Part shown: positions 1 to 64,000 of the stretch, in pieces
Layout: every line of letters starts with the position of its first letter
How positions within the stretch are numbered: the stretch's first letter is position 1
Assembly: GCA_016192985.1 (NCBI GenBank)
Contig: JACPTC010000017.1
Location: 65,766 to 129,765 of the forward strand
DNA length: 64,000 bases
From: Candidatus Woesearchaeota archaeon
GTDB taxonomy: Archaea; Nanobdellota; Nanobdellia; Woesearchaeales; GW2011-AR4
Direction: 5' to 3'
Made by a program: the position numbers and the translations under genes
The notes under the pieces: model-generated
Databases searched by the model: none
The model's input: the letters and a program-made list of their open reading frames with translations, nothing else
What the model was told of the DNA's origin: nothing

Positions 1-150
1 AGCAAATCACAGCCAAAATCTGATGTAAATGAGAATATTAACCCTTTTCTTAATTCTATCTTGAAAATGGTATACATTGCAGAATTAAGCGGGCTTCAAT
101 ATATGAATTACCCATTTGGAGTTAATATACTGGCTGTCGGAAAGAAGAAA
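1..150 (+). CDS. 3' end of a gene running in from the window edge (partial, function unknown)
   Basis: Open frame from position 1 to TAA at 148-150 (...NILAVGKKK*); no start inside the window. Confidence 0.25.
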
Positions 151-170
151 TAACAAATTACTCAACCTCT

Positions 171-869
171 ATGAGAAAAAATCTGTGGCTGTTTGACATT
201 GATGGAACTCTTGTTAACATAAATAAGATTCATCTTGCCTCTTATAAGCTCGATTATAAGGAGACAGCTGGAAAAAATGTATCGGACGGCACAATACTGA
301 GCACATTCGGCATGTCAGAAAGCGATGCACATAAAAAAATATTCCAAAAGCTCGGAATACCATACGATACAAGCCTCATCACAAAAATAATGTCATCACA
401 CATTCCAAATTTCAAAAAAATCCTAAATCAGACTGACATAATTCCATTGGAAGGTGCGATAAGTTTTTTGGAATATTTAAAAAAGCGCCGCCAATATACA
501 GGTATAGTGACAGGAAATCTGGAAGAAATTGCAAAACTTATCCTACATAAGTCTAGTTTAATAAAATCATTTTCTGCCCTGAATTGCGATGACGGCAAAA
601 GCAGCAGAATACAGATATTAAAGCGCGCAATTAATTCAGCTAAAAGGCGAAAATATAAATTTAAAAAAATAATTGTTATTGGCGATACAACCAAAGACAT
701 TGAAGCCGGAAAATATGTAAAAGCCTTAACAGTTGCTGTAGCAACAGGCTCTGATAGCATCAAAAAACTAAAAAAATTAAAACCCGATATAATGTTAAAA
801 TCCTTGAAAGACTACAGGCTCATTTTTAAAGAACTTGGCGAAGACTTATCATCTTTTCATCAACAATAG
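171..869 (+). CDS. HAD-superfamily hydrolase (subfamily IA-like phosphatase)
   Basis: N-terminal motif LWLFDIDGTLVN (DxDGT nucleophile motif), TGIVTGN, and a K...IVIGDTTKDIEAGK motif IV; 232 aa. Confidence 0.65.
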   Translation: MRKNLWLFDIDGTLVNINKIHLASYKLDYKETAGKNVSDGTILSTFGMSESDAHKKIFQKLGIPYDTSLITKIMSSHIPNFKKILNQTDIIPLEGAISFLEYLKKRRQYTGIVTGNLEEIAKLILHKSSLIKSFSALNCDDGKSSRIQILKRAINSAKRRKYKFKKIIVIGDTTKDIEAGKYVKALTVAVATGSDSIKKLKKLKPDIMLKSLKDYRLIFKELGEDLSSFHQQ

Positions 870-1849
870 CTCCTTTTCCGCTTCTTTCAAATCGTGCTCG
901 ACCATTATCCTGACCAGTTCTTTGAATTTTGTTTTTGGTTTGTAGCCAAAAGCTTTAGTCGCTTTTGAAAAGTCCCCTGTCAATGAGTCTGTTTTTCCTG
1001 GTCTAAATAGTTTTTTGTCAAATTCAACGTAATCATAAGCGTCAAGCCCGACAACCTTGAATGCCTCCTCCAAAAACTCCTTTATCGAATGAAGCTCGCC
1101 TGTGCATATTATGAAATCATCTGGATTCTTCAACTGCAATATGCGCCAGGCTGTTTCTGCATACTCTTTAGCATAGCCAAAGTCAATTTTCAGTTCTATA
1201 TCTCCAAGAATCAGCTTTTTCTGCAATCTTTTTGATATTCTGGCAGCGGCCTTGGTTATCTTTCTTGTTACATACTCTTCCAGTCGCCTGGGGCTTTCAT
1301 GATTGTAAAAAATCGCTGTAGAAGCAAACAAGCCAAAAACCTCGCGATAATACTTTGTCAACAAATAAGCAAATGCTTTTGCGCATCCGTAGGGACTTTG
1401 TGGCTTGAAATAGGCATCTTCATTTTGTGGGTTTTGGGCTTTTCCAAACATGTTTGATGACAATGGCTGGAAAAATTTTATTTTTTTGTCAACCTGTTTT
1501 ATGATTTCAAGTATCCTGCCAACAGCTGCGCCTGTAATGTCAAATGAATAATCCACTGAATCATAGCTCCAGCTTACATGGTCTTGGTCTGCCATGTTGT
1601 AAACTTCATTTGGCCCGATTTCATTAATAACTCTGTAGATTGATGTAGCATCAGCAAGGTCGCCTTTATGCAGTCTAATCTTATCTAAAATATGCATTAT
1701 ATTTTTTTTATTGCCAGTTGCACTTCTTCTTATTAACCCATGGACTTCACAACCCTTGTCGAGCAAAAGCTCAGCTAGGTATGAACCGTCTGCCCTGCTT
1801 CCGCTACTTGGCCGGTTATACCTAAAACAAGGGCTTTTTTCTCTTTCAT
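849..1849 (-). pseudogene. GDP-mannose 4,6-dehydratase-like SDR gene split by a frameshift
   Basis: The 1766..849 ORF has the GMD-like NHESPRR motif and YxxxK but lacks the Rossmann N-terminus. That N-terminus (MKEKKALVLGITGQ) lies upstream at 1849..1775 in another frame. Removing 17 nt (1791-1807) restores [23 protein letters not shown]. Confidence 0.5.
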
Positions 1850-1888
1850 TTCATACAACCTCCATTTGTATTTGTAACTTTGCTTTTT

Positions 1889-4267
1889 TCATACAATCCT
1901 GAAATTCGGCAGCGGAACAATAAATCTGCCGCCTTTTTCCCTCCATTCTTTTTCTCTTTCAATAAACTCCTTTAAGAAGGCATAGGGTAGCACTAGGAAA
2001 TAATCTGCTTTTTTCCTTGCTTCTTCTTCAGACATTATCGGAATCATTGTGCCTATTGTACACTTATTCCACTTTTCAGGGCTTTTGTCAGCAGCTCCCT
2101 CAATAAGCTCATTTGTAAGCCCGTAATACTGAAGAATGGTATTCCCCTTTGTTGATGCACCATACACATAAACCTTTTTGCCTTTCTTGACTTCTTGCCT
2201 AATAAATTCCACACACCTCTTTTTATTTTCCTCAATTCTTCTAAAAAATGCCTCGTAGTCCTCTTTTGTGAATTTTTCATCAAACAAAATGCTCCCTTTA
2301 TTGTAATGCCTCGCATATAAGCGGTAGGAACCGCCATTAACATCATTCTCCTCTATCTTAAAAATTTCCAAGCCATTTTTCTCAAAAAGGTATTTAAGAG
2401 ACTCAATGGAATAATACTCAAGATGCTCATGGCAATTATGCACTATGGCGTTTGATACAAGATAAGTTTCATCTTCGGTTTCAATGTTGTAAACCAGATT
2501 GTCATATTTTTTAAAATTAACACTTTTTACTGGAGCTAAAATATAGTTATTCTTATAGATAACATGGCAATTTTCATTACCTTTGTGTTCATAACCAAAT
2601 ATTTGCCCCAATACTTTTGATGTACCTCGTAATTGCCAAGAATCTTTTGATATTACTTCTCCACTTCTTATCTTTCTTGGATAAGGTTTCACATAGCTTA
2701 TGCCAAGCATTCCACCCAAAGATGCGGTTAGGAGTTGAACCTGTAACGCAAGAGTTTTAGATGAGGTGTGGAAATGCACCTTGTTTCCTTTGATGTAACC
2801 GTCACCATCAAATAATCCACGTAAGAAGGCTATTTTAATCTCTTCTGGCGAAAACATAATAAAATCTGGAACATGCTTGTTAATAGCCCCTTTTCCCACC
2901 AATTTAGGAAGAGCACGCGCTAAGGCAGCACAAACAACACGGACTTCAATAGAATTTCTGTCATTATAAGAAATAATGCTTGTTTTGTATTCCAGAGTTT
3001 TGAATATGTAACTTATTCTTTTTAATAGATTAGTTTCCTTTTTGTTTATAGTAAAACAAACATATGGGTTGTTGACTTTACCACCTATATGCCCTTCTGC
3101 TACATATAATCCAAGTAACCATGCAGTATCATTATTTATAGGTAGCGATGACAAACCACTTCTATAGCCACGACTATTTATTTGATTGAATTCTGTCAAG
3201 TCTATTTTATCCAAAAATTTGTTATGTATCAGTTTTGGGATAACAACAAAATCTGCTCTTCTAATTTCTTTTGCTGGAACCCACTCTAATTTGTAGTTAT
3301 CTAGTTTTGTTTTTAATTGCATACAATCATGTCTAAACCATTCTTTTTTAACAATTTTAATAGGGTGTTCAGGCGTTACCTCAATAGCTTCCAAATACAT
3401 TGGTTTAATTTTGACAATATCACCTTTAAAATGACGACTAATTGTATTTCTAATTTCCACTAATGTTCCACCATTTCCAATAGCGTAATTGCCTTTGGCT
3501 AATTTACTAATTGGTTTATTATCGCCTAAAATTATAGTGTCTGGTTTGACGCATATATTCCCAACATCGTTTTTTTCCAGCATATTCTTAAGGCACATGA
3601 GTTGAGCAACGAAAATGCCGTCTTCAGCCATTGCCTTAGCAGAGTCAGCAACAAACTGGTTTGGGTCTTCCATGTCATAAAACATTCCAATAGCGGTTAT
3701 TGCCTTTGCTTTCCCTGTGCCTAATTTTTTGTACGCATCATAGCTCCAAAAATCATGTATAATCAAATCACAATTCTGCCTGAGCTCGTTTATGAGGTTG
3801 TCAGCAGGCTCGCATCCTATTTTTATAATTCCTTTTGGATAAGATTTCAACAATGTCCCGTCATTAGCGCCAATATCCAAAACTATATCCCCTTCTTTCA
3901 GATTTGCCATTTTTGAGACAGTTTCGGTTATTTCGCGCAACGCTCTTTTCATTGTTTCCGTAAATCCTGAATGGTACCAGTAAAATTTGGAATAAAGCAG
4001 TTCCTGGGGAGCTGTGTGCCTCAATTGCAAAAGCGAACAATCTTCACAAAGAACCAATTCCAGCGGAGCTTTCATATGCTTGGAATGATCTTCCATTTTT
4101 ATAAAGTTGCTTACATACAAATTGCCCAAGGAGAAAATTGAAATAATATTGCTGGAATAGCATAATCTACAGGCTTTTATCATTGTGTAAGGCATCTGCT
4201 CCTGGTTGCTGTGAACAGCGGACAATGGAATTGTTGCCATTTTATTAATCATTAACAGGAAAACCAC
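1889..4267 (-). CDS. NDP-hexose C-methyltransferase (TylCIII-like) interrupted by an intein
   Basis: N-terminal Zn-ribbon CRLCYSS...CEDCS, class I MTase motif VLDIGANDGT, and a C-terminal NDP-hexose C-methyltransferase (TylCIII)-like domain. The mature host is 419 aa after removing the 373-aa intein. Likely real start is M25 at 4195. Confidence 0.75.
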   Translation of the reverse strand: MVFLLMINKMATIPLSAVHSNQEQMPYTMIKACRLCYSSNIISIFSLGNLYVSNFIKMEDHSKHMKAPLELVLCEDCSLLQLRHTAPQELLYSKFYWYHSGFTETMKRALREITETVSKMANLKEGDIVLDIGANDGTLLKSYPKGIIKIGCEPADNLINELRQNCDLIIHDFWSYDAYKKLGTGKAKAITAIGMFYDMEDPNQFVADSAKAMAEDGIFVAQLMCLKNMLEKNDVGNICVKPDTIILGDNKPISKLAKGNYAIGNGGTLVEIRNTISRHFKGDIVKIKPMYLEAIEVTPEHPIKIVKKEWFRHDCMQLKTKLDNYKLEWVPAKEIRRADFVVIPKLIHNKFLDKIDLTEFNQINSRGYRSGLSSLPINNDTAWLLGLYVAEGHIGGKVNNPYVCFTINKKETNLLKRISYIFKTLEYKTSIISYNDRNSIEVRVVCAALARALPKLVGKGAINKHVPDFIMFSPEEIKIAFLRGLFDGDGYIKGNKVHFHTSSKTLALQVQLLTASLGGMLGISYVKPYPRKIRSGEVISKDSWQLRGTSKVLGQIFGYEHKGNENCHVIYKNNYILAPVKSVNFKKYDNLVYNIETEDETYLVSNAIVHNCHEHLEYYSIESLKYLFEKNGLEIFKIEENDVNGGSYRLYARHYNKGSILFDEKFTKEDYEAFFRRIEENKKRCVEFIRQEVKKGKKVYVYGASTKGNTILQYYGLTNELIEGAADKSPEKWNKCTIGTMIPIMSEEEARKKADYFLVLPYAFLKEFIEREKEWREKGGRFIVPLPNFRIV
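2435..3553 (-). mobile_element. Intein with LAGLIDADG homing-endonuclease domain in the C-methyltransferase
   Basis: Starts with Cys (...VGNI|CVKPDTIILG), block B TPEHP, LAGLIDADG motifs LLGLYVAEGHIGG and LRGLFDGDGYI, ends ...AIVHN followed by +1 Cys (CHEHLEYYS). Host flanks rejoin into a conserved NI-HEH motif. Confidence 0.8.
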
Positions 4268-4271
4268 ATTT

Positions 4272-5000
4272 TTAATTCTTGCTGGTTCCTATCGCAATTA
4301 GTCTGTCCCCTATAGGGAAAATAAATTTGTTCTCAACATACTTGTACCACCAATAAATTAATTTGTTGAGTGCTGGGTTTAAAGCGCCGTAAGGATATTC
4401 CTTTTTTTTTGTTATAAGCAAGTATATCGTTGGAATGAGGCAAAAAAAATTATAATATGCCAGCTTTATGTCAGAATAGCCTGCTTTCTCAAGCTTTTCC
4501 CTGAGGAGTTTTTTTGTATACCTTTTTGTGTGCCCTATCCTTCTATCCCTCTCAGTGTACAGCCATTCGAATGTAGGCATGTCAAAAACCAATATCTTGC
4601 CATTGTTTTTAAGAACCCTTCTTGCTTCAGCCATCATCCTTTCCTCATGCTCTATGTGCTCCAGAACACCTGCAAAAAGAACCGCATCAAACTTTTCTTT
4701 TGGATGAATCTTTTCAAGCCTTATGCACTCAAAGCGCACTTTCAGCTTGTTTTTTTTTGCTTTGTCTTTTGCAAGCTTGATAAGCCTAGGGCTGATGTCA
4801 ATGCCTGTTACGTCAAGCCCTTTTCCTGCCAGATAAACAGATACTTTTCCCAAGCCGCACCCGACATCCAATATACGGTAGGCATTTATGCTCTTGAGCA
4901 GCTTATAAATAGCTTCTGCTCTTTGCTCATTGTATAAGGGTGTTTCTCTGTCCAGCGCCATCTCAGCTGCTTCAGTTTCATATTGCTCCTGCCTGTTCAT
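4272..5000 (-). CDS. Class I SAM-dependent methyltransferase
   Basis: Motif I ILDVGCGLGKVSVYLA, DxD post-I, VLFAGVLEHI motif; 242 aa. Confidence 0.7.
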   Translation of the reverse strand: MNRQEQYETEAAEMALDRETPLYNEQRAEAIYKLLKSINAYRILDVGCGLGKVSVYLAGKGLDVTGIDISPRLIKLAKDKAKKNKLKVRFECIRLEKIHPKEKFDAVLFAGVLEHIEHEERMMAEARRVLKNNGKILVFDMPTFEWLYTERDRRIGHTKRYTKKLLREKLEKAGYSDIKLAYYNFFCLIPTIYLLITKKKEYPYGALNPALNKLIYWWYKYVENKFIFPIGDRLIAIGTSKN

Positions 5001-5045
5001 ATTTTTATGGTACTAACCAAATTATTTAAATATATCTGCTTGATT

Positions 5046-5765
5046 TTATATTGTGAATCTCCATTTTATTATCTTCAAGCAATACTGAATGCCATATTTA
5101 AGCAAAACAAGCAAATTACCATCAGACTTTGATAATCCGCCTTTCCTTTGCCCGTATCCATACCCAACTTCTGCAATCCTGAATCCCCTTTTCGAGCAGA
5201 GGTACATTAACTCAACAAAATATTCCCCAAACCCTTTATCAGGAAATTTCACTTTTTTGAAAACTTCCTTTCGCACAGCTGCAAACCCAGATGTATGGTC
5301 CTTAATATAAGTTCCAAGCAATAAGCAGCTGTAAATGTTTATCAGTATGCTCAGAAACACTCTCCAATTAGCTCTTGTGTCCTTTCCACCATGCACATAT
5401 CTAGAGCCAATGACTATATCATATTCATCAAGCTTTTTCACCAGCCTTGGAATTTCTTCTGGAGGTATTCCTAAGTCACAATCCATCCACACAACCACAT
5501 TGCCTTTTGACTCATTTACGCCTCTTGCCAAAGCAGATGCAAGACCCCTTTCATGCATTCTTCTTATCAGCTTAACTTTAGGATTCCCAATATTTTTGAC
5601 AATTTTCCAAGTTCCATCAGGGCTATTGTCATCTACAACTATTATCTCAAGCAGATTTTTGCCCAAACTGGCTGATATTCTTTTGACAGCTTCCTTAATA
5701 TTGTCCTTTTCGTTATAGGAGGGCAAAACAACAGAAACCCTGAATGATAAAGAGCTTTGTCTCAT
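5046..5765 (-). CDS. GT2-family glycosyltransferase (Dpm1-like)
   Basis: VSVVLPSYNEKDNI ... IIVVDDNSPDGT (DxD) ... GSRY; 239 aa. Confidence 0.75.
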   Translation of the reverse strand: MRQSSLSFRVSVVLPSYNEKDNIKEAVKRISASLGKNLLEIIVVDDNSPDGTWKIVKNIGNPKVKLIRRMHERGLASALARGVNESKGNVVVWMDCDLGIPPEEIPRLVKKLDEYDIVIGSRYVHGGKDTRANWRVFLSILINIYSCLLLGTYIKDHTSGFAAVRKEVFKKVKFPDKGFGEYFVELMYLCSKRGFRIAEVGYGYGQRKGGLSKSDGNLLVLLKYGIQYCLKIIKWRFTI

Positions 5766-5766
5766 T

Positions 5767-6891
5767 TTAACTCTTCTTAATAGATTTGATTGAGTCCGCT
5801 ACTTTCTCTATATCCTCTCTTGTCAAATGGCTTGAAGAAGGCAGATAAAATCCATGCTTTTCAAGGTAGTCAGATACTGGATACTGCCCGCTAGCGTCTG
5901 GAAACTTTTCATCATTTTTCTTATAAACTGGCTGATTGTGCATTCCTATGAAAAAACTTCTTGTGTCAATTCCCATTTTCAGCAACTCTTCCCTGAGTTT
6001 TGGCACATCCAATCCAAATTCTTTTTCAGCCAAAATACCATACATCCAATAGACGTTTTTTGCCCATTCTGCCTCGGGAGGTGTAATGATTCCTTTTGCA
6101 TCTTTCAGGAGCTTATTGTAGTGATTGGCATTATCCCTCCTGGCAGACACATGCTGCTCTATTCTCTCCAGCTGCGCCAGTCCAATTGCTGCCTGTATGT
6201 TCGTCATTCTGTAATTATAGCCGATCCCTTCATGCAGGAATCTTGTCTGTCCGAAATAATGGTTCTTCAACAGCCTTGCATTTTCAGCCCATTTTTCATT
6301 GTTTGTGACTATCATGCCACCCTCTCCTGTTGTTATAATTTTGTTAGCATAAAAGCTGAAACAGGCTATGTCACCCAATCCACCTGTTTTTTTACCCTTG
6401 TATTCTGCACCGTGGGATTCTGCAGCGTCCTCTATAACGGGTATGCTGTATCTTGTTGATACTTTTCTGAGCTTGTCCATGTCCACAGGATGCCCATATG
6501 TGTGCACAACCATTATCGCCTTTGTCTTTTTAGTTATTTTTTCTTCTATATTGTTGATGTCAATATTCCAAGTCTCAAGCTCAGAATCAACCAAAACAGG
6601 CTTTGCTCCAGCATATATGACTGCATTGCATGACGCAATCATGGTGAAAGTTGGAATAATCACTTCATCTCCTTTGCCTATGCCCATGGCTTCAATTGCA
6701 AGATGCAAGGCTGCTGTTCCCGAGGAGCAGCTTACCCCTTGGGAAACACCGCAATAGTCACTAAATCTTTCTTCAAATTCTTTTATGAATTTTCCAGAAG
6801 AAGATATCCATCCTGACTTCAAGCATTCTGTAACATACTTTATTTCATTGCCTTTTAACGTAGGTTCGCATACTGGTATGAATTCTTTCAT
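5767..6891 (-). CDS. DegT/DnrJ/EryC1/StrS-family PLP-dependent sugar aminotransferase
   Basis: 374 aa; DIACFSFYANKIITTGEGGMIVTN (PLP-lysine region), GYNYRMTNIQAAIGLAQL. Confidence 0.8.
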   Translation of the reverse strand: MKEFIPVCEPTLKGNEIKYVTECLKSGWISSSGKFIKEFEERFSDYCGVSQGVSCSSGTAALHLAIEAMGIGKGDEVIIPTFTMIASCNAVIYAGAKPVLVDSELETWNIDINNIEEKITKKTKAIMVVHTYGHPVDMDKLRKVSTRYSIPVIEDAAESHGAEYKGKKTGGLGDIACFSFYANKIITTGEGGMIVTNNEKWAENARLLKNHYFGQTRFLHEGIGYNYRMTNIQAAIGLAQLERIEQHVSARRDNANHYNKLLKDAKGIITPPEAEWAKNVYWMYGILAEKEFGLDVPKLREELLKMGIDTRSFFIGMHNQPVYKKNDEKFPDASGQYPVSDYLEKHGFYLPSSSHLTREDIEKVADSIKSIKKS

Positions 6892-7322
6892 TTGAATTTT
6901 ATACCGCTATCCCTTAATACTCTCTTAACATAAGGATCAAGTCCTTTCTCAATCCTATTTATAATTTTATAATCTCTGTACTCATTATTAAGCGTAAATC
7001 TAAAATCCTTTTTTATTGGCTCTGCCACGAAGCATACGCTCAATGTATGAGTGCCATTATTCTTATTTTTTTTACCTTCCTCATTACCGTCAAAGCGGCT
7101 TCTTACAAAAAATTCTTCATATACTCCAATCATCTTCAGCAATTTTGCCTCAATTCCTACTTCCTCTTTCACTTTTCTCTTTACCGCTTCCTTGAATGTC
7201 TCCCCTTTCAGTATTCTGCCGCCAATAAGCCACCATTTGTTTTTTGCAGGCTCGTAAGCCCTCTTAAACAAAAAAACCCTGTTGCCGGACTTAAGCACAA
7301 CATCAACGCAAGGTACAGGCAT
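6888..7322 (-). CDS. NUDIX hydrolase (GDP-sugar hydrolase-like)
   Basis: Nudix box GGRILKGETFKEAVKRKVKEEVGIE. The longer ORF to 7454 overlaps the next gene, so the internal start MPVPCVDVV at 7322 is preferred. Confidence 0.6.
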   Translation of the reverse strand: MPVPCVDVVLKSGNRVFLFKRAYEPAKNKWWLIGGRILKGETFKEAVKRKVKEEVGIEAKLLKMIGVYEEFFVRSRFDGNEEGKKNKNNGTHTLSVCFVAEPIKKDFRFTLNNEYRDYKIINRIEKGLDPYVKRVLRDSGIKFK

Positions 7323-7365
7323 TGATTCAACTATTTTTCTGTATAGGCTTGGAGGAATCTTGGTC

Positions 7366-7815
7366 CTATAAATACTCCTTTTCAGCATCTTTCCCCCTAT
7401 ATGGCCCCTGCTTAAGCTCAACAAATTTTGAATCCTCAATAAACTTAACTTCATGAGGGCAATTGAGAATAATCATGTCTCCTCCGCCCAATAGCACGCT
7501 TGAATGCTTATCTCTTTCGTTGTATATGCCAATCTCTACCTTTCCATTTTCCACATAAAAAAATTCCTGCGGATAAACATTTTTAAGCTCTTTGAATGGC
7601 TTGTGCCTGTGAGCCTTGACATTGATTCCTGCTTTGCTTATATGAACGCCCAGCTGAAATGAGAAATCTTCAGGCGTTATGAAATTTAAGCCTGGCTTTG
7701 CAAAGCTGTTTCTAACAACAATTGCAAGCACTTTGTCATCTGCAACTATCCTCTCTACATGATGCTCCATTTTATATACGATAACTTTCCCCGCTATATA
7801 AATCTTTTTAAACAA
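7366..7815 (-). CDS. Cupin-fold protein, WxcM/FdtA-like sugar ketoisomerase candidate
   Basis: 149 aa, single cupin barrel with His cluster HRHK, sits inside the sugar cluster. Assignment is by weak similarity only. Confidence 0.35.
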   Translation of the reverse strand: MFKKIYIAGKVIVYKMEHHVERIVADDKVLAIVVRNSFAKPGLNFITPEDFSFQLGVHISKAGINVKAHRHKPFKELKNVYPQEFFYVENGKVEIGIYNERDKHSSVLLGGGDMIILNCPHEVKFIEDSKFVELKQGPYRGKDAEKEYL

Positions 7816-7895
7816 TTATTTTTAATCTCTTGAGATGGAAATTAACTATAAAGCGATAAACATTTAAATAGCGTTTTACTCTTAATCGACTTACT

Positions 7896-10148
7896 ATGGG
7901 GGCGTTATCTGTAGTTTTGTTCTTTTTGTATACATGGGGCTTTGGTTTTTCATTGGCAAAATTTGTTAAGGAGACTGAAAGTTTTTTTGAAAGAAATGTT
8001 ATAAGAATAGGCCTAGGTCTTGCTGCAGTTCCATTAGTTGGGGTAATGCTGAGCTTATTTAAGATTCCTGTTGATTGGAGAATTTTTTTAGGGCTTAGCT
8101 TATTGCACCCTTTATTTTACATTCTTAAGAACTATAAAAACTTTAAGCCGAACTTAAACCTAAAATTCAGAAAATCTGATTTGAATTTTTTGCTGGTTAT
8201 TTTGATTTTTTCATTAGCACTCCATATGTATTTGAAAGGCGCATTTGCTTATCCCTATCTTGAGGATGACGATTCATGGTCGCATGCGCTGGGCGTTAAA
8301 TATGTATCAGTCCAAAAAACTTTTTTCAACCAGTTTGGAGGCATCCATTATCTAGACCCTTATCCGCCTGTTTATGACGGCATTTTGGGGTTAATGCATC
8401 AAACATCCCCTTCACTTATGTGGACTCTTAAGTTTTTTAATGCCTTAATCATATCTTTGAGCATCCTATTTTTTTACCTTCTTGTAAAAGAATTAACAAA
8501 TAATTCGGCTGTTGCACTGTTCTCAACAATTGCTTTGTCAATGATCCCTGCTTATCTCAGCCATTTTATCTGGGCGCACTCGTTTGTGCCTGCATTTATT
8601 TTCTTGTCGTTTCTGTTTCTCGAGAGAACAAAGCACGACAAAAAGTGGATGTATCTTGCTTCTGTTGCTATTGCGGCGCTTATTCTTACTACTGTGACTC
8701 AAAGCCTGAAATTTATGTTTTTGTTTTTAATATATCTTGCGGTTAAATGCGCTATTGAAAAAAGATTTGTTTTTGAAATCTTTTTTGCAGGAGCCCTTGG
8801 TTTTATCCTCTCCCTTATATGGTGGATACCTCTCGCTTATAGATATGGAAGCGTCCTTGATTTGCTTAAAAAACTTGGGCTTGCTTCTGATGTTTTCGCC
8901 CTGCCTCTCAGCTATCTAAACAGCCCTTACCTTTATCTTGGCCTTGCTGTTTTGAGCATTGGAGCATTTGCAATTTATTATTTTATGAAGAATAAGCTGG
9001 CTGCAAACCAAAAAAGTATTTTGGGCGTGGCTTTTTCTTTACTTATTTTAGTTTCTTATTCAGTATCATATTCATTTGTAAATGGCGTTGGAACAGCTGA
9101 TAGAATATACGACTTCAATGACTTTTTCATAGCCCACAAACAAAATCTTATTAACAACCCGTTAGGATTGGGAATTGCGGTGTCTGCGCTTTTTTTTATA
9201 ACACTGATTTTCGTAATAATCAGGCAATTTTCTGTAATAAAAGCAAAAAAAGAATCAATGCCAAAAACCCAATTTCATATTCTATTATATATCAATGCAA
9301 TTAATTCAATTCTCTTAGCAGTTTCATTACTCTCTTTTTTTTCCTTTAGATTCAAGCCGGGCACTTTAATAAAGCAATGGATGCTTCGGGAGCCAAGCAA
9401 TTACTCCTATATCTACTCATTCTCATTTAAAGTTTGGGGAATTTATCTGTTAATTACAACCCTCATTATTGTAGCTTCTGTCTACATATTTTTAATTTGC
9501 AAAGGCTGCATTGAAAAGCAAAAATTTTGGATTCCACTCTCGCTTTTATGGTTTGTATACTCTTTTGCAGGATTGTACGACATACCAACCCAGATGTTCA
9601 CTTTCAGAATATGGGCAATGCTTGCCTTTATCTTAAGCATTTTTGTAGGATACGGTTTTATTTCTACTTTGAAACTGGCGCAAAGGTTAGGTGCGCCGCA
9701 AATAATAGTCTGGACGATTTTTATAGCTCTGATTTTTTATACTTCAGGAATCCAAAAATATGCGATTAACACCTCAATCTGGCCGCCCGGCGGTTTCTGG
9801 ACATCAAACGACGAAATAAAAGGCTATATCTGGCTCAAAGATAATCTGCCATCTGAAGCAAAGATATTTACTTTTTCAAACAACGGCGTGATTATAGGAT
9901 TTGATAAATACATCTGCCATTGGTGCCAGGATGTCAGGGAATTCCAAAGCAGAGGATTTAACAGCACAGCACAGGAATTGCACAAATGGCTTAAGTCCAG
10001 AAATTACCAGTATTTTGTTTTGGATGGGCAAACTGCCCGCAAGTACGGCATCAACGAGACAAACCAAAAACTGCAGTCCACACTTTCATCCGGACTATTC
10101 AAGCCGGTTTACCAGACTAACGGCTTCATTTTGTTAAATGCCGCATAA
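7896..10148 (+). CDS. Polytopic membrane protein, GT-C-like glycosyltransferase candidate
   Basis: 750 aa, about 13 hydrophobic helices, acidic DDDSWSH motif in the first loop as in ArnT/PMT/STT3-type enzymes. No WWDYG motif was seen. Confidence 0.4.
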   Translation: MGALSVVLFFLYTWGFGFSLAKFVKETESFFERNVIRIGLGLAAVPLVGVMLSLFKIPVDWRIFLGLSLLHPLFYILKNYKNFKPNLNLKFRKSDLNFLLVILIFSLALHMYLKGAFAYPYLEDDDSWSHALGVKYVSVQKTFFNQFGGIHYLDPYPPVYDGILGLMHQTSPSLMWTLKFFNALIISLSILFFYLLVKELTNNSAVALFSTIALSMIPAYLSHFIWAHSFVPAFIFLSFLFLERTKHDKKWMYLASVAIAALILTTVTQSLKFMFLFLIYLAVKCAIEKRFVFEIFFAGALGFILSLIWWIPLAYRYGSVLDLLKKLGLASDVFALPLSYLNSPYLYLGLAVLSIGAFAIYYFMKNKLAANQKSILGVAFSLLILVSYSVSYSFVNGVGTADRIYDFNDFFIAHKQNLINNPLGLGIAVSALFFITLIFVIIRQFSVIKAKKESMPKTQFHILLYINAINSILLAVSLLSFFSFRFKPGTLIKQWMLREPSNYSYIYSFSFKVWGIYLLITTLIIVASVYIFLICKGCIEKQKFWIPLSLLWFVYSFAGLYDIPTQMFTFRIWAMLAFILSIFVGYGFISTLKLAQRLGAPQIIVWTIFIALIFYTSGIQKYAINTSIWPPGGFWTSNDEIKGYIWLKDNLPSEAKIFTFSNNGVIIGFDKYICHWCQDVREFQSRGFNSTAQELHKWLKSRNYQYFVLDGQTARKYGINETNQKLQSTLSSGLFKPVYQTNGFILLNAA

Positions 10149-10197
10149 TGCTTAGCGAATAAAAATATTTATAAACAAAAATAGTGTGGGTTCTTGT

Positions 10198-10734
10198 ATG
10201 GAAGAAAATAAACCATTTTACGATAAGAAATCACTAAAAAATTTTAAATCAAAAAAAATACTGGATTTGGCAGCTGCAAAAACAAAAATATTCAGGATCA
10301 AGGGCAGGGGTAAGACAGCGGGCTTGTGCCATGGTGGCTTTGACCTTTTGCACCCCGGACATATAAGGCATTTTGAAAGCGCAAAAAAACTTTGCGATTG
10401 CCTGTTTGTCTCAGTAACATCCGATAGGTTTGTTTCAAAATTGAAGGGGAATGGCAGGCCAATATTCACAGACAAACTCAGGGCATATGCTGTTGCAGGC
10501 ATAGAATTTGTGGATTATGTTGTAATCAGCGATTTTAAAACTGGTGTTGAAGTTATAAGACTCCTAAGGCCCAGCTATTACATAAAAGGCCCTGATTATA
10601 TTGATAAAAACGACATGGCGTTAAAAGAAGAGATTTCTGCCATAAATTCTGTGGGCGGAGCCATAAAATACACTAATGACCCTAAGTTTTCAACCACAAA
10701 AATAATAAAATATATCAAGGAACACTTTGATTGA
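10198..10734 (+). CDS. Sugar-phosphate nucleotidyltransferase, RfaE/HldE domain II-like (heptose-1-P adenylyltransferase-like)
   Basis: GLCHGGFDLLHPGHIRHFESAKKL (HxGH cytidylyltransferase motif), NGRPI, KGPDY; resembles the HldE C-terminal domain. Confidence 0.7.
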   Translation: MEENKPFYDKKSLKNFKSKKILDLAAAKTKIFRIKGRGKTAGLCHGGFDLLHPGHIRHFESAKKLCDCLFVSVTSDRFVSKLKGNGRPIFTDKLRAYAVAGIEFVDYVVISDFKTGVEVIRLLRPSYYIKGPDYIDKNDMALKEEISAINSVGGAIKYTNDPKFSTTKIIKYIKEHFD

Positions 10735-10760
10735 ATCGCTGCAAAGAAGCCAAATTTATT

Positions 10761-11477
10761 CTAAAACCTCTCTAAGATTTTATACCTTACGAAAAGTTTT
10801 GCAACTGTTTTTATGACTCCAAACACATTATGTGGCATGAAAATATTTATTGACATCTGCTTTTTATGCATCTGCATTGGAACTTCCTTGTAAGTATACC
10901 CCTGATGTAGGAACTGGATAATAATCTCTGCAAATAATGCGCAGCTGTTTGTTGTCATTTTTATATTTTTAAGGAGCTTCCTCCTGCAAAGATTCAATCC
11001 CAGATAATAATTTATGTTCTGCCCGAATAGGAAGTTTGTCGCGCCTGTAAATGCGCCTGAAATTACCCTCCTGTACAAAGGGCGCACTTTTTTGTTTTCA
11101 ATGTATGTTATGATTAAATCAGCTTCACCTGCATGCTTAATAAGCGCCCTTATAGACTCTTCTTTAATCTCATTGTCGCCTGGAACTCTTGTCACGTAGT
11201 CTTTTGTGGCCAATTCCAAACCTTTCTTATACGAGAAGCCCATTCCCTTGTTGGTTTTTGAATGAAACACTTTAATTCTGTTGTCATCCTTTTTCAGCTT
11301 GTCTGCTATTTCCGCTGTTTTGTCGCTGCTGCCGTCATTTACAATTATTATCTCGTATTCGTCAATAAGGCCATTTACTGCTTTCTTTACAGTATTTACA
11401 GTATCTTTTAGATTCCTCTCTTCATTGAAAGCAGGCACAATTATACTTAAAGAATATCTTGACTTTTTTTTTGCCAT
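10761..11477 (-). CDS. GT2-family glycosyltransferase
   Basis: LSIIVPAFNEERNL ... IIIVNDGSSDKT ... RVPGDN; 238 aa. Confidence 0.75.
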   Translation of the reverse strand: MAKKKSRYSLSIIVPAFNEERNLKDTVNTVKKAVNGLIDEYEIIIVNDGSSDKTAEIADKLKKDDNRIKVFHSKTNKGMGFSYKKGLELATKDYVTRVPGDNEIKEESIRALIKHAGEADLIITYIENKKVRPLYRRVISGAFTGATNFLFGQNINYYLGLNLCRRKLLKNIKMTTNSCALFAEIIIQFLHQGYTYKEVPMQMHKKQMSINIFMPHNVFGVIKTVAKLFVRYKILERF

Positions 11478-11489
11478 TTCAAATTTTGA

Positions 11490-12728
11490 TTACCTGTTTC
11501 TGAAATCTTCCATCGTTTCAGTTAAAGCATCTATAACTCTTTTTATCTCCCACTCCCTCATCTGAGGGGAAATTGGCAGGCTCAGCTGCTCGTTAAACCA
11601 GGCACGCTCAAGATTAGGACATTCACCCATGCCATGGCCCCTCATGCGCATTATGCCGCCTAGGTGCATTGGCCAAAACCTTATTACGATGTGTATGTTG
11701 TATTTTTCCTCTATATATTTAACCAAATCGTTCCTGTTGATTTCACCTCCATAATCCAAGAAAAAAGTAAAAAGGTGCCATGCATGTTTACACCCTGGCA
11801 GAATCTTTACTTTTCTTAAGCCTTTAATATTATCGATAGCATCATTGTATCTATTGGCAATATTTTCCCTGATAGAATTAAATCTGTCAAGCTTCTTTAG
11901 TTGCACTCTGCCTACTGCCGCTTGCGGTGTAGACATCCTGTAAGTTTTTCCAACCTCCATTATGCTTTTCCACTCATAGTCCCATGCGTCTCCTGGGTGC
12001 ATGAATGCAACTGATTTCGGCTTTGGATAGTCACCAAGATTTGACGCCTGCCTTTTTATTCGCTCTCCATAAGGGAAATTTGTGCGCAATCCTTGTGCAA
12101 TCTCATGCCATTCCCTTCTATTTGATACAATCATGCCTCCTTCGCCAAGTGTTGTAATGTTCTTAAGAGTTGAAAATGAAAAGCACGCAATATCGCTGTC
12201 GCTGCCTATCTTTTTCCCTTTGTATTCTGCCCCAAGCGCATGGGCAGCGTCCTCGATTACAACTATACCATGCCTATGTGCAATTTCTCTTATTGGGACA
12301 ATATCTGCAGGATTACCACCATGATGAGTTATATATATCGCTTTTGTCTTTTCTGTAATTAAGGACTCTATCTTGTCCGCATCTATGTTTAGTGAGTCAG
12401 GATCCACATCTGCAACCTTAATGGTTACATTGCGCTCAAGAAGAGGAGCGTAAGCAGCCCAGAACGAGTTGCCCTGGCAAATAACCTCATCCTTGTCAGT
12501 CAGGTTTAAAATCTGCATAGCTATATGGAGGGCAGCACCGCATGAGCTTACTGCAACAGCATGCTTCACATTGCAGTATTCCGCAAATTCCTTTTCAAAC
12601 AATTCAACTTCTGGACCTCTTGTTAATGGCTGTCCAGATTCAATAACCCTTTTTATGGCATCAAGCTCTTCCTGCCCTAATATAGAACCAACAGGGTATT
12701 CTTCTATCTTAGGGCTTGCTTCTTTCAT
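11490..12728 (-). CDS. DegT/DnrJ/EryC1-family PLP-dependent sugar aminotransferase
   Basis: 412 aa; DIACFSFSTLKNITTLGEGGMIVSN, HAVAVSSCGAALHIA. Confidence 0.75.
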   Translation of the reverse strand: MKEASPKIEEYPVGSILGQEELDAIKRVIESGQPLTRGPEVELFEKEFAEYCNVKHAVAVSSCGAALHIAMQILNLTDKDEVICQGNSFWAAYAPLLERNVTIKVADVDPDSLNIDADKIESLITEKTKAIYITHHGGNPADIVPIREIAHRHGIVVIEDAAHALGAEYKGKKIGSDSDIACFSFSTLKNITTLGEGGMIVSNRREWHEIAQGLRTNFPYGERIKRQASNLGDYPKPKSVAFMHPGDAWDYEWKSIMEVGKTYRMSTPQAAVGRVQLKKLDRFNSIRENIANRYNDAIDNIKGLRKVKILPGCKHAWHLFTFFLDYGGEINRNDLVKYIEEKYNIHIVIRFWPMHLGGIMRMRGHGMGECPNLERAWFNEQLSLPISPQMREWEIKRVIDALTETMEDFRNR

Positions 12729-13381
12729 TTTTCCAAATCTTTTTCTTTAAAAATATGCAGTACATACTTATTTCCCATATGCACAAAGAAAGCAGGATAG
12801 CGTTTGTTGTCCACAACCCTAAGCAGATTAAACTGCTCACGTATTGTCTTGTCTATATTAAGCTCACTATCCTTTAAAGTTCTTCTCTTGCAAAAGGTGG
12901 GATTGCCAGCTTGCTTTTTTGGCTTTAAATTGGGATAAGAATCTAAAAACCTCAAAACAAGCTCAAATACCTTAAAAGTTTGCTTATGCCTGATTTCGTC
13001 ACTTAGCTCGTGGCCTTCAAAAATTATAGGCTCCTGAAAATAATAGTCACCGCTATCAATTTTTTCTGCTGCCTCAAATAAAGTGATGTAAATAACATTT
13101 TTTCCTTCAAGTATTTGATTGACAAGAGCAGCGCTTCCTCTCCCTTCTGGCAGTTTGCTTGGATGCACCACTATATTGTGCTTGTTAAGCCCCAGCATCT
13201 TATTTGACAATATTGAATTGCAGCCCAGAATAAACAATATGTCCCCTTTCTTTATGTGAGCAGGGTTGGAAATGAATTCCAATTCATGCCCTCGGCCTTT
13301 AATATTCTTAATAAGCTCCGAAACATAGTCATTGAGGTAGCTGTCTTTGTTGTCAATCATTACAGTTATTTTTAATGGCAT
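12725..13381 (-). CDS. Formyltransferase (sugar N-formyltransferase candidate)
   Basis: HPSKLPEGRGSAALVNQILEG matches the formyl-transferase HxSLLPxxRG motif; adjacent to the aminotransferase. Confidence 0.65.
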   Translation of the reverse strand: MPLKITVMIDNKDSYLNDYVSELIKNIKGRGHELEFISNPAHIKKGDILFILGCNSILSNKMLGLNKHNIVVHPSKLPEGRGSAALVNQILEGKNVIYITLFEAAEKIDSGDYYFQEPIIFEGHELSDEIRHKQTFKVFELVLRFLDSYPNLKPKKQAGNPTFCKRRTLKDSELNIDKTIREQFNLLRVVDNKRYPAFFVHMGNKYVLHIFKEKDLEK

Positions 13382-13471
13382 TTTGCGTCACAAAGCACTT
13401 ATTACACAAAAATCAAATCCCCTATTTAAATATAACTGGCATATTATAGAACCTAGAACCCTAAAAATACC

Positions 13472-14596
13472 TCAGTCCCCCACAGGCTCCAAGCCATCAT
13501 AAACCCTTTGAATAAACTTCAACAATTTCTCCTTTGTTATGCTCTCCTTATTTCCGATAATGTTTACTGCAATGCCCCCAACACAGTTTGATATAAATGG
13601 CACAAGCTCCTTTGGAATGCCCTTATAAGTAAGCAAAGACATTATCGAAAAAACTGCATCGCCAGCCCCAACTGTATCAATTACCCTGTGCGTTAAAATA
13701 GGGCATTTGAGGATTTCCTCTGAGTTATCCATGTAAGCGCAACCCTTGCTTCCAAGAGTTATCAGGATTTTGTCTGCAATCCCCATTTTTGCTAGCCTAA
13801 TCATCATTGTATCAATGCTTTCAAACCTGCTTACTAAAGCAAGCTTCATTTCGTTTTCATCCATGCTTGTAAAATTAACATGCCCATATTTGGTTATAAA
13901 ATTAAACCCGTAGTTTGAGCTGTTTGTCTGCACATTTAATGTGATATATTTGGAATACTTCTCAAGCGTTCTAATGATTTTATCGGTGATAAAGCCATGC
14001 CCAAAATCACCTACTACAACCAAATCATATTTTGGCAATTCCTTTTTAAGAGCGTCTATTATCTCGCTCTCTAGTTTTTCGCTTATCGGCACATCATTTA
14101 TGTGCTCTATTTTGAAGAGCTTATGCCCCCTTGCATAATCTATAAACCTAGTCTTTACAGTTGTTGAAGCGTCATTTTTAACAAAGAATTTTGCATTTAT
14201 ATTCCTGTTCAATGAATCTTTAATAAAATCTGCCCTGGAATTAGTATCTCCCATCAAGCTGATAAGGCTTACCTTGTTTGTAAAATTGCTTATATGGTTT
14301 GCAATAATAAGAATTCCTCCTAAGTAAACCTCATGATTCAGATAATCTACAGACATTATAGGGTCTTTTATAGCCCTCCCTTTAGGAACTGTAAAGTGGT
14401 ACTCATCAATTATGGCATCTCCTATTAGCAAAACCTTTAAATCGTCCAAGCCTTCAAGCAGTGCATTCACATCCTCAACAATAAACTTGGATTTTATTTT
14501 CTGGACATACTCTTCATTATCCATTTCAATGAAATGAAATCCTAATTTATTTATAAAACATTTGGAATTAGTATAAATATATAAACCGATTTCCAT
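13472..14596 (-). CDS. PfkB-family sugar kinase, RfaE/HldE domain I-like (heptose-7-phosphate kinase-like)
   Basis: LLIGDAIIDEYHF...GG N-terminal motif and C-terminal DTVGAGDAVFS ribokinase signature. Start may be the internal M at MDNEEYV. Confidence 0.65.
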   Translation of the reverse strand: MEIGLYIYTNSKCFINKLGFHFIEMDNEEYVQKIKSKFIVEDVNALLEGLDDLKVLLIGDAIIDEYHFTVPKGRAIKDPIMSVDYLNHEVYLGGILIIANHISNFTNKVSLISLMGDTNSRADFIKDSLNRNINAKFFVKNDASTTVKTRFIDYARGHKLFKIEHINDVPISEKLESEIIDALKKELPKYDLVVVGDFGHGFITDKIIRTLEKYSKYITLNVQTNSSNYGFNFITKYGHVNFTSMDENEMKLALVSRFESIDTMMIRLAKMGIADKILITLGSKGCAYMDNSEEILKCPILTHRVIDTVGAGDAVFSIMSLLTYKGIPKELVPFISNCVGGIAVNIIGNKESITKEKLLKFIQRVYDGLEPVGD

Positions 14597-14608
14597 ATAC
14601 CATTAAAA

Positions 14609-15649
14609 ATGGCAGACAAACAGAAAAGGGCGATTGTAACAGGAGGGGCAGGATTCATAGGTTCGCATATGACAGAGCTTTTGTTAAGCAGGGAATATAA
14701 GGTTATTTCGATAGATGACTTGTCAAATGGACAGCAGGAAAATATTGACATTTTCACGGATAATAAAAATTATGAATTCTTAAAAATTGATTTGTCACAG
14801 AAATTTGACGACTCGCTGTTTAAGGGCACTACTTACGTATTTCATATGGCTGCTCTTGCAGACATAGTTCCATCAATACAAAAACCATTGAAATACCACA
14901 ATGCAAACGTCAACGGCACAATAAATGTTCTTGAAGCGTGCAGGAGACATAGAGTTAAAAAATTAATTTACAGCGCATCATCATCTTGCTATGGAATCCC
15001 TGACATATACCCAACATCAGAGAATGCAGAAATGAGGCCACAATATCCATACGCATTCACAAAACTTATTGCAGAACAGTATGTATTATTCTGGCATAAG
15101 CTATATAAACTGCCAGTGGTGTCATTAAGGTACTTCAATGTTTATGGAACAAGAGCGAGGACAAATAACACCTATGGTGCGGTTTTTAAGGTTTTTTTGT
15201 CTCAGAAACTGCACAACAAGCCCTTGACTGTTGTCGGAGATGGCAGACAGACAAGAGACTTCGCTTATGTTACAGATGTTGCTAAGGCCACTTTAATCGC
15301 CGCAGAGTCCGATATAGTGGGCGAAGTTATAAACATAGGCACAGGAGCCCCAAAATCCGTCAATTATCTTGCAAAACTTATCGGCGGCAAAACAATACGG
15401 ATTCCAAAAAGACCAGGAGAGCCGGAATCAACGCATGCAGATATTAAAAAAGCAAAAAATTTGCTGAAGTGGATGCCAGAGGTGACATTTGAGGAGGGAG
15501 TTCAAATCATGCTTAACAATATAGGATACTGGAAAAACGCGCCTCTCTGGGACAAGAAATCAATCAAAAGCGCAACAAGGACATGGTTCAAGTACCTATC
15601 TAAACAAGGTGGTAAAAAATCAAAAGCAGATTATTTAATACAGTACTAA
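14609..15649 (+). CDS. NAD-dependent sugar epimerase/dehydratase (SDR, GalE/UXS-like)
   Basis: AIVTGGAGFIGSH Rossmann motif, catalytic YAFTK (YxxxK). Confidence 0.8.
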   Translation: MADKQKRAIVTGGAGFIGSHMTELLLSREYKVISIDDLSNGQQENIDIFTDNKNYEFLKIDLSQKFDDSLFKGTTYVFHMAALADIVPSIQKPLKYHNANVNGTINVLEACRRHRVKKLIYSASSSCYGIPDIYPTSENAEMRPQYPYAFTKLIAEQYVLFWHKLYKLPVVSLRYFNVYGTRARTNNTYGAVFKVFLSQKLHNKPLTVVGDGRQTRDFAYVTDVAKATLIAAESDIVGEVINIGTGAPKSVNYLAKLIGGKTIRIPKRPGEPESTHADIKKAKNLLKWMPEVTFEEGVQIMLNNIGYWKNAPLWDKKSIKSATRTWFKYLSKQGGKKSKADYLIQY

Positions 15650-16614
15650 TTACGGGTGGCTCTGGCTATGTTGGCAGCGCCTTAGTTCCAAAACTGCTTT
15701 CCCACGGATATAAAGTAATTGTATATGATTTGTACATCTATGGAGATGTTTTTTCTGATATAAAAAACCCAAACCTTATTGAGATAAAAGGAGACATAAG
15801 AAACCAAGATATTCTTATAAATGCTGCTAGAGGCGCTGATGCAATTATACACCTTGCATGCATTTCCAATGACCCAAGCTTCGAGCTTGACCCAGCAGTA
15901 GGCAAATCAATAAATTATGATGCGTTTTACAATGTCTTGGAAGCGGCAAAAGCCAATAAGGTGAAAAGACTGATTTATGCAAGCACATCAAGTGTCTATG
16001 GGATTAAGTCCGAAAAGGATGTTATCGAAACAGCTTCATTGGAGCCGCTGACAGATTACTCTAAATACAAGGCAGAATGCGAGAGAGCGCTTGCAGATTT
16101 TAATGGTGGCTTTGAATGGGCCATAATTAGGCCTGCTACTGTTTGCGGTTATGCAAGAAGGCTAAGGCTTGATTTGGTTGTCAATATCATGACAATCAAT
16201 GCCCTAGTCAATAGGAAAATAAAGATTTTCGGCGGCGAACAGCTGAGGCCAAACATAAACATACTAGATATGGTGAGAGTATACGAGCTTTTTTTGTCAG
16301 CTTCAAGCGAAAAGATAGATGGCCAGACTTTCAATGCGGGATTTCAAAACCTTTCACTAATTGAAATTGCTAAACTTGTGAAAAAAGTATGCAATCAAGA
16401 TACGCCAATAGAAATCGTACCTACAAACGACAAGAGATCTTACCACATCAATTCTGACAAGATAAAAAAGGTCATGGGCTTTAAAACAAAATTCACTGTT
16501 GAAGACGGGATCAGAAGCCTGATTGGAGCTTTCAATAAAGGACTGATAAAAGACGGCTTGAGTAATCCACTATATCACAATATCAAGAGAATGCAGGAAG
16601 TCCAGTTGAAATAA
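15640..16614 (+). CDS. NAD-dependent sugar epimerase/reductase (SDR) with no canonical start codon
   Basis: Frame is open from 15616. It encodes ...TVLITGGSGYVGSALV (Rossmann motif) upstream of the only canonical start (TTG 15730), so the start must be non-AUG or mutated. Catalytic YSKYK motif is present. Confidence 0.65.
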   Translation, partial: TVLITGGSGYVGSALVPKLLSHGYKVIVYDLYIYGDVFSDIKNPNLIEIKGDIRNQDILINAARGADAIIHLACISNDPSFELDPAVGKSINYDAFYNVLEAAKANKVKRLIYASTSSVYGIKSEKDVIETASLEPLTDYSKYKAECERALADFNGGFEWAIIRPATVCGYARRLRLDLVVNIMTINALVNRKIKIFGGEQLRPNINILDMVRVYELFLSASSEKIDGQTFNAGFQNLSLIEIAKLVKKVCNQDTPIEIVPTNDKRSYHINSDKIKKVMGFKTKFTVEDGIRSLIGAFNKGLIKDGLSNPLYHNIKRMQEVQLK

Positions 16615-16641
16615 CCCAAATTTTGATGTTTTAATCATACA

Positions 16642-18546
16642 ATGATAGAAATAGTCTACCTAATTTTTTTGATGCTGGTTTCAATTGCACTAGGCCAGTG
16701 GATTTTAAAACTATTAAAGGTAAGCTTTTCCTCCTATTTGGAAGAGTTTGTTTTTTCCTTGCCGCTTGGATTGTCCACTTTGGCTTATACCACTTTTTTA
16801 ATAGGAATTGTGGGGTTTTTATACAAGCCAGTCATAATCCTAATATTGGCTGTACTTTTTGTTATTCTGTTCCGCGACATAAAAAGATGCTTGTCAAATA
16901 TTGCTAACACCCTAAAAAAATTCAATTCAAAGTCATTGATAAACAAATATTATATCGGGTTTGATTTTTATTCTATTCTTATTGTTTTTATTGTGTTTTT
17001 TGCCATCTTCAATTTTGTGCTTAGTTTTACCCCGCCATGGCATTTTGACGTGCTTGCATACCATCTGGCTGTGCAAAAACTCTACCTTAATGCCCACAAG
17101 ATCATTTATTTGCCTTATCTTTTCTTCTCTAACCTGCCATCATTGGTTGATTGGATATACCTTATTGGCCTTGTACTGCATAATGGCATATTGTCCAATC
17201 TGCTCGGCTACTCTCTTGGAATAGTCTTTATTTTGGCAATTTACTCATTTTGCAGGAAATTCTTCAATCATAGAATTGCTTTGCTGTCATCATTAATTTT
17301 TTACAGCATTCCAATGGTCTCAATGCTAGCAAAAACAGCGCACATAGACGTACAGTTTGCCTTATTTATATTTCTGGCCATATACGCTTTGTTTTCCTAC
17401 TTTTCATCTAAGAGCAATAAATGGCTTGCTTTATGCGCAGTTTTTTCAGGTTTGGGAGCATCAACAAAGATATTCGGCGCAGCAGCTGTTCTGGGAATTT
17501 TATTATTGCTTCTCTTAAATATGGCATCAAGAACAGCAAGCAATGGAATTGGATGGAGGCAATTTTTATTGAGACTAGCCATGTTTGGCGTCATTGCCAT
17601 ATTCGTAACTTCTCCATGGCTTTTGAAAAACTACTTCTTCACAGGGAATCCATTCTGGCCTGCGCTAAATAACATTTTTCATGGCAAATACTGGGATGAA
17701 AATCATCAGGAAGACCTTTCAAAGATGATAAATCTTAGAAAGCCAAGCTTGGCAAACTATGCAAGGCTGCCATGGGATATACACACTCAGGCAGGCAAGA
17801 GTGCAGGAAATATAGATGAAGATTTGGAGATTGGGCCATTCCTGCTTGCCTTTTTGCCAATTTATCTGTTGCTAAGCAAAAAGAACAAAATCATAAACCA
17901 GATGCTTCTTCTAGTTTTTATTTATCTGAGCATCTGGTTTTTCTTATCGCATGTCCTTAGGTATGTGATATTCATAATGCCTTTGGTAGCAATAATCTCA
18001 GCTTATGTATGTGAGGAACTTCTTAACAACTTCCGCATATCAGCAATCCTGAAGGCACTTCTTGTCTTTACTTTCAGCTTTAACCTAATATTCTTGATTC
18101 TATCAACTGCAAAAGAACTGCCTGTTGCAATAGGGTTTGAAACAAAAGACGCTTTTTATTCAAAGTATCCAGGAGCAATATACAAGGCTTCAAAGTTCGT
18201 CAATTCCAACCTGCCTGAAAACTCAAAAATTTTGCTTTTTAGGGATACAAGAGGTTACTTCCTTGACAGGGACTATGTATGGGGTGATCCTTTAATGCAA
18301 TTGTATATTGACTATTCAAAATTCAAGAATGAAGACGAGCTTTATGAAGAGCTGAAAAGCAAAGGCATAACCCATATACTGGCTAACACAAGGTTTAGTT
18401 GGAGTAATGTGCTTCAAGATGTTGTAGCAAATGACTACAGGTATAACAAGAGAATATTAGGCTTGATGGATAATCTATTAATAAAACATACCGTTAATAT
18501 TTACGATAATGAAGGCATTTTGATAAACAGAATGAAAAATGAATAA
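16642..18546 (+). CDS. Polytopic membrane protein, GT-C-like (ArnT/PMT-type) glycosyltransferase candidate
   Basis: 634 aa, about 12 TM helices followed by a C-terminal soluble domain; sits in the glycan cluster. Confidence 0.4.
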   Translation: MIEIVYLIFLMLVSIALGQWILKLLKVSFSSYLEEFVFSLPLGLSTLAYTTFLIGIVGFLYKPVIILILAVLFVILFRDIKRCLSNIANTLKKFNSKSLINKYYIGFDFYSILIVFIVFFAIFNFVLSFTPPWHFDVLAYHLAVQKLYLNAHKIIYLPYLFFSNLPSLVDWIYLIGLVLHNGILSNLLGYSLGIVFILAIYSFCRKFFNHRIALLSSLIFYSIPMVSMLAKTAHIDVQFALFIFLAIYALFSYFSSKSNKWLALCAVFSGLGASTKIFGAAAVLGILLLLLLNMASRTASNGIGWRQFLLRLAMFGVIAIFVTSPWLLKNYFFTGNPFWPALNNIFHGKYWDENHQEDLSKMINLRKPSLANYARLPWDIHTQAGKSAGNIDEDLEIGPFLLAFLPIYLLLSKKNKIINQMLLLVFIYLSIWFFLSHVLRYVIFIMPLVAIISAYVCEELLNNFRISAILKALLVFTFSFNLIFLILSTAKELPVAIGFETKDAFYSKYPGAIYKASKFVNSNLPENSKILLFRDTRGYFLDRDYVWGDPLMQLYIDYSKFKNEDELYEELKSKGITHILANTRFSWSNVLQDVVANDYRYNKRILGLMDNLLIKHTVNIYDNEGILINRMKNE

Positions 18547-18657
18547 CAAGCTGAAAAGCGCTTTTACATTGCTGTGGATACTGTTTTTCTACCTATCACA
18601 CTATTATTTTGTAATAAAGAAATACCTCATTCTTGTACCAAACTACATAAAATTTTT

Positions 18658-19650
18658 TTAGTCTCCTAAAACACCTATGCTCCTGTAATATTTTATTGCT
18701 CTTTTTACAGACTCATTTAGTGGAATTTTCGGCTTCCATCCTAATCTTCTCGCTTTGCTGTTGTCAAAATATTTATAGTTAAAGTGCCATCTTACTGATT
18801 CTGTTGTGAGTGGCGGTTCATCAATTAAATTCTGGAAAAAAGCGCCTAACAGATACATCGGATAATAAGAAACCCTAGGCAACATGAAGCGTATCTTTGG
18901 CTTTTTGAGGAGCTTCGCAATAAGATTATAGAAATCATAAATCCTTGCATTGTTGGTGCTGAGTATATACCTTTCCCCCACCACGCCTTTTTCCATGACA
19001 AGAATCAAGCCATCAACTATGTCTTCCACCGCGACATTTCCGCCACCGCCAGGATAAACAAATTTTATTCGGCCTTGGTATATGCTTTGATACAATCCAA
19101 ACCTTCTTTTGTCAACCTCACCGGCTCCTATAACATAGGACGGGTTTGCAATGACCGCTTTAAGCCCTCTTCCGACATAATACTTTACTTTGTCTTCAGC
19201 AAGCTTTTTAGACTGGGCATATAGGTTATCCTTGAAGTCAAGATTGTAATTCTCATTTAATTTTATCTTCCCGCTTTTTGCGAATCCAAACACAGAGCTG
19301 GAACTTACATTGACCACCTTTTTGACATCTGATTTCAGGCACGCTTTCATAACATTCTCTGTTCCCAAAATATTCGTGCTGAATATTTCATTCTTGCGCT
19401 TTGGACTGCTCAATGTGCATGCTGCCAAATGGAATAGATAATCCGAGCCCCTGACGGCATTTAACACGGACTTGTAATTCCTTATGTCACCTTTTATTTT
19501 TTTTATCTTAAGACCACTTAGAAACGGATGATTTATGTCTCTGGCGAAAACAGTTATTTCGTTTTTGCCGTCATAAAGCTTTCTTACTAGGTTGGCTCCT
19601 ATAAACCCGGAGCCCCCTGTAACCACTATTTTACCTTGGATTTTGCCCAT
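18658..19650 (-). CDS. NAD-dependent epimerase/dehydratase (SDR)
   Basis: KIVVTGGSGFIGANLV Rossmann motif, YAQSK catalytic motif; 330 aa. Confidence 0.75.
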   Translation of the reverse strand: MGKIQGKIVVTGGSGFIGANLVRKLYDGKNEITVFARDINHPFLSGLKIKKIKGDIRNYKSVLNAVRGSDYLFHLAACTLSSPKRKNEIFSTNILGTENVMKACLKSDVKKVVNVSSSSVFGFAKSGKIKLNENYNLDFKDNLYAQSKKLAEDKVKYYVGRGLKAVIANPSYVIGAGEVDKRRFGLYQSIYQGRIKFVYPGGGGNVAVEDIVDGLILVMEKGVVGERYILSTNNARIYDFYNLIAKLLKKPKIRFMLPRVSYYPMYLLGAFFQNLIDEPPLTTESVRWHFNYKYFDNSKARRLGWKPKIPLNESVKRAIKYYRSIGVLGD

Positions 19651-19779
19651 ATTTCCTGTCCCTAAATCTCTAACAAATAAAAATATCTGCTCAGTTCCTC
19701 TATTTAAAAATTTTATCGCTTTTCTGTTCTAAATTCTAAATAGAAATATTTATATATAAGATTCCCAAGGTTTTGGAAT

Positions 19780-20829
19780 GTGGACTTGCAAAGCGTCGTA
19801 GGTTTAGAAAAGATTTTGAGCTCTACAGGTGCGCCTACGAGAATTATTCTAGGAAATGATGTTGTTTATGCTAACCCTGCTTTTCTCAGATTATTGGGGA
19901 TTGAAGAAGCTCATGCGCTCGGACCATGGAGGCATAATTTAGTTGCTGAGGATGTGCCCGGAGCCGTTGCAGGAATGGAGCTTATCATGTCCGGTAAGGA
20001 ATCTCATGCAGAATATGTGTATAGGATGGCTGATGCAAGCGGAAGAACAAAATATTTTAAAGTTTTTGCCTCTGAAGTGGCTTATGACAACCAGCTTGCT
20101 GTTATGGAAACTCTTTTTGATGTTACAGAATATGCACATGCAGCAGAAAGACAACTTGCGGCAATTGCGCATGAGCTGCGTACGCCTTTAAATATTGTAA
20201 GGCTAACCGCATCTGTATTGGAAAGGATTGACCCAAGCGACCCAAAGTTTATGAAACTTCTGAATCGCATAGCTCCCAATGCAGAACGAATGGCAGAAAC
20301 AATTGAAACTCTTATGGCTTTGGCACGCGCTGAACACGATATTAACAAAGAGCACGTTAATTTGACAAAAATGGCTTATATGACTATGGAGCGCCTTATG
20401 CAGCAAGATCCAAAGCGAAATGTGCAATACTCTATCCAAGATGGAGTTGAAGCAAGTGGCGACAAAAGTTTGCTAGGCGTAGTTTTAACGAACTTGCTGG
20501 GAAACGCTTGGAAATACACAAGCAGAATAACTGATGGGCCAGCCTTAATAGAGTTTGGCTGTCGTCCATACAATGGTAATGACACAAGTCATAGTGGAGA
20601 CTGGGCATATTTTGTTCGTGACAATGGCGCTGGATTTGATCCGGCTACTGCTCAAAACTTATTTGGTTTTGGTCAACGCCTGCATTCTGAGCAACAATTT
20701 AAAGGAAACGGAATCGGGCTTAATACGGTAAAAAAAATAATAGAGTGCCACGGCGGCAAAATATGGGCTGAAGGCGCTGTTGGCAAAGGCGCGACTTTCT
20801 ACTTTACACTGCCTTTAGGTCAATCTTAA
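19780..20829 (+). CDS. Sensor histidine kinase (PAS-like N-terminus, HisKA, HATPase_c)
   Basis: H-box IAHELRTPLN, N-box LLGNAWKYT, G1 DNGAGFD, G2 GNGIGLNTVKKIIECHGG. GTG start. GC content is visibly above the local background. Confidence 0.8.
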   Translation: MDLQSVVGLEKILSSTGAPTRIILGNDVVYANPAFLRLLGIEEAHALGPWRHNLVAEDVPGAVAGMELIMSGKESHAEYVYRMADASGRTKYFKVFASEVAYDNQLAVMETLFDVTEYAHAAERQLAAIAHELRTPLNIVRLTASVLERIDPSDPKFMKLLNRIAPNAERMAETIETLMALARAEHDINKEHVNLTKMAYMTMERLMQQDPKRNVQYSIQDGVEASGDKSLLGVVLTNLLGNAWKYTSRITDGPALIEFGCRPYNGNDTSHSGDWAYFVRDNGAGFDPATAQNLFGFGQRLHSEQQFKGNGIGLNTVKKIIECHGGKIWAEGAVGKGATFYFTLPLGQS

Positions 20830-20956
20830 TAAACTCAAAACCATTTGACAGAGAACAGCTTGTGTTATACTATCCTATTATTTGTCAGTAGCAGCATAAT
20901 CCATTTTCTGATTATAAAAAGATTTAAAAGATGGCTTAGTCGTATGAGATAAAGAA

Positions 20957-22003
20957 ATGACAAAAAGCATATTAAAACCACTAAAACAAGCGGGATGGAA
21001 TGGTAGCCAGAGAATGATATTCATAGCGCTGAATGGTATTGGCAATACAATCATTCTGACTCCTGCCTTGGTAAATCTCAAGAAGAATTGGCCTAAATCT
21101 TATGTCACAGTATTGACTTTGAGAGATTCTGTGGGAATTATCTCAAGCAATCCTTATATAGACGATGTTATTGTTTACCCATCAAAAAAATCATTATTAT
21201 CAAGAATCGTGTTTCTATTAAAACTAAGAAGGCAAAAATATGATATAAGCTTTTATCCGTATCCAAATGTCAATATAATGAGTGCATTATTTGCATTTAT
21301 CATAGGAGCAAAATGCAGGGTAAATTTTTATTACAGATTTCTGGGCAAGTGGAGCGGGATTTTTGACTCTATCAGCGTTCCGGTCGACCTTGAAAAGCAC
21401 GATATAGAAAAAAATCTGGATTTGCTTAGGGCATTAAACCTGAAAATATACTCTAAAAACCCCTGTATCTACATTAAAAAAGAAGATACGAAATATGTTG
21501 ACGGGCTTCTTAAAAATAATGTAAAAAGAAAAGACATATTGATTGGCATGCATGTTGGCTCAAAAGAAGGAATGAGAATATGGCATACGGAAAATTTCGC
21601 TTCTTTAGCTAAGAAGCTTTCAGCGGATAAAAGAGTTAAAATATTGCTTGTCGGCACAGATATAGAAATGAACCTCATCAAAGATTTTGGCGAATTTAAA
21701 AAGCAGAATATCATCAACCTTATAAACAAGACGACAATACCTCAAACAACTGCATTAATCGGAAGATGCAAGCTTTTTGTTACAACAGACTCTGGACCTA
21801 TGCACATGGCAGTTGCTGCTGGAACAAGGGTAATTGCCGTTTATCTTGGCCCGCATATAAAAAGAACCGCGCCATACGGCAAAAAGCACATAGTATTTTT
21901 GACAAACAAGGCTACTCATAAGGAAGACAAAAACAAAAACCACATTTACGTTGACAAAGTGACTCCAGACATGGTTTTTAAAAAAATTAGGAAGATACTG
22001 TGA
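20957..22003 (+). CDS. GT9-family glycosyltransferase (heptosyltransferase-like)
   Basis: GT9 signature KLFVTTDSGPMHMAVAAGTRVIAVYLGP; HVGSKEGMRIWHTENF. Confidence 0.7.
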   Translation: MTKSILKPLKQAGWNGSQRMIFIALNGIGNTIILTPALVNLKKNWPKSYVTVLTLRDSVGIISSNPYIDDVIVYPSKKSLLSRIVFLLKLRRQKYDISFYPYPNVNIMSALFAFIIGAKCRVNFYYRFLGKWSGIFDSISVPVDLEKHDIEKNLDLLRALNLKIYSKNPCIYIKKEDTKYVDGLLKNNVKRKDILIGMHVGSKEGMRIWHTENFASLAKKLSADKRVKILLVGTDIEMNLIKDFGEFKKQNIINLINKTTIPQTTALIGRCKLFVTTDSGPMHMAVAAGTRVIAVYLGPHIKRTAPYGKKHIVFLTNKATHKEDKNKNHIYVDKVTPDMVFKKIRKIL

Positions 22004-22016
22004 TTCCTTATAAAAA

Positions 22017-23144
22017 TCACTGAATGAAACATCTATAAAATTTTTCAGCCACCTTGCCTATTGTAAAATTATTCAAAATATACCTTCTGCCCTTATCTGC
22101 CAATTTTTCAGCATATTTTTTGTTATCCAGCAGCATTTTGATGCCATTTGCCATATCATTAACGTCAAATTTTTTTGTAACAATTCCATATTCCTTGTTT
22201 TTGACCGCAAACTCAACACCGCCGCAATCCATAACCAACACTGGAATTCTGCATGCAAGAGCCTCATTCACAGCAGGAGTAATCTCTTGTGTATTTGCGA
22301 GAACAAAAACAGAGGACATATTATATATGACAGCAAGCTCAGCGTGGCTCTTTGCCCCTAAAAACTTTATCTTATCTCCTATCCCCAAACCTTCAGATAA
22401 CTGAACAAGTTCGTCTTTATAATAACCCTCGCCAACAATCCATAACTCAATGTCATAGCCCCTATCTATAATCTCTTTTGCTGCCCTGATAATCATATCG
22501 TGACCTTTTAATTTATAAAGCGCACCAACCGATAAAACAACAGGTCTTGAGTTTTTTTTAACATTCATGGGCTTGAAGCAATGTACATCAGTGGGATGCC
22601 CAATTACCACACTTTTTTTGGAACCTTTCTGCAGCAAACCAAGGTTTATGCATCTTTTTTCAGCTTCAGGGTTTGCAAATAAAAGGTATCTTGCGTAATT
22701 GCAGGCTTTTTCAGCAAAATACAACGCTATTGGTTTTGTATACTTAAATAAGAAAAAACCCTCAATGGTCTGGGAAGTCCTGTATATCAGCCTGATTTTG
22801 TATTTTTTAGCTGCCAAATATGATTGATAGGCAAACCAATAAAATTCAGGATTACTTGATTCTATGGCATCATAACCCTTTAATTTGCCAATCAAATCAA
22901 AATAATAAAACCTTGGAAAACCCAAAAGCAGGAATATTTTTTCGATTACCGTTCTATAATCCAAGCTATTTATCTTTTCAACTTTAAAGTTTTTGTAAGA
23001 AAAATTGTTTTTTGCATCGGTAAATATTGTAACTTCTATCCTATATTTTTTTATCAAATATTCATAAACTTTCAGTAAATTTTGCAATGAGGACTTTATG
23101 TCGGGCTGTGTAGGAATTACAACAGCCACTCTCAATTTTTTCAT
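22017..23144 (-). CDS. GT4-family glycosyltransferase (Glycos_transf_1)
   Basis: C-terminal E...PVLVMDCGGVEFAV motif region and LGIGDKIKFLG. Start set at MKKLRVAVVIPT to avoid overlap with the wecB-like gene. Confidence 0.7.
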   Translation of the reverse strand: MKKLRVAVVIPTQPDIKSSLQNLLKVYEYLIKKYRIEVTIFTDAKNNFSYKNFKVEKINSLDYRTVIEKIFLLLGFPRFYYFDLIGKLKGYDAIESSNPEFYWFAYQSYLAAKKYKIRLIYRTSQTIEGFFLFKYTKPIALYFAEKACNYARYLLFANPEAEKRCINLGLLQKGSKKSVVIGHPTDVHCFKPMNVKKNSRPVVLSVGALYKLKGHDMIIRAAKEIIDRGYDIELWIVGEGYYKDELVQLSEGLGIGDKIKFLGAKSHAELAVIYNMSSVFVLANTQEITPAVNEALACRIPVLVMDCGGVEFAVKNKEYGIVTKKFDVNDMANGIKMLLDNKKYAEKLADKGRRYILNNFTIGKVAEKFYRCFIQ

Positions 23145-23196
23145 ATTATTCCTCAATAGATAACTATTTATATACCTTTTTGTTTTTTCAGACGAT

Positions 23197-24309
23197 ATGT
23201 TGAAAATAATAAATGTAGTGGGAACAAGACCTAACTTCATTAAGATAGCGCCTCTAATAAAAGAGATGAAGAAGCATAAGGATATAAACCCTATTTTGAT
23301 ACACACTGGCCAACACTATGACGCTTCTATGTCAAAAGCCTTTTTTGAGGATTTAAATATACCAAAACCCAATCTGAACCTCGAAGTTGGCTCAGCTTCT
23401 GACGCCGCTCAAACTGCCAAGATAATGCTAAAATTTGAGAAAGCGCTGTTGAAGGAGAAGCCTGATTTGGTTTTAGTTGTTGGCGATGTAAATTCTACCT
23501 TTGCAGCAGCTATCACAGCAAAAAAATGCGGAATTAAAGTTGCGCATGTTGAATCTGGCCTAAGGAGTTTTGACATGAAAATGCCTGAAGAAATAAACAG
23601 GATTCTTACAGACCACGTTTCAGACTTTTTGTTTACAACAGAAAAAAGCGCAAATCAAAATTTAATTAACGAAGGCATAGACAAGAAAAAGATATTATAT
23701 GTTGGAAATGTGATGATAGATACGCTAATAAGCCACAGGGAAAAGGCGAAAAAATCAAGAATATTGCAGAAGTTAGGTTTATACAAGAAGGAATATGCCG
23801 TCCTGACACTGCATAGGCCGAGCAATGTCGATGATAACGAATCGTTTAAATCTATTTTCAATATTTTAAATAAAGTCCAGAGAAAAATCAAGATTGTATT
23901 CCCTATACACCCAAGAACACTAAAAAATTTGAAGAAACACTGCTTATTGGAAAGTCTCAAAAGTAAAAAGAGCATAGTGCTGACAGAGCCGCTTGGCTAC
24001 CTTGACTTCTTAAGCTTGATGATAAATTCAAAATTTGTTATCACGGATTCTGGCGGAATACAGGAAGAAACTACAGTCTTAAATGTACCTTGCGTGACCA
24101 TCAGGAATACCACAGAAAGGCCAATAACCACAACAGAAGGCACTAATGTTCTTGTTAGTACAGATGAAGATAAGATACTCAATTCTTGCAATCATATTAT
24201 AAAGGGAGTAAATGTAAAAAGCAAAATCCCTAAACTGTGGGATGGCAAGGCTGCAGACAGGATAATCAACATCCTATTGGCAAATTTGGGACGCAATCAT
24301 CAAACATAA
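23197..24309 (+). CDS. UDP-N-acetylglucosamine 2-epimerase (non-hydrolysing, WecB-like)
   Basis: MLKIINVVGTRPNFIKIAPL, HTGQHYD, DSGGIQEE. Confidence 0.8.
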   Translation: MLKIINVVGTRPNFIKIAPLIKEMKKHKDINPILIHTGQHYDASMSKAFFEDLNIPKPNLNLEVGSASDAAQTAKIMLKFEKALLKEKPDLVLVVGDVNSTFAAAITAKKCGIKVAHVESGLRSFDMKMPEEINRILTDHVSDFLFTTEKSANQNLINEGIDKKKILYVGNVMIDTLISHREKAKKSRILQKLGLYKKEYAVLTLHRPSNVDDNESFKSIFNILNKVQRKIKIVFPIHPRTLKNLKKHCLLESLKSKKSIVLTEPLGYLDFLSLMINSKFVITDSGGIQEETTVLNVPCVTIRNTTERPITTTEGTNVLVSTDEDKILNSCNHIIKGVNVKSKIPKLWDGKAADRIINILLANLGRNHQT

Positions 24310-24319
24310 AGTATATATA

Positions 24320-25777
24320 ATGATGTCTGCTCTAAATGATTTTATGTCTATCCAATCAAGAATATTGAAGAATATAAGTTTTGTAAGCGCTGGCGAGCTA
24401 ATATCAAATTTTTTATCATATTTTCTAATCATTTTTATTGCCCGACTCCTCGGATCTGAAGGACTGGGAATTTACTCATTTGCATTCGCATTTGTTGGGC
24501 TGTTTGCGGTCTTCAATGATTTTGGACTTTCAACTTTTTTCGTTAGAGAAGTTTCAAAGAAAAGGGAAGATATAGAAAAATATTTTGGCAATTACGCCGC
24601 AATGAGGCTCATCTTGTGCATTATTTCGGCTGTATTGCCTTTGGTATTCATTTTATTCTTAAAGAGGTCGTCGTATGTTGTTGGTGTTGTGTATCTGGCT
24701 GCCGTAGCACTTTTCTTCCAAAATTACTCTTATATTCCGAGAAATACGTTTCTGGCTTATCAGGTTATGCAGTATGATTCTGCCATCAAGATAATCGAAA
24801 GAATTGTTGCATTTACGTTAGGTTTGTACGTGCTCTGGGCAGGCTACGGATTGCTGGCGTTTCTTATAGTGCTTGCTATATCCAATTTTATAGCGTATAT
24901 AATGTCTGTGATATTTCTAAGAAAGATAAATATAAAGTTTAGATTCAAAATAGACTATAAAATATGGAAATCAATGCTCAAAACTTCTTGGCCATTTTGG
25001 CTTTCAATGATTTTTTTACAAATTTATTTTCAGCTAGACACAGTGATGCTTTCTTTTATGAAAGGATACGAGGCTACTGGATTGTATAATGCAGCTTACA
25101 AGTTGATATTTGTTGCTGATAAAATACCTTTGATAATTGGTCTTGTATTATTTCCTGTTATGTCTGAGCTATACGCTAGCATGTCAAAGGGACTATTAAA
25201 AAAAACACTTCAAAAAGGCTCACATTTAATGATAATTTTGAGTCTTCCATTGATTTCAGGCACAGTTATTTTGGCAGACCGGATAATATTATTTATCTAT
25301 AAATCCGATTTTAAAGGCTCTATTATTGCCCTTCAAATACTGATATGGACTACCTTTTTCATGTTTCTGAGTTATCTTATCGGCTGGTTCCTTAATGCAA
25401 CTAACAGGCAGAAGATTTTTACATATACTACGGGCTTGTGTCTCGCTTTTAATGTAATACTAAATTTTATGCTTATACCCTCCTTTGGTTACACTGGAGC
25501 TTCGATAGCGACGCTTGTAACCGCCGCATTGAATTTTTTATTATTATACCATTTTAGTATCAAATCCGGATATTTTGTAAATATTTTCAAATTAATTTTA
25601 AAACCCCTAATTGCCGCTATACTGATGGGAGCATTGATAATCTTTTTTGGGAAAGATATTCATCTTCTCGCATTGATACCTGTATCAGCTCTTTTTTATT
25701 TTTTATTGCTTATTCTTATGAAAGATGTCAAAAAAACGGACTTTGAGGATTTCCTTTCAAAGAAAAGTTTTAAATAA
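24320..25777 (+). CDS. Wzx-like oligosaccharide flippase (MOP/polysaccharide biosynthesis protein family)
   Basis: 485 aa, about 12-14 TM helices, polysacc_synt-like organisation. Confidence 0.6.
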   Translation: MMSALNDFMSIQSRILKNISFVSAGELISNFLSYFLIIFIARLLGSEGLGIYSFAFAFVGLFAVFNDFGLSTFFVREVSKKREDIEKYFGNYAAMRLILCIISAVLPLVFILFLKRSSYVVGVVYLAAVALFFQNYSYIPRNTFLAYQVMQYDSAIKIIERIVAFTLGLYVLWAGYGLLAFLIVLAISNFIAYIMSVIFLRKINIKFRFKIDYKIWKSMLKTSWPFWLSMIFLQIYFQLDTVMLSFMKGYEATGLYNAAYKLIFVADKIPLIIGLVLFPVMSELYASMSKGLLKKTLQKGSHLMIILSLPLISGTVILADRIILFIYKSDFKGSIIALQILIWTTFFMFLSYLIGWFLNATNRQKIFTYTTGLCLAFNVILNFMLIPSFGYTGASIATLVTAALNFLLLYHFSIKSGYFVNIFKLILKPLIAAILMGALIIFFGKDIHLLALIPVSALFYFLLLILMKDVKKTDFEDFLSKKSFK

Positions 25778-25799
25778 GCCCCAAAAATCCGCAGATAAA

Positions 25800-28439
25800 A
25801 TGCCTACAATACTCGGCTTTCATAGCCATAATCTTACAGGCGCTGCGCTCGTCAGTGACGGAAGGATTATTTCTGCAGTCAATGAGGAAAGACTAGACCG
25901 AATTAAAAACAGCCCTGCATTTCCTGAGAAATCTATAAAAGAAGTTTTAAGAGAAGGAGAGATGAAAAATGAGGAAGTAGACTCTATTGCGATAGGTGAC
26001 CTTATTTACAAATTTCCCGCCATTAGTGAATACATCAAGAGATTATTTGTAACTTCCCCAAAATACCACTACAATATAATTGGAAGGATTAAGCATATAT
26101 GGAATATGCAATCAAAATGTTCCAAGGCAAATTTTAGATACTCAAACAAAAATTTTCCTGGCAAAAATATCAATAATGTAGAGCATCATGTCGCGCATGC
26201 CGCTTCTGCCCATTTTACTAGCGGCAATGATAAAAACTTGATAGTGACTATTGACGGGTGGGGCGATAAACTGTCAAATGGCGCATACATCGGCAATAAA
26301 GCTAGCATTAATAGATTATACAGCTCTTATGATTTGGACTCATTGGGCTACTTTTATAGCAGAATCACTGTTGCTTTGGGCTTCAAGCCCCACAGGCACG
26401 AAGGAAAGATAACAGGACTCGCTGCTTATGGAAAGCCAAGCAGCGATTTAACTAAATTAATGGACAAAATGGGATATTTTGATAGAAGGAACATGAGATT
26501 CAAGTTCAATCTCGGTGAAGATTATTTCCCAACGCTGGATGTCAAGGAAAAGCTTATACATAAACTATCAAAATTTAAGAAAGAGGATGTTGCTGCAGCA
26601 GCCCAAAAATTTCTTGAGGACACAACAAGGCAGTATGTAACAGCTTTAATAGATAAAGAAGGCAGCCATCACCTAGTATGTGCTGGAGGAATCTTCGCTA
26701 ATGTTAAAATGAACCAGATAATCAAGGATTTGCCAGGAGTTAAAAGCATTTTTGTTCATCCAAACATGGGGGACGAAGGCTTGTGCCTTGGATGCGCCCT
26801 AAAAACCTATAATGATAAGTATGGGTATATGAATGTTAGATTAAAAGATGTTTATTTTGGTCCAGAATTTACAGATCAAGAAATTAAAGAAGAGCTTGAC
26901 AAGTTCAATCTGGAATATGAGCACTTAAAAGACATTGAGTACCAAGCTGCAGAACTGCTGTCCAAAGGCAAGGTGGTTGCCCGCTTCAATGGCAGAATGG
27001 AGTATGGGCCAAGAGCTTTAGGCAACAGAAGCATTCTTTATCAGACACAAGACAAAAGTGTAAATGACTGGCTTAACAAGCATTTGCATAGGTGTTATGA
27101 TGATAAAACAGAAATTTTGACTAGTGAAGGTTGGAAGCTTATTAAGGACATTTCAGATGGCGAAGTTGTAGCAACGCTCAATCCAAAAAAAGACAGCCTC
27201 GAGTTTCAAAAAATCACCAAAAAAATTTCATATGATTATGACGGGCAAATGTTTAAGATTAAAAACAAGAGGATAGATCTGGTTATAACTCCTAATCATA
27301 ATCTATGGGTTAAAAAAAAGCATGGATCATCCTTTTCATTTATAAAAGTGGATGATGTTGCAAAAATAAGAACATATCATTATCAAAAAAAAGGAGGAGT
27401 TGATTGGAAAGGTAAAAGACGCGAAAGCTTCAGATTAGGAAGAAAAAAAATCCTTATGGATATTTGGTTGGAATTTTTAGGATATTACCTTTCCGAAGGC
27501 AGTGTTTATTATGATGGATATGGTCATTATAGGGTTTCCATTGCGCAATCAAAGAATTCTCGGCATTTTATCTCAATAGAAAGATGCTTAAAAAAACTTC
27601 CATTTAAGTTTTTTTATTCAAAAAAAGAATTTATTGCCAATAATAAAATGCTTTTTGATTATCTAAAAAAGCTTGGCAAATCTGGAAATAAGTATATCGC
27701 TAGAGAGTTTATGTCTTTAGAGAAGAAACAGCTTATGATTTTATTTAAAGCTTTAATTGACGGAGACGGCAACATAAGGGGAAACGGCTATAGATACGCT
27801 ACTACCAGCAGATTGCTTGCTGATAATGTTCAAGAGCTAGCGTTTAAATTAGGTTATAGTGCTTATTTATCCATGCAGAAGAAAAGTCTTAATCCAAAGC
27901 ATAATCAGTTGTATATGGTTAAGATAGGAAGAAGTCCTGTGGCTACTGTAAGAGCTAATCAAATAACTAAAATTCCATATAAGGGGAATGTATATTGTGT
28001 TACCGTGCCTAATCATATTATCTATGTAAGGCGCAACGGCAAGAGCGTTTTTTCAGGAAACACAGAATTTATGCCTTTCGCGCCAGTAACCATAGCAAAA
28101 TATGCAGATAAATGCTACCAAGGCATAAGGGGGGCGGAATACACAGCAAAATTTATGACTATCACATTTGACTGCACAGACTGGATGAAAGAGGCTTGTC
28201 CAGGCGTTGTGCATATCGATGGAACTGCAAGACCGCAGTTGATTGAAGAATCCGATAATCCAAGCTATTTCAGGATAGTTGATGAATACAGGAAAATAAC
28301 AAATGTACCGTGCCTGATAAACACAAGCTTTAACATGCATGAAGAGCCTATTGTATGCACACCAAATGATGCAATAAGGGCATTTAAGGACGGCAATTTA
28401 GACTATTTGGCTATAGGAAATTATCTTGCAAGAAATTGA
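25800..28439 (+). CDS. Carbamoyltransferase (NodU/CmcH family) interrupted by an intein
   Basis: N-terminal MPTILGFHSHNLTGAALVSDGRII...EERLDRIKN and the conserved ...LNKHLHR|TEFMPFAPV motif split by a 323-aa insert. Mature host is about 557 aa. Start chosen at the MPTIL ATG at 25800. Confidence 0.8.
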   Translation: MPTILGFHSHNLTGAALVSDGRIISAVNEERLDRIKNSPAFPEKSIKEVLREGEMKNEEVDSIAIGDLIYKFPAISEYIKRLFVTSPKYHYNIIGRIKHIWNMQSKCSKANFRYSNKNFPGKNINNVEHHVAHAASAHFTSGNDKNLIVTIDGWGDKLSNGAYIGNKASINRLYSSYDLDSLGYFYSRITVALGFKPHRHEGKITGLAAYGKPSSDLTKLMDKMGYFDRRNMRFKFNLGEDYFPTLDVKEKLIHKLSKFKKEDVAAAAQKFLEDTTRQYVTALIDKEGSHHLVCAGGIFANVKMNQIIKDLPGVKSIFVHPNMGDEGLCLGCALKTYNDKYGYMNVRLKDVYFGPEFTDQEIKEELDKFNLEYEHLKDIEYQAAELLSKGKVVARFNGRMEYGPRALGNRSILYQTQDKSVNDWLNKHLHRCYDDKTEILTSEGWKLIKDISDGEVVATLNPKKDSLEFQKITKKISYDYDGQMFKIKNKRIDLVITPNHNLWVKKKHGSSFSFIKVDDVAKIRTYHYQKKGGVDWKGKRRESFRLGRKKILMDIWLEFLGYYLSEGSVYYDGYGHYRVSIAQSKNSRHFISIERCLKKLPFKFFYSKKEFIANNKMLFDYLKKLGKSGNKYIAREFMSLEKKQLMILFKALIDGDGNIRGNGYRYATTSRLLADNVQELAFKLGYSAYLSMQKKSLNPKHNQLYMVKIGRSPVATVRANQITKIPYKGNVYCVTVPNHIIYVRRNGKSVFSGNTEFMPFAPVTIAKYADKCYQGIRGAEYTAKFMTITFDCTDWMKEACPGVVHIDGTARPQLIEESDNPSYFRIVDEYRKITNVPCLINTSFNMHEEPIVCTPNDAIRAFKDGNLDYLAIGNYLARN
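27093..28061 (+). mobile_element. Intein with LAGLIDADG homing-endonuclease domain in the carbamoyltransferase
   Basis: Cys1 (R|CYDDKTEILTSEGW), block B TPNHN, LAGLIDADG motifs FLGYYLSEGSV and LIDGDGNI, block F VYCVTVPNHIIYV, terminal ...SVFSGN followed by +1 Thr. Penultimate residue is Gly rather than His. Confidence 0.75.
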
Positions 28440-28472
28440 TAAAGGTATCATATACATGGAGGAAAAGCTTGA

Positions 28473-30932
28473 TTAATCTCTTGATAAAAAAAATATCTTA
28501 GCAAAATAAAAAGATATAGCCATCAATGTCAAAATAGTTATCAATTTGCCTATTCTGTATGATAGAGGATCAAATATAAATTCTATTTCGTGATGGCCAT
28601 TGTTCAGGTATACAGACCTGAAGATATAATTGGCTCTGTAAATCCTGGCTTCCTTTCCGTTGTCGAAAGCTTTCCATCCAGGATACCATATTTCGCTCAT
28701 GACTAAAAAGCCGGGCTTGTCGGTGTCAACTTCAACTTTGATTTTATTGGGAGAATAGAATGTGACATCTGCTTCTTTAAATGCATTTCCTGTCTGCTTT
28801 AGTTTCACACTTTCTTCCAAAATTACATTCTTTCTTGGGTCAAAATCCCCGCTTTTTAAAATCTCAATGATCTTGCTCCTTTCAGCAACTATATAATTGC
28901 CTACAATGAAGGCTCTTGGCACGAATTCCAGATTTTCATAAACATAATTGGTTTGGAAGCTTTCCAGCTCCAGCATCTTATGTTCCAATTTTTTGTCTGA
29001 ATAGGTCTTCTTGTCGTTGCTGTCATAAACAATTGAAGTCGAGTTGTAAAGAAGTATGTAGTTCTGGTCTTTCAGCTTTTGGGTTGTTATAACATACTTT
29101 ACATTCAGCAAATCAAGCATCTTCTTGTGCCTTATCTCCTTGAAAGGTATTGTCGGGGAAGGAAAAAATGGGAGGCTTGCCATTTCGCTGGCATATTCCC
29201 TGTAATAATACAGCACCATGCCATCATACCCGTTTATGCTTTCAAGATCGTATCTGACAGCAATTTCCTGCGGAATTGATTTTGCCATGTCAAGAAATCT
29301 AAAATAGCCTTTGTCTTTGCTTAAAAAAGAGGGAATCTCATTTTGTATGTAGACATAGTCGCTGCCTTTTAAGTCAATAAAAGGCATGCTAAAGAGCCAT
29401 AAGTCGGCAATTACCAATGCGCAAATTCCTAACTTAAAGTAATCTACCTTAACCTGCTTTTTATACCACAAAAAGAGCAGTAAAGTGCCTATGATAGATA
29501 TACATATGAACAATATTAAATCATGCCGAATTTCACGCAAATTGCTGTCAACCTTCTCTTTATAATACTGCAAAGGTTGAAGCCCCAGCTCTAGTTGGCT
29601 TTTTGAATATTTTGATTCAAGTATGCTGTTTCCTATAGCCATTATCCCATTTTTAAATAAAATAATTCCCGAAAAAATTAATATAGAAAATATTATTGAT
29701 GCCGTTAATATGGCTATCATCCTCCTCAGAAATAATTTGTCCTGCTTGGATTTAATATAGATTAAAAAATCTGCCCCAAAACCAGCTATCAAGGGCATGG
29801 AGAAGAAGTAAAAGAATAGCATCCTTGCCGGAGCCCTTAGGTATCTAAATAATGGAATATAATTATAGAAATAATGATAGAGGGGATTGAACCTTCCAAA
29901 TGATAAGAAAATAGCCACTAGGCAAATAGCAAGAAAAAAGAATGCAAAAACATTTTTTCTTTTAAATGCAAGTAACGATAATATAAGGGGGAAAATACCA
30001 AGATAGATTATTAATTGCCAATATGGAAAGAGGCTCCAGTAGTTGCTGTGAAGAAGCGTTCCAAAGAAGTTAGGACTTACAGACGTTATAAGATGATATG
30101 GCGGAAATGATCCAAGAGTAGAGAAGTCATAGCTCAAACCCCTTGAGCGGGTATCATACTTTAGTATTTCTATTGACGGCAGCAATTGAACTGCAGAAAG
30201 AAAAACTGAAATTAGTAACGCCAAAAAATATATTAAAGAAATGTCCTTTACAGATTTAAAATTTTTTTCATGCTTAATTACTACTAAAATTCTGAATATA
30301 AAATAAACAAATAAGAATAAGTAAGTGTAGATAAGCTTCTGCGTGTGTGCCCCTAAAATAATAAGAGATAAGGATATACCAGTTAAAATTCCATAAACAT
30401 CTTTCCTGCTCTTTATCCCGCATTCAAAAAAGTATAGTGTCAAAGGAAAGAATACCATCATTGGCAATTCATTAGTCAGTCCGGCAAAAATGAACATCAC
30501 AAAGCCGCCATTGAATATGTAAATTACAGATGCTATAAAAGAGCTGAATCTGCTTAAGCCAATCTTTGCTGCATATAAATAAAAAAAAGCTCCAGCAAGG
30601 AAAAAATGGGATATATAGAGAATATTGAACAATAGCGCCATATCTGAAAAAAACATAAACACTGAATTAGGTGGATAAAAAATCTTGGAGAAATGATGCG
30701 CCAAAAAAGGCATGCCTCCAAATGTGTAGGGATTCCAGAGAGGTATTTGACTGAAATTCTGAAAACTGTCGTGTATTAATTCTTTCCAGAGAAGATCTGC
30801 CGCAACTAAGTCGGAAAATGGAGAGTAAATTATATTCATGGGTGATAAAATTGCCTTCCAGAAAAATGCCAACACCAAAAATATTAAAAATAATGAGTAC
30901 TTGTTCTTTTTGAAAAATATTATTAGTCCCAT
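28473..30932 (-). CDS. YfhO-like polytopic membrane protein (putative membrane glycosyltransferase)
   Basis: 819 aa; about 13 N-terminal TM helices, large extracytoplasmic domain, single C-terminal TM (LITILTLMAISFYFAKIFF), as in the bacterial YfhO family. Confidence 0.4.
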   Translation of the reverse strand: MGLIIFFKKNKYSLFLIFLVLAFFWKAILSPMNIIYSPFSDLVAADLLWKELIHDSFQNFSQIPLWNPYTFGGMPFLAHHFSKIFYPPNSVFMFFSDMALLFNILYISHFFLAGAFFYLYAAKIGLSRFSSFIASVIYIFNGGFVMFIFAGLTNELPMMVFFPLTLYFFECGIKSRKDVYGILTGISLSLIILGAHTQKLIYTYLFLFVYFIFRILVVIKHEKNFKSVKDISLIYFLALLISVFLSAVQLLPSIEILKYDTRSRGLSYDFSTLGSFPPYHLITSVSPNFFGTLLHSNYWSLFPYWQLIIYLGIFPLILSLLAFKRKNVFAFFFLAICLVAIFLSFGRFNPLYHYFYNYIPLFRYLRAPARMLFFYFFSMPLIAGFGADFLIYIKSKQDKLFLRRMIAILTASIIFSILIFSGIILFKNGIMAIGNSILESKYSKSQLELGLQPLQYYKEKVDSNLREIRHDLILFICISIIGTLLLFLWYKKQVKVDYFKLGICALVIADLWLFSMPFIDLKGSDYVYIQNEIPSFLSKDKGYFRFLDMAKSIPQEIAVRYDLESINGYDGMVLYYYREYASEMASLPFFPSPTIPFKEIRHKKMLDLLNVKYVITTQKLKDQNYILLYNSTSIVYDSNDKKTYSDKKLEHKMLELESFQTNYVYENLEFVPRAFIVGNYIVAERSKIIEILKSGDFDPRKNVILEESVKLKQTGNAFKEADVTFYSPNKIKVEVDTDKPGFLVMSEIWYPGWKAFDNGKEARIYRANYIFRSVYLNNGHHEIEFIFDPLSYRIGKLITILTLMAISFYFAKIFFLSRD

Positions 30933-30973
30933 TTTTCATAACGTTAACAAAAATAGAAAAGTCCCCCATTTAA

Positions 30974-31795
30974 TTATTTTTTGATTCCTATGACGAACAT
31001 ATCGTTGCTTGTTAAAAAGACAAATGGCCTGCAAGACATAAGCCTTGCCATTAGCCTGAAGATTGGGATCTTTATCAGATCCCTAGTTAGTAAATATTGG
31101 CCACTTCTTAGAATATCTTTCTCAATTACAATTTTAACATTTAGCCCGGATTTCCTTGCCAATCGATAAAAACTTAACGGGTTCATTTCATTGATGTGGA
31201 CCTTTCTTGCAATATTTCTGGAATTCTCAAAATCATCAATTACTGTTTTCTTCCCTACAATTCTAAGAAAAATTTTGGCAAATGGATATATCAGTTTTAT
31301 GAAATATGTATTTGGAGCAGTATGGATAACCACCTTCCCGCGTGGTTTCAATACTCTTTTGGCTTCCTTGAGCATTAGTATGGCTTCATCCTCGTTCAAA
31401 TGCTCTATTATATCTTCCATTAAGATTTTATCGAATGTGTTATTGGCAAATGGGAGATTAGTGGCATTTGCAACAAATGCCTCTGCATTTTTGCTTCTTT
31501 GGGTTAATTTCCTTGCTATTTTTACTGCTTCCTCAGAAAAATCAATTCCTATTGCATTAACACCCCTCTTCGAAGCATTAAATATTATTTCTCCACGCCC
31601 GCAGCCAATATCGAGAAAATGTTCGTCTTTTTTGAGTTCAAGGTACTCCATAGCTTTTTTGAGCCGAAATGAGAGTTCACCTTTTTTAAATGTCTCAAAT
31701 CCTTCACAGTATCTGTTGAGATAATATTCTTTGCCGTAATTTCTTACATCTGAAAAATTTTCAGAAGAATTTTTATTAACCATAAAATTTAGCAT
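30974..31795 (-). CDS. Class I SAM-dependent methyltransferase
   Basis: FLDIGCGRGEIIFNASKRGVNAIGIDFSEEAV motif I/II. Confidence 0.65.
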   Translation of the reverse strand: MLNFMVNKNSSENFSDVRNYGKEYYLNRYCEGFETFKKGELSFRLKKAMEYLELKKDEHFLDIGCGRGEIIFNASKRGVNAIGIDFSEEAVKIARKLTQRSKNAEAFVANATNLPFANNTFDKILMEDIIEHLNEDEAILMLKEAKRVLKPRGKVVIHTAPNTYFIKLIYPFAKIFLRIVGKKTVIDDFENSRNIARKVHINEMNPLSFYRLARKSGLNVKIVIEKDILRSGQYLLTRDLIKIPIFRLMARLMSCRPFVFLTSNDMFVIGIKK

Positions 31796-31870
31796 CTTTT
31801 ACTTAATTTAAAAACTTTCGCAATATTTATAAGTTTGGCCTCTGTTCGTTGAATTCTTTACGAGGTTTAT

Positions 31871-32629
31871 ATGTCGCTATCCGTTGTTATGCCAGTCTAT
31901 AATGAACAGGAGATTATAGGTGAAGTTGTAAGGTCCGTTTACGCAAAAATAATAAACAAAATTCCTGACAGCGAATTCATAATAGTGAATGACTGCAGCA
32001 CAGACAATACCCTAAAAGTACTGAAAAAATTAAGCAAGGAGTTTAAAAAAATCAGGATAATAACTCCCGAAAAAAACGGTGGGCATGGCAAAGCCATACG
32101 CTTGGGCTTTCTAAATGCAAGGAAAGACTGGATATTTCATATTGATAGCGATAATGAATACGACCCTGCTGAATATTGGAAGCTTGACAAACTTAGGGAA
32201 AAATATGACATCATCCTGGGCCATAGGAAGAGTAGAAACGACCCACTGCACAGGCTTGTATTGACTAGAGTAGCGAGACTTATAAATTTCCTTCTTTTTG
32301 GCTCTTTAATCAAGGATACAAACAGCGCTTTTAAGCTGATTAACAGGAAAGCTGCGCAGCATATCATTAGCGTTCTTCCCGAAGATGCCTTTGCATATTC
32401 CATCCTAATGAGCATGATGGGTAGGAATTTGGGCTATAACATTATGGAGATTCCTGTTACCCATTTTGGCAGAAAGTCAGGAAAAAGACACTACCTTGGA
32501 TTGAAACTGGCAAAAGGCGTTATTAGGGGTGGCACAGACATGCTTTCATTGCGGCTCACAGCTTGGAAACTTCCAAACTCTGAATACAAGAAAGCAGAAG
32601 GAATAAAAAACAGTTATGGGCGTATTTAA
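31871..32629 (+). CDS. GT2-family glycosyltransferase
   Basis: LSVVMPVYNEQEII ... IIVNDCSTDNT ... IDSDNEYDP. Confidence 0.75.
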   Translation: MSLSVVMPVYNEQEIIGEVVRSVYAKIINKIPDSEFIIVNDCSTDNTLKVLKKLSKEFKKIRIITPEKNGGHGKAIRLGFLNARKDWIFHIDSDNEYDPAEYWKLDKLREKYDIILGHRKSRNDPLHRLVLTRVARLINFLLFGSLIKDTNSAFKLINRKAAQHIISVLPEDAFAYSILMSMMGRNLGYNIMEIPVTHFGRKSGKRHYLGLKLAKGVIRGGTDMLSLRLTAWKLPNSEYKKAEGIKNSYGRI

Positions 32630-32631
32630 CT

Positions 32632-33999
32632 CTATTGCACATAGCCAGAAGACATCACAGTTCCCCTGATCTCTTCTCCGGCGTCATTTTCCATGCCCCT
32701 TACCTCTGCAAATTTTACAATGTTCCTTTCTCCTATGACCCTAACAAGGTAATTCTTCCATTCAATAATCTGCTGAGGATTTTTGTGTAGGTATGCAGCG
32801 TCCTCCTCTTCCCTTTTGCCGATTGTGTGATAATATTCAAAAGTTGATTCCTTGTCTATGGGGAAGTCAAATCTTTCAGGATCATACCATATCTGGCATC
32901 CTGGCAATGGGACAAAAATATGCATTCCAAAGCTGTCTGCTGGAGCTTTTCTTATAAACTCGGCACTTTCCTCAACAGTCTCTCTTGTTTCTCCTGGCAG
33001 ACCAACAATCATCTGGGCCCTTACTTTGAGTCCCATCTCTTTTGCTAATTTTATGGCGTTCATATTTTCTTCAACAGTTGTCTGCTTTTCAATTATATCC
33101 AGTATCTTTTGGCTGCCAGTCTCAATTCCGTATGTGACCATTCTGCAACCAGACTGATACATAAGCCTAAACAGTTCTTTGTCGGTTCTGTCAGCTCTGG
33201 TCAGGCAATGCCAATCGTACAAAATGCCCTTGTCATGCAGTTCTTTCAACGATTTGCATAATTCAACTACCCTTTTGTCATCAACAATAAATGTGTCGTC
33301 AATAAAGTAGATCCTGTCAACTCCGTACCTTTTATGCACAAACTTTATCTCCTCAATTACCCTCTCAACAGTCTTGTACCTCATCCTTCTTTTGCTGACA
33401 GAGGCTTGAGCGCAGAATGTGCAGTCAAACGGGCAGCCTCTCGCAGTCATTAATTTTGCCTCTTTGTTGTTGGGCGTGGAGCCTATCACAAGGTTTGTGC
33501 CCATCTTGACATAATCATACATGTCAACCATGTCAAAGGCAGGCATAGGAATCTTATTTATATCTTCGACCAGGGGGCAAGTGATTATCCTTTCCCTTCT
33601 CCCTTTTACTATGTCAAGCATAGCCTGCTCTCCTTCCCCCTTGATTGCAATATCGGCTTTTGTATCCCTCAAAGTCCTCTCCGGCTCAACAGTCGGATGA
33701 AAGCCGCCTACTACCACAACAGCATCTGGCTGCCTTTTCTTTATCTTTTCAATTATTTTTATGACGATAGAATAATGCGGGGTCGCGCATGTTATGCCGT
33801 AAATATCCCCATCAGGAATAAACCAATATTTTTCAGGAAAACCTGCTAAATCACAAAAAGTCACATCAATATTATTTACTCTCAAATAAGACGCTATGTC
33901 CAAAAGCCCTAAAGGCGGTTGCTCCCTGTCTGAAAGAAGCCATGGGCTAGGGGGATTTATCAAAACAACTTTTGGCGAAACTGGCAATTCCATGCGCAC
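32632..33999 (-). CDS. B12-binding-domain radical SAM enzyme
   Basis: N-terminal cobalamin-binding-like domain, CxxxCxxC as ARGCPFDCTFCAQ, radical SAM core; 455 aa. Confidence 0.65.
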   Translation of the reverse strand: MRMELPVSPKVVLINPPSPWLLSDREQPPLGLLDIASYLRVNNIDVTFCDLAGFPEKYWFIPDGDIYGITCATPHYSIVIKIIEKIKKRQPDAVVVVGGFHPTVEPERTLRDTKADIAIKGEGEQAMLDIVKGRRERIITCPLVEDINKIPMPAFDMVDMYDYVKMGTNLVIGSTPNNKEAKLMTARGCPFDCTFCAQASVSKRRMRYKTVERVIEEIKFVHKRYGVDRIYFIDDTFIVDDKRVVELCKSLKELHDKGILYDWHCLTRADRTDKELFRLMYQSGCRMVTYGIETGSQKILDIIEKQTTVEENMNAIKLAKEMGLKVRAQMIVGLPGETRETVEESAEFIRKAPADSFGMHIFVPLPGCQIWYDPERFDFPIDKESTFEYYHTIGKREEEDAAYLHKNPQQIIEWKNYLVRVIGERNIVKFAEVRGMENDAGEEIRGTVMSSGYVQ

Positions 34000-34041
34000 A
34001 TAAGTTAAAGTTGCGATATTTAAACTTTTCTGAATTTTGGC

Positions 34042-34233
34042 TCATACTCTCTTTTTTATGCCTTCGAAAATTTCCATAAATTTCCTTCTGTAGAGCCTTT
34101 TAAAAACAGGATTAGGTTCGCCATAGGCTACCCACTCCAAGAATTTTTTCTTCTTTTCCTCATAATCTTTTATTTTTTCTTCATGTTCTGCAATTTTTTT
34201 CCTAAGCTCTTCAATTTCGTCACTCATTTTCAC
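34042..34233 (-). CDS. Small coiled-coil protein (hypothetical)
   Basis: 63-aa K/E-rich ORF; weak support. Confidence 0.25.
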   Translation of the reverse strand: MKMSDEIEELRKKIAEHEEKIKDYEEKKKKFLEWVAYGEPNPVFKRLYRRKFMEIFEGIKKRV

Positions 34234-34287
34234 TAACTTTCATTAAATCTTATTTTAAAAATAATACCTTATATTAATAACTATTGG

Positions 34288-36231
34288 CTAGCTGTAAAGC
34301 TGAAAAATGTTTTTTGGCTTTTCTATATTTTCATTTTCAATGTATATTCTGTGCCATATATCAAAAGATATAATTCCCCATAACTGCCTCCCATAATAAA
34401 GGCTTGATTTTTCATAATTTCTTATTATCTTCCTGATTGCATCTTGGTTGAAGTACCTGCCTTTGCATATGCTCGATTTTGACAATATTGCCTCTGCTGC
34501 TTCTTTCAGGCTTTGCCTAAACCAGACATCCATTGGGACTACAAATGGGTGCTTTTTCCTTTTTAGTATTTCTTTTGGCATCAAACCTGACACAGCTTTT
34601 TTCAGTATATATTTCTGCTCGAGACCGTTCAACTTCAGTCTTGTAGGTATTTGGAATGAGAACTCAGCAAGGTTATGGTTGAGGAATGGCACCCTTGCCT
34701 CAATAGAATGCGCCATTGTCATCTTGTCCATTTTGTGAAGCAAGTGATACGGCAACCTTCTTTTTATGTCAAGGTATATAAGCTTATTAAGGATATTCTT
34801 CTTAGTGCACCCATAAAAATATGGACTTATCTGCTGCGAGTAATCATTGCTCTCCTGCTCAAATGTGTACAGTTCTTTAGAGTAAATCTCTTTTTTCTCG
34901 TCATCGCTGAAGAATGATGTTAGAGTCATGTAACTTTCCTCTTTGTTTTTAAGGTTGTCTACAAAATGATACAGCCTTTCTTTTCCTTTTTCGCCCAGCG
35001 AAGAGGCAAAAGTAAAAAAATTATTAAGAAATTCATTTGGTAACATTTTAATGCACTTGACAGCGCTCTTTAACAAAAATCTCGGTGCTAAATTTTTGTA
35101 CCTTTCCGCCAAAGTCATGAATTTAAATTCGTCATAGCCTCCAAAAAGCTCGTCAGCCCCTTCACCAGTAAGCACAACTGTCACCTCTTTTTTTGTGAAC
35201 TCCGAAAGCAGGTATTGTGCAAGTATTGTTGGGTCATTGTCAAGGTCATCAAGATGCCATATGGCAGATGGCAGATATTTAATGGAATCGGACTTTACAA
35301 TCAGCTCGTGATGGTCAGTACCATAATGCTCTGCCATCAGCCTAGAGTATCTTGACTCATTGAAAGGCTCTTCAGCTTCAAACGCCACGCTGAAGGTTTT
35401 TATATCAGAATCTGTAAATGTTTTCATAAATGCGGTTACAATGCTTGAATCAAGGCCTCCTGAAAGATAAATTCCAAGAGGAACATCGCTTATCATCTGC
35501 ATCCTCACAGACTCCTTGAGAATCTCAACAATCTTTTCTGAATAATATCTTTCAGGTTTGTTTGTTTCTTTGTTTATATCCAAGTCCCAATATTTGCTGA
35601 TTTTAATCTGCTTGTTTTGGTATATCATCAAATGCCCCGGAGCTAATTTCATTATTCCATCAAACATGGTTTGCTCAGATGGAGTGTACCTAAAAGTCAA
35701 ATAATCTGCCAGGGCTTTCCGGTTCACGGCCCTTCTTACTTCATGGTATTTGAGTATAGCCTTAATCTCAGAAGCAAATAGAAGCTTACCCTCAAAATAA
35801 GTGTAATACAATGGCTTTATCCCGAGCCTGTCAACAACCAATAAAATCTTTTTTTTGCTTGAGTCCCAAAGAGCAAATCCAAACATGCCGTTTAAGCTTT
35901 TAACGCAATCATCCCCATATTCCTCATAGCTGTGGACAATAACCTCTGTATCTGCCTTTGTGTAAAACTTATGCCCTTTTTTTTCAAGTTCCTGCCTCAG
36001 CGCTTGAAAATTATAAATTTCTCCATTGAAAACAACACAAACAGATTTGTCTTCGTTGAAAATAGGCTGCTTTCCTGTTGATAAGTCTATTATGCTTAAC
36101 CTTCTCGCGCCAAGACTTACTTTCCTATCAATATAGTACCCTTCCTCATCAGGCCCCCTGTGATAAATGGCCCCATTCATCCGCTTGAGAAGTCCTCTAT
36201 CGTCCCAGTTAAATCCGCAAATGCCGCACAT
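34288..36231 (-). CDS. Asparagine synthetase-like (glutamine-hydrolysing) amidotransferase
   Basis: MCGICGF N-terminal class II GATase nucleophile, SGGLDSS PP-loop; 647 aa. Confidence 0.8.
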   Translation of the reverse strand: MCGICGFNWDDRGLLKRMNGAIYHRGPDEEGYYIDRKVSLGARRLSIIDLSTGKQPIFNEDKSVCVVFNGEIYNFQALRQELEKKGHKFYTKADTEVIVHSYEEYGDDCVKSLNGMFGFALWDSSKKKILLVVDRLGIKPLYYTYFEGKLLFASEIKAILKYHEVRRAVNRKALADYLTFRYTPSEQTMFDGIMKLAPGHLMIYQNKQIKISKYWDLDINKETNKPERYYSEKIVEILKESVRMQMISDVPLGIYLSGGLDSSIVTAFMKTFTDSDIKTFSVAFEAEEPFNESRYSRLMAEHYGTDHHELIVKSDSIKYLPSAIWHLDDLDNDPTILAQYLLSEFTKKEVTVVLTGEGADELFGGYDEFKFMTLAERYKNLAPRFLLKSAVKCIKMLPNEFLNNFFTFASSLGEKGKERLYHFVDNLKNKEESYMTLTSFFSDDEKKEIYSKELYTFEQESNDYSQQISPYFYGCTKKNILNKLIYLDIKRRLPYHLLHKMDKMTMAHSIEARVPFLNHNLAEFSFQIPTRLKLNGLEQKYILKKAVSGLMPKEILKRKKHPFVVPMDVWFRQSLKEAAEAILSKSSICKGRYFNQDAIRKIIRNYEKSSLYYGRQLWGIISFDIWHRIYIENENIEKPKNIFQLYS

Positions 36232-36255
36232 TATGCCACTGCAAAAAATTGTTGT

Positions 36256-37572
36256 TTATAAATTATTTTCTTTTAGCAAGTCTTTCGCAGCATCAATTCC
36301 GGTCCTGATGACATTATTGACATTCCTGCTATTTGGGTATATCTTAAAGCTTCCGGCAAAATACAAGTTTCTAGCATTTTCTATTTTTTTCATATTTTCT
36401 TCATAGCCTTGTAAAAATATTGGAGTTGCGTATCTCTCTTTAGACAGTTTGAACCACAAAATATCCTTTCTATTCATATGCGGGAACATTTTTTGCAAGC
36501 CTGACAAATAAGCCTTCTTTATTGAACTTTCATTTACTTTCCAGAATTCATGCTCTGGAGACACATAGTTAAAGATGTAAACAATATGGAAATTCTTGTA
36601 ATTTCTGCTTGGAATGAAATTTGTATGTTCTATAACACCATGAAATGGCAGATCTGCAGATGATACATTAATCCAGTAATAGTCGCTCAATCTTCTCTTC
36701 AGCCCTATTGTGGCGCATATAACTGCCTGATATTTTATTTTTTTAATGCAATGCATTAATTTTCCTGGAAAATTTTTGGCTATTCTGCTGAATATTTCTA
36801 ATGGCAAGGTATTAATAACATAATCAGCTTCAATAATCTTGATTTTGTTGCTTTTGCTTATCTTTATTATGTACCTGTCTTTGCTGTATCTGATTTCCAC
36901 TATATCTGAATTGTAAATTATCTCTGATTTTGCCCTTATTCTATTATACAATGCTTTTATCAGCGAATTATAACCTCCTTCCATATAGCCAAGCTTTTCT
37001 GAAACAAGACTTTTGCTCCTTGATTTTGCCCTTGCATGCAGCCTCCCATAAACAAACGCAGCAGACGCATTGTCTATTGACATAGCAAATTTTATTTTTA
37101 GCATTGGCCTGAAAATCTTTTCATATGCGTCACGCCCAAATACCCCAATCAGCCATTTTTCAGCGCTGACCTTGTCAAGATTCCCATAATCCCTGTTTTT
37201 TGCTATTTTCAGCATACTGAGCCCGAATTTTATGCGGTCCATGAATGCCAAAGGCTTGAAACGCAAAATGTCTAATGGGCTTGTGAACCCGTACAGCTTA
37301 TTTTTATAATAAAATCCCATTTTTGTTTTTCTCCAGATAAACTTATCTTTAATTCCTAGCTCTTTTGCAAGCTGAAAAACCAGCTCATCTGTAGGGAAAA
37401 AATGGTGATAAAACCTTTCAATGTAGAAGCCGTCAATCTTGTAGCTGGAAGCAAGGCCTCCTATATTTTTGCCCTTTTCTATAATTGTTGTATTAAAGTT
37501 ATGCTTTGCCAACTCGTATGCTGCTCCAAGTGCAGATGCGCCTCCTCCAAGAACTACTATTTTTTCCGCCAT
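36256..37572 (-). CDS. FAD/NAD(P)-binding oxidoreductase (amine-oxidase/desaturase-like fold)
   Basis: VVLGGGASALGAAYELAKH dinucleotide-binding motif ... EKGKNIGG; 438 aa. Confidence 0.55.
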   Translation of the reverse strand: MAEKIVVLGGGASALGAAYELAKHNFNTTIIEKGKNIGGLASSYKIDGFYIERFYHHFFPTDELVFQLAKELGIKDKFIWRKTKMGFYYKNKLYGFTSPLDILRFKPLAFMDRIKFGLSMLKIAKNRDYGNLDKVSAEKWLIGVFGRDAYEKIFRPMLKIKFAMSIDNASAAFVYGRLHARAKSRSKSLVSEKLGYMEGGYNSLIKALYNRIRAKSEIIYNSDIVEIRYSKDRYIIKISKSNKIKIIEADYVINTLPLEIFSRIAKNFPGKLMHCIKKIKYQAVICATIGLKRRLSDYYWINVSSADLPFHGVIEHTNFIPSRNYKNFHIVYIFNYVSPEHEFWKVNESSIKKAYLSGLQKMFPHMNRKDILWFKLSKERYATPIFLQGYEENMKKIENARNLYFAGSFKIYPNSRNVNNVIRTGIDAAKDLLKENNL

Positions 37573-37576
37573 AACT

Positions 37577-38563
37577 TCATTGTAGTATCTCTCTTATTAT
37601 ATAACCCTTAGTTTGGCTCCTTGAATAATAGATTCTAATAGTCAGCTCTGCTAAAAATCCAAAAATAACAAAAAGAATCCCTATGATAATCAGAAATCCT
37701 GAAAAAAGAAGAAGAGGCCCAAACTGGACAAACTGGCCGGTATTCAAATATTTTCTGTACAAATCCCAAACCTTAACAACGCCAATCAATACCCCCAGAA
37801 TTATCTGGAAAAGTCCCAATAAACCGAAAAAATGCAATGGCCTTGAGCCGTACTTCATCAGGAAACGTATGTATAGGAGGTCTAAAAAGCCTTTTAGCAG
37901 CCTGTCAATTCCGTACTTGCTTTTTCCATACTCTCTTTTGTTGTGCTTTACCTTTATCTCTCCGATTTTAAATCCCCTTATGGCGATTAATGCAGGTATA
38001 TAGCGATGCATTTCTCCATATAACTCCAAATCATTAACTGACTCTTTTTTATAAGCTTTCAAGCTGCAGCCGCTGTCATGTATGTCTAAACCCGTCAGTT
38101 TTCTGTGCAACCAGTTTGATATTCTTGAAGGCACTGTTTTTGATAACGGATCTTGCCGCTTATCCCTCCAACCAGAAACAACGTCATAGCCTTCGTCCAT
38201 TTTAGCCAGTAATCTTGGAATGTCCTCTGGGTCATTTTGTAAGTCAGCATCTATCACAATGAGCACATTTCCCTTTGCATTAGAAAAGCCGGCATTTATT
38301 GCAGCACTCTGCCCAAAATTTTTTCTTAGAACTATTATCCTGATGCTTTTGTCTTTTCTCTGCAAAGCCTTTAGCCTTTCAAGGCTTCTGTCAGTGCTGC
38401 CGTCATCCACGAATACAATTTCACAGGACATTTTTAATTTGGACATGGCATGTTTGATTTTTTTGTGTAAAGAAAGTATGCTGTCCTGTTCGTTATATAA
38501 CGGTATTATTATTGACAAATCTAACCCATTTTTCATATACTCAAGTTTTCTTAATATGTTCAT
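37577..38563 (-). CDS. GT2 glycosyltransferase with C-terminal TM helices (GtrB/ArnC/Dpm-type polyprenyl-phosphate sugar transferase)
   Basis: LSIIIPLYNEQDSI ... IVFVDDGSTDRS ... DADLQNDPEDI plus two C-terminal hydrophobic helices. Confidence 0.7.
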   Translation of the reverse strand: MNILRKLEYMKNGLDLSIIIPLYNEQDSILSLHKKIKHAMSKLKMSCEIVFVDDGSTDRSLERLKALQRKDKSIRIIVLRKNFGQSAAINAGFSNAKGNVLIVIDADLQNDPEDIPRLLAKMDEGYDVVSGWRDKRQDPLSKTVPSRISNWLHRKLTGLDIHDSGCSLKAYKKESVNDLELYGEMHRYIPALIAIRGFKIGEIKVKHNKREYGKSKYGIDRLLKGFLDLLYIRFLMKYGSRPLHFFGLLGLFQIILGVLIGVVKVWDLYRKYLNTGQFVQFGPLLLFSGFLIIIGILFVIFGFLAELTIRIYYSRSQTKGYIIREILQ

Positions 38564-38576
38564 AAATCTTTTGGTG

Positions 38577-39527
38577 CTACTTCCTGGCTGTGTACCATTC
38601 GACCATTTTCCTTATTCCTGCGTCAAGGCTTATTTTTGGATTATAGCCAAGGATTCTCCGCGCTTTTGAAATATCAGCGTAGGTTATAGGGACATCCCCT
38701 TTTTGCACCCCTAATCGCTTGACTTTTGCTTTCTTTCCTGTGTGCTTTTCCAAAATCCTTATAAAAGCTTTCAAGTCAACCGGATTAGAATTTCCTATGT
38801 TGATTATCTCAAAACCCAAATTTTTTTCCATAGAAGATAATATCCCATCAATAACATCACTCACATAAGTGTAGTCTCTTTTCGAAGTTCCATCGCCGTA
38901 GACTGGCAAGTCTTTGCCTTCAAGAATCAACTTCATAAACTTGAAAGGGGCCATATCGGGCCTTCCACGCGGACCGTAAACAGTAAAAAGCCTCAAGCAA
39001 ACTATTGGAATCTTATAAAGGTTGTAGTAAGTTCTGCACATCAGCTCAGCGCTTAATTTTGTGGCAGCATAAGGTGAAACAGGATTTGTGGCACTCATAT
39101 TCTCGGAAAACGGGACTTTTCCAAGCCCATAAACCGAGGAAGAAGATGTAAAAACAAATTTTTTTATTTTGTATCTTCTTGCCATCTCAAGGAGATTTAG
39201 GGTGCCTTCAACATTTGTTTTAACATAAGAAAACGGATCCTCTATCGATGGCCTTACTCCAGCCCTTGCTGCCAAATGCAAGATTGCCTGTATGCTGTTT
39301 TCTTTGAATATCGGAAGCAAGGATTTCAAATCTGCAACATCGCTTTTATACAACCTAAAATTTTTGTTTTTGAGAAGTGCTTTTGTGTTTTCCTCTTTTA
39401 TTTTTGGATCATAATACTCATCAAAGTTATCAATGGATACTACATTAACGCCTCTCTTCAAAAGAGACCAACAAGCATGGCTGCCTATGAAACCAGCTCC
39501 ACCGGTTACCAAGACATTCTTGTACAT
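38577..39527 (-). CDS. NAD-dependent sugar-nucleotide epimerase (SDR)
   Basis: NVLVTGGAGFIGSH, YAATK catalytic motif; 316 aa. Confidence 0.8.
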   Translation of the reverse strand: MYKNVLVTGGAGFIGSHACWSLLKRGVNVVSIDNFDEYYDPKIKEENTKALLKNKNFRLYKSDVADLKSLLPIFKENSIQAILHLAARAGVRPSIEDPFSYVKTNVEGTLNLLEMARRYKIKKFVFTSSSSVYGLGKVPFSENMSATNPVSPYAATKLSAELMCRTYYNLYKIPIVCLRLFTVYGPRGRPDMAPFKFMKLILEGKDLPVYGDGTSKRDYTYVSDVIDGILSSMEKNLGFEIINIGNSNPVDLKAFIRILEKHTGKKAKVKRLGVQKGDVPITYADISKARRILGYNPKISLDAGIRKMVEWYTARK

Positions 39528-39611
39528 AGGCTAAAGTATAAAACAGTTGTATATATACCTTATTATCATTAATTAGAAACACTTAAATACTAAGATATTT
39601 TCAGCAAACTA

Positions 39612-39821
39612 ATGCCAAAGGACATAAGCAAAGAAGAGCAGATTGGATTTCACAAAGGGGCATTGACAACCCTTGCAAAAGAAAGGGAAGAGATGCTCAA
39701 GATATTGTCCATAGTTGAGCAGCTTATGCAGATGCATGTTAAAAGCCTGAAAGATTTGGGTGTTGATCTTCAGAAAGAAGCCCAAAAAGGCAAGAAGCCA
39801 ATAGAAGATGCCTTGAAGTGA
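39612..39821 (+). CDS. Small hypothetical protein
   Basis: 69-aa ORF between two convergent/divergent genes; no recognisable domain. Confidence 0.25.
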   Translation: MPKDISKEEQIGFHKGALTTLAKEREEMLKILSIVEQLMQMHVKSLKDLGVDLQKEAQKGKKPIEDALK

Positions 39822-39868
39822 TTTTTTAATTCTTTTGACAGCTACATTTTATTTTTCCCAATATAAAG

Positions 39869-40840
39869 ATGAAAATCAAAGAGCTTGGCGGGGAATTTGA
39901 ATTAATAAAAAAGATAAAGGACAAGACAAAGGCATCGTCAAAGGAAGTTGTTGTCGGGATTGGCGATGACGCAGCTGTTTTAAAGTACGATGAATTCACT
40001 TATCTCCTATTCACAACAGACATGCTTGTCGAAAACGACCATTTCTCCATGAGGCATTCAAAGCCTGAGCAGATTGGGATGAAGGCAGTCGAGCAGAATG
40101 TAAGCGACATTGCTGCAATGGGCGGCTTGCCAAAGCACGCTTTAATCTCATTGGCATTGCCGGATAGCATCGATGTCAGATTTGTGGATGGATTGTACAA
40201 TGGCATACATGAAAAATGCAGAAGATACAACATTAGCATTGTTGGAGGCAATATTTCACATTCAAAAGAGATTGTAGTCAATATTGCACTGATAGGTTTC
40301 GTGGAGAAAAAATATTTGGCATTGAGGAGCGGAGCTAAAATAGGAGATTTAATTTTTTGCAGCGGCGATGTTGGGAAATCAACAGCCGGCCTGGAATTGT
40401 TGAGAAATGGATTAAATGGCGAATCAACAAAAAAGCACCTTGAGCCGCAATGCAGGCTGGATTTGGCAAGAAAATTAGTTAAGGTTGGAATTAGCTCCAT
40501 GATTGATGTAAGTGATGGCGTTGCGCCTGAAGTCAAGCATATATGTGAGGAATCAAAAGTCGGCGCTGTTATTTATGCCGACAAAATTCCGATATCCAAT
40601 GACACGCTTACTGATTCAAAAAAACTAAATAAGAATGGCATTGACTTTGCGCTTTATGGGGGAGAGGATTTTGAGTTAGTGTTTACAGCAAATAAAAATA
40701 AATTAAATGAATTTAAAAAATATGATGTAAAAGTTATTGGAGACATTGTTGATAAAAAGTATGGAATTAAATTAATAAAAAATAACAGAAAACTTGATTT
40801 GAAAAGCGGGTTTGACCATTTCAAAAGATTGAGAGTTTAA
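39869..40840 (+). CDS. thiL: Thiamine-monophosphate kinase-like (AIR synthase-related family)
   Basis: GEFELI ... VGIGDDAAVL ... TDMLVENDHF ... GGNIS, typical ThiL/PurM-fold motifs. Confidence 0.65.
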   Translation: MKIKELGGEFELIKKIKDKTKASSKEVVVGIGDDAAVLKYDEFTYLLFTTDMLVENDHFSMRHSKPEQIGMKAVEQNVSDIAAMGGLPKHALISLALPDSIDVRFVDGLYNGIHEKCRRYNISIVGGNISHSKEIVVNIALIGFVEKKYLALRSGAKIGDLIFCSGDVGKSTAGLELLRNGLNGESTKKHLEPQCRLDLARKLVKVGISSMIDVSDGVAPEVKHICEESKVGAVIYADKIPISNDTLTDSKKLNKNGIDFALYGGEDFELVFTANKNKLNEFKKYDVKVIGDIVDKKYGIKLIKNNRKLDLKSGFDHFKRLRV

Positions 40841-41808
40841 ATATTAAAATTCCAAAATCCGTCTAGGCTTAATTTTAGACTCTTGATTCTAGACAGAAAC
40901 TCCCTCTCTACATTAGCTGCTGATATTGTTTTTTGCTCACTAAACTCTAAATTGGATTTTTCTTTGTTTATGCCTAGTAGAAATGCGGATACGCAATGCG
41001 GTAATGCCTGTACATTATACCCACCTTCTAAGCAAGCAAATATATTATTAAAGTTACTAGATAACAATTTACCCAGTTCATAGTAAGAATTAATTGTCAG
41101 ATTGAGTTGAAGCAAGGGGTCGTCCTTATGCCCATCGAATCCGGCAGACACAGCTACTACATCAGGTTGATATTTTTCTTTAACAATTGGGATTATTTGC
41201 GATAGAATGCCAACAAAAATATCATCAGAAGTATAAGGCGGGACTGGAATATTGATTGTGTAATATTTTCCTCTACCTGTGCCAACCTCGTTAACCCATC
41301 CCGTGCCAGGGTAAGCTGGGTATTGATGAATAGATAGATACAAAACTTTGTCAGTGTTATAGAAAATATCCTGGCTGCCATTACCATGGTGCGAATCCAC
41401 ATCCAGAAGCAGCACTTTCTTTCCCCTTTCATTAAGCCATTTGCACGCAATTGCAATGTTATTAAACAGACAAAACCCCATTGCCCTGTTTGCAGTAGCG
41501 TGATGCCCCGGCGGCCTTATTAAAGCAAAATCGTTCTGCTTTGCTGCCTTTATCGCAGCGCCTACAGCATAGCATGCAACCTCATAGCTTTTTTTGTTTG
41601 TGTAAGTGTCTGAATCGAGCCAAATTTCTTTTGAACTTGCATTTTTAATTTTTTCAATATAATCCTTATTATAAATCAATTTCAAGTATTTTTCCCCATT
41701 TTCAATTTCTGATTGTTCCAAATCTCCAAAAGCAAGAAATCTTTCAGGCCTTTCATGATGGTTGCTTGCCTTATGTTCAAGAAATATTTTTTTGTAGATG
41801 AGTTGCAT
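40837..41808 (-). CDS. Histone-deacetylase-family amidohydrolase (AcuC/HDAC-like)
   Basis: IRPPGHHA, DVDSHHGNG, GGY motifs of the arginase/deacetylase fold. Confidence 0.75.
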   Translation of the reverse strand: MQLIYKKIFLEHKASNHHERPERFLAFGDLEQSEIENGEKYLKLIYNKDYIEKIKNASSKEIWLDSDTYTNKKSYEVACYAVGAAIKAAKQNDFALIRPPGHHATANRAMGFCLFNNIAIACKWLNERGKKVLLLDVDSHHGNGSQDIFYNTDKVLYLSIHQYPAYPGTGWVNEVGTGRGKYYTINIPVPPYTSDDIFVGILSQIIPIVKEKYQPDVVAVSAGFDGHKDDPLLQLNLTINSYYELGKLLSSNFNNIFACLEGGYNVQALPHCVSAFLLGINKEKSNLEFSEQKTISAANVEREFLSRIKSLKLSLDGFWNFNI

Positions 41809-41809
41809 T

Positions 41810-42196
41810 TTATTTGATTAATTTTAGCCCAATTTTTTCCAGCACTTTAATTGCTTTACCTGTGCTCCTTTCCTTTACCAAAAAATGGTCTCTTGAATAT
41901 GAAGAAATAGGAAATATGCTAACATTGGCTTTTGCTAATGCACTAGAAATATTAGCTGTTACACCAACCACATTTAAAGGAAAAACAATATCTAAGGTAA
42001 AAATCTTCCAATTTTTATCAATATTAATCATATTTTTGTTGTTCTTAATCTTTGATTGCTCAATAATTGAGGTGATTTCATCTTTATCTTTAATGACAGC
42101 AAAAGCATCTGGCAAAACTTTCTTTGTTTTTGCAATTGCAAATTTTTCTTTCCAGACATAGAATTTGCCTTTTTTGAAATAATATTCCAACTTCAT
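41810..42196 (-). CDS. Hypothetical protein, ACT-like small-molecule-binding domain candidate
   Basis: 128 aa; weak resemblance to the ACT fold. Confidence 0.25.
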   Translation of the reverse strand: MKLEYYFKKGKFYVWKEKFAIAKTKKVLPDAFAVIKDKDEITSIIEQSKIKNNKNMINIDKNWKIFTLDIVFPLNVVGVTANISSALAKANVSIFPISSYSRDHFLVKERSTGKAIKVLEKIGLKLIK

Positions 42197-42220
42197 GTTT
42201 ATCTTTTCTATAAATTAAAA

Positions 42221-42516
42221 AGCGGGAGGACGCGCTTGGAAATGGGCAAAGGCCATTGCAATCAGCTACCTTGCTTCAAGCTCCACTCTGTTACTCATAA
42301 GCACCGGCACAAAAGATTACCGCTGCTTAAGGTCAATTTTGCAATTGATTTCCTTCCGGACCTTACGGATTCTCAAAAGCACCGGTCCTACAAGGCAGAG
42401 CTTCTACGCCTGCAGCAAGACCAACTGCAACAACCCAAGCTGCTCTCCAAGCTTCACCGCGCCTAAGCACATCTGCGCTTACAGGAGAGTGCTAGCTTCC
42501 CGGCAAAGTCCTCCCA
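42221..42516 (-). ncRNA. Signal recognition particle RNA (7S/SRP RNA) candidate
   Basis: About 296-nt GC-enriched non-coding island. The 5' GGGAGGAC pairs with the 3' GUCCUCCC. Minus strand carries AAGGUCCGGAAGGAA, close to the SRP helix-8 GGAA-tetraloop motif. It carries an Alu-domain-like CCUGUAAGCGC...GCGCGGUGAAGC and an AGCAGCGG motif. A TTTAAAA box lies about 25 nt upstream and TTTTT immediately downstream on the minus strand. Confidence 0.5.
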
Positions 42517-42535
42517 TAGCCAGAATAATATAAGG

Positions 42536-42543
42536 ATTTTAAA
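42536..42543 (-). promoter_or_regulatory. TATA-like box upstream of the SRP RNA candidate
   Basis: Minus-strand TTTAAAA about 20-27 nt upstream of the predicted RNA 5' end. Confidence 0.35.
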
Positions 42544-42934
42544 GTTTATCTATTATATCCATAAACTTTAAAACCTACCTTTCACCTCTTAAATTTATGG
42601 TGGCGATAGTTTAATGGCAGAATAGGCGGCTGTGGTACAACCTTTTCTTTTGCAAAGAAAAGCTTGACCAAAAGAAAGGCACTCACGAGGTGGTGGGATG
42701 AATCCCACTGATTGAACCTTTGCTTTAGTGGAAGGGTTGTATAGAGCCCGCTTGGCGGGAGTTCGATACAACGGCGAAGTCCGCTGACACTATCGAAAAT
42801 GCAAGACATTTTCGGAAGTTCCAAAAACCATAAGTTTTTGATACCTTGCGGGGCATAAAGCCTCGAGTGCTCGCTTCGCTCGCAATCGTTGTCGAAAATC
42901 TCCCTCGCCGCCCTTTATTTTAGAAATTAAGAGA

Positions 42935-43330
42935 ATGAAACCGACAGGCAAACCAGAGGAGGGGTGGAAAAAGAAACTACAGCCAGAGCAATACCACATA
43001 TTGAGAGAAAAAGGAACCGAAATGCCGTTTACGGGAAAGCTTTTGCATAATAAGGGTGATGGCACTTATTTGTGTGCGGGCTGCGGTGCTGAGCTTTTCT
43101 CATCAGAAGCAAAGTTTGATTCAGGGACAGGCTGGCCAAGCTTTTATGAGCCAAAGAACAGGGAAAATGTTGAGCTGAAAAAAGATTTTACTCAAGGCAT
43201 GGTAAGGACAGAAGTCTTGTGCAAGAAATGCAACGGCCATCTAGGGCATGTTTTTGGAGATGGTCCGGCGCCAACGGGAAAGAGGTTCTGCATCAATTCG
43301 TGCGCTTTAGAGTTCAAAAAATCAAAATAA
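42935..43330 (+). CDS. msrB: Peptide methionine sulfoxide reductase MsrB
   Basis: CAGCGAELF ... GWPSF ... CxxC pair ... RFCINS catalytic Cys; 131 aa. Confidence 0.85.
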
Positions 43331-43334
43331 TACA

Positions 43335-43850
43335 TCATTCTTTTGAATAATACTCAATTTTTAAGATAAATCTGTAAATAATATATGGCAAAACAAAAAA
43401 TATTGAATAAACAAATCCTACTAAAAAATTATTTTGGACAACCTTTAATTCCAGTATTTGTGAAATATCGTTGGAAACACTAGATATAACTAGTATGTTG
43501 GTGAAAGCAATTAACGGGATTAATATCGCTAAAATTATGTGATGCCTCTTATTCAGGTGCTCTATGCTCCGTATAACCAACTCAAAAAGCAATCCGAAGA
43601 CCAGGCCCAAACCAATGATGATTGCATATATAATTCCGCCTTTTAAAGTTGCCAAAATGGGCATCAATGCAACAGAAATTGAATAGTTTGCAGTTATTAT
43701 TACGGCAAGCAGTATCCAGTAAACCCTTTTTTCGAGAAACAATCCTTCTTTGGTTTTGCTTTGTTTTGCCTTTTTTATTATTTTAAGCGCTTTGTTTATT
43801 TCTTTTTTATTCCATCCCCTTTTCTCAAGCCTTTTGATTAGGTTGTCCAT
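43335..43850 (-). CDS. Hypothetical membrane protein
   Basis: 171 aa, about 4 TM helices. Confidence 0.35.
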   Translation of the reverse strand: MDNLIKRLEKRGWNKKEINKALKIIKKAKQSKTKEGLFLEKRVYWILLAVIITANYSISVALMPILATLKGGIIYAIIIGLGLVFGLLFELVIRSIEHLNKRHHIILAILIPLIAFTNILVISSVSNDISQILELKVVQNNFLVGFVYSIFFVLPYIIYRFILKIEYYSKE

Positions 43851-43866
43851 GCTGCCAGTGAGTTAG

Positions 43867-44337
43867 CTAGTGCTCCTCTTTTTCCTCGTTAATTATTTTT
43901 TTGACAAAATACACAAAGTTCTTTGTACTCTCATAATATTCTTTTAAAGTGTCAATGCTCACCTCAACAACTTCGCCTTTGTCAATTGTTGCTATCATTG
44001 TGACATGCCTTCTGAATTCCTCCCTTTTTGCGTACTCTGCTTTGCTTAACTTTCTTAATCTTATGTAAAAATTAATGTAATCAAGCAATTCAGCGTTGTC
44101 AGGAAACGTCTTTTTCAGCAAATCACATCTCAGCCCTATATTTGAAGGAATGGCTGCTACCAGCTTTTTTTCTTTCGCATATTCCAGCAAAGATTGCAGC
44201 CCAAAGCCAATGCAATTTATAAGTCTTTCAATTACATGCTTGATGACATCTACTGTTCTAGTATACTTCAAACTTACCCAGAAAAGATGCTCAACTCTTT
44301 TTAACTCCTGTATTGCCTCTTCGAATGACTCTTTCAT
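43867..44337 (-). CDS. Hypothetical protein
   Basis: 156-aa ORF, no recognised motif. Confidence 0.3.
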   Translation of the reverse strand: MKESFEEAIQELKRVEHLFWVSLKYTRTVDVIKHVIERLINCIGFGLQSLLEYAKEKKLVAAIPSNIGLRCDLLKKTFPDNAELLDYINFYIRLRKLSKAEYAKREEFRRHVTMIATIDKGEVVEVSIDTLKEYYESTKNFVYFVKKIINEEKEEH

Positions 44338-44353
44338 AGAACACCAAACAGAA

Positions 44354-44692
44354 TTATTTTTTTTGCAGTCTTAATATGGCTTCTGCCAAGTTTCCGTTGC
44401 TTTCTTCAAGCGCAGCATGGGCCTCTTGGGTTGTGCATCTTGTCTGCTCTATGACTGTTGCAATATCCTCTTGGCTTATCTCCGCATTACTTCTATCCAC
44501 TTCAATGATATCGCCAACAACTTGGAGCGTTTCCTGGCCCATCATATTGATTTTGCTCACATGCGGATTCTTAATAACCAAATCTTTGCCAGGCGCTTTT
44601 ATAATCACTTCATGGGCTTCGATCTCTTCTTGCCTGATTCCAAGTCTTTTCATTGCTTTCTGCATATCTCTTGGATTCATTCCTGGGAACAT
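44354..44692 (-). CDS. nac: Nascent polypeptide-associated complex protein (NAC alpha, with UBA domain)
   Basis: MMGQETLQVVGDIIEV (NAC domain) and C-terminal UBA-like EQTRCTTQEAHAALEESNGNLAEAIL. Confidence 0.8.
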   Translation of the reverse strand: MFPGMNPRDMQKAMKRLGIRQEEIEAHEVIIKAPGKDLVIKNPHVSKINMMGQETLQVVGDIIEVDRSNAEISQEDIATVIEQTRCTTQEAHAALEESNGNLAEAILRLQKK

Positions 44693-44701
44693 GACACCAC
44701 C

Positions 44702-44896
44702 CTATATACCAATCAATCTGTTGCCGTAAGAGTAAAGAAATAGCATTATTACAATAACAACAATACAAAGCACAATTATATGGCCTGGCTTGAACTTTAT
44801 TTTGCTTTGATACTCATCAAAATACCTAACTAAACCTCCCATTCCAGAGGGCATAGATATTTTGTCCTGTGCCATTTTATTTTGCGTGTTTGCCAA
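44702..44896 (-). CDS. Preprotein translocase subunit Sec61-beta (SecG, archaeal)
   Basis: 64 aa; GLVRYFDE motif followed by a single C-terminal TM helix. Confidence 0.6.
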   Translation of the reverse strand: MANTQNKMAQDKISMPSGMGGLVRYFDEYQSKIKFKPGHIIVLCIVVIVIMLFLYSYGNRLIGI

Positions 44897-44918
44897 TATT
44901 AATGAATTGTAAATTGAT

Positions 44919-45293
44919 GGCAGGGTTCGAATAAGCCGCCTTTTGTCAGGCCCTTAGTGCAATTACAAAATTGCGATAGCCTGTCTTAGCATTAAACTAA
45001 GCGTCTTTAATCAGACTTGCACCAGCCAGGACTCGCCGTTTCATCCATGCTGCAAAAACGTCCGTTGGTTATCTGAATCTTCTCGCGAAGATCTTCGCAA
45101 ACATCATCCTTGGCTTGCATGCGAATTTGCTCGCAGGCTAGCATTCATTCACAGCGGTCTCGTTTCTGAGCGGTTGCCGTCAATTACTAGACCTCACTTT
45201 CGCGAGTAGCTACGTTGGGTGGGCGGACTTTCCTCAGCGCTTCAACAGCAAAAACTCGCTGTATAGGCACCGAAGCTAAGTACTAACCCTGCC
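44919..45293 (-). ncRNA. rnpB: RNase P RNA (archaeal type A-like)
   Basis: Minus strand has CR-I-like GAGGAAAGUCCGCCCACC and CR-V-like ACAAAAGGCGGCUUA. The 5' GGCAGGGUU pairs with the 3' AACCCUGCC (P1). About 375 nt. TATA box TTTATATA about 26 nt upstream. Confidence 0.75.
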
Positions 45294-45315
45294 TTTGCAT
45301 AGTATAGAAATTGGG

Positions 45316-45324
45316 TATATAAAA
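45316..45324 (-). promoter_or_regulatory. TATA box for RNase P RNA
   Basis: Minus-strand TTTTATATA centred about 26 nt upstream of the RNA 5' end. Confidence 0.45.
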
Positions 45325-45606
45325 TTATCTGTTTTTCTTCTTCAAAAAAGCTTCCTTAAGCTGCCTTAGCTCATCGAGTTGCTCTAGCAAAATTCCTTCT
45401 TTTATGTCCTCGCCAATGGCAAGCAGTATTATGAATATAACCATCAAAAGCCAAAGGAAAACAGTCTGCAAAAATCCCCATGTTATTTTATAGCCTTCAA
45501 TAGCGAAAACCTTGTTAATGAAAAAGTAGCCTATCACAAGAACAAGCAACCCTACAACCAACAGAAGTTTCTCAAAAATACTAGTTTGCCTCTTTTTTTC
45601 CATCAA
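45325..45606 (-). CDS. Small membrane protein (hypothetical)
   Basis: 93 aa, two hydrophobic helices. Confidence 0.3.
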   Translation of the reverse strand: MMEKKRQTSIFEKLLLVVGLLVLVIGYFFINKVFAIEGYKITWGFLQTVFLWLLMVIFIILLAIGEDIKEGILLEQLDELRQLKEAFLKKKNR

Positions 45607-45673
45607 TACTAATCTTTACTACTATGTTTATATACTTTTCTTTTATATTGATGGTTAAACCAGCACACTTAAA

Positions 45674-46810
45674 TTATTTTCTTCTTAACACTATAATCTT
45701 TAATGATTGCTCGCCGCTCCAGACGTCTTTTTCTTTTCCAACAACAAATTCATGCTTTTCCGCATGCTTTTTGACAAATTCAGGGATTCTGGAAATCAAC
45801 GCAATGACGCCCTTGTTGTTTAATATATAAGCGCTTTGATAGAAAAATTCATTGTAAATTTTGTCCAAATTCGCATTTTTTGACGCCGGCGGATTTGATA
45901 CAATCACATCAACACTTCTTTCCTTAAACCTTATATCAAGCCATTCCAGCTCAACTCGGCTGAAATTAATCAGCTTGTCAACTCCAGCTATTTTAGCGTT
46001 TTTCTTTGAATAATCAACGCACTTGAACAAGTTGTCAAAGCTGTATATCTCCGCCTTGGCCTTTTTTATGCTTTTATCAATTTTGCTAAAGAATTTCTCA
46101 AATTCAATTCCGAGCTTCAATTTTAAAAAAGCAAATCTGTCTTTCTTATAGTAATTATGCGGAAAGCCAGACGCATAAAACGCAGCTTCAATTGAAATCA
46201 CCCCATCCTTGGAGAAAGGGTCAAGCACAACACCATTTTTTTCAAAACCGCCTTCTTTGACAAGAGCGTAGGCAATGGTTCCTCTCAAAGAGTTTGGATG
46301 AAGAAAAATCTTGTAGCTTCTTTTATTGAGCTCAAAACCGGCAAAATCTATTCCAAAATAACATTTATTATTGATAATATAAACAAAAAAAATCATTTCG
46401 CAATCTTTTATACCAAACGCAATATTCTTATCAATATTCTTCTTTTTCAAATTCTGTAGAATAAACTTGGCAGATTTTATTTCAACATTGACACTGTTGA
46501 AATTATGGGTCCCTATTCTCATACATTCCACTCTGAATATTCTGTGATCATTTAGCCATTCTTCAAAATCCAATCCCGCAATAAACTTTTCAAAATCCTC
46601 AAAAAAGTTTTCAAACTGGAAACTTCCCATCATACATAGAACCCTGTCGACTGATTGTGCCTTATAGCACAGCAAGCATAAATCCCCGAAATCCTTAAAA
46701 TCAAATATAACACATCCTTCATCTATTTTACATACTGCATTAGTCAATTCCCGGATTTCAACTGAAGCTGATTCTTCAATCCCTCTCGAGACTATAGCTA
46801 GGCCTTTCAT
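45674..46810 (-). CDS. THUMP-domain RNA (guanine-N2) methyltransferase-like (Trm14/RlmL-type)
   Basis: Motif I DPFSKDGVISIEAA, motif IV VSNPPA, N-terminal THUMP-like region; 378 aa. Confidence 0.45.
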   Translation of the reverse strand: MKGLAIVSRGIEESASVEIRELTNAVCKIDEGCVIFDFKDFGDLCLLCYKAQSVDRVLCMMGSFQFENFFEDFEKFIAGLDFEEWLNDHRIFRVECMRIGTHNFNSVNVEIKSAKFILQNLKKKNIDKNIAFGIKDCEMIFFVYIINNKCYFGIDFAGFELNKRSYKIFLHPNSLRGTIAYALVKEGGFEKNGVVLDPFSKDGVISIEAAFYASGFPHNYYKKDRFAFLKLKLGIEFEKFFSKIDKSIKKAKAEIYSFDNLFKCVDYSKKNAKIAGVDKLINFSRVELEWLDIRFKERSVDVIVSNPPASKNANLDKIYNEFFYQSAYILNNKGVIALISRIPEFVKKHAEKHEFVVGKEKDVWSGEQSLKIIVLRRK

Positions 46811-46901
46811 AACAGAAAAAACTTCGGTTGATTTAAAAATATTTTGTGGAATATCCTTTTTAACAAATAATTATTTAAAATATAGGCAAATCACGAAAAT
46901 A

Positions 46902-47528
46902 ATGGCAAGCAAATCAAGGGAATTTAATCTCAAAATAATCTTAACTACCGTACTTTTTATATCATTTACAGATACTTATTTTATATTAAAAAATGAACAT
47001 TTCTCCCAATTATTTTGGTTTTGCAATGCCATGCTTTATCTGATAGTTATAGGTATATATTTTGAAAGTTCTATTTTTTTAACCGGCATTTTTTTGGGAG
47101 CTTTGGTTGTTCAACTACCATGGATTATTGATTTTTTATTAAAACTGTTATTTAGATATGAATTATTTGGCATAGCATCTTACATGTTCGATTATGGATT
47201 TAAGAACATAAGATTCTATATTGAGCTAGATCATCTGCTCATTATTCCCTTATCCATTTATGGAATTAAACGGTTCGGCTTTAACAAAAATGGATGGATT
47301 TTTTCAACAATTGCAGCTTTTTTGTTAAACATTGGAGCTTTTGCTTTTTCGTCAAATGCAGACAATGTTAATTGCGTATTTTACTCGTGCTTCAATGATA
47401 AAATAACTTTAAACAATACTTTTGTTTTTATGATGCTATGGGCAAGTTTAATAAGCATATTAACTTTTATTTTGAGCAGAATCATCCACAAAATCCCAAT
47501 TCTGAAAACTATGTCAAAAATTAATTAA
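46902..47528 (+). CDS. Hypothetical membrane protein
   Basis: 208 aa, about 6 TM helices. Confidence 0.35.
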   Translation: MASKSREFNLKIILTTVLFISFTDTYFILKNEHFSQLFWFCNAMLYLIVIGIYFESSIFLTGIFLGALVVQLPWIIDFLLKLLFRYELFGIASYMFDYGFKNIRFYIELDHLLIIPLSIYGIKRFGFNKNGWIFSTIAAFLLNIGAFAFSSNADNVNCVFYSCFNDKITLNNTFVFMMLWASLISILTFILSRIIHKIPILKTMSKIN

Positions 47529-47542
47529 ATGATTATTAAATA

Positions 47543-50500
47543 TTATTCCTTCTCTGTACATTTCTGCACATTCTTTCTGACTTTTTGTAGTTTGCAATTA
47601 CCATATTTTGAGCATTCTTTAGGCGTCAAATCAGAACATTGTACCTTTATACATTTCTCTAATTCTTTAGTTTGTGTCCATCCGCATTTTCCATCGTTTT
47701 GTCTTTCGCATTTGCCAAATTCTTGATAGCAAGCGTATTTTGGTTTGTATTCGCATGTAGTAGCCATTTTGTCCATGTAAGAAGCCTCTCCGCAAAGCTC
47801 GCCAGAGCAGCCTCCAGCTTTGCATGGCTCAGGTTTATCAACGCATTTTATCCTATTCTTTCTTGCTTTTATGACTTCGCAATTATCGTATTTTTGGCAC
47901 TCATCTATTATTAATTCAGAGCATTTTCTTTTTACGCAAGTGCCATCTTTGCAGCCGCTCGCACATCTAAACATATCTCTTTGCGGATTATTGTTGGCAT
48001 CGCAGGAAAGCTCGATTACATAACATTCTTTGCCGTCGCAATAATCCTTATGCTCATAATTGCCTGCAGCTACTTTTACTGCACATTTGTCAGGCACAGG
48101 AGACAAATCCCAGCCAGGGTAATTTGTTGCAAGTGTTCCTTTGGTATAGTATTCTTTTCCGCCATCGGAGTCCACACATTTAAGTGCAGATGTAATCTCA
48201 ATTTCTTTTGTTGCCTTAATGCCTTTACCACTTATTTTGTCGAAAGTTACCCTATATTTTCCAGTTTTTACGCTAGTGCCTTTGCAATCAAGCCTTGCTG
48301 GCCAATCTCTGGAATCGCATGCAGAATAATCCATTTGGTTCCATACTCCTACATATTTCTGTTCTCCCGGTTTGATAGGTATTTCTGATATAATGAATGC
48401 GCAATCAAAAACCGGCCCATGATTTCTTACCATATTCCCTTTCAAATCGGTAATTGTAATCAAGGGATTGCAAGTGCTGTCTGTTTCCTGGCCTGTTTTT
48501 GAGCTATAATATAAAATTTCATCCCCATTGTTCTTTACAAAAATATCTATCTTTTCTCCAGCGTAATAACTTTCTTTTTGCGTTACTACTTCTAACCCAT
48601 TTTGAGGACTGATACATGCCCCATTTGAGCAGCCTTTAGCTCCGCAACCTTGTATTTTTCTTTTAGCAACGCCATTTTCACAATAAAACTCAGTCATTTC
48701 GCTTAAAAGTCCATTTCCTAAATCCATTCCAGAACACTCATCCGCAACTTCTATGGCATCAAAAAAAGCGTCAGGAAGACCGTCCCCTTTCACCACTCCT
48801 GGCAAATTCGAAGCCTTAATGCTACCTTTAACGTAGTAATTTATTCCTTCATCAGAATCTGTGCAATTTCCTTCTTGCACTGCGACAAAGTCACTGCAAA
48901 CGCTATACTTGTTCCCATGGCAAAGCTGAAGTTTCTGCCCGTTGCTTATTCCAAAGAAGCCGCTTAATGGTTGCGTTACCTTGATGTTTTCTCCAGAAGT
49001 GCAGAAATAATTAGGTGTGTGCATAATGGCTTTTTTATCATTCAAAAGGTGTACACATACATCAAAGTTTTTGGAATAAGTAACTTCCAAACTAGAATCT
49101 ACTATTTTAATTGATTGAAGTCTGACTTCCTCTGCTTCACAACTGTCAGTCTCAAAAGAACCACTTGAAGTAAAGCCAACAACCAAGGGCTTTCTGTTAT
49201 GGCCTCTTTCGCGCACCCATTCAACTTTATACTCATAATTTTTTCCTTGCACGGCTTCATTCCAACTGACTGAACTGCTGTCAGGCTGTCCAGACCATTC
49301 AGCTCCTCCAGCGATAGTTATGTCAACGCCCTTCGATTTTTCGTCAAATGGCCAATTAATCAATTGCCATGAAATAACAACATGAGGCAACCCATTCTTG
49401 CAAGTGGCAGTAGCACTTGAAGTTGCTGAAGGTTCGGAAGATGCTTGGACTTCAATTGGAACGCTTCGAACCAGCTCTTTAAACCCATTCTCTCCATAAT
49501 AAATAAGTTCGTAAGTGCCTGGGTTTTTTGGAGCTTGCAAAGCGCCGGTTCCTGACTTTAATCCCTTAATATAAAAAAATCCAAATTTGTCATTCCATTG
49601 CGCTCCTTTTGGAGCAAAGGCAATGTAGTCATTTTCAAATGCAGTGCCTAAATTGTCCCAATAAACAGAAAGTTCCTCTCCTGCTTTTACATCTGTTTTT
49701 GATGGTTTTATATTAACAAGTGAAACAACTTCAAAACTTGTACTAACCACGTTATTATCTCTGTCAAACTCTTTTAAATTATTTGAAGGGTCAAGCTTTA
49801 CAATGAGATTTTTCATTCCTTGTGTTGGGAACGTAAATATAAAAGCAGACATACAACTCTCGCCGGGTTGTAAAACAGTTGATTTGCCGCACGTATCAGA
49901 CTTATGAATATTTTGAATTCCATCATCATTATTGGAGTAAATATACAGCGTAGGCGAAGCAACAGCAGTGCCAATATTAACAACTTTAAAAGCTACAAGA
50001 ACTTCCTTATTTGATTCTCTGATGGTCGGTGATATAAAAAAGCCTTCAGGCACGGCAAGGTCTGGAAGACTGGCTGAAAGACTGCAAGTAGCATCAACTT
50101 CAAAAGAATTCACGCCACATTTACCTGTGTCTTTGTCACATTTATTAATACATGACGTTTCAGCGTAACTCTTCCAAGTTCTGGATGGCTTACAAGAAGT
50201 TTCGCTACCCTGTAATTCACTATAACCATCATGACATGCCCATTTTGCGTACCTAAATCCCACTGGTTGTTGTTTTTCAACGCATTTTTTCCTATTCTTT
50301 CTAACCTTTTTAAGCTCGCAATTATCGTATTTTTGGCACTCATCTATTATTAATTCAGAGCATTTCATGCACCTATCATTTCTGCAGCCATTTGGACACA
50401 TATAACTTGTTTTTTTACCTACATCCCCTTCGCAATAATACTCAGTTAGTTCGTTGTCCAAGCAAACATCATAATCCTTAGCTTCTTTTTTTCCTAATAT

Positions 50501-50635
50501 TACGAAACCCTTTTCGAAATAATTTTTTCCACCATCAGAATCTGTACATATCTTGGGCGGTGGAGGCGGTGGAGCTTTTGAGTTTACTGGCTGCACAAAT
50601 ACGTAAACAAACAAAATTGACAATAACGACAGCAA
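47543..50635 (-). CDS. Large secreted cysteine-rich repeat protein (surface protein candidate)
   Basis: 1030 aa. Signal peptide followed by PPPPPPK. Three C(T/V)DSD(G/E)G..Y..KG modules. Two near-identical KCSELIIDECQKYDNCE modules plus a third divergent copy; many Cys. Confidence 0.6.
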   Translation of the reverse strand: MLSLLSILFVYVFVQPVNSKAPPPPPPKICTDSDGGKNYFEKGFVILGKKEAKDYDVCLDNELTEYYCEGDVGKKTSYMCPNGCRNDRCMKCSELIIDECQKYDNCELKKVRKNRKKCVEKQQPVGFRYAKWACHDGYSELQGSETSCKPSRTWKSYAETSCINKCDKDTGKCGVNSFEVDATCSLSASLPDLAVPEGFFISPTIRESNKEVLVAFKVVNIGTAVASPTLYIYSNNDDGIQNIHKSDTCGKSTVLQPGESCMSAFIFTFPTQGMKNLIVKLDPSNNLKEFDRDNNVVSTSFEVVSLVNIKPSKTDVKAGEELSVYWDNLGTAFENDYIAFAPKGAQWNDKFGFFYIKGLKSGTGALQAPKNPGTYELIYYGENGFKELVRSVPIEVQASSEPSATSSATATCKNGLPHVVISWQLINWPFDEKSKGVDITIAGGAEWSGQPDSSSVSWNEAVQGKNYEYKVEWVRERGHNRKPLVVGFTSSGSFETDSCEAEEVRLQSIKIVDSSLEVTYSKNFDVCVHLLNDKKAIMHTPNYFCTSGENIKVTQPLSGFFGISNGQKLQLCHGNKYSVCSDFVAVQEGNCTDSDEGINYYVKGSIKASNLPGVVKGDGLPDAFFDAIEVADECSGMDLGNGLLSEMTEFYCENGVAKRKIQGCGAKGCSNGACISPQNGLEVVTQKESYYAGEKIDIFVKNNGDEILYYSSKTGQETDSTCNPLITITDLKGNMVRNHGPVFDCAFIISEIPIKPGEQKYVGVWNQMDYSACDSRDWPARLDCKGTSVKTGKYRVTFDKISGKGIKATKEIEITSALKCVDSDGGKEYYTKGTLATNYPGWDLSPVPDKCAVKVAAGNYEHKDYCDGKECYVIELSCDANNNPQRDMFRCASGCKDGTCVKRKCSELIIDECQKYDNCEVIKARKNRIKCVDKPEPCKAGGCSGELCGEASYMDKMATTCEYKPKYACYQEFGKCERQNDGKCGWTQTKELEKCIKVQCSDLTPKECSKYGNCKLQKVRKNVQKCTEKE
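47841..47927. repeat. Intragenic direct repeat, copy A, within the Cys-rich gene
   Basis: About 87 nt, with a perfect 49-nt core cgcaattatcgtatttttggcactcatctattattaattcagagcattt identical to copy B. Confidence 0.8.
50280..50366. repeat. Intragenic direct repeat, copy B, within the Cys-rich gene
   Basis: Matches 47841-47927; encodes the repeated KCSELIIDECQKYDNCE module. Confidence 0.8.
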
Positions 50636-50753
50636 GACTAACTTTTTGATGTTTCCCGCCTCTTTTTATGAATATTTATATTCCTTCTATTTAATATTTT
50701 CCATATCTAATAAAATAAAAGTATTTATATTGCCCATTCCATTCAAGTTATGT

Positions 50754-51152
50754 ATGATAAGGATAATATTAGATACAAATTTTTTATTAATCCCGCTACA
50801 ATTTAGGGTAGATATATTCTCTGAATTTAACAGAATATGCAAATTTAATTACGAATTATACATTTTTGAGCAGTCAATTTGCGAGCTAAGTAACATCATT
50901 GAAGAGCAGTCAGGTCTAAATAAAAAAGCAGCACGGTTTGCACTAAAACTCATTAAATTAAAGAATATCAAAATAATCAAATCCGAAAAAATTGATGTTG
51001 ATTTGCTGATACTTGACAGCATAAACAAAGATGTAATAATAGCTACACAAGATGCTGAGCTTAAAAAGGAGCTGCTAAAGAAAGGTGCTTCTTTAATCAT
51101 CCTGAGGCAGAAAAAATACCTGCATTTGATTGAGAGAAAGCTTTATAAATGA
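50754..51152 (+). CDS. PIN-domain nuclease, Fcf1/Utp24-like
   Basis: RIILDTNFL ... IIATQDAELKKEL acidic PIN residues. Occupies the conserved archaeal position upstream of rpoE'. Start chosen at MIRIILDTNF. Confidence 0.55.
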   Translation: MIRIILDTNFLLIPLQFRVDIFSEFNRICKFNYELYIFEQSICELSNIIEEQSGLNKKAARFALKLIKLKNIKIIKSEKIDVDLLILDSINKDVIIATQDAELKKELLKKGASLIILRQKKYLHLIERKLYK

Positions 51153-51176
51153 CTCGTGTATTCCGAATACGTTAAA

Positions 51177-51770
51177 ATGTTCTATAAGATTGAGCTGAAA
51201 GATCATATACGGATACCTCCTAATCTATTCAATTTGCCATTGGAGGAAGCAGTAGTCAAGAGAATAAAGACCAAATACAGCGGATATATATCAAAAGATC
51301 TTGGCATTGTGGTGGACGTGCCAGGGGTAAAGGAAATAGGGGAGGGCATTATCATAGCTGGGGACGGCGCATCATACTACAATGTTTCATTCGAGCTTTT
51401 AACATTCAAGCCCGAGATGCAGGAAATAGTGGTTGGAAAAATTAAAGATATAGCAGAGTTTGGAGCTTTCATCAACATAGGACCAATTGACGGCATGATA
51501 CACATTAGCCAGACCATGGATGATTTTGTCAGCTTCAGCAAGGACAAAGCACTGACAGGCAAGGAGACAAAACGTGTCCTGAAAGTAAATGATGTTTGCA
51601 GGGCACGAATAATTGCTGTATCTTTTAAAGACCCGCTAAACCCGAAACTGGGACTCACAATGAGGCAGCAGGGCCTTGGAAGACTTGACTGGATAAAAGA
51701 GGATCTTGAAGAGAAAACCGGCAAAAAAGAAGAAAAGGAACCAAGAGAAAGCAAAGAGAAGAAGAAATGA
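51177..51770 (+). CDS. rpoE: DNA-directed RNA polymerase subunit E' (Rpb7 homologue, S1 domain)
   Basis: MFYKIELKDHIRIPPNLF N-terminus, S1-like EIVVGKIKDIAEFGAFINIG. Confidence 0.8.
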   Translation: MFYKIELKDHIRIPPNLFNLPLEEAVVKRIKTKYSGYISKDLGIVVDVPGVKEIGEGIIIAGDGASYYNVSFELLTFKPEMQEIVVGKIKDIAEFGAFINIGPIDGMIHISQTMDDFVSFSKDKALTGKETKRVLKVNDVCRARIIAVSFKDPLNPKLGLTMRQQGLGRLDWIKEDLEEKTGKKEEKEPRESKEKKK

Positions 51771-51952
51771 AAAAAAAAGTATGCAAAAAATGCAGGATGT
51801 TTGTTGAAGGCAACGAATGTCCTGTCTGCAAGTCAAACCAATTTTCAACAAACTGGCAGGGCAGGCTTAACATTATCGATGCCAACAAATCGCTAATAGC
51901 AGAAAAAATAGGCATCAAGTCAAAAGGGGAATATTCTATTAAGGTAAGGTGA
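51767..51952 (+). CDS. spt4: Spt4 / RNA polymerase subunit E'' (zinc ribbon)
   Basis: 61 aa; CKKC...CPVC zinc ribbon; conserved position after rpoE'. Confidence 0.7.
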   Translation: MKKKVCKKCRMFVEGNECPVCKSNQFSTNWQGRLNIIDANKSLIAEKIGIKSKGEYSIKVR

Positions 51953-52254
51953 TTTTTATGCAGATGAATCTTACAAATAAAAAAGAAGAGCCACTTTTGT
52001 CAAGAACAAAAATTACAGCAAGATTAGAGTTCGAGAAAGCCACACCCTCTTATCAGGAAATAACCACACTGCTTGCAACTCACTTAAAGGCTGAAGAGAA
52101 GCTAATAGCTATAAGGCACATCTATAATTCATTCGGCAACAGGAAGGCAGAAGTAACCGCCTATATTTATGCGGACGAAATCAAGAAACAGGCTATAGAG
52201 CCAAAGGTCAAAGAGAAGAAGGAGAAAAAAGCAAAAGAAGAAAAGAAAAAGTAA
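51949..52254 (+). CDS. rps24e: Ribosomal protein S24e
   Basis: KKEEPLLSRTKITARLEF... typical S24e N-terminus and K/E-rich tail; start among MIFMQM is uncertain. Confidence 0.7.
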   Translation: MIFMQMNLTNKKEEPLLSRTKITARLEFEKATPSYQEITTLLATHLKAEEKLIAIRHIYNSFGNRKAEVTAYIYADEIKKQAIEPKVKEKKEKKAKEEKKK

Positions 52255-52259
52255 TTAAA

Positions 52260-52442
52260 ATGGCAAAGGAACAGGCAAAGAAGAAATTGAAAGGGAGATG
52301 GAATCTTTACGAGAAGTCAGGAGATAAACTAACAAGGAAAAATAAGTCATGCCCAAAATGCGGGCAGGGCACTTTTATGGCTAAACACTCAAACAGATGG
52401 AACTGCGGTCACTGTAAATATACAGAATTCTTGGGGAAATGA
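52260..52442 (+). CDS. rps27ae: Ribosomal protein S27a(e) (C4 zinc finger)
   Basis: CPKCGQGTFMAKHSNRWNCGHCKYT. Confidence 0.8.
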   Translation: MAKEQAKKKLKGRWNLYEKSGDKLTRKNKSCPKCGQGTFMAKHSNRWNCGHCKYTEFLGK

Positions 52443-52468
52443 CTTTTTTACATTATTTTATACATTAC

Positions 52469-53359
52469 TTATTTGTTGCTAAACTTCTGAAAAACAAGCA
52501 AATCTTCAGTTGTTAATTTCTCTCTTCTTTTGATTTTTTGCTGTATTTCCTCTTCCTTTGACTTCAAGAATAACTCTTGCTGCATCTTTATTATTTCATT
52601 TTTTTGAAAATTTATTTTGTCCAATTCCTCTTTTATGTCATTCATTATTTTCAATTTTTCCTTTAATTCAGCGTTTGCTTCTTTAAACCTTTTCTTAAAC
52701 TCAGAAAATTTTTTGAATGCGTCTTGCTCCTCATCTTTCATATTGTCAATCTCTGCAGAAATCTTTAATATTCCTTCATGCAAAATCTGGCTTTCTTTCG
52801 CCTTTTCCTGTATCAATCTATGGTTTTCATTTGCCTCTTTTCTCATCCCCTTGATCACATCAGAGATTTGATCGGTTTTTTTGCCTGCTTCTGCCATGAT
52901 ATCAGCATTTTCGTACAATTTTTTCAATTCTTTTATCCTTCTCATCAATGCCTGTTCTTTATCAAATGGCATCGGCTCTGTTTCTATCTTAAACTCAAGC
53001 TTTTCAATACTCTGCTTGATATTAGAAGGAGATTCCCTTATGTTCAATGATTTTTCAAGCTTGATTTTTTCTTTTCTTAGATTACCCAGCTCCTTTAATT
53101 TTTGAGATATGCCCCTGTTTATGCCGTCCCTTTTCGGTTTTAACTGCTTGACCTCATTAGTAAGCAAGTCTCTTTTGGCTTTACTGCTCTTTATCAGCTG
53201 GATAGCTTCTTTAATTTTTTTTGAGAATTCCTCTTTTTTCTTGAACCATGACTCTTTTTCTTTGTCCAGCCCATTCAGCAAATTCCTTAACGTAGATACC
53301 TCTGCCCTGTGCTTGTTCAGTTCTTGAACTAACTGATTTTGGCTTTGCTGTGATGTCAT
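52469..53359 (-). CDS. Coiled-coil protein (hypothetical)
   Basis: 296 aa, K/E/L-rich heptad-like sequence throughout. Confidence 0.35.
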   Translation of the reverse strand: MTSQQSQNQLVQELNKHRAEVSTLRNLLNGLDKEKESWFKKKEEFSKKIKEAIQLIKSSKAKRDLLTNEVKQLKPKRDGINRGISQKLKELGNLRKEKIKLEKSLNIRESPSNIKQSIEKLEFKIETEPMPFDKEQALMRRIKELKKLYENADIMAEAGKKTDQISDVIKGMRKEANENHRLIQEKAKESQILHEGILKISAEIDNMKDEEQDAFKKFSEFKKRFKEANAELKEKLKIMNDIKEELDKINFQKNEIIKMQQELFLKSKEEEIQQKIKRREKLTTEDLLVFQKFSNK

Positions 53360-53381
53360 GAATCTGATGCAAATGCATGTT

Positions 53382-53693
53382 TCAGCCGAATAAAGCGCCT
53401 AATCCAGCTGCTGCGGCCTCCTCACTTTTCTTCTCTTCAGCCACTTTCTTCTTTTCATCAACTTTTTCAGCCTTGTGCTCGCCATGTGCTACCGGCGCTG
53501 CCACTGCAACCTGAGCTACTGCTGCCTTTTCAATCGCTTCTTCTATGTTGACTCCTTCCAAAGCTGCGACAAGTGCCTTTGCCCTTGCGTCGTCAACCTT
53601 GACCTGTGCTGCTTCTAGCACTTTCTTGACATTCGCTTCATCAACCTTTTGGCCTGCCTTGTGAAGCAACATAGCTGCGTATATGTACTCCAT
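53382..53693 (-). CDS. rpl12: Ribosomal stalk protein P1 (L12e)
   Basis: [29 protein letters not shown]... Ala/Glu/Lys-rich hinge, C-terminal GLGALFG. Confidence 0.85.
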
Positions 53694-53696
53694 CGT

Positions 53697-54794
53697 CTAT
53701 ACCTCCAATTTGGTCCAAATAATTTTCTGGCCAATTTTGTTTGATTTTGTTATTAAACCTTTCTTATATAAATCTTTTAATGGCATGTTTACATTACTTT
53801 TTCTAACGCCTAATTTGAAAATTAATTCTTCTGTAGAAAGATTTTCCGATGAAAGCAAGTCAATAATTTCTTCCTTTGTTTCGTTATTTTTTCTTCTTAC
53901 ACCATTATAATTATTTCTAATTTCAATTAATTTTGATAGTTTATTTAACTTCGTGGGATGATTAAATCCAATTACTTGAAAATATTTTTCAATCTCTTTT
54001 GGTTTTATTGTTAAATAAAAATATGATTCTGATTTTTCAGCTATTTGAACATCGCTAAAATCTAATTTTCCTGTTAGTAATTCTTTTATAGATAATAAAA
54101 TATTTTTATTAGTTGAATAAATACTTATCTTATGATTCAAATCTACATTTCCTTCGTCATCAGCAAAAGCCCTGATTAGAGCTACGGAAAATTCTATTGG
54201 CAAATCTTTAATTCTTTCCGGGATTATGGCATTTCGTGTTTTGAAATCAATATTATAAAAGAATTTAATTAAGTCCGCAATAACTCTTGGGGACCTTAAA
54301 TCGTAACAGCCTGAATTTCTATAATAGATTTTTTCATCTACATCACCAAAAACAGATGAAATTAGTTTTTGGAAATTATCTATTAAGTCTTTATTTGAAT
54401 TTGTGTATATAGGAATATTATTCTTGTTGACGCTTCCATCTCCAATTAAATGTGCAATCAGGGCAAATAACTCTGGACTTTCGATTATCGGTAGTTTAGG
54501 ATTTTTAACCGCTAAGCTCGAATTAGGGCCTTTATAGGTGATAACATTGCTTTCAATTTCATTCCAATCAAGACCTCTTTTATTAACTATTTTTTTAATA
54601 TGGACTAAAGGTATGAATAGATTTAATTTTTTCCAAAAATGAATTACTTGAGGAGATACAGACAAGAAATTTGCTAATTTTTTTAACGAGCCAAAATAGT
54701 TTATACTATCATCTATAAATTTATCATTATCGCTAAGTAATATCCTAATCCTATCTGCTGGAAAATCTTTCAAATGAAATTTTTTAATTACCAT
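53697..54794 (-). CDS. Free-standing LAGLIDADG homing-endonuclease-like protein with flanking HTH domains
   Basis: Two LAGLIDADG motifs (LIAHLIGDGSV, LIRAFADDEGNV), an N-terminal HTH-like region and a C-terminal winged-helix-like region. Start codon directly abuts the P0 stop (TAAATG) and its stop lies 3 nt before the P1 start. Confidence 0.7.
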   Translation of the reverse strand: MVIKKFHLKDFPADRIRILLSDNDKFIDDSINYFGSLKKLANFLSVSPQVIHFWKKLNLFIPLVHIKKIVNKRGLDWNEIESNVITYKGPNSSLAVKNPKLPIIESPELFALIAHLIGDGSVNKNNIPIYTNSNKDLIDNFQKLISSVFGDVDEKIYYRNSGCYDLRSPRVIADLIKFFYNIDFKTRNAIIPERIKDLPIEFSVALIRAFADDEGNVDLNHKISIYSTNKNILLSIKELLTGKLDFSDVQIAEKSESYFYLTIKPKEIEKYFQVIGFNHPTKLNKLSKLIEIRNNYNGVRRKNNETKEEIIDLLSSENLSTEELIFKLGVRKSNVNMPLKDLYKKGLITKSNKIGQKIIWTKLEV

Positions 54795-55907
54795 TTATTT
54801 CTCTTTCTTCTCATGCTCTTCTGCTGATTTCTTATGAAGCTCATGGTATATTTTCTCAACTTCCTTTACTTCCTGCTGCTTTTCCCTCATTTTTATGTTT
54901 GCTTCAAGCTCTTTTTTTGTAGGAGCTTTTATTTCATGTGATTCTGATTTTTGTTCTTCAGGCATTATTTCTTGAAATTCTTTTTTTACTTCGGTTTTAT
55001 CTTCTGCATTTTCGTCTTTTATCTCATGCTTTTTTTCAAAAGTTTCTATATTTGCAGAATCTTTCAGGCTTATCATTTGCTGCTGGGCTTTTCCCAAAAG
55101 CAATTCAATGATTCCCTTGTCAAAAATATTTTGTGAAATTCCAAGATTTTTTGCGTCATTGTTTGCCTTTCCAATCAAAACCGAAATAGTTTCTTTTGTT
55201 GGGTAAGCAGAGTTCACTGCAAGATTAAATGCCCATCTTGAAGCATTGCTTAGCCTGTTTTTGTATTCTGTTTCGTCAATTGAAAGCACATCCTTTGTAT
55301 AGATTAACCCCCTTTCATAAACAGCAACCAGCTCAAGGCCGACTTCCATTGGCTGAATTCCAAGTCTTGTTAAGATTTCAGCAACCTTTGGCTTTATCTT
55401 TTCCCCGGCTTTTACAACAACTGTGTCCTCCTTTATAGCCACTTTGCCACTTTCCACTCCAGCTTTAATGCCAGCTAATGCAAGCTCTCCAATTATAGGT
55501 CCAGGAGCAAATGATGTTGGGCCTTTGCTTACAGCAATATCCCGAGGGGCTGTTTGGCCGGGCTTTGCCGGCGCAGGGCTTTTGTTTTTCTGCAGGGTTT
55601 TGCTTAGCTTGAAGGGATTTTCTTTTGTGAATATCAATGCAGGCATTCCGCCTAAATGAACTTCAAGCTTTTCAATACCTTCTTTTTTTGATTTTGTCTG
55701 TTCGATGGCAAGATTCATAAACCTTCTTTTTGTCATTGTAATCTTGAAGCTACTTCTCAATTGAGCCCTCATTGCCTGCAACTGCGGTGCAGGAAGATTC
55801 TCCATATTGACAACTGCGATTATAGGATACTCATTAATGAGGTTAACAAGACTGCCTACAATCTCCTTTTTGTATTCCGCAACATGCGCTTGTATTGCTT
55901 CTGCCAT
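54795..55907 (-). CDS. rpl10: Ribosomal stalk protein P0 (L10)
   Basis: MAEAIQAHVAEYKKEIV...; P0 core with long K/E-rich C-terminal extension; 370 aa. Confidence 0.85.
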   Translation of the reverse strand: MAEAIQAHVAEYKKEIVGSLVNLINEYPIIAVVNMENLPAPQLQAMRAQLRSSFKITMTKRRFMNLAIEQTKSKKEGIEKLEVHLGGMPALIFTKENPFKLSKTLQKNKSPAPAKPGQTAPRDIAVSKGPTSFAPGPIIGELALAGIKAGVESGKVAIKEDTVVVKAGEKIKPKVAEILTRLGIQPMEVGLELVAVYERGLIYTKDVLSIDETEYKNRLSNASRWAFNLAVNSAYPTKETISVLIGKANNDAKNLGISQNIFDKGIIELLLGKAQQQMISLKDSANIETFEKKHEIKDENAEDKTEVKKEFQEIMPEEQKSESHEIKAPTKKELEANIKMREKQQEVKEVEKIYHELHKKSAEEHEKKEK

Positions 55908-55910
55908 TTT

Positions 55911-56591
55911 TTATTTTGTTTCTTTTGCTACCTCAATTTTCTCTCCAATCTTGACAGGCTTTCCCATGGTTAATTTTACATACACTCCTTTGATGTTATG
56001 GCTTTCATTAGGCAATCCCTGTAGCAATGAATTATAAACAAAAATAGCGTTTTCAGTTGCTTTATTGATGTCCATATCCTCAACTCCAATAGCGCACTGG
56101 ATCAAAGGTGCGGTTCTTGCAGTTATTCTTACTGTGCGCTGCAGTTTCTCGTACAAGGCTCGGAGGTTTGCATTTGGAGGCACTATGCACCCAGACTTAG
56201 GATTTGGCATCTTTGCTCTTGGTCCGAATATCCTTCCAAAGGCAGTAGCAACTTTCGGCATTATGTTCGATTGGGCAATGAAAAAATCAAAGCTATTGGC
56301 AATTTTTCTTATTTCCCTTTTGTCCTTATACTTAGCGAAATTGTCTGCTAAAATCACAGAATCGCAAACTGATTGTGCCTGTTGCTCAAGCTCAGGCCCT
56401 ACCAAAGCACATACCTTTGCTTTCTTGCCTCTTGGGTGCGGCAATGTTACAAAGGCATCAACCTGATGCTCCTGCTTTTTTAAGTCAAGCCCTTTTAAGT
56501 TTATGATTAAGTCAAAACTCTGCTTAAAATTTCTTTTCTCAGAAATATCCTTTGCCTTTAGTAAAGCTGCTTGTATTTGTTCTTTATCCAT
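55911..56591 (-). CDS. rpl1: Ribosomal protein L1
   Basis: MDKEQIQAALLKAKDISEKRNFKQSFDLIINLKGLDLKK...; 226 aa. Confidence 0.9.
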   Translation of the reverse strand: MDKEQIQAALLKAKDISEKRNFKQSFDLIINLKGLDLKKQEHQVDAFVTLPHPRGKKAKVCALVGPELEQQAQSVCDSVILADNFAKYKDKREIRKIANSFDFFIAQSNIMPKVATAFGRIFGPRAKMPNPKSGCIVPPNANLRALYEKLQRTVRITARTAPLIQCAIGVEDMDINKATENAIFVYNSLLQGLPNESHNIKGVYVKLTMGKPVKIGEKIEVAKETK

Positions 56592-56716
56592 TTGCCCTCC
56601 TACCGAAGTAGTTTAACGGGTAATATATGTATGGAATATTGGAGGCTTTAAAAAAGTATGTGTTTTTGGAAAGATTTAAATATTCCTAGCTTAATGAGTT
56701 TTAAAGGGAATAATAA

Positions 56717-56959
56717 ATGAAAAAAGAGGTATTGTCAATTTTAATTTTGATGGCTATTTCCATAGTTGCCTGCCAGCAAGCTGTTAAAAAGGAAGTCATT
56801 GAAAAAATGCCTGAAGCGCCTAAGTTGGATGCGACAAGAGAAGCAGCTGTAGATTCTGTTGGCAAAGATTTGGACAATGTAAACAATGTTGAAAAAGACT
56901 TAAGCACAGAGGAACTTAGCGATTTAGATGCAGAATTGGCGGACATGCAAAATATTTAA
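56717..56959 (+). CDS. Small secreted/lipoprotein-like protein (hypothetical)
   Basis: Signal-peptide-like LSILILMAISIVAC followed by an acidic region; 80 aa. Confidence 0.3.
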   Translation: MKKEVLSILILMAISIVACQQAVKKEVIEKMPEAPKLDATREAAVDSVGKDLDNVNNVEKDLSTEELSDLDAELADMQNI

Positions 56960-56994
56960 GAAGATTTTTATAAAAATACTATTTCTTCTGGCTT

Positions 56995-58092
56995 ATGATT
57001 AAGATTGATGGGAGCTATGGAGAGGCTGGCGGACAAATCGTGCGAACAGCATTAGCCCTTTCCACAATCACCCAAAAACCATTTGAGATTTATGACATTA
57101 GAAAAGGGCGCAAAGACTCTGGACTGAAAAGCCAGCATTTGTATTGTGCAAAAGCCCTTCAGGAGCTTTGCAGCGCTGATATAGAAGGAGCAGAGCTTGG
57201 CTCTTTATATTTGAAATATCATCCAAAAAAGATTGTTGCTAAAAATCTGGACATAGACATTGAAACTGCTGGCTCCATAACGTTGTTGCTTCAGGCTTTG
57301 TTATTGCCCTCAATATTCCTAAGCAAGCCAATCACAATAACCATAAGCGGGGGCACAGATACAAGATGGAGCATGCCTTTTGACTACTTCTTCAATGTTT
57401 TGCTGCCGCAACTCCAGCGATTTGCTAAAATAGAAGCTAAATTGTTGAAGAGAGGATACTATCCAAAAGGCAATGGCAAAGTTGAAATTAAAATAGCCTC
57501 AAAATACAAGTTAAATGATTTTTCTAGTTTTGATGAATTTCACAAACATTTAATACAAAATGTTCAGAAATATAATTTAATAGAACAACATTACTTAATT
57601 CAAATAAAAGGCATTTCGCACGCATCAAGTAATCTGCAAAATGCTAAAGTTGCAGAAAGACAGGCAGAATTTGCTAGGAACATGCTAAAATCTAAATATA
57701 ATATCCCAATAAACATATCAACTCAGTACCAAGAAACCTTATCAACAGGCTCTGGCATCACTTTATGGGCGATTTTTTCAAAAGATAAAGATGACATTGA
57801 TGAAAATAATCCGATTAGGCTTGGTGCAGACGCTCTTGGCGAGCAAGGCAAAAGAGCAGAAATTGTTGCAGAAGAAGCAGCCAAGAACTTAATCATGGAA
57901 ATTGAAAGCAAAGCTCCCGTAGACATGCATCTTGCAGACCAAATATTGCCATTCGCGGGATTAATTGGAAATTCAAAAATTAAAGTTTCTGAAATAACAA
58001 ACCACTGCAGGACAAATATTTATACAATAAACCAGTTTCTTGGACAAGTTTTTGAAATTGATGAAGAGAATAATATCCTATCGATTGACTGA
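56995..58092 (+). CDS. rtcA: RNA 3'-terminal phosphate cyclase
   Basis: MIKIDGSYGEAGGQIVRTALALS N-terminus and ...HLADQ motifs; 365 aa. Confidence 0.85.
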   Translation: MIKIDGSYGEAGGQIVRTALALSTITQKPFEIYDIRKGRKDSGLKSQHLYCAKALQELCSADIEGAELGSLYLKYHPKKIVAKNLDIDIETAGSITLLLQALLLPSIFLSKPITITISGGTDTRWSMPFDYFFNVLLPQLQRFAKIEAKLLKRGYYPKGNGKVEIKIASKYKLNDFSSFDEFHKHLIQNVQKYNLIEQHYLIQIKGISHASSNLQNAKVAERQAEFARNMLKSKYNIPINISTQYQETLSTGSGITLWAIFSKDKDDIDENNPIRLGADALGEQGKRAEIVAEEAAKNLIMEIESKAPVDMHLADQILPFAGLIGNSKIKVSEITNHCRTNIYTINQFLGQVFEIDEENNILSID

Positions 58093-58134
58093 AACAACAA
58101 CATTTTTAAATCAAAATCTTATCCCAAAAATAAA

Positions 58135-58311
58135 ATGGCAGAAAAACATGCAGTATGCACTTCATGCAAGAAGAGAATAAGCAACACAATAGGCTCAACT
58201 AGGTTTATGTGCCCCAAGTGCGCTAAGGTGGAAATTGTAAGATGCAATCATTGCAGAGAAATAGCTGCGCATTACAGATGTTCCAGTTGTGGCTTTGAAG
58301 GACCTAATTGA
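58135..58311 (+). CDS. Small zinc-ribbon protein (translation-associated Zn-ribbon typically found upstream of aEF-1beta)
   Basis: 58-aa ORF not in the ORF track (below its cutoff): MAEKHAVCTSCKK...CPKC...CNHC...CSSC, four CxxC pairs; stop at 58309-58311. Confidence 0.5.
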   Translation: MAEKHAVCTSCKKRISNTIGSTRFMCPKCAKVEIVRCNHCREIAAHYRCSSCGFEGPN

Positions 58312-58313
58312 AT

Positions 58314-58592
58314 ATGGCGAAGGTAGTTGTAACTTTCAGAATAATGCCCAAAGACCCCAGCATAGACTTGTCCGGATTAGAAAGCGGAATTAAAAAAGAG
58401 ATAGTGGATTTCTGCAGCTCTGAAGAATTTAAAACCAATATTGAGCCAATAGCATTTGGATTGAAGGCTCTCAAAATGATTTTTGTAATGGATGAAAGCA
58501 AAGGCAGCACAGAAGAGCTTGAAAACAGGATAAGCCGCATTAATGGTATAGAATCTGTTGAAGTGGTTGATGTAAGAAGGGCAATTGGTTAG
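58314..58592 (+). CDS. Translation elongation factor 1-beta (aEF-1beta)
   Basis: MAKVVVTFRIMPKDP ... GIESVEVVDVRRA, typical aEF-1beta; ATG at 58314 preferred over the upstream TTG. Confidence 0.8.
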   Translation: MAKVVVTFRIMPKDPSIDLSGLESGIKKEIVDFCSSEEFKTNIEPIAFGLKALKMIFVMDESKGSTEELENRISRINGIESVEVVDVRRAIG

Positions 58593-59344
58593 CTGAACAA
58601 TGTATACTCAAGCTCATCCAAGCTTGTGAATCCTAGGGCGGCAACATTGCCTTCTGCCGTCTTAACACATAAAGTCTGGCCCGAAAATAATTGCATAACT
58701 GCAACATCTGTAAAAATACAATCTTCTTTCTGGGCTTCTCTTATTGGCTTATCAATAGCATTTATTTGTGCAGGTGTTAACGCAGTGAAATGAAGGTAAG
58801 AATCATATTTTCTTGAAAATAGGTCGCTTTTATCTGTCCTTAGTTGTGTAAATTCCATCTTGTCAAAGTCATAATACATTGCAAAATAACTTAAGTTAAT
58901 TTTGCTGAATTTATGGTTTTCTGCAAATTCATTTTCAGGCTGGCTCTCATTGGCTGGCTCTTGGCTTGTCTTTTTTGTTTCTTTATCTTCCACAGGCTTT
59001 TCAGTTTCAAGTTTAAGCTGGATTAACTCCACATTAATTTCTTCTGTTCTTCCTACCCTTATAGCCACTGTTTTTTGAAAGTCCTTGTAACCCTCCTTTT
59101 TAGCTAACAGTGTATAAGACCCAACCGGGACGTTATAAATTGTGAATGGGGTGCTGCCTTTAAACTCTCCATCTATGTATACCTGTGCCAAGCTCGGTGT
59201 TGATTCGACAAAGAGAATGCCTGTGTCGCCAATTTCTTCTGTTTCTTGGGAAGTTTGTTTTTCTATTTTTTGAGCGCACCCTGCAGCAGATACAGCAAAA
59301 AATACCAGCAATACCAGCATGGTTATGATATTCTTGTTCTCCAT
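58589..59344 (-). CDS. Lipoprotein with PEGA domain
   Basis: Signal peptide with AAGC lipobox-like cysteine, PEGA-like ILFVESTPSLAQVYIDGEFKGSTPFTIYNVPVGSYTLLAKKEGY. Confidence 0.5.
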   Translation of the reverse strand: MENKNIITMLVLLVFFAVSAAGCAQKIEKQTSQETEEIGDTGILFVESTPSLAQVYIDGEFKGSTPFTIYNVPVGSYTLLAKKEGYKDFQKTVAIRVGRTEEINVELIQLKLETEKPVEDKETKKTSQEPANESQPENEFAENHKFSKINLSYFAMYYDFDKMEFTQLRTDKSDLFSRKYDSYLHFTALTPAQINAIDKPIREAQKEDCIFTDVAVMQLFSGQTLCVKTAEGNVAALGFTSLDELEYTLFS

Positions 59345-59377
59345 ATTTTCATATATTGGGCGCGATAATATAAAAAT

Positions 59378-60460
59378 CTATTTATTTTTCATCAAATTGA
59401 TTAACTTTGCAAGAGGCATATCGCTCCTTATACCTTCTCCTTTAAAATGAGTTTCGCTAGCCTGATAGCCTAATTTTCTTATTTTGCTTATTACAAATTC
59501 CTTTTTTTGCAAATGCTTTAATTTGTTTTTCCGGCAAATATCACTTAAATCATAAAAACCGACAGCATCAATTTTTGATTCATCTCTTATTATTTTTAAA
59601 AATCTGGTCAATTCTTTGTTGTTTTTGAAGAATTTATTTTTCAGAGCATTGACATATATTCTGCTTGTTAGATGCTTGTCCCATAAATTGCCGAGCCACA
59701 TGGGCCCCGCATTATTGAAATATCCATGGGATTTCAAGGTCTCGTCTGATTTATTTTTTCCTTTATAATTTTTTAGAAAAATCCTCATATAATGCTCTTT
59801 TGAATAAGAAAAAATTGGGATGAATGCCCTACTGAATTGTGCTGCAATGAGCTGTACTTTTCTTATTAAAATCCTTAAGCCTGTTTCATGCATCAAGGAA
59901 TCCCTTCTTGGCATTGCCCAGTACTTTCTCATGCAGGCTTTGGGGAATGTGCCGCACAACGCGCTTGTATCAGTTGCCGTGACTGCCAATATGCCGTCTC
60001 TTGACAGCCTTTTGCATGCTGCGTCAAGAAATAAGTTTGGCGTGCCGAATGGGTCAATATCAATATAATCAAGACCCATGGAATGCAAAAGAAAAATATT
60101 AGCATCGAGATTTTGAATTATAATATTATTATTCTGATCATATTTAATTTTATTTAATTCCAAATTTTCTTTAATGAGGCTTACAGCGCTCTTGTCATAG
60201 TCATTAATGCAAATTCTTTTAATTTTATTTTTATTCAATTCTTTCAAAAACCGGATGCTCCTGACTCCGGTTGCTGCCAAAGGATCCGCAATCTGCAAAT
60301 CAGTTTTATCAATAGAATTAAGCAGCAATACTGAAATATCCCTGTTTAGGCTCATTGCAGGGTTGTAAAAAACCCTCATTTCTTTTGATATTTTTTTCGT
60401 CTTTGGTATTTTTAATTTTGCAGAGCCTTCACTAATTATCGAGCGCATAAGGATAGTCAA
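59378..60460 (-). CDS. trm1: tRNA (guanine26-N2)-dimethyltransferase Trm1
   Basis: VFYNPAMSLNRDISV, DPFGTP and the overall TRM1 family layout; 360 aa. Confidence 0.85.
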   Translation of the reverse strand: MTILMRSIISEGSAKLKIPKTKKISKEMRVFYNPAMSLNRDISVLLLNSIDKTDLQIADPLAATGVRSIRFLKELNKNKIKRICINDYDKSAVSLIKENLELNKIKYDQNNNIIIQNLDANIFLLHSMGLDYIDIDPFGTPNLFLDAACKRLSRDGILAVTATDTSALCGTFPKACMRKYWAMPRRDSLMHETGLRILIRKVQLIAAQFSRAFIPIFSYSKEHYMRIFLKNYKGKNKSDETLKSHGYFNNAGPMWLGNLWDKHLTSRIYVNALKNKFFKNNKELTRFLKIIRDESKIDAVGFYDLSDICRKNKLKHLQKKEFVISKIRKLGYQASETHFKGEGIRSDMPLAKLINLMKNK

Positions 60461-60530
60461 CTCAGGCTTAAATAAAAATTTTTCTTATTGAGGATAAGTT
60501 TAAAAACCTAGTAGCTTTGCTTTGGGGTGA

Positions 60531-62300
60531 TTGAAAATGCTGCGCCAATTAATAATAACAGTAATGGGAAATGTTGATAGCGGCAAAACTCAACTGCTTG
60601 ACACAATTAGAGACACCTCTATTGTCGAGTCAGAGCCCGGCAGAATAACCCAGTGCATTGGATGCTCATTTATAACTGCGGATGTAATAAAAAAAATTTG
60701 CGGCAATCTGCTTCAAAAAACAAAGCTAGAGATAAAAATTCCTGGCTTTATTATATTGGACACGCCTGGCCATGCTGCTTTCACAAATCTCAGAAAAAGG
60801 GGCGGCAATCTTGCTGATATTGCAATTTTAGTGATTGATATTAATGAAGGTGTTAAGCTGCAGACGGAAGAGTGTATAGATATACTAAGGCAGTATAAAA
60901 CCCCTTTTGTCATTGCACTAAACAAAATTGATTTGCTGCCCGGATGGGTGTCAAAGTCTGGTGTTAATTTGCTGGACAACATTCAATCCCAGAGAGAGAA
61001 TGTTCTGATTTTTGTTGAAAAAAAACTTTATGAGGTTGTCGGCAGGATTAGCCAGTTTGGCTTTAATGCAGAAAGGTTTGACAGGATTGAGGATTATGCA
61101 AAACAAATTCCAATAATACCAATATCTGCAAAAACCACTGAAGGCTTGCCGGAGATTTTAATGGTATTGGCAGGTTTGTCGCAAAAATTTTTGGAAGAAA
61201 GCTTAAGAGTTGATGTTAAAGGCAGTGCAAAAGGAACAATACTTGATGTCAAAGAAGAAAGAGGCCTAGGAACAACAGTTGATGCCATAATCTATGATGG
61301 CTCCTTAATGCAGAATGATATGATTGTTATAGGCTCATTAAAAGAGCCAATCGTGACAAAAATCAAAGCTTTGTTTGAGCCTTTGCCGCTTGCAGAAATG
61401 CGTGATAAAAAGGCAAAGTTCAAGCCAGTAAAAGAGGTAACTGCAGCAACCGGCGTTAAAATTGCCGCTCCTGAGCTGGATAATGTTGTCGCAGGAATGC
61501 CATTGAGGAGCTGCCTGCCAAATGAGACTGAAAAGGTAAAGGAAGAAATACAAAAGGAAGTGGAGGAAGTTATAATAGAAACTGACAAGCAGGGAATTGT
61601 AATAAAGGCAGATTCGCTTGGCAGTTTGGAAGCGCTTGTTAAAATATTAAAAGAGAAGAATATTGAAATAAAAAAAGCCAGCATTGGCAATATTTCAAAA
61701 AAGGACCTTTCAGATGCAGAAACCAATTATGAAAAGTATCCGCTCCAGAGTTCAGTTCTTGGATTTAATGTAGGAATAATGCCGGAAGTTAGGGTTCCGT
61801 CTAATGTCAAAGTATTGACTAATGAGGTCATCTACAAACTCATAGAAGATTTTGAAAAATGGCAACAGGAAGAAAGGAAGATAATTGAGTCTAAAGAGAT
61901 AGAATTTTTAAACATGCCCTGCAAAATTCAGATAATGAAAGGTTATGTCTTTAGGCAGAGCAATCCCGCTATTGTTGGAGTAGAGGTGCTTACAGGTACT
62001 CTAAAAACAGGAGTTCCGCTAATGAAGAAAGACGGGGCAGCAATAACTGAGGTAAAAAGCATTCAGCAGGAGCAGGAAAATCTTGAGAAAGCTGAAAAAG
62101 GCAAACAAGTCGCTGTTTCATTGAGCAATGTCACAATAGGCAGGCAATTGCAGGAAGAGGATGTGCTATATTCAGCAATTCCAGAAGAGCATTTCAGGAA
62201 ATTCAAGGAGCTCAAGAAGCTTTTGAGCAATGATGAAATAGAAGTGCTCAAGGAAATAGCTGAGATAATGAGGAAAAGCAATCCAATGTGGGGAATTTGA
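60531..62300 (+). CDS. infB: Translation initiation factor aIF5B (IF2 homologue)
   Basis: G1 VMGNVDSGKT, DTPGH, NKID G-domain motifs and beta-barrel domains; 589 aa, no intein insertion. Confidence 0.85.
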   Translation: MKMLRQLIITVMGNVDSGKTQLLDTIRDTSIVESEPGRITQCIGCSFITADVIKKICGNLLQKTKLEIKIPGFIILDTPGHAAFTNLRKRGGNLADIAILVIDINEGVKLQTEECIDILRQYKTPFVIALNKIDLLPGWVSKSGVNLLDNIQSQRENVLIFVEKKLYEVVGRISQFGFNAERFDRIEDYAKQIPIIPISAKTTEGLPEILMVLAGLSQKFLEESLRVDVKGSAKGTILDVKEERGLGTTVDAIIYDGSLMQNDMIVIGSLKEPIVTKIKALFEPLPLAEMRDKKAKFKPVKEVTAATGVKIAAPELDNVVAGMPLRSCLPNETEKVKEEIQKEVEEVIIETDKQGIVIKADSLGSLEALVKILKEKNIEIKKASIGNISKKDLSDAETNYEKYPLQSSVLGFNVGIMPEVRVPSNVKVLTNEVIYKLIEDFEKWQQEERKIIESKEIEFLNMPCKIQIMKGYVFRQSNPAIVGVEVLTGTLKTGVPLMKKDGAAITEVKSIQQEQENLEKAEKGKQVAVSLSNVTIGRQLQEEDVLYSAIPEEHFRKFKELKKLLSNDEIEVLKEIAEIMRKSNPMWGI

Positions 62301-62317
62301 GTTTAATACAAATTAAA

Positions 62318-62770
62318 ATGCCAGAGCTAAAAATCCTCAACAGCAAGGAAATAAAGGAAATTCTCATGCTTATAGAAAGCCAATGGGGAGCTAAAATAAA
62401 ATTGGATTATGGTTTTTTAAAAAGCAGCAAAAACAGAGTCTTTGTGGTTAGCAAAAGCATTTCAGAAATTGACGTTTCAAAACTAAGGATTAATTCTGTG
62501 GGGATGTATTTTTGCGAAATTGACGGCAAAGGCATAAGGCTAAGCATTGAAGGCAGCCAGATTATAGGCCCAAAAGCAGCTAAAAACATTGCTGAGATTA
62601 ATGAAGAGGAAACAAAAAGATGGTTCAAGGGAGAGGATTTGGAAACTAAAGGAAATTATTCGGGATTTTTAATAATAAAAAATAAAAATGATTTTCTTGG
62701 AAGCGGAAAATACGCAAATGGAAGAATTTTGAATTATGTGGGGAAGACGAGAAGGGTTAATTTTATTTAA
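62318..62770 (+). CDS. Nip7-like (UPF0113) PUA-domain RNA-binding protein candidate
   Basis: About 150 aa; N-terminal ...KEIKEILMLIESQWG...RVFVVSK... and a C-terminal PUA-like GFLIIKNKNDFLGSGK; similarity is modest. Confidence 0.4.
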   Translation: MPELKILNSKEIKEILMLIESQWGAKIKLDYGFLKSSKNRVFVVSKSISEIDVSKLRINSVGMYFCEIDGKGIRLSIEGSQIIGPKAAKNIAEINEEETKRWFKGEDLETKGNYSGFLIIKNKNDFLGSGKYANGRILNYVGKTRRVNFI

Positions 62771-62794
62771 TATTTCTTGATTTAAATGCCGATA

Positions 62795-63943
62795 TTATAG
62801 TTGAGTTATAATTATAGGTTTTATGTCCCTTCCAAAAATTTGTTCGAGAATCTTAGCATAATGACTACGGAGTCCTCTTACATATTTACGTACCGTACTT
62901 CGTCTTTTATCATAATCGAGGTGACTTGTTCTACCTTCTACAAACTCATTTTCAAAATAAGTGCTCTTATCAACAATCTGTATTCCTCTTACAGAAGGCT
63001 CAAAACGACCTGCATTAGCGCCAGTAGGATGAGCTAAAACGACAACCTTCAGAGCCTTAAACCCGCTGGGTTTTGGTTTCTCATAAAAGTTTGTGGTATG
63101 GATATGTTCAACGTCAAAATTACCTATTCTCGGAGCGCTTCGTAAAAAGCTTTCGAATTCAAATACTTCATCTAAAGTACCAACGACTGGTCTATGTGCT
63201 ACCCAATCACTAATAGGTTGTTCAGTTCCTTCACCATTTTCTTGTATGCTGCCATAAGGTAAACTTGCCAACTTTAATAACTTACTCGCCAACGATGCTT
63301 TTTGTCTGTAGCTGGTATGAACAGGTGCATACTCCATATATTCCCCTATAGAAGGTGTACGAACTGGAGTCAGTACTATATAACCAGGTGTAGGAGAGAT
63401 AAATGGTACTAATTTTGTCATATCCAATTCACCATCTTTCATAAAACCTTTTTGTTCTAGTTCTCCCGCTTTAAAGTAAAAAAATCTTGAAGCAGCAATT
63501 GCAAAAGAACTAAATCCATTTGTTGCTGTTCCAACTCTATCTAAGAATTCTGTGGTTTGTTCTACTGTTACGCGCTCATCAATAGTTGTACTTCCGCTAT
63601 TTTTGAACAAAAGATAAGGGTTAAATCCAAAGTCTATTGGAATTATACTTTTAACTGGTTCAGAACCATGAAACATACCCTCAACCAGCATTACAACTCT
63701 TGCATCGCTACCGTATAAATGCCTGCTCAGATCTTGTGTAAATGGATATGTAGACGCATCTAAATCCCTAGCTTTAGTTTGGAATTCACTTTTCGCTTTA
63801 CTAACTAAACCCTCACCAAATCTTCTTTTTTCGCCAGCTAAAAATCCTTGCCGTGTATTAGCTATAATTTGATGAATAGCTGAGTCGGGTGAAACATAAT
63901 GACTCAATAAATGAGGTTCACCATTATGGTAATTTTTGCCCAT
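62795..63943 (-). CDS. Hypothetical protein with atypical (higher-GC) composition
   Basis: 382-aa uninterrupted ORF. Codon usage rich in cgt/gct/ggt/acc, unlike neighbouring AT-rich genes. No motif recognised. Confidence 0.4.
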   Translation of the reverse strand: MGKNYHNGEPHLLSHYVSPDSAIHQIIANTRQGFLAGEKRRFGEGLVSKAKSEFQTKARDLDASTYPFTQDLSRHLYGSDARVVMLVEGMFHGSEPVKSIIPIDFGFNPYLLFKNSGSTTIDERVTVEQTTEFLDRVGTATNGFSSFAIAASRFFYFKAGELEQKGFMKDGELDMTKLVPFISPTPGYIVLTPVRTPSIGEYMEYAPVHTSYRQKASLASKLLKLASLPYGSIQENGEGTEQPISDWVAHRPVVGTLDEVFEFESFLRSAPRIGNFDVEHIHTTNFYEKPKPSGFKALKVVVLAHPTGANAGRFEPSVRGIQIVDKSTYFENEFVEGRTSHLDYDKRRSTVRKYVRGLRSHYAKILEQIFGRDIKPIIITQL

Positions 63944-64000
63944 TCTTGTATACTTCCAAATAACTAATACTTAAATCTTTCTATAATTTTCTACTTAAAA

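Follow-up and report, generated by a model that had tools for sequence, protein, structure and literature searches.

A predicted class-1 intein with a penultimate Gly and a LAGLIDADG endonuclease in the YrdC-like domain of an archaeal carbamoyltransferase

A carbamoyltransferase gene in the window (the whole stretch of 64,000 nucleotides that was analysed) carries an insert of 323 residues inside a conserved motif, and the locus raises the question of what this insert is and whether the Gly that precedes its last residue makes it unusual. An earlier note, written from the sequence, took the insert for an intein with a rare penultimate residue that was expected to alter the kinetics of Asn cyclisation. 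The features are listed in Table 1.

Table 1. Features of the carbamoyltransferase locus and position of the other intein in the window; fractions are family members with the residue given.
Feature	Position	Strand	Details
Carbamoyltransferase precursor gene	25800..28439	+	879 codons from probable start Met26; stop codon included
N-extein, Kae1-like domain and first part of YrdC-like domain	25800..27092	+	Ends ...NDWLNKHLHR
Predicted intein, 323 aa / 969 nt	27093..28061	+	HINT splicing domain with nested LAGLIDADG homing endonuclease; Cys1 ... Gly322-Asn323
Splicing block A	27093..27131	+	CYDDKTEILTSEG; Cys1 nucleophile; C 97/98, T6 98/98, T10 98/98, G13 98/98
Splicing block B	27279..27311	+	LVITPNHNLWV; Thr66 and His69; T 87/98, H 98/98
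First LAGLIDADG motif	27465..27503	+	WLEFLGYYLSEGS; catalytic Glu135; E 78/98 and D 17/98; G136 98/98
Second LAGLIDADG motif	27741..27776	+	LFKALIDGDGNI; catalytic Asp225; D 97/98, G226 97/98
Splicing block F	27990..28028	+	VYCVTVPNHIIYV; Cys302 (usually Asp) and His308; C 81/98, D 11/98; H 69/98
Splicing block G	28029..28061	+	RRNGKSVFSGN; Gly322 and Asn323; R313 94/98, R314 97/98, N315 88/98, G316 88/98, G322 95/98, N323 95/98
C-extein, remaining YrdC-like domain	28062..28436	+	Starts at +1 nucleophile Thr (TEFMPFAPV...)
Other predicted intein, 373 aa, in sugar C-methyltransferase	2435-3553	-	Canonical terminus ...A-I-V-H-N|C

Translation of 27093-28061 places the 323 residues between LNKHLHR and TEFMPFAPV, as the earlier note had stated. 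The insert (CYDDKTEILT...VRRNGKSVFSGN) is in frame and free of stops, and its junctions are unambiguous because the flanking residues at the two junctions are not repeated. All the motifs that had been quoted were found: TPNH at residues 66-69, WLEFLGYYLSEGS at 125-137, LFKALIDGDGNI at 217-228, VYCVTVPNH at 300-308, and S-G-N followed by Thr. The GC content is 0.326 in the insert vs 0.385 and 0.399 in the exteins. The class-1 signature is present as Cys1, block B T66-P-N-H69, and Asn323 followed by Thr+1, all conserved in the family, where the C-terminal residue is Asn in 94, Gln in two, and Asp in one, and the +1 residue is Ser in 56, Cys in 24, and Thr in 17 (of 97). The two-motif LAGLIDADG pattern is seen as ...YYLSE135-G (E/D in 95/98) and ...LIDGD225-G (97/98). 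The penultimate His that typically serves as a class-1 helper, though it does not strictly define the class, is absent, and Gly322 stands in its place. A class-3 intein was considered for the Cys of block F (81/98). Inteins of that class have no nucleophile at position 1 and carry a Trp-Cys-Thr triplet (PMC5050341, PMC4031507); the assignment was rejected on the presence and near invariance of Cys1, and the triplet (block B:12, F:4, G:5) was not matched, the residue before Gly-Asn being Ser or Cys, not Thr.

Within the insert, Pfam LAGLIDADG_3 matched residues 218-281 at 33.8 bits (gathering score 22.5), and Pfam PF14890 (Intein_splicing) matched over profile positions 3-148 of 155 at 32.4 bits (E = 1e-7), just under its gathering score of 35.8, a near-miss consistent with a divergent intein clade. 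When the insert was run as a lone query against the sequences in the PDB, no intein was returned, the only match being spurious (E = 0.12), and together with the sub-threshold Pfam score this indicates that the insert is divergent from characterised inteins; the NCBIfam scan of the insert gave nothing useful. Comparison of folds succeeded where that sequence search had not. The AlphaFold2 model, built with 91 sequences (pLDDT 95.5, pTM 0.93), is predicted to adopt the HINT fold, and its top 16 Foldseek PDB matches are inteins, led by TliVMA and PhoVMA (E = 2e-19 to 4e-16, TM 0.65-0.68) and including PI-SceI, PI-TkoII, and PI-PfuI. I-DmoI is matched by the central domain (E = 1e-6, with a TM(target) of about 0.62-0.66). 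Across the solved inteins the Foldseek probability is 1.0 and the TM score 0.60-0.68 at only 11-19% sequence identity. Like the modelled insert, TliVMA/PhoVMA (7qsu, 7qss, 7qst), PI-SceI (1vde, 1ef0), PI-PfuI (1dq3), and PI-TkoII (2cw7) have a HINT domain into which a LAGLIDADG endonuclease with two motifs is inserted, and they share Cys1, the T-x-x-H of block B, the C-terminal Asn, and the +1 nucleophile. The insert differs from them in being more compact (323 aa vs 360-540), in having Gly instead of His before Asn and Cys instead of Asp in block F, and in its longer block G, R-R-N-G-K-x-x-F-S-G-N.

The host protein has a Kae1-like N-terminal and a YrdC-like C-terminal domain, as seen in its Pfam matches (Carbam_trans_N, E = 3e-37; Carbam_trans_C, E = 1e-51, the latter split into two stretches) and in full-length alignment to the solved carbamoyltransferases 7xb6, NovN, TobZ, and GdmN, to which the N-extein aligns; the domain roles in this type of enzyme are described in PMC9633730. 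By these matches it is classed as a class III ATP-dependent carbamoyltransferase of the TobZ/NodU/CmcH/NovN/GdmN type. NodU proper was rejected as its identity, as the score of 102.9 bits is far under the cut-off of 1000 for the NodU equivalog (NCBIfam NF041651), and the protein is a member of the family only. Of the YrdC-type catalytic tetrad KxR / SxN (PMC10321239), the SxN is seen in the C-extein as N-T-S-F-N and the Arg is invariant at -1; the Lys position, two before the Arg, is Leu in the host subfamily (N-K-x-L-x-R), at a place where the local HMMER gap differs between 7xb6 and TobZ. Insertion into a conserved YrdC-like motif of a TobZ/NodU/CmcH-type enzyme, as had been proposed, was thus found, but the motif native to this subfamily is R-T-E-F-M-P-F-A-P rather than the R-E-x-F-R-P-F-A-P that had been quoted, so that the +1 Thr is one of the conserved residues of the host itself. 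The frame reported as 904 aa from 25725 is indeed open, but its start needs revision. Translation most likely begins at Met26 (ATG at 25800), giving 879 aa, because the 99%-identical database protein P0121 is called at 879 aa and the intein-free orthologues have 556-558 aa, which corresponds to 581 - 25; the 904-aa version would also share 53 nt with the flippase gene upstream. An exact-sequence look-up of the 904-aa product in the databases gave no record, because these call the gene from Met26. The gene lies in a cluster for glycan biosynthesis, and the archaeon is of the DPANN type (Woesearchaeota-like).

Removal of the insert in silico leaves an uninterrupted R-TEFMPFAP motif. The same motif is uninterrupted in 117 of the 120 closest extein homologues, and the remaining three are interrupted by an insert at exactly this R|T point. 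The same-site intein alleles P0121, P0128, and P0135 were found by the extein search and were missed by the word-indexed homologue search with the insert, whose match list is not exhaustive. Aligned with the solved carbamoyltransferases (7xb6, E = 1e-68; TobZ, NovN, and GdmN also across the junction), the spliced product has no indel at the splice point, only a one-residue gap 2-4 residues upstream. Intein-free orthologues at 70-79% identity keep the flippase-carbamoyltransferase gene order, and the one at 79% combines this arrangement with an empty site. A conserved family domain in relatives was what the earlier note had named as evidence against an intein. If the insert were such a lineage-specific accessory domain, and not mobile, the same-position inserts in three other carbamoyltransferases and their co-divergence with the host would be explained; this was rejected on the 117 insert-free homologues, which include the 70-79% identical orthologues with the same gene order. 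In addition, relatives of the insert interrupt many unrelated host genes and dozens of unrelated proteins, in every case with the boundaries Cys ... Gly-Asn|Ser/Cys/Thr, and the predicted fold is that of an intein with a LAGLIDADG endonuclease, which leaves an accessory domain a vanishingly small probability.

Intein-carrying alleles are interspersed with intein-free alleles on the extein tree (neighbour-joining, without support values). Compared with the Woesearchaeota allele, pN is about 0.11 in HINT-N, the endonuclease (0.116), and HINT-C, and 0.12-0.17 in the exteins; because of saturation at synonymous sites (pS 0.68-0.90), divergence is expressed as pN and pN/pS and not as a ratio of corrected distances. 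At non-synonymous sites, every sub-domain of the intein has diverged as little as the host enzyme. The patchy distribution and the purifying selection on the endonuclease domain give indirect support to the predicted cleavage of intein-free alleles. The identity of the intein closely follows that of the extein (77 vs 74.5%; 65 vs 60%), and this co-divergence would also fit long vertical inheritance with losses and without recent homing. Such tracking is what would be predicted if splicing were active and the endonuclease dead, with the intein fixed, passed on by vertical descent only, and occasionally lost by precise deletion; decay of the endonuclease after fixation is also what the homing-cycle model expects (PMC1654191). 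A dead endonuclease is rather unlikely, as the catalytic acidic residues of both motifs are kept along with the LAGLIDADG glycines, the endonuclease pN is as low as that of the splicing domain, which decay would not give, and alleles with and without the intein are interleaved among close relatives. The same data bear on whether the whole insert could be a decayed, non-splicing remnant that leaves the gene a pseudogene or the protein permanently interrupted and inactive or repurposed. The Intein_splicing score slightly under the cut-off would agree with decay, as would the related locus L011, where the C-terminal end of the intein is disrupted beside a run of masked bases; yet the 879-codon frame is open, all catalytic positions are intact, pN does not exceed that of the exteins over a distance at which synonymous sites are already saturated, the full-length architecture is kept in three independent lineages, and the AlphaFold2 model is confident, so that a remnant is very improbable.

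The insert matched more than 200 proteins, with E-values down to 4e-67, and 12,571 representative clusters, and the clade size is put at at least 1,929 to 12,571 clusters at 50% identity; related genome loci were searched with a 7-sequence alignment. Host proteins in this Gly-Asn clade include MCM, ThyX, ThyA, UDP-glucuronate decarboxylase-type enzymes, dehydratases, M23 peptidases, radical-SAM proteins, and carbamoyltransferases, from DPANN, methanogens, Asgard archaea, cyanobacteria, and Acidobacteria. Inteins in the MCM helicase of Methanoculleus (including the cultured M. nereidis, L061) and in UDP-glucuronate decarboxylase / dTDP-glucose dehydratase-type enzymes of filamentous cyanobacteria, Pyrinomonadaceae, and DPANN, as well as those in ThyX, ThyA, M23 peptidases, and radical-SAM proteins, are 30-46% identical to the insert over the full 323 aa and differ from it in host and insertion site, with CYDxxTE[IV]LT, TPNH, WLEFLGYY[LI]SEG, GDG, VYCV.VPNH, and VRRNGK..W[CS]GN|[SCT] as common motifs. 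Block G reads V-R-R-N-G-K-x-x-W/F-[C/S]-G-N clade-wide.

The penultimate residue is Gly in 94 of 97 close relatives (His in 0/97) and in 234 of 255 C-termini of a wider sample (His in 4/255). The Gly that the earlier note had pointed out is therefore present, but it is the consensus of its clade and not a rare variant. The archaeal penultimate-Gly case of Chen, Benner & Perler 2000 is reportedly the A' subunit intein of the M. jannaschii RNA polymerase. The Gly might still be read as a rare special adaptation, one that slows or tunes Asn cyclisation and makes maturation of the carbamoyltransferase conditional. In most inteins the penultimate His helps Asn to cyclise, and functional inteins without it make up only about 5% of those characterised (PMC4031507), and swapping the penultimate residue changes the splicing rate in tested cases (PMC5050341), which would speak for such a role. 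The Gly consensus, however, extends across MCM, ThyX, dehydratase, radical-SAM, and carbamoyltransferase hosts, and the residue is therefore inherited and not host-specific. Moreover, the mycobacteriophage Bethlehem gp51 (RDF) intein, which is likewise class-1, has a penultimate Gly and no His, and carries an endonuclease, splices to completion in its native form, the His mutant being the slow one (PMC5050341); its host and lineage differ from those of the window intein. A special role of the Gly thus appears improbable, and the altered cyclisation kinetics that had been expected for this intein are not implied, because Gly is the rule in the clade and the literature already covers penultimate-Gly variation. 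PMC5050341 and PMC4031507 also cite penultimate-Gly inteins from archaea (Chen, Benner & Perler 2000) and from the ClpP of Chlamydomonas (Wang & Liu 1997). The effect of a Gly-to-His change in the window intein is unpredictable, because effects differ between inteins, splicing being slower in RDF (PMC5050341) and, by citation, faster in some others.

The carbamoyltransferase-hosted inteins form an exclusive sub-clade (15/15, neighbour-joining tree). Those at a neighbouring site, ...K-H-R-E | S/C-[W/F]-R-P-[F/Y]-A-P (P0001, P0261, P0286, L009, L010, and L012-L018), share the host superfamily, the motif, and the sub-clade with the window intein, form its sister group, and come from the DPANN hosts Woesearchaeota, Pacearchaeota, and Nanoarchaeota. 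They are about 44-52% identical to the window intein, have a block G of the form [VI]KR[DNG]EK..FSGN, and, measured against the PFAP anchor, are shifted downstream by one residue, to where their enzyme subfamily offers Ser or Cys. The window also holds the other intein that the earlier note had counted among its glycan-tailoring genes, in the sugar C-methyltransferase (Table 1). It is also class-1 with a LAGLIDADG endonuclease and differs from the carbamoyltransferase intein in its penultimate His; its endonuclease part alone is similar to the profile of the Gly-Asn clade (E = 6e-24, HMM positions 40-306). It belongs to a separate lineage and stems from an independent invasion.

Taken on catalytic positions, fold, and empty-site homologues, the proposal of a class-1 intein with a LAGLIDADG endonuclease is upheld. 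With a probability of about 0.9, the insert is a bifunctional class-1 intein of the large Gly-Asn LAGLIDADG clade in the YrdC-like (carbamoyl-adenylate-forming) domain, predicted to splice and to home. The splicing steps set out here are drawn from the sequence and established intein chemistry, and DNA cleavage is likewise inferred. A precursor of about 879 aa would be translated with the active-site motif ...x-R | T-E-F-M-P-F-A-P interrupted. The HINT domain would fold, and Cys1, aided by Thr66 and His69 of block B, would turn the Arg(-1)-Cys1 peptide bond into a thioester, from which the N-extein would pass to the +1 Thr by transesterification. Cyclisation of Asn323 to a succinimide would release the intein, and an O-to-N shift would give a native peptide bond in a 556-aa enzyme with R-TEFMPFAP intact. 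The helper role of the penultimate His would most likely be taken by His308 of block F and perhaps also by Arg313-Arg314 of block G, which hardly vary; the block-F His is not a universal substitute, because it is conserved in only 69/98 of the clade. The excised intein or the precursor would act as a site-specific LAGLIDADG endonuclease that cuts intein-free alleles at ...AGR|ACnGAnTTyATGCCTTTCGC..., after which repair would copy the intein in; a patchy distribution among close relatives would follow from such homing.

The intein is ordinary in mechanism, and its modest novelty lies in the host and in the insertion site; no description of inteins linked with this carbamoyltransferase family was found in the literature searched. 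For annotation, the gene should be taken as encoding an 879-aa precursor that would mature to a 556-aa carbamoyltransferase, and should be entered neither as a 904-aa fusion nor as a split gene or pseudogene. The absence of a penultimate His is to be weighed against the intein's own clade, and since the Gly rule holds across thousands of sequences there is no sign of impaired or specially regulated splicing. It is a tentative and on balance unlikely idea that the Gly-Asn clade may be a distinct, evolutionarily stable catalytic solution for C-terminal cleavage, in which the penultimate His is replaced by the block-F His or Cys together with an extended block G, made up of an Arg-Arg-Asn-Gly-Lys turn that is nearly invariant and a Trp/Phe-[Cys/Ser] pair; the clade ranks with the most abundant lineages of inteins in uncultivated archaea and in some bacteria, and the carbamoyltransferase sub-clade would record a one-codon shift of the insertion point toward the available nucleophile on a jump between two enzyme subfamilies. 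A modest, applied use is that the clade could supply His-independent splicing scaffolds, being compact (323 aa) with a high-confidence model and large natural diversity. For intein biology, this predicted intein would mean that in DPANN archaea inteins target glycan-tailoring enzymes, beyond replication proteins.

A 323-residue insert, with ...NDWLNKHLHR before it and TEFMPFAPVTIA... after it, lies in the single open frame of a TobZ/NodU/CmcH-type carbamoyltransferase (table). Pfam matched Carbam_trans_C in two separated stretches, and the gap between them was matched by LAGLIDADG_3 (33.8 bits, cut-off 22.5) and by Intein_splicing (32.4 bits, slightly below the 35.8 cut-off). The insert is richer in AT than its host (GC of 0.326 vs 0.385 in the N-extein and 0.399 in the C-extein), and stops are abundant on the reverse strand of this segment. 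Met26 is probably the true gene start because P0121, a database protein with 99% identity, is called at 879 aa, the intein-free orthologues are 556-558 aa long, and the mechanical start gives a 53-nt overlap with the flippase gene upstream (end at 25777); the start backed by homologues lies 22 nt past the flippase stop.

Coordinates of the inteins, their host genes, and other features of the window
Feature	Position	Strand	Basis or remark
Carbamoyltransferase precursor, single open frame, 904 codons	25725-28439	+	mechanical ORF
Probable gene start, Met26 (ATG)	25800	+	
Insert, 323 residues, CYDDKTEILT...VRRNGKSVFSGN	27093-28061	+	translation
Carbam_trans_N	residues 29-359		Pfam, E 3e-37
Carbam_trans_C, two separated stretches			Pfam, E 1e-51
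Second intein, 373 aa, ...GNI^CVKPDT...NAIVHN^CHEH	2435-3553, in ORF 1889-4267	-	canonical penultimate His
365-aa ORF, LAGLIDADG_3 at residues about 100-276 (LIAHLIGDGS, LIRAFADDEGN), winged-helix HTH_5/MarR-like C-terminus	53697-54794	-	
aIF5B-type translation factor, 589 aa (GTP_EFTU, IF-2, EFTU_D4)	60531-62300	+	
A caret marks a splice junction.

More than 200 relatives of the insert were found in a word-indexed search (best E 4e-67), and an exhaustive comparison with 1.84 billion cluster representatives gave 12,571 matches at E <= 1e-3, 7,848 at <= 1e-10, and 1,929 at <= 1e-30, many of the matched representatives carrying several copies per protein. These relatives are housed in unrelated hosts, including ThyX, ThyA, UDP-glucuronate decarboxylase/GDP-mannose or dTDP-glucose dehydratase-type enzymes, M23 peptidases, DNA polymerase B, RuvC, GTP cyclohydrolase I, MCM, and radical-SAM proteins, each time as a full-length module with Cys ... 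Asn^Ser/Cys/Thr at its borders. The positions conserved in the family are those expected for catalysis: Cys1 (97/98 members), block B Thr66 (87/98) and His69 (98/98), block-F Cys302 (81/98, with Asp in 11) and His308 (69/98), Asn323 (95/98), and the catalytic Glu135 of LAGLIDADG motif 1 (E/D in 95/98) and Asp225 of motif 2 (97/98). An AlphaFold2 model built from 91 family members (pLDDT 95.5, pTM 0.93) had only bifunctional inteins as its top solved-structure matches, namely TliVMA and PhoVMA (E 2e-19 to 4e-16, TM 0.65-0.68), PI-SceI, PI-TkoII, and PI-PfuI; the LAGLIDADG enzyme I-DmoI was matched by the central domain alone. The insert described in the earlier note was confirmed, and the note's claim that the carbamoyltransferase is interrupted by an intein is strongly supported by sequence, family, predicted structure, and comparison. 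The element would follow the standard class-1 splicing pathway with LAGLIDADG homing, as judged from its conserved residues and from precedent.

For comparisons of the host enzyme, the 323 residues were deleted in silico. The resulting 581-aa spliced product was aligned end to end with the ATP-dependent carbamoyltransferase structures 7xb6 (E 1e-68), NovN, TobZ, and GdmN, the splice point being free of indels and the sole local gap being one residue, a few residues upstream. When the 120 database proteins closest to the spliced protein were compared, 117 had exactly 27 residues between GPRALG and PFAP, with an unbroken ...x-R-T-E-F-M-P-F-A-P, and the other three, P0121, P0128 (from a Woesearchaeota MAG), and P0135, carry an insert of 323-333 aa at the identical R^T point; the +1 Thr therefore belongs to the host and is conserved in its subfamily. 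With 117 homologues lacking it, the insert was excluded as a conserved carbamoyltransferase family domain. The intein-free orthologue P0122 (79% identity) has the same flippase-then-carbamoyltransferase order, and the empty site is visible in the DNA of its locus, L001, as AACGACTGGCTGAATAAAAGGCTGCGCAGA^ACGGAGTTTATGCCTTTCGCTCCTGTTACA.

The YrdC-like domain of these enzymes converts ATP and carbamoyl phosphate to carbamoyl-AMP (PMC9633730), and the tetrad of TsaC/Sua5 is KxR/SxN (PMC10321239). The interrupted motif is the K-x-R-E-x-[F/W]-R-P-F-A-P stretch of this domain, and an SxN (NTSFN) lies 89 residues downstream. By homology to TsaC/Sua5 and with this downstream SxN, the Arg at position -1 is probably catalytic, with the local alignment around it shifting by one position between templates. 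Given the role of the domain in carbamoyl-AMP formation, a precursor that did not splice would be expected to be inactive.

The penultimate Gly had been proposed in the earlier note to be a rare variant expected to alter cyclisation kinetics, and its rarity was not borne out. The insert belongs to a large family of LAGLIDADG-containing inteins ending in Gly-Asn (the Gly-Asn clade), in which the penultimate residue is Gly in 94 of 97 full-length relatives (Ser in 3, His in 0) and in 234 of the 255 C-termini of inteins in the 147 top-scoring cluster representatives (Gly-Asn end in 228; Ser in 2, His in 4). Block G around it reads V-R-R-N-G-K-x-x-[W/F]-[C/S]-G-N across the clade, with Arg313, Arg314, Asn315, and Gly316 each conserved at 88-97/98, and in the secondary structure of the model, the block-G Asn-Gly is predicted to form the turn ahead of the last strand. 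The canonical intein block ends in ...N-G-x-x-V-H-N, and the modelled last strand is two residues longer. A residue other than His occupies the penultimate position in ~5% of functional inteins, and reverting to His aids some of them and harms others (Mills, Johnson and Perler, PMC4031507). A phage intein with penultimate Gly splices completely, its Gly-to-His mutant builds up precursor, and the role of the penultimate His can pass to the block-F His (Kelley et al., PMC5050341), which is His308 in the window intein. Because Gly is the clade rule and penultimate-Gly precedents exist, Gly322 is read as inherited clade chemistry and not as a sign of unusual kinetics in the window protein.

Inteins of this clade occupy two positions in the carbamoyltransferase superfamily. 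Site a, ...x-R^[T/S]-x-F-M-P-F-A-P, is used in the window, in P0121, P0128, P0135, P0243, P0252, and P0273, and in the related DNA loci L004-L008. Site b, ...K-H-R-E^[S/C]-[W/F]-R-P-[F/Y]-A-P, lies one residue downstream by the PFAP anchor and is used in P0001, P0261, P0286, L009, L010, and L012-L018 (matched stretch about 1501-2526 in each of these loci), in another carbamoyltransferase subfamily of Woesearchaeota, Pacearchaeota, and Nanoarchaeota MAGs. On a neighbour-joining tree of 121 clade members without support values, the site-a (7/7) and site-b (8/8) inteins each form an exclusive group and jointly an exclusive 15-member clade. The simplest reading of these sequences would be that the carbamoyltransferase motif was invaded once in an ancestor and that the intein then passed between the two enzyme subfamilies, with the splice point located wherever a given subfamily offers a nucleophile. 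No intein in this carbamoyltransferase family was found described in the literature searched, so the host and insertion site appear to be new entries for a well-known type of element.

With only two peptide patterns, a search that took a single genome for each species gave 455 confirmed clade loci. Archaeal carriers are Woesearchaeota, Pacearchaeota, Nanoarchaeota, Aenigmatarchaeota, Iainarchaeum, Hadesarchaea, an Asgard MAG, Methanoculleus (including the cultured M. nereidis YWC-01), Methanosarcinales, and Methanomassiliicoccaceae; bacterial carriers are filamentous cyanobacteria (e.g., Microcoleus, Okeania, Coleofasciculus, and Planktothrix), Pyrinomonadaceae, Omnitrophota, and others. Hosts recognised by their flanks were MCM (HEAMEQQ^C...CGN^SISVAKAGI), the dehydratase/decarboxylase family (GPR[SAG]^C...GN^CYDE[GA]KR), radical-SAM enzymes, and carbamoyltransferases. 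Many of the cluster representatives P0241-P0387 are very long proteins with several Gly-Asn-clade inteins per polypeptide, for instance P0260 (2,602 aa, 10 matched stretches), P0263 (3,693 aa), and P0247 (1,890 aa, about 3 copies).

The carbamoyltransferase gene lies within a glycan-assembly cluster with GT9, GT1, and GT2 glycosyltransferases, a UDP-GlcNAc 2-epimerase, a Wzx-type flippase, a YfhO-like membrane protein, methyltransferases, a DegT-type aminotransferase, and a PMT-like transferase. The window is archaeal: its aIF5B-type factor and its closest named relatives, which are Woesearchaeota MAGs, place it in a DPANN-type archaeon. Two other products of the window, a PAS/HisKA/HATPase sensor kinase (19780-20829) and a heptosyltransferase-like enzyme of GT9, are bacterial-looking. 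The presence of another intein in a glycan-tailoring gene of the window was confirmed, its host being a sugar C-methyltransferase (Methyltransf_13/23/14). The similarity of this second intein to the Gly-Asn clade profile is confined to its LAGLIDADG part, so it is an independent invasion by a different lineage. The LAGLIDADG_3 domain of the 365-aa ORF is flanked by no splicing blocks, and this ORF looks like a free-standing LAGLIDADG protein, either a homing endonuclease or a domesticated DNA-binding derivative.

Between window positions 19800 and 28513, 8 differences in 8,714 aligned bases were found against L002, a Logan contig (SRR12113431). All eight, four of them non-synonymous, fall within a 597-nt N-extein patch (26444-27040), which stops 53 nt before the point where the intein is inserted. 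The intein, C-extein, and 6.6 kb upstream have no differences; the patch could have arisen by recombination or gene conversion next to the homing site or as a strain-mixture assembly artefact. Stops or frameshifts occur in two related intein copies, L011:1501-2470, a site-a carbamoyltransferase copy broken near its C-terminus beside a masked run, and L064:1501-2595, an MCM intein of a Methanomassiliicoccaceae MAG; both may be decaying copies or reflect errors of assembly.

Against the Woesearchaeota allele at locus L003, non-synonymous divergence is 0.114 in the N-terminal splicing part, 0.116 in the endonuclease, and 0.090 in the C-terminal splicing part vs 0.168 in the N-extein and 0.123 in the C-extein, with synonymous sites saturated (pS 0.68-0.84). 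By this measure, the entire intein with its endonuclease is constrained at least as tightly as the host enzyme. Intein and extein identities run parallel (77.4 vs 74.5%; 64.7 vs 59.6%), and intein-bearing and intein-free alleles are intermixed on a neighbour-joining tree of the spliced exteins, which has no support values. Taken together, the low non-synonymous divergence, the parallel identities, and the intermixed alleles do not prove recent homing but fit a mobile element that has persisted for long, still functions, and has been both gained and lost.

What the first reader, a model, noticed from the sequence alone, without database searches (positions are those of the whole stretch)
47543..50635. 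1030-aa secreted cysteine-rich protein built from repeated modules, with perfect 49-nt intragenic DNA repeats
After a signal peptide and a PPPPPPK linker, the protein carries three C(T/V)DSD(G/E)G..Y..KG modules. It also has two near-identical KCSELIIDECQKYDNCE...KCV modules plus a third divergent copy (CSDLTPKECSKYGNCK), and dozens of cysteines. Two modules are encoded by DNA repeats that are 100% identical over 49 nt (47878-47926 and 50318-50366). That implies recent duplication or gene conversion and a potential for recombinational length variation. It is a candidate surface adhesin or S-layer-associated protein, which would be relevant to cell-cell attachment in an episymbiotic lifestyle.
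Basis: seen in the sequence. Interest (0 to 1): 0.55.

Follow-up and report, generated by a model that had tools for sequence, protein, structure and literature searches.

The report
Mosaic cysteine-rich secreted DPANN archaeal protein
This gene from a tiny groundwater-type archaeon (Woesearchaeota) encodes a large exported protein made of shuffled, probably disulfide-locked modules, one of which was recently copied within the gene; it is an ordinary member of a poorly studied class of surface-type proteins.

Summary
ORF 47543-50635 (-) encodes 1030 aa with 58 Cys, three CxDSDGG modules (A) and three CSxLxxxEC modules (C). It is the only exact repeat of at least 20 nt in the window.

The protein equals NCBI HYY70_02275, a hypothetical protein of Candidatus Woesearchaeota. 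It has no full-length orthologue. It is a mosaic of about 12 modules, each recurring in other proteins (4200 representatives in all), mainly from DPANN archaea:
- A x3, B, C x3.
- CARDB.
- A SKICH-like sandwich (D), plus E, F and G.
- An eight-cysteine-cluster domain (H, PF27854/TIGR04289).

Thirteen aligned relatives join A directly to B. Here C1 sits exactly in that linker, so C1 is a recent intragenic copy of C2, later homogenised over 50 nt.

Confident AlphaFold models of A and B match no solved structure. B shows a borderline, ordered sequence match to the copper-binding domain of amyloid precursor protein, which fold search did not confirm.

Best reading: an exported, disulfide-stabilised binding or adhesion-type protein with no recognisable anchor. 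An adhesin or S-layer role is not shown. Interest is modest.

The parts
47543..50635 (-). Whole ORF, 1030 aa plus stop. Identical to NCBI HYY70_02275, a hypothetical protein of Candidatus Woesearchaeota (annotated there as 1023 aa from a start 7 codons downstream).
50579..50635 (-). Residues 1-19: hydrophobic N-terminus (putative Sec signal peptide ending VNS|K). The start codon is uncertain. In-frame IKK lies just upstream, with no ATG, GTG or TTG start.
   Evidence: the only 19-mer with Kyte-Doolittle score above 1.6; no signal-peptide predictor was available
50552..50578 (-). Residues 20-28: KAPPPPPPK proline linker.
   Evidence: read directly from the sequence
50363..50551 (-). Module A1 (residues 29-91), short type, 6 Cys. 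Consensus CTDSDGGxNYYxKG...DxC...LxEYYC...YxCPxGCxxGAC. Predicted to be all-beta.
50270..50362 (-). Module C1 (residues 92-122), 4 Cys, spacing C-x7-C-x5-C-x11-C. Predicted helical hairpin. Sits as an insertion in the A-B linker.
50075..50269 (-). Module B (residues 123-187), 6 Cys. Consensus GFRxAxWxCYDG...TSCKxSxxWxxYAExxC...KCGVNSFSV..EC. Predicted strand-strand-helix-strand. Borderline sequence likeness to the APP copper-binding domain.
49727..50074 (-). CARDB domain (residues 188-303), 2 Cys.
   Evidence: PF07705, 32.3 bits against a cut-off of 22.7, residues 191-298
49430..49726 (-). Module D (residues 304-402), no Cys. Beta-sandwich with a DWIAxxPxG...PGxYExRY motif. SKICH/HECW_N-like below threshold.
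49139..49429 (-). Ser/Thr linker plus module E (residues 403-499), 2 Cys. One full-length match (P0021) and a few partial overlaps among the 164 collected proteins.
48866..49138 (-). Module F (residues 500-590), 4 Cys. Consensus YSKNFxTCAHL...NxFC...KLCHGNNxxxCS. Tandemly repeated in proteins of CPR bacteria (Peregrinibacteria, Patescibacteria).
48611..48865 (-). Module A2 (residues 591-675), 6 Cys, divergent copy with a long insert.
48182..48610 (-). Module G (residues 676-818), 4 Cys. Almost no relatives. Weak Ig-like hit (Big_14, E = 0.006).
47930..48181 (-). Module A3 (residues 819-902), long type, 8 Cys.
47831..47929 (-). Module C2 (residues 903-935), 4 Cys. Probably the ancestral copy: the A3-C2 junction is shared with P0002, and the C2-H junction with P0027, P0030 and P0042.
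47645..47830 (-). Module H (residues 936-997): eight-cysteine-cluster domain (PF27854 / TIGR04289 type), 8 Cys.
47546..47644 (-). Module C3 (residues 998-1030), 4 Cys, divergent copy. The protein ends ...KCTEKE with no anchor.
47833..47926 (.). DNA repeat copy in C2 (94 nt). The exact 50-nt tract is 47877-47926.
50272..50365 (.). DNA repeat copy in C1 (94 nt, 90% identical). The exact 50-nt tract is 50316-50365.

Best explanation
The gene encodes an exported, multi-domain extracellular protein of a Woesearchaeota (DPANN) archaeon.

After an N-terminal signal sequence and a proline linker, about 112 kDa of chain is laid out as beads on a string. There are eight small cysteine-knot modules (A x3, B, C x3, H) and five beta-sandwich modules (CARDB, SKICH-like D, E, F, G).

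All 58 cysteines fall into modules in even numbers, so up to 29 intramodule disulfides could stiffen the protein outside the cell. There is no catalytic domain and no recognisable anchor. The most likely job is therefore binding, as an adhesion or matrix-type protein that is either released or held on the envelope non-covalently.

The family evolves by module shuffling. In this gene a roughly 100-nt C module was copied from the A3-C2-H region into the linker of a conserved A-B didomain. A 50-nt tract of the two copies was later homogenised by gene conversion.

Shown: the anatomy, the module families and their spread, the insertion, and the conversion signature.
Inferred: export, disulfides, and the binding role.
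For: - ORF and composition.
- Cys per module: 6, 4, 6, 2, 0, 2, 4, 6, 4, 8, 4, 8, 4, total 58.
- The only hydrophobic 19-mer is at residue 1.
- CARDB scores above the Pfam cut-off.
- H is PF27854: it is precomputed for the identical protein P0001 and for five H-only relatives. Close H relatives hit TIGR04289. [quoted passage not shown]
- The exhaustive search found 4200 representatives at E <= 1e-3 and no full-length orthologue. Best hits each cover single modules (map).
- Named relatives are Aenigm-, Pace-, Woese-, Nano- and Altiarchaeota. CPR bacteria share F, and Sorangium shares H.
- Most of the relatives read in full begin with signal-like N-termini.
- Relatives fuse the same modules to S_layer_C, VWA, a metalloprotease-like region, a phosphoesterase, Kelch repeats and a PG-binding domain.
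- Thirteen aligned relatives join A to B without any C module in the linker, and the query alone carries C1 there.
- The A3-C2 and C2-H junctions are shared with relatives.
- Conversion signature.
- AF2 model of residues 25-190: pLDDT 89, with A and B above 90.
Against: - No signal-peptide predictor was available. With the called TTG start the n-region has no basic residue.
- No anchor of any kind was found, so surface retention is unproven.
- No binding partner, expression or proteomic evidence exists.
- The redox state of the habitat and the organism's ability to form disulfides are unknown.
- CARDB's adhesion label is a database name, not a tested function.
- The C module in the model reaches only about pLDDT 70.
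Confidence: 0.6

Rival explanations
1. It is the S-layer protein, or a stably integrated S-layer component, of the cell.
For: One A-module relative (P0004) carries an S_layer_C domain above the Pfam cut-off. The protein is large and probably exported.
Against: The query has no S-layer family hit. It has no C-terminal transmembrane or sorting signal. From general knowledge, 5.6% Cys and a mosaic of small knots are atypical for lattice-forming S-layer proteins. No orthologue was found in the exhaustive search or in the two nucleotide collections scanned, whereas a core envelope protein would be expected to be conserved.
Confidence: 0.08
2. It is a secreted effector or enzyme carrier aimed at a host or at polymers. 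One of the unassigned modules (E or G) would be catalytic or inhibitory, and the knots would serve as targeting modules.
For: Relatives attach the same modules to a metalloprotease-like domain (P0021), a phosphoesterase (P0033) and Kelch/glyoxal-oxidase-like repeats (P0029). There is no anchor. E and G have almost no relatives.
Against: No catalytic family hit anywhere in the protein. G gives only a weak Ig-like hit.
Confidence: 0.15
3. It is a metal-binding or sequestering protein. The cysteines would act as ligands rather than form disulfides, and module B would be a copper-binding domain like that of APP.
For: The B profile matches APP copper-binding domains. Two B-module relatives gave weak metallothionein-family hits.
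Against: Under the alignment, the copper ligands His147 and His151 of APP (PMC5281630) correspond to Ser151 and Lys155 here, and Tyr168 falls in a deleted loop. Even Cys counts per module and confident compact folds fit disulfides. Fold search did not retrieve the copper-binding domain.
Confidence: 0.05
4. The repeat and the module arrangement are an assembly artefact, or the ORF is a decaying pseudogene.
For: The sequence comes from a metagenome-assembled genome, and the gene has no orthologue.
Against: The frame stays open for 1030 codons. The repeat is only 50 nt exact within 94 nt, which by general knowledge is shorter than typical reads. Its flanks are unique. The extra copy is an exact, in-frame, whole-module insertion at a domain boundary.
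Confidence: 0.03
5. The two 50-nt direct repeats act as a recombination switch. An in-frame 2439-nt deletion would give a 217-aa short form (A1-C-H-C3) in part of the population.
For: The repeats are direct, exact and in frame, 813 codons apart.
Against: There are no population data. 50 nt is a short substrate, and no deletion variant was found because no related contig was found at all.
Confidence: 0.07

Closest known systems
Unnamed family of modular cysteine-rich hypothetical proteins of DPANN archaea (for example FJY76_02275 Aenigmarchaeota, HYT26_01555 Pacearchaeota, KY331_04535 Woesearchaeota, KKD48_01890 Nanoarchaeota)
   Same: They share the A modules (often 3-6 per protein), the A-B didomain, N-terminal signal-like sequences and 5-9% Cys.
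   Different: No two architectures are alike. The query alone among the 14 aligned sequences has a C module between A and B. It lacks the C-terminal CYPFGYR...CENNFEC...WF..LF module seen in P0003, P0004, P0007 and P0008. None of these proteins has been studied.
Eight-cysteine-cluster domain proteins (NCBIfam TIGR04289; Pfam PF27854; Thermococcales TIGR04292 CGP-CTERM proteins such as secreted TERMP_01543)
   Same: Module H has the eight Cys and the GCSGxxC / CGW motifs. PF27854 is recorded for the identical protein. A member of the family is experimentally secreted.
   Different: The query has a single H copy embedded in a mosaic. It has no CGP-CTERM tail and scores 25.5 bits against the 200-bit cut-off of TIGR04292. 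I found no tested function for the domain; one paper speculates a role in biofilm formation.
CARDB-containing cell-surface proteins (Pfam PF07705)
   Same: Residues 191-298 score above the gathering threshold. Relatives P0003 and P0009 also have CARDB.
   Different: CARDB is one of about 12 modules here and says little about the ligand.
Copper-binding domain (CuBD) of the amyloid precursor protein E1 region (Pfam PF12924; PDB 2M05, 2FJZ, 1OWT)
   Same: There is an ordered sequence match over the helix and the last strand, including the Cys pair that aligns with Cys144-Cys174. The B profile scores E = 1.5e-4 against APL-1 and 0.012-0.022 against human APP. Eleven of 24 B modules hit PF12924, and 0 of 300 column shuffles reach the real scores.
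   Different: The query's own B gives no PF12924 hit. The copper ligands are absent. The strand order differs (strand-strand-helix-strand here; strand-helix-strand-strand for CuBD, from memory of PDB 1OWT). Foldseek does not retrieve the CuBD. The host is an archaeon, whereas APP is, to my knowledge, confined to animals.
Eukaryotic mosaic extracellular proteins built from small disulfide modules (EGF, Sushi/CCP, TSP repeats) - functional analogy only
   Same: Small even-Cys modules are strung with Ig-like domains and rearranged by module shuffling and duplication.
   Different: No homology was shown. Weak Sushi-protein hits to the first half of B (E = 0.03-0.5) are at chance level.

Membership tests
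CARDB (PF07705) | Profile score above Pfam's gathering threshold | tested here: met
   32.3 bits against 22.7, residues 191-298, profile positions 2-100 of 101.
Eight-cysteine-cluster domain (PF27854 / TIGR04289) | Eight conserved Cys with the family motifs in about 60 aa | tested here: met
   C938, 943, 948, 961, 969, 976, 984 and 995 align with the invariant Cys columns of 40 relatives; GCSG and CGW motifs are present.
Eight-cysteine-cluster domain (PF27854 / TIGR04289) | Hit to the family profile | tested here: met
   PF27854.1 is precomputed for the identical protein P0001 and for all five H-only relatives. The local NCBIfam scan gave no TIGR04289 hit for the query at E <= 1, but relatives about 50% identical over H do hit it.
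TIGR04292 CGP-CTERM-anchored Cys-rich protein | Full-length equivalog score of at least 200 bits and a CGP-CTERM sorting tail | tested here: not met
   25.5 bits. The C-terminus is ...KCTEKE with no hydrophobic tail.
APP copper-binding domain (PF12924) | Profile hit above threshold | tested here: not met
   The query's B gives no hit at E <= 10. Eleven of the 23 other B modules give hits, the best at E = 4.3e-4; Pfam's cut-off for this family was not shown, and none of the B-bearing relatives carries a precomputed PF12924 annotation.
APP copper-binding domain (PF12924) | Significant, order-dependent sequence similarity to solved copper-binding domains | tested here: inconclusive
   B profile against PDB: 2m05 E = 1.5e-4, 2fjz 0.012, 1owt 0.022. 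hhalign against human APP: probability 4.8%. Column-shuffle control: 0 of 300 reach the real scores.
APP copper-binding domain (PF12924) | Copper ligands His147, His151, Tyr168 | tested here: not met
   The aligned residues are Ser151 and Lys155, and the Tyr168 region is deleted. Ligands are as given in PMC5281630.
APP copper-binding domain (PF12924) | Same fold | tested here: not met
Archaeal S-layer proteins | S-layer family domain | tested here: not met
   No such hit in Pfam or NCBIfam. Only relative P0004 has S_layer_C.
Anchored archaeal surface proteins (transmembrane or archaeosortase-type C-terminal signal) | C-terminal hydrophobic segment or sorting motif | tested here: not met
   No 19-mer with hydropathy above 1.6 except at residue 1. 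No NCBIfam sorting-signal hit.
Sec-exported protein | Tripartite signal peptide (basic n-region, hydrophobic h-region, cleavage c-region) | tested here: inconclusive
   The h-region and a VNS|K c-region are present. There is no basic residue after the called TTG start, and IKK lies in frame just upstream. No predictor was available.
Diversity-generating retroelement target (TR/VR pair) | Adenine-specific mismatches between repeats and a nearby reverse transcriptase | tested here: not met
   The mismatches are of mixed types, and no RT-like ORF is in the window.
SKICH / HECW_N-type beta-sandwich (module D) | Profile hit above threshold | tested here: inconclusive
   Seven of 26 D modules hit HECW_N (best 2.3e-5) and five hit SKICH. 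PDB profile hits to CALCOCO2 and HECW2 are at E = 0.06-0.24.

The most novel reading that the evidence does not exclude
Module B, which recurs next to module A in extracellular proteins across DPANN archaea, is a true distant homologue of the copper-binding domain of the animal amyloid precursor protein family. It keeps the helix, the last strand and the Cys144-Cys174-type disulfide but lacks the copper site. To my knowledge that would be the first prokaryotic relative of an APP ectodomain module.
Probability: 0.25. Interest if true: 0.6.

Novelty: new member of a known kind. Interest (0 to 1): 0.35.

Why it matters
DPANN archaea are thought to live attached to other cells, and their surface proteins are the obvious candidates for that contact. 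Almost none of these proteins has been characterised.

This gene gives a clean module dictionary (A, B, C, D, F, H) for a protein class with thousands of members. It supplies two confident structure models with no solved counterpart. It also captures module shuffling in progress: a module newly inserted into a conserved didomain and then homogenised by gene conversion.

The possible link between module B and the APP copper-binding domain would interest people who study the origin of animal extracellular domains, but it needs confirmation. None of this changes current ideas; the value is descriptive.

Tried and rejected
- **Close relatives in nucleotide collections:** scans of GTDB genomes and JGI metagenomes found none. 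The exact protein is not in the gene-position index.
- **Synteny:** the loci of relatives P0019 and P0003 share no neighbours with this window.
- **Profile search for module C:** With flanks it found nothing in 5.8 billion proteins, so C is rare. It was seen only in P0002, P0021, P0027, P0030, P0042 and P0115.
- **Structure prediction with a fragment alignment:** MAFFT stacked all fragments on module B, so that alignment was discarded. Natural A-B segments plus A fragments worked.
- **PDB sequence searches:** the whole protein and the profiles of C-H-C and F gave nothing; the D profile gave only sub-threshold Ig-like hits, best E = 0.008.
- **DGR hypothesis for the repeat:** rejected.
- **Shine-Dalgarno argument for an upstream ATC start:** dropped, because such motifs are rare in this genome, 7 of 43 genes.
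- **Paralogues in the window:** none.
- **Literature:** no paper mentions the CTDSDGG motif or prokaryotic relatives of the APP copper-binding domain.
Full report
**1. Observation**

- The minus-strand ORF 47543-50635 is real: TTG start, 1030 codons.
- It has 58 cysteines, 5.6%.
- It begins MLSLLSILFVYVFVQPVNS-KAPPPPPPK.
- The three CxDSDGG modules start at C30, C591 and C820.
- The KCSELIIDECQKYDNCE module occurs at residues 91-107 and 904-920. A divergent copy (QCSDLTPKECSKYGNCK) is at 999-1015.
- The exact DNA repeat is 50 nt (47877-47926 = 50316-50365).
- It lies in a 94-nt, 90% identical direct repeat, and a third copy is 63% identical.
- It is the only exact repeat of at least 20 nt in the 64-kb window, direct or inverted.
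- Seventeen identical codons for the shared peptide have P = 8e-6 under the gene's own codon usage.

**2. Source and setting**

- The protein is identical to NCBI HYY70_02275, a hypothetical protein of Candidatus Woesearchaeota, on a 131,650-nt contig. NCBI starts it 7 codons later.
- The window carries archaeal RNase P RNA and SRP RNA.
- The neighbours are housekeeping genes: NAC, a THUMP methyltransferase, a PIN_9 protein and Rpo7.
- There is no paralogue in the window.
- GC content is unremarkable.

**3. Anatomy**

Mapping 560 domain-level matches from 164 related proteins onto the query, together with family scans, gives this layout (residues; Cys count):

| Part | Residues | Cys | Note |
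|---|---|---|---|
| Signal | 1-19 | 0 | |
| Pro linker | 20-28 | 0 | |
| A1 | 29-91 | 6 | |
| C1 | 92-122 | 4 | |
| B | 123-187 | 6 | |
| CARDB | 188-303 | 2 | 32.3 bits against a cut-off of 22.7 |
| D | 304-402 | 0 | |
| E | 403-499 | 2 | |
| F | 500-590 | 4 | |
| A2 | 591-675 | 6 | |
| G | 676-818 | 4 | |
| A3 | 819-902 | 8 | |
| C2 | 903-935 | 4 | |
| H | 936-997 | 8 | |
| C3 | 998-1030 | 4 | |

- Every module has an even Cys count, which is what intramodule disulfides predict (inference).
- The only hydrophobic stretch is the N-terminus.
- The C-terminus (...KCTEKE) has no transmembrane segment or sorting tail.

**4. Relatives**

- The exhaustive search of 1.84 billion representatives found 4200 proteins at E <= 1e-3 and 754 at E <= 1e-10. 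It found no full-length orthologue. The best hits each cover one or two modules.
- Nothing close exists in the GTDB genomes or JGI metagenomes scanned.
- Named relatives come from Aenigm-, Pace-, Woese-, Nano- and Altiarchaeota.
- Module F is tandemly repeated in proteins of CPR bacteria (Peregrinibacteria, Patescibacteria).
- Module H occurs in Sorangium and other Myxococcota.
- H is a catalogued family:
  - All five H-only relatives, and the identical protein P0001, carry Pfam PF27854.
  - Relatives about 50% identical over H hit NCBIfam TIGR04289, the eight-cysteine-cluster domain.
  - One such protein was found only in the culture supernatant of Thermococcus barophilus (PMC10667668).
- D is a SKICH/HECW_N-like sandwich, below threshold.
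- G gives a weak Ig-like hit.
- A, B, C, E and F reach no Pfam model. A, C, F and H match no PDB sequence.
- The same modules are fused elsewhere to S_layer_C, VWA, a metalloprotease-like region, a phosphoesterase, Kelch repeats and a PG-binding domain.
- Most of the relatives read in full start with signal-like sequences.

**5. The repeat is a recent module insertion plus conversion**

- A followed directly by B is a recurring didomain: 12 natural cases were found, most with linkers of 0-9 residues and one of 40.
- In an alignment of 13 such relatives, the query alone has about 30 extra residues between A and B, and these are exactly module C1.
- By contrast, the A3-C2 junction is shared with P0002 (45% identity over residues 820-943).
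- The C2-H junction is shared with P0027, P0030 and P0042.
- So C2 is the resident copy, and C1 was copied into the A1-B linker (inference).
- All nine mismatches of the 94-nt repeat lie in its first 44 nt (P = 6.7e-4). This fits an older copy whose other 50 nt were later homogenised by gene conversion, rather than one uniform recent duplication.
- The mismatches are not adenine-specific and there is no reverse transcriptase in the window, so this is not a diversity-generating retroelement pair.
- Module C is rare. It was found in only six other protein clusters, mostly in two or three copies per protein. A profile search of 5.8 billion proteins found no more.
- Because the two exact copies are direct and 813 codons apart, recombination between them would give an in-frame 217-aa form. 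That could not be tested here.

**6. Structure**

- An AlphaFold2 model of residues 25-190 used natural A-B segments and A fragments as the alignment. Its mean pLDDT is 89.
  - A is all-beta (pLDDT above 90).
  - C is a two-helix hairpin at about pLDDT 70 (the alignment gave it no depth).
  - B is strand-strand-helix-strand at pLDDT 95-98.
- B modelled alone gave pLDDT 93.
- Foldseek against PDB found nothing below E = 0.9 for A-C-B and nothing below 2.8 for B. BFVD gave nothing.

**7. A lead: module B and the APP copper-binding domain**

For the link:
- A profile of 24 B modules hits C. elegans APL-1 (2M05, E = 1.5e-4) and human APP copper-binding domains (2FJZ at 0.012, 1OWT at 0.022, and several E1 entries).
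- Eleven of the 24 B modules give hits to Pfam PF12924, the best at 4.3e-4. No other family is hit by more than two.
- The match depends on residue order, not composition. Real scores are 25.6 and 18.1 bits, against maxima of 12.5 and 10.6 bits in 300 column shuffles.
- The alignment pairs C148 and C173 with APP Cys144 and Cys174, a known disulfide (PMC5281630).

Against the link:
- The query's own B gives no PF12924 hit.
- The human APP scores are no better than chance-level Sushi-protein hits.
- hhalign probability against human APP is 4.8%.
- The copper ligands His147 and His151 align with Ser and Lys, and Tyr168 falls in a deleted loop.
- The fold search did not retrieve the domain.

I therefore treat this as a lead, not a membership.

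**8. Most likely working**

The protein is exported, folds into a string of disulfide knots and beta-sandwiches, and acts by binding, as an adhesion or matrix-type protein. It is either released or held non-covalently, since no anchor is present.

- Shown: the architecture, the module families, the insertion, and the conversion signature.
- Inferred: export, disulfides, and the binding role.
- Rivals (S-layer protein, effector or enzyme carrier, metal binder, assembly artefact, recombination switch) are weighed in their own sections.

**9. Verdict**

The duplication or conversion reading is supported. The adhesin or S-layer reading is plausible but untested.

This is a new member of a large, uncharacterised class of DPANN extracellular mosaic proteins. 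It is descriptive value with one speculative lead.

Noticed in passing
window 47543-50635 (protein residues 1-1030): N-glycosylation sequons are strongly depleted: 1 N-x-S/T against 7.3 +/- 2.5 expected from shuffles (P = 0.005). Relatives split into sequon-free proteins (P0002, P0009, P0018, P0019) and sequon-rich ones (P0007, 26 per 1000 aa).
   Followed up: partly
window 50636-50665: The reading frame stays open for 10 codons upstream of the called TTG start (KEAGNIKKLV), with no ATG, GTG or TTG. IKK would supply the basic n-region that the signal peptide lacks, via an ATC at 50648-50650. A TATA-like TATAAATA sits at 50673-50680. NCBI uses a start 7 codons downstream instead. Shine-Dalgarno motifs are rare in this genome (7 of 43 genes).
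   Followed up: partly
window 44919-45293 (-) and 42224-42515 (-): Archaeal RNase P RNA (114.6 bits) and archaeal SRP RNA (99.8 bits) lie a few kb from the gene. No tRNA gene is found in the whole 64 kb.
   Followed up: no
window 53697-54794 (-): A free-standing 365-aa ORF with a LAGLIDADG_3 domain and a C-terminal ArsR/MarR-type HTH lies directly next to the ribosomal P1 protein gene.
   Followed up: partly
window 50646-51152 (+): The PIN_9 domain starts at residue 40 of this ORF, so the true start is probably MIRIIL near 50754. That leaves a divergent intergenic region of about 118 nt shared with the cysteine-rich gene.
   Followed up: partly
relatives P0020 (Peregrinibacteria) and P0041 (Patescibacteria): Module F (YSKNFxTCAHL...KLCHGNNxxxCS) is shared between this DPANN archaeon and CPR bacteria. 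It is repeated about ten times in P0020 and fused to Kelch repeats in P0029, which suggests cross-domain exchange of surface modules.
   Followed up: partly
L002 7125-8446 and 8369-10587: About 2.5 kb from the gene for relative P0003 lie two RVT_1 (reverse transcriptase) ORFs, and an eRF1 gene interrupted by an intein with a LAGLIDADG domain.
   Followed up: no
relatives P0003, P0004, P0007, P0008 (C-termini): A conserved C-terminal cysteine module (C..C.L.N.CYPFGYR...CENNFEC.SN.C..G.C) ends in a short WF..LF hydrophobic tail and may be an anchor. The window protein does not have it.
   Followed up: no
window 32001-34000: GC content rises to 0.418 against about 0.36 elsewhere.
   Followed up: no
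module C (residues 92-122, 903-935, 998-1030): The first predicted helix is acidic (SELIIDECQKYDNCE) and the second strongly basic (KKVRKNRKKC; RKQRQRC in relatives). Carriers read in full have two or three copies spaced between other modules.
   Followed up: no

Follow-up and report, generated by a model that had tools for sequence, protein, structure and literature searches.

LAGLIDADG homing endonucleases make a site-specific double-strand cut in a target of about 20 bp, leaving 4-nt 3′ overhangs, and are known mainly from introns and inteins. The archaeal monomeric enzymes and the intein endonucleases are hosted in this way, by rRNA introns or by inteins, and the searchable literature on LAGLIDADG proteins in DPANN archaea and Woesearchaeota concerns rRNA and tRNA introns and inteins. 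The gene analyzed here, which we refer to as X, differs in being free-standing, in a spacer between protein genes. Its product is only 15 to 20% identical to I-DmoI, I-Tsp061I, PI-PfuI, TliVMA, and PI-SceI, and it has an N-terminal helix-turn-helix (HTH) domain and a C-terminal winged helix that are not found in I-DmoI, I-Tsp061I, or the intein endonuclease domains.

Several other described systems resemble X in part. WhiA is a bacterial transcription factor derived from a LAGLIDADG protein; it has lost the catalytic acidic residues and is vertically conserved in Gram-positive bacteria. In contrast, X keeps these residues (D119 and E214), has no WhiA match in Pfam, is archaeal, and occurs sporadically; the likeness is structural only. 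The yeast HO endonuclease (F-SceII) is, like X, a free-standing LAGLIDADG protein with an added DNA-binding domain, sequence specific in the case of HO. HO, which is intein derived and uses zinc fingers, has been fully domesticated and serves mating-type switching, whereas X is gained and lost and gives no indication of a role for the host. The seg and mob genes of phage T4 and the HTH-anchored enzymes of the I-TevI type are similar to X in their intergenic position between conserved genes, in flanking-marker co-conversion, and in their modular extra DNA-binding domains. However, these free-standing phage enzymes are GIY-YIG or HNH proteins in phage genomes, and X is a LAGLIDADG protein of an archaeal chromosome, in a ribosomal protein operon. 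Finally, ArsR/SmtB regulators are full-length winged-helix proteins of about 100 aa, whereas the corresponding part of X is just a 60-residue module out of 365 aa; X scores 18.5 bits with the NCBIfam model HTH_metalloreg, against a cut-off of 55, and has no full-length ArsR match. NCBI lists the identical protein, MBI3026921.1, under the name "ArsR family transcriptional regulator," which is misleading.

Results

In the window, by which we mean the whole stretch of 64,000 nucleotides that was analyzed, X is an ATG-started ORF of 365 aa on the minus strand, at positions 53697 to 54794. As the original prediction had it, this double-LAGLIDADG ORF separates the genes for two ribosomal stalk proteins; the ORF coordinates and the Pfam matches of the neighbors place P0 (uL10; 370 aa, 54795 to 55907, minus strand, Ribosomal_L10 and RL10P_insert) upstream of X and P1 (aP1/L12; 103 aa, 53382 to 53693, minus strand, Ribosomal_60s) downstream of it. 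Ribosomal protein L1 (55911 to 56591, minus strand, Ribosomal_L1) is the first gene of the string L1-P0-X-P1. L11, which had been counted as a member of the local cluster, is not adjacent in the window; upstream of L1 we found instead an 80-aa ORF and RtcA on the opposite strand. The tight junctions that had been described are present in the sequence. Read on the minus strand, the P0 stop TAA (54795 to 54797) touches the ATG of X (TAAATG), and the X stop TAG (53697 to 53699) is followed by the 3 nt ACG and then by the P1 ATG at 53693.

Three independent contigs from Logan, each from a different sequencing run, are exact substrings of the window that cross the end of P0 into X, and the order L1-P0-X-P1 is repeated in about 25 other independent contigs. 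Because separate runs reproduce the P0-X junction, the locus is not an assembly artifact, and the concern that it might prove to be a chimera can be set aside. The window's P0 and P1 sequences, looked up as exact matches to find X-less alleles of the same strain, are both absent from the records. The C terminus of P0 in the window is colinear with that of X-less relatives, which implies that X took the place of spacer and not of coding sequence. The missing canonical GLGALFG tail of P0 had suggested truncation by the insertion, an idea that we rejected given this colinearity and the fact that about 90 P0 proteins of the Woesearchaeota type, with X or without it, all lack the tail. Given spacers of 0 and 3 nt and a P1 Shine-Dalgarno (SD) sequence that lies inside X, it is plausible, from the sequence, that X is cotranscribed with the operon. 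A count of oligo-T terminator runs in X, used as a test for read-through transcription, gave 3 observed versus 3.4 expected and hence no signal of depletion.

The protein has three parts, all encoded on the minus strand. Pfam recognizes LAGLIDADG_3 in two stretches (E = 8.8e-8) and HTH_5/ArsR at residues 305 to 350 (E = 6.6e-6, above the cut-off), the latter within an ArsR/SmtB-type winged HTH at about aa 305 to 362 (53709 to 53882). At the other end, a helical HTH domain spans about aa 20 to 82 (54549 to 54737), with weak Pfam matches of the Cro/YdaS type (YdaS_toxin and P22_Cro) at aa 27 to 63 and, in the AF2 model, helices at residues 23 to 34, 37 to 44, 48 to 56, 63 to 73, and 77 to 82. 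Both terminal regions therefore agree with the HTH-like and winged-helix-like character first ascribed to them. Within the N-terminal region, F11-P12 and W54 belong to motifs conserved across the whole family. It is probable that the Cro-like HTH and the ArsR-like winged helix, flanking the core on either side, lengthen the DNA footprint.

The two-domain nuclease core itself, at about aa 100 to 295 (53910 to 54497), has the LAGLIDADG fold, alpha-beta-beta-alpha-beta-beta-alpha repeated twice, with its DNA-binding beta-saddle. Each repeat carries the motif with a catalytic acidic residue followed by glycine (D119-G120 and E214-G215): motif 1 reads LIAHLIGDG (54435 to 54461, catalytic D119) and motif 2 reads IRAFADDEG (54150 to 54176, catalytic E214). 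D119, G120, and E214 are invariant in 30 homologues, the catalytic pair down to 28% identity. When 159 aligned family representatives were compared, D119, G120, and D213 were found in all of them, position 214 was always acidic (E in 153, D in 6), and K282 was retained in 96%. The motifs are thus not degenerate, a point on which the choice between a mobile gene and a domesticated one had been made to depend. The dN/dS of X, 0.13 to 0.20, indicates purifying selection and is near that of the ribosomal proteins. The endonuclease is predicted to be, probably, still active.

X is rare among close relatives of its host. One genome per species (GTDB) was scanned with a profile of the P0 N domain, and the 80 species whose P0 came closest, all of them Woesearchaeota or Nanoarchaeota metagenome-assembled genomes with a P0 53 to 85% identical to the window's, were inspected for what follows it. 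X was present in a single one (locus L027); P0 was followed directly by P1 in the other 79, including every species with a P0 at 78 to 85% identity, where the spacers measure 1 to 385 nt. The synteny of rpl10 and rpl12 in relatives, proposed as a check, therefore reveals no universal orthologue, and its absence from 79 of 80 species implies that X is dispensable. In a tree of L1 and P0 comprising 90 taxa or loci, X-bearing taxa turn up one at a time, dispersed among X-less taxa, and the frequency of X comes to about 1% of sampled species. The X-bearing L027 and the X-less L029 have flanking genes that are about 92% identical in DNA.

Where X does occur, it occurs in one place. Homologues of at least 35% identity with readable context, on about 25 distinct contigs, all lie between P0 and P1 and on the same strand. 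This holds into a distant host group (L097 to L108) whose P0 is 32 to 38% identical to the window's and whose X is 43 to 48% identical. The 3′ end of X falls 0 to 3 nt before the P1 ATG or overlaps P1 by 17 to 35 nt, leaving the right-hand junction essentially fixed; the left side is loose, with P0-to-X distances of 0 to 1231 nt.

At the fixed junction, X has taken over the SD of P1. The window reads TTG GAG GTA TAG acg ATG, in which GGAGGT (53701 to 53706, minus strand) lies within the X codons for L-E-V and 7 nt 5′ of the P1 ATG. X-less relatives have GGAGG at an equal distance from that ATG, and the end of X holds GGAGG or AGGAG in most X-bearing lineages. As X has absorbed the ribosome-binding site, P1 translation relies on the 3′ end of X and is probably coupled to it. 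Among 75 X-less loci, the DNA conserved by the insertion point consists of GGAGG, a near-invariant AAA before the ATG, and the first P1 codons. An X-less junction of the L019 or L013 type reads ...GGAGGTAAACAAA ATGGAATATGTGTACGCAGCTATGTTGCTTCACAAG, compared to ...TTGGAGGTATAGACG ATGGAGTACATATAC... for the X-bearing one. The two differ in the spacer between SD and ATG (ATAGACG in the X-bearing allele, AAATAAA in the X-less one) and, for the window's clade, in P1 codons 2 and 4 (GAG/ATA versus GAA/GTG without X). The association of codon 4 (ATA versus GTG) with the presence of X or a remnant in the close clade gives a Fisher p of 0.017, which, the loci not being phylogenetically independent, is a hint only.

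Two X-less species retain deletion scars. The tail of X, comprising its last 16 codons, the stop, and ACG (54 nt; 53694 to 53747, minus strand), corresponds to the entire P0-P1 spacer of L016 and L031, which match the window at 53 and 50 of the 54 nt, respectively (tblastn E = 2e-7 and 1e-6), and translate as KSNKIGQKIIW[T/A]KLEV. The match of 53/54 is striking given that the host genes of the window and L016 are near synonymous saturation (0.77 to 0.86). Capture of the P1 SD may be a reason that both remnants keep exactly the segment bearing it. A search of long "empty" spacers for further degenerate remnants, using the family HMM on six-frame translations, found none besides these two. The 810-nt spacer of L063 resembles a K/E-rich extension of P0 and not X.

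Transfer is also suggested by the divergence of X relative to its flanks. In the trio formed by the window (WIN), L027, and L095, synonymous-codon divergence, expressed as a fraction of the saturation expected from each gene's own codon usage (an approximate correction), is 0.47 to 0.63 for X versus 0.84 to 1.02 for P0 and L1; the Nei-Gojobori (NG86) dS is 0.62 for X versus 1.82 for P0, with L1 saturated. The extreme AT bias of X could account for part of its lower value. In other pairs (L008-L012, WIN-L094, and L100-L101), X and host genes diverge in step, so that long vertical phases also occur. Neighbor joining, the only method used for the X and host trees, separates a group B of hosts with 100% bootstrap, whereas the X tree puts most group-B X inside the group-A diversity, a conflicting split with 84% support, and L108 elsewhere. 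The GC content of X is 26.8% versus a window mean of 36.8%, the lowest of the 45 ORFs of at least 200 aa in the window; across all hosts it is 21 to 33%, below the flanks every time.

The differences between L027 and its sister L029 are concentrated in two short stretches, the final 33 nt of P0 and the initial 15 nt of P1. Those first 15 nt of P1, ATGGAGTAYATATAC, are common to the X-bearing window and L027 and to the remnant locus L016, and L031 is one base off; the P1 start ATGGAGTATATATAC of L027 is that of the window and of L016, and X-less sister species have ATGGAATAYGTGTAY instead. Such flank differences are as expected for a short co-conversion tract, and the 5′ end of P1 is a candidate for either the target or a co-conversion region. 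Taken together, the remnants, the low synonymous divergence relative to the flanks, the tree conflict, and the aberrant GC content argue for mobility of X, which combines a fixed site and sporadic presence with evidence of both transfer and loss.

X belongs to a large, undescribed family. A profile search of 1.84 billion representative proteins yielded 2963 relatives at E values up to 1e-3 and 180 (as clusters at 50% identity) at E values up to 1e-30, most of them 360 to 390 aa long and matching end to end. No curated model in NCBIfam or PHROGs covers X; the matches there are to intein-containing proteins and generic HTH models. Paralogues of equal length and like architecture, 26 to 33% identical and sharing an N-terminal "WHIWDFPD" signature, occupy other loci: tail to tail with the gene for the tRNA-splicing endonuclease EndA (at least 7 contigs), between HMG-CoA reductase and HMG-CoA synthase, upstream of SRP54, and upstream of an Lhr-like helicase that itself bears an intein. 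A family of homing endonucleases that had branched out to several conserved targets would be expected to show such positions beside varied housekeeping genes. Viral contigs (IMG/VR) contained no relatives, and hence no vector was seen.

Discussion

We consider it likely that X is a free-standing, single-chain LAGLIDADG homing endonuclease gene whose home is the spacer upstream of P1 in DPANN archaea of the Woesearchaeota type. Of the two readings offered by the original prediction, a domesticated DNA-binding derivative or an endonuclease that invades the space between genes, it is the latter that the patchy presence, the intact motifs, and the signals of transfer and loss support. We favor a homing gene over a recruited regulator because X is dispensable, sits at one site in distant hosts, leaves scars, is younger than its flanks in some lineages, has a foreign GC content, and has a constrained active site.

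We infer cleavage, the exact target, the mechanism of immunity, and the route of DNA exchange from these patterns, and imagine that X spreads as follows. The protein would recognize the X-less junction, approximately GGAGGTAAATAAA/ATGGAATAYGTGTAYGCAGC, which is the sole strongly conserved DNA beside the insertion point, and would make a double-strand break there. Homologous repair off an X-bearing allele would then copy X into the spacer along with a handful of adjacent P1 bases. The resulting allele may be immune owing to its altered SD-ATG spacer and, in the window's clade, also to P1 codons 2 and 4. X would be transcribed with the operon, since it runs through the P1 SD to or over the P1 ATG.

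Some observations fit homing less well. X-bearing alleles keep the SD and ATG together with most of the opening codons of P1, so that immunity would have to rest on a few substitutions or on sequence 5′ of the SD. Its rarity, at the frequency given above, is unusual for an efficient homing element. In addition, a pair of HTH domains and so close a fit into the operon would be in keeping with a regulator as well.

That leaves the alternatives to be weighed. One can envision X as a domesticated DNA-binding regulator derived from a LAGLIDADG protein, as WhiA is, with the HTH and winged helix controlling the stalk operon or other genes and the operon position serving coexpression. The HTH domains, the operon integration, and the strong constraint are all consistent with this, yet a regulator would hardly be missing from all but 1 of the 80 species closest in P0, nor would one expect the deletion remnants in L016 and L031 or paralogues at unrelated loci. 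Further, the catalytic D and E positions are kept in all 159 family members (position 214 being acidic throughout), unlike in WhiA, to whose families X has no Pfam match, and the foreign GC content together with a synonymous divergence under that of the flanks speaks of transfer; we think it unlikely that X is such a regulator. Nor do we find it probable that X is an ancient, immobile resident, inserted once in an ancestor, inherited vertically, lost many times, and surviving because P1 translation depends on its 3′ end. The fixed right junction with the P1 SD within the end of X in most lineages, the retention of exactly the SD-bearing tail in both remnants, the several X-bearing pairs in which X and host diverge in step, and an X tree that partly mirrors the host tree would all follow from such a history. 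However, it requires that X was lost completely and independently many times along the host tree, and it leaves unexplained an X in the WIN/L027/L095 trio with roughly half the synonymous divergence of L1 and P0, the 53/54-nt match of the L016 remnant despite near-saturated host genes, the nesting of group-B X in group-A X, and catalytic residues that stay invariant without homing.

Far less probable than either is that X is an artifact or an element of another kind. The AT-rich sequence at its boundaries offers nothing but scattered chance matches, and X is flanked by neither the terminal inverted repeats nor the target-site duplication of a transposon or insertion sequence. An intron-encoded ORF is excluded by the position between two separate genes and by the lack of any Rfam match, group I and II introns included, in the region from 52400 to 57000 at E values up to 1. 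An intein is excluded by the lack of a Pfam Intein_splicing match and by the separate ATG and stop with which X lies between two complete genes, P0 and P1. As to a chimera, the junctions are reproduced by independent assemblies.

A tentative wider reading, which we put forward as possible and still doubtful, is that of a large, undescribed DPANN family of free-standing tripartite homing endonucleases (HTH, double LAGLIDADG, and winged helix), with subfamilies locked to the edges of essential genes: the P1 start, the EndA 3′ end, the HMG-CoA synthase start, and SRP54. The P0-P1 subfamily would be partly "addictive," besides being mobile, by virtue of the absorbed P1 SD, with only very precise deletions, such as those that left the 54-nt remnants of L016 and L031, being viable. 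If this holds, its spread among hosts with P0 proteins about 35% identical would be direct evidence of DNA exchange and homologous recombination among episymbiotic DPANN archaea.

We found no description of the P0-P1 element in the searchable literature, where the exact phrase "free-standing LAGLIDADG" led to organelle-genome papers only. Neither the nuclease fold nor the homing lifestyle is unfamiliar. What is new is the tripartite architecture, the free-standing state on an archaeal chromosome, the residence in a ribosomal operon, and the takeover of the ribosome-binding site of P1. A free-standing LAGLIDADG family in archaeal chromosomes, within a highly conserved ribosomal operon, widens the niche of this class of enzymes, while the "ArsR" mislabel of the family propagates through databases. 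Its members are possible meganuclease scaffolds, whose two accessory DNA-binding domains may read targets longer than the classical 22 bp. How selfish genes resist deletion is a more general question, brought up here by the way in which X has taken in the ribosome-binding site of P1. In the Woesearchaeota themselves, uncultured archaea in which exchange is otherwise hard to observe, gene flow and homologous recombination can be followed through the scatter of X, the remnants it left, and its low synonymous divergence.

Results and Discussion

X, the free-standing tripartite LAGLIDADG gene (window 53697-54794, minus strand, 365 aa), lies between the genes for stalk proteins P0 and P1. Some of the members at this site are longer, at 484 to 507 aa (L008, 4129-4848; L009/L010; proteins P0014, P0016, P0019, P0028, and P0031); these carry an additional C-terminal extension of about 130 aa with another HTH-like segment, and in L008 two small ORFs on the opposite strand lie between P0 and X. 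The gene downstream of P1 in the window (52469-53359, minus strand) encodes a DUF7121-family coiled-coil protein of 296 aa, and this protein is again a neighbor of the stalk genes in both L008 and L012. After it in the window come the S27ae, S24e, Spt4, RpoE, and PIN genes, in a string that L004 and L007 share.

Two X-less species retain a 54-nt X tail as a deletion remnant between P0 and P1, at 5072-5125 of L016 and at about 2375-2428 of L031. Despite differing in their P0 C-termini and belonging to different subclades, they have an identical left boundary, at X codon 350, immediately after the P0 stop. One can envision a single deletion that spread through recombination; microhomology (AATAA) and abortive homing are also possible explanations for the common boundary.

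All four Logan contigs with the window's exact X (L158 to L161, from SRR12113433, SRR12113425, SRR12113422, and SRR12113431) terminate precisely at the X stop codon (...GGAGGTATAG). A branch in the de Bruijn graph would produce such ends if alleles with a common X tail and P1 start were present together in the same groundwater samples; an allele with an L016-type remnant would be one example.

Paralogues of X also lie beside other housekeeping genes. The one in L116 (2941-3930) sits between HMG-CoA reductase and HMG-CoA synthase, and its N terminus (MVFMNPGIVGYGAEF...) resembles that of the downstream HMG-CoA synthase (MSVGVVGYGAYVP...). This likeness may reflect partial duplication of the 5′ end of the target gene. 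In another subfamily, with 26 to 32% identity to X (L115, L118, L119, L122, L125, L129, and L131), the paralogue and EndA, the gene for the tRNA-splicing endonuclease, repeatedly stand tail to tail with an overlap of a few nucleotides, often with RNase Z or ribosomal protein S17e nearby.

The 64-kb window holds a second LAGLIDADG element, unrelated to X: a 799-aa C-methyltransferase (1892-4288, minus strand; Methyltransf_13, Methyltransf_23, and Methyltransf_14 matches) is interrupted by an intein carrying a LAGLIDADG_3/Hom_end endonuclease domain.

That leaves the stalk itself. The Woesearchaeota-type P0 proteins examined (about 90, from the window and L001 to L092) range from 285 to 729 aa and have K/E-rich C-terminal extensions. 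Many of them end in a recurring alternative motif, of which ...VEDLTKELLKKGTLRK and ...VPSAHEL..KKKK are examples. None has the stalk tail in its canonical form (...GLGALFG), a tail that is present in every P1. Because P0 lacks this tail throughout, Woesearchaeota-type P0 may not use it, as is usual, to bind translation GTPases.
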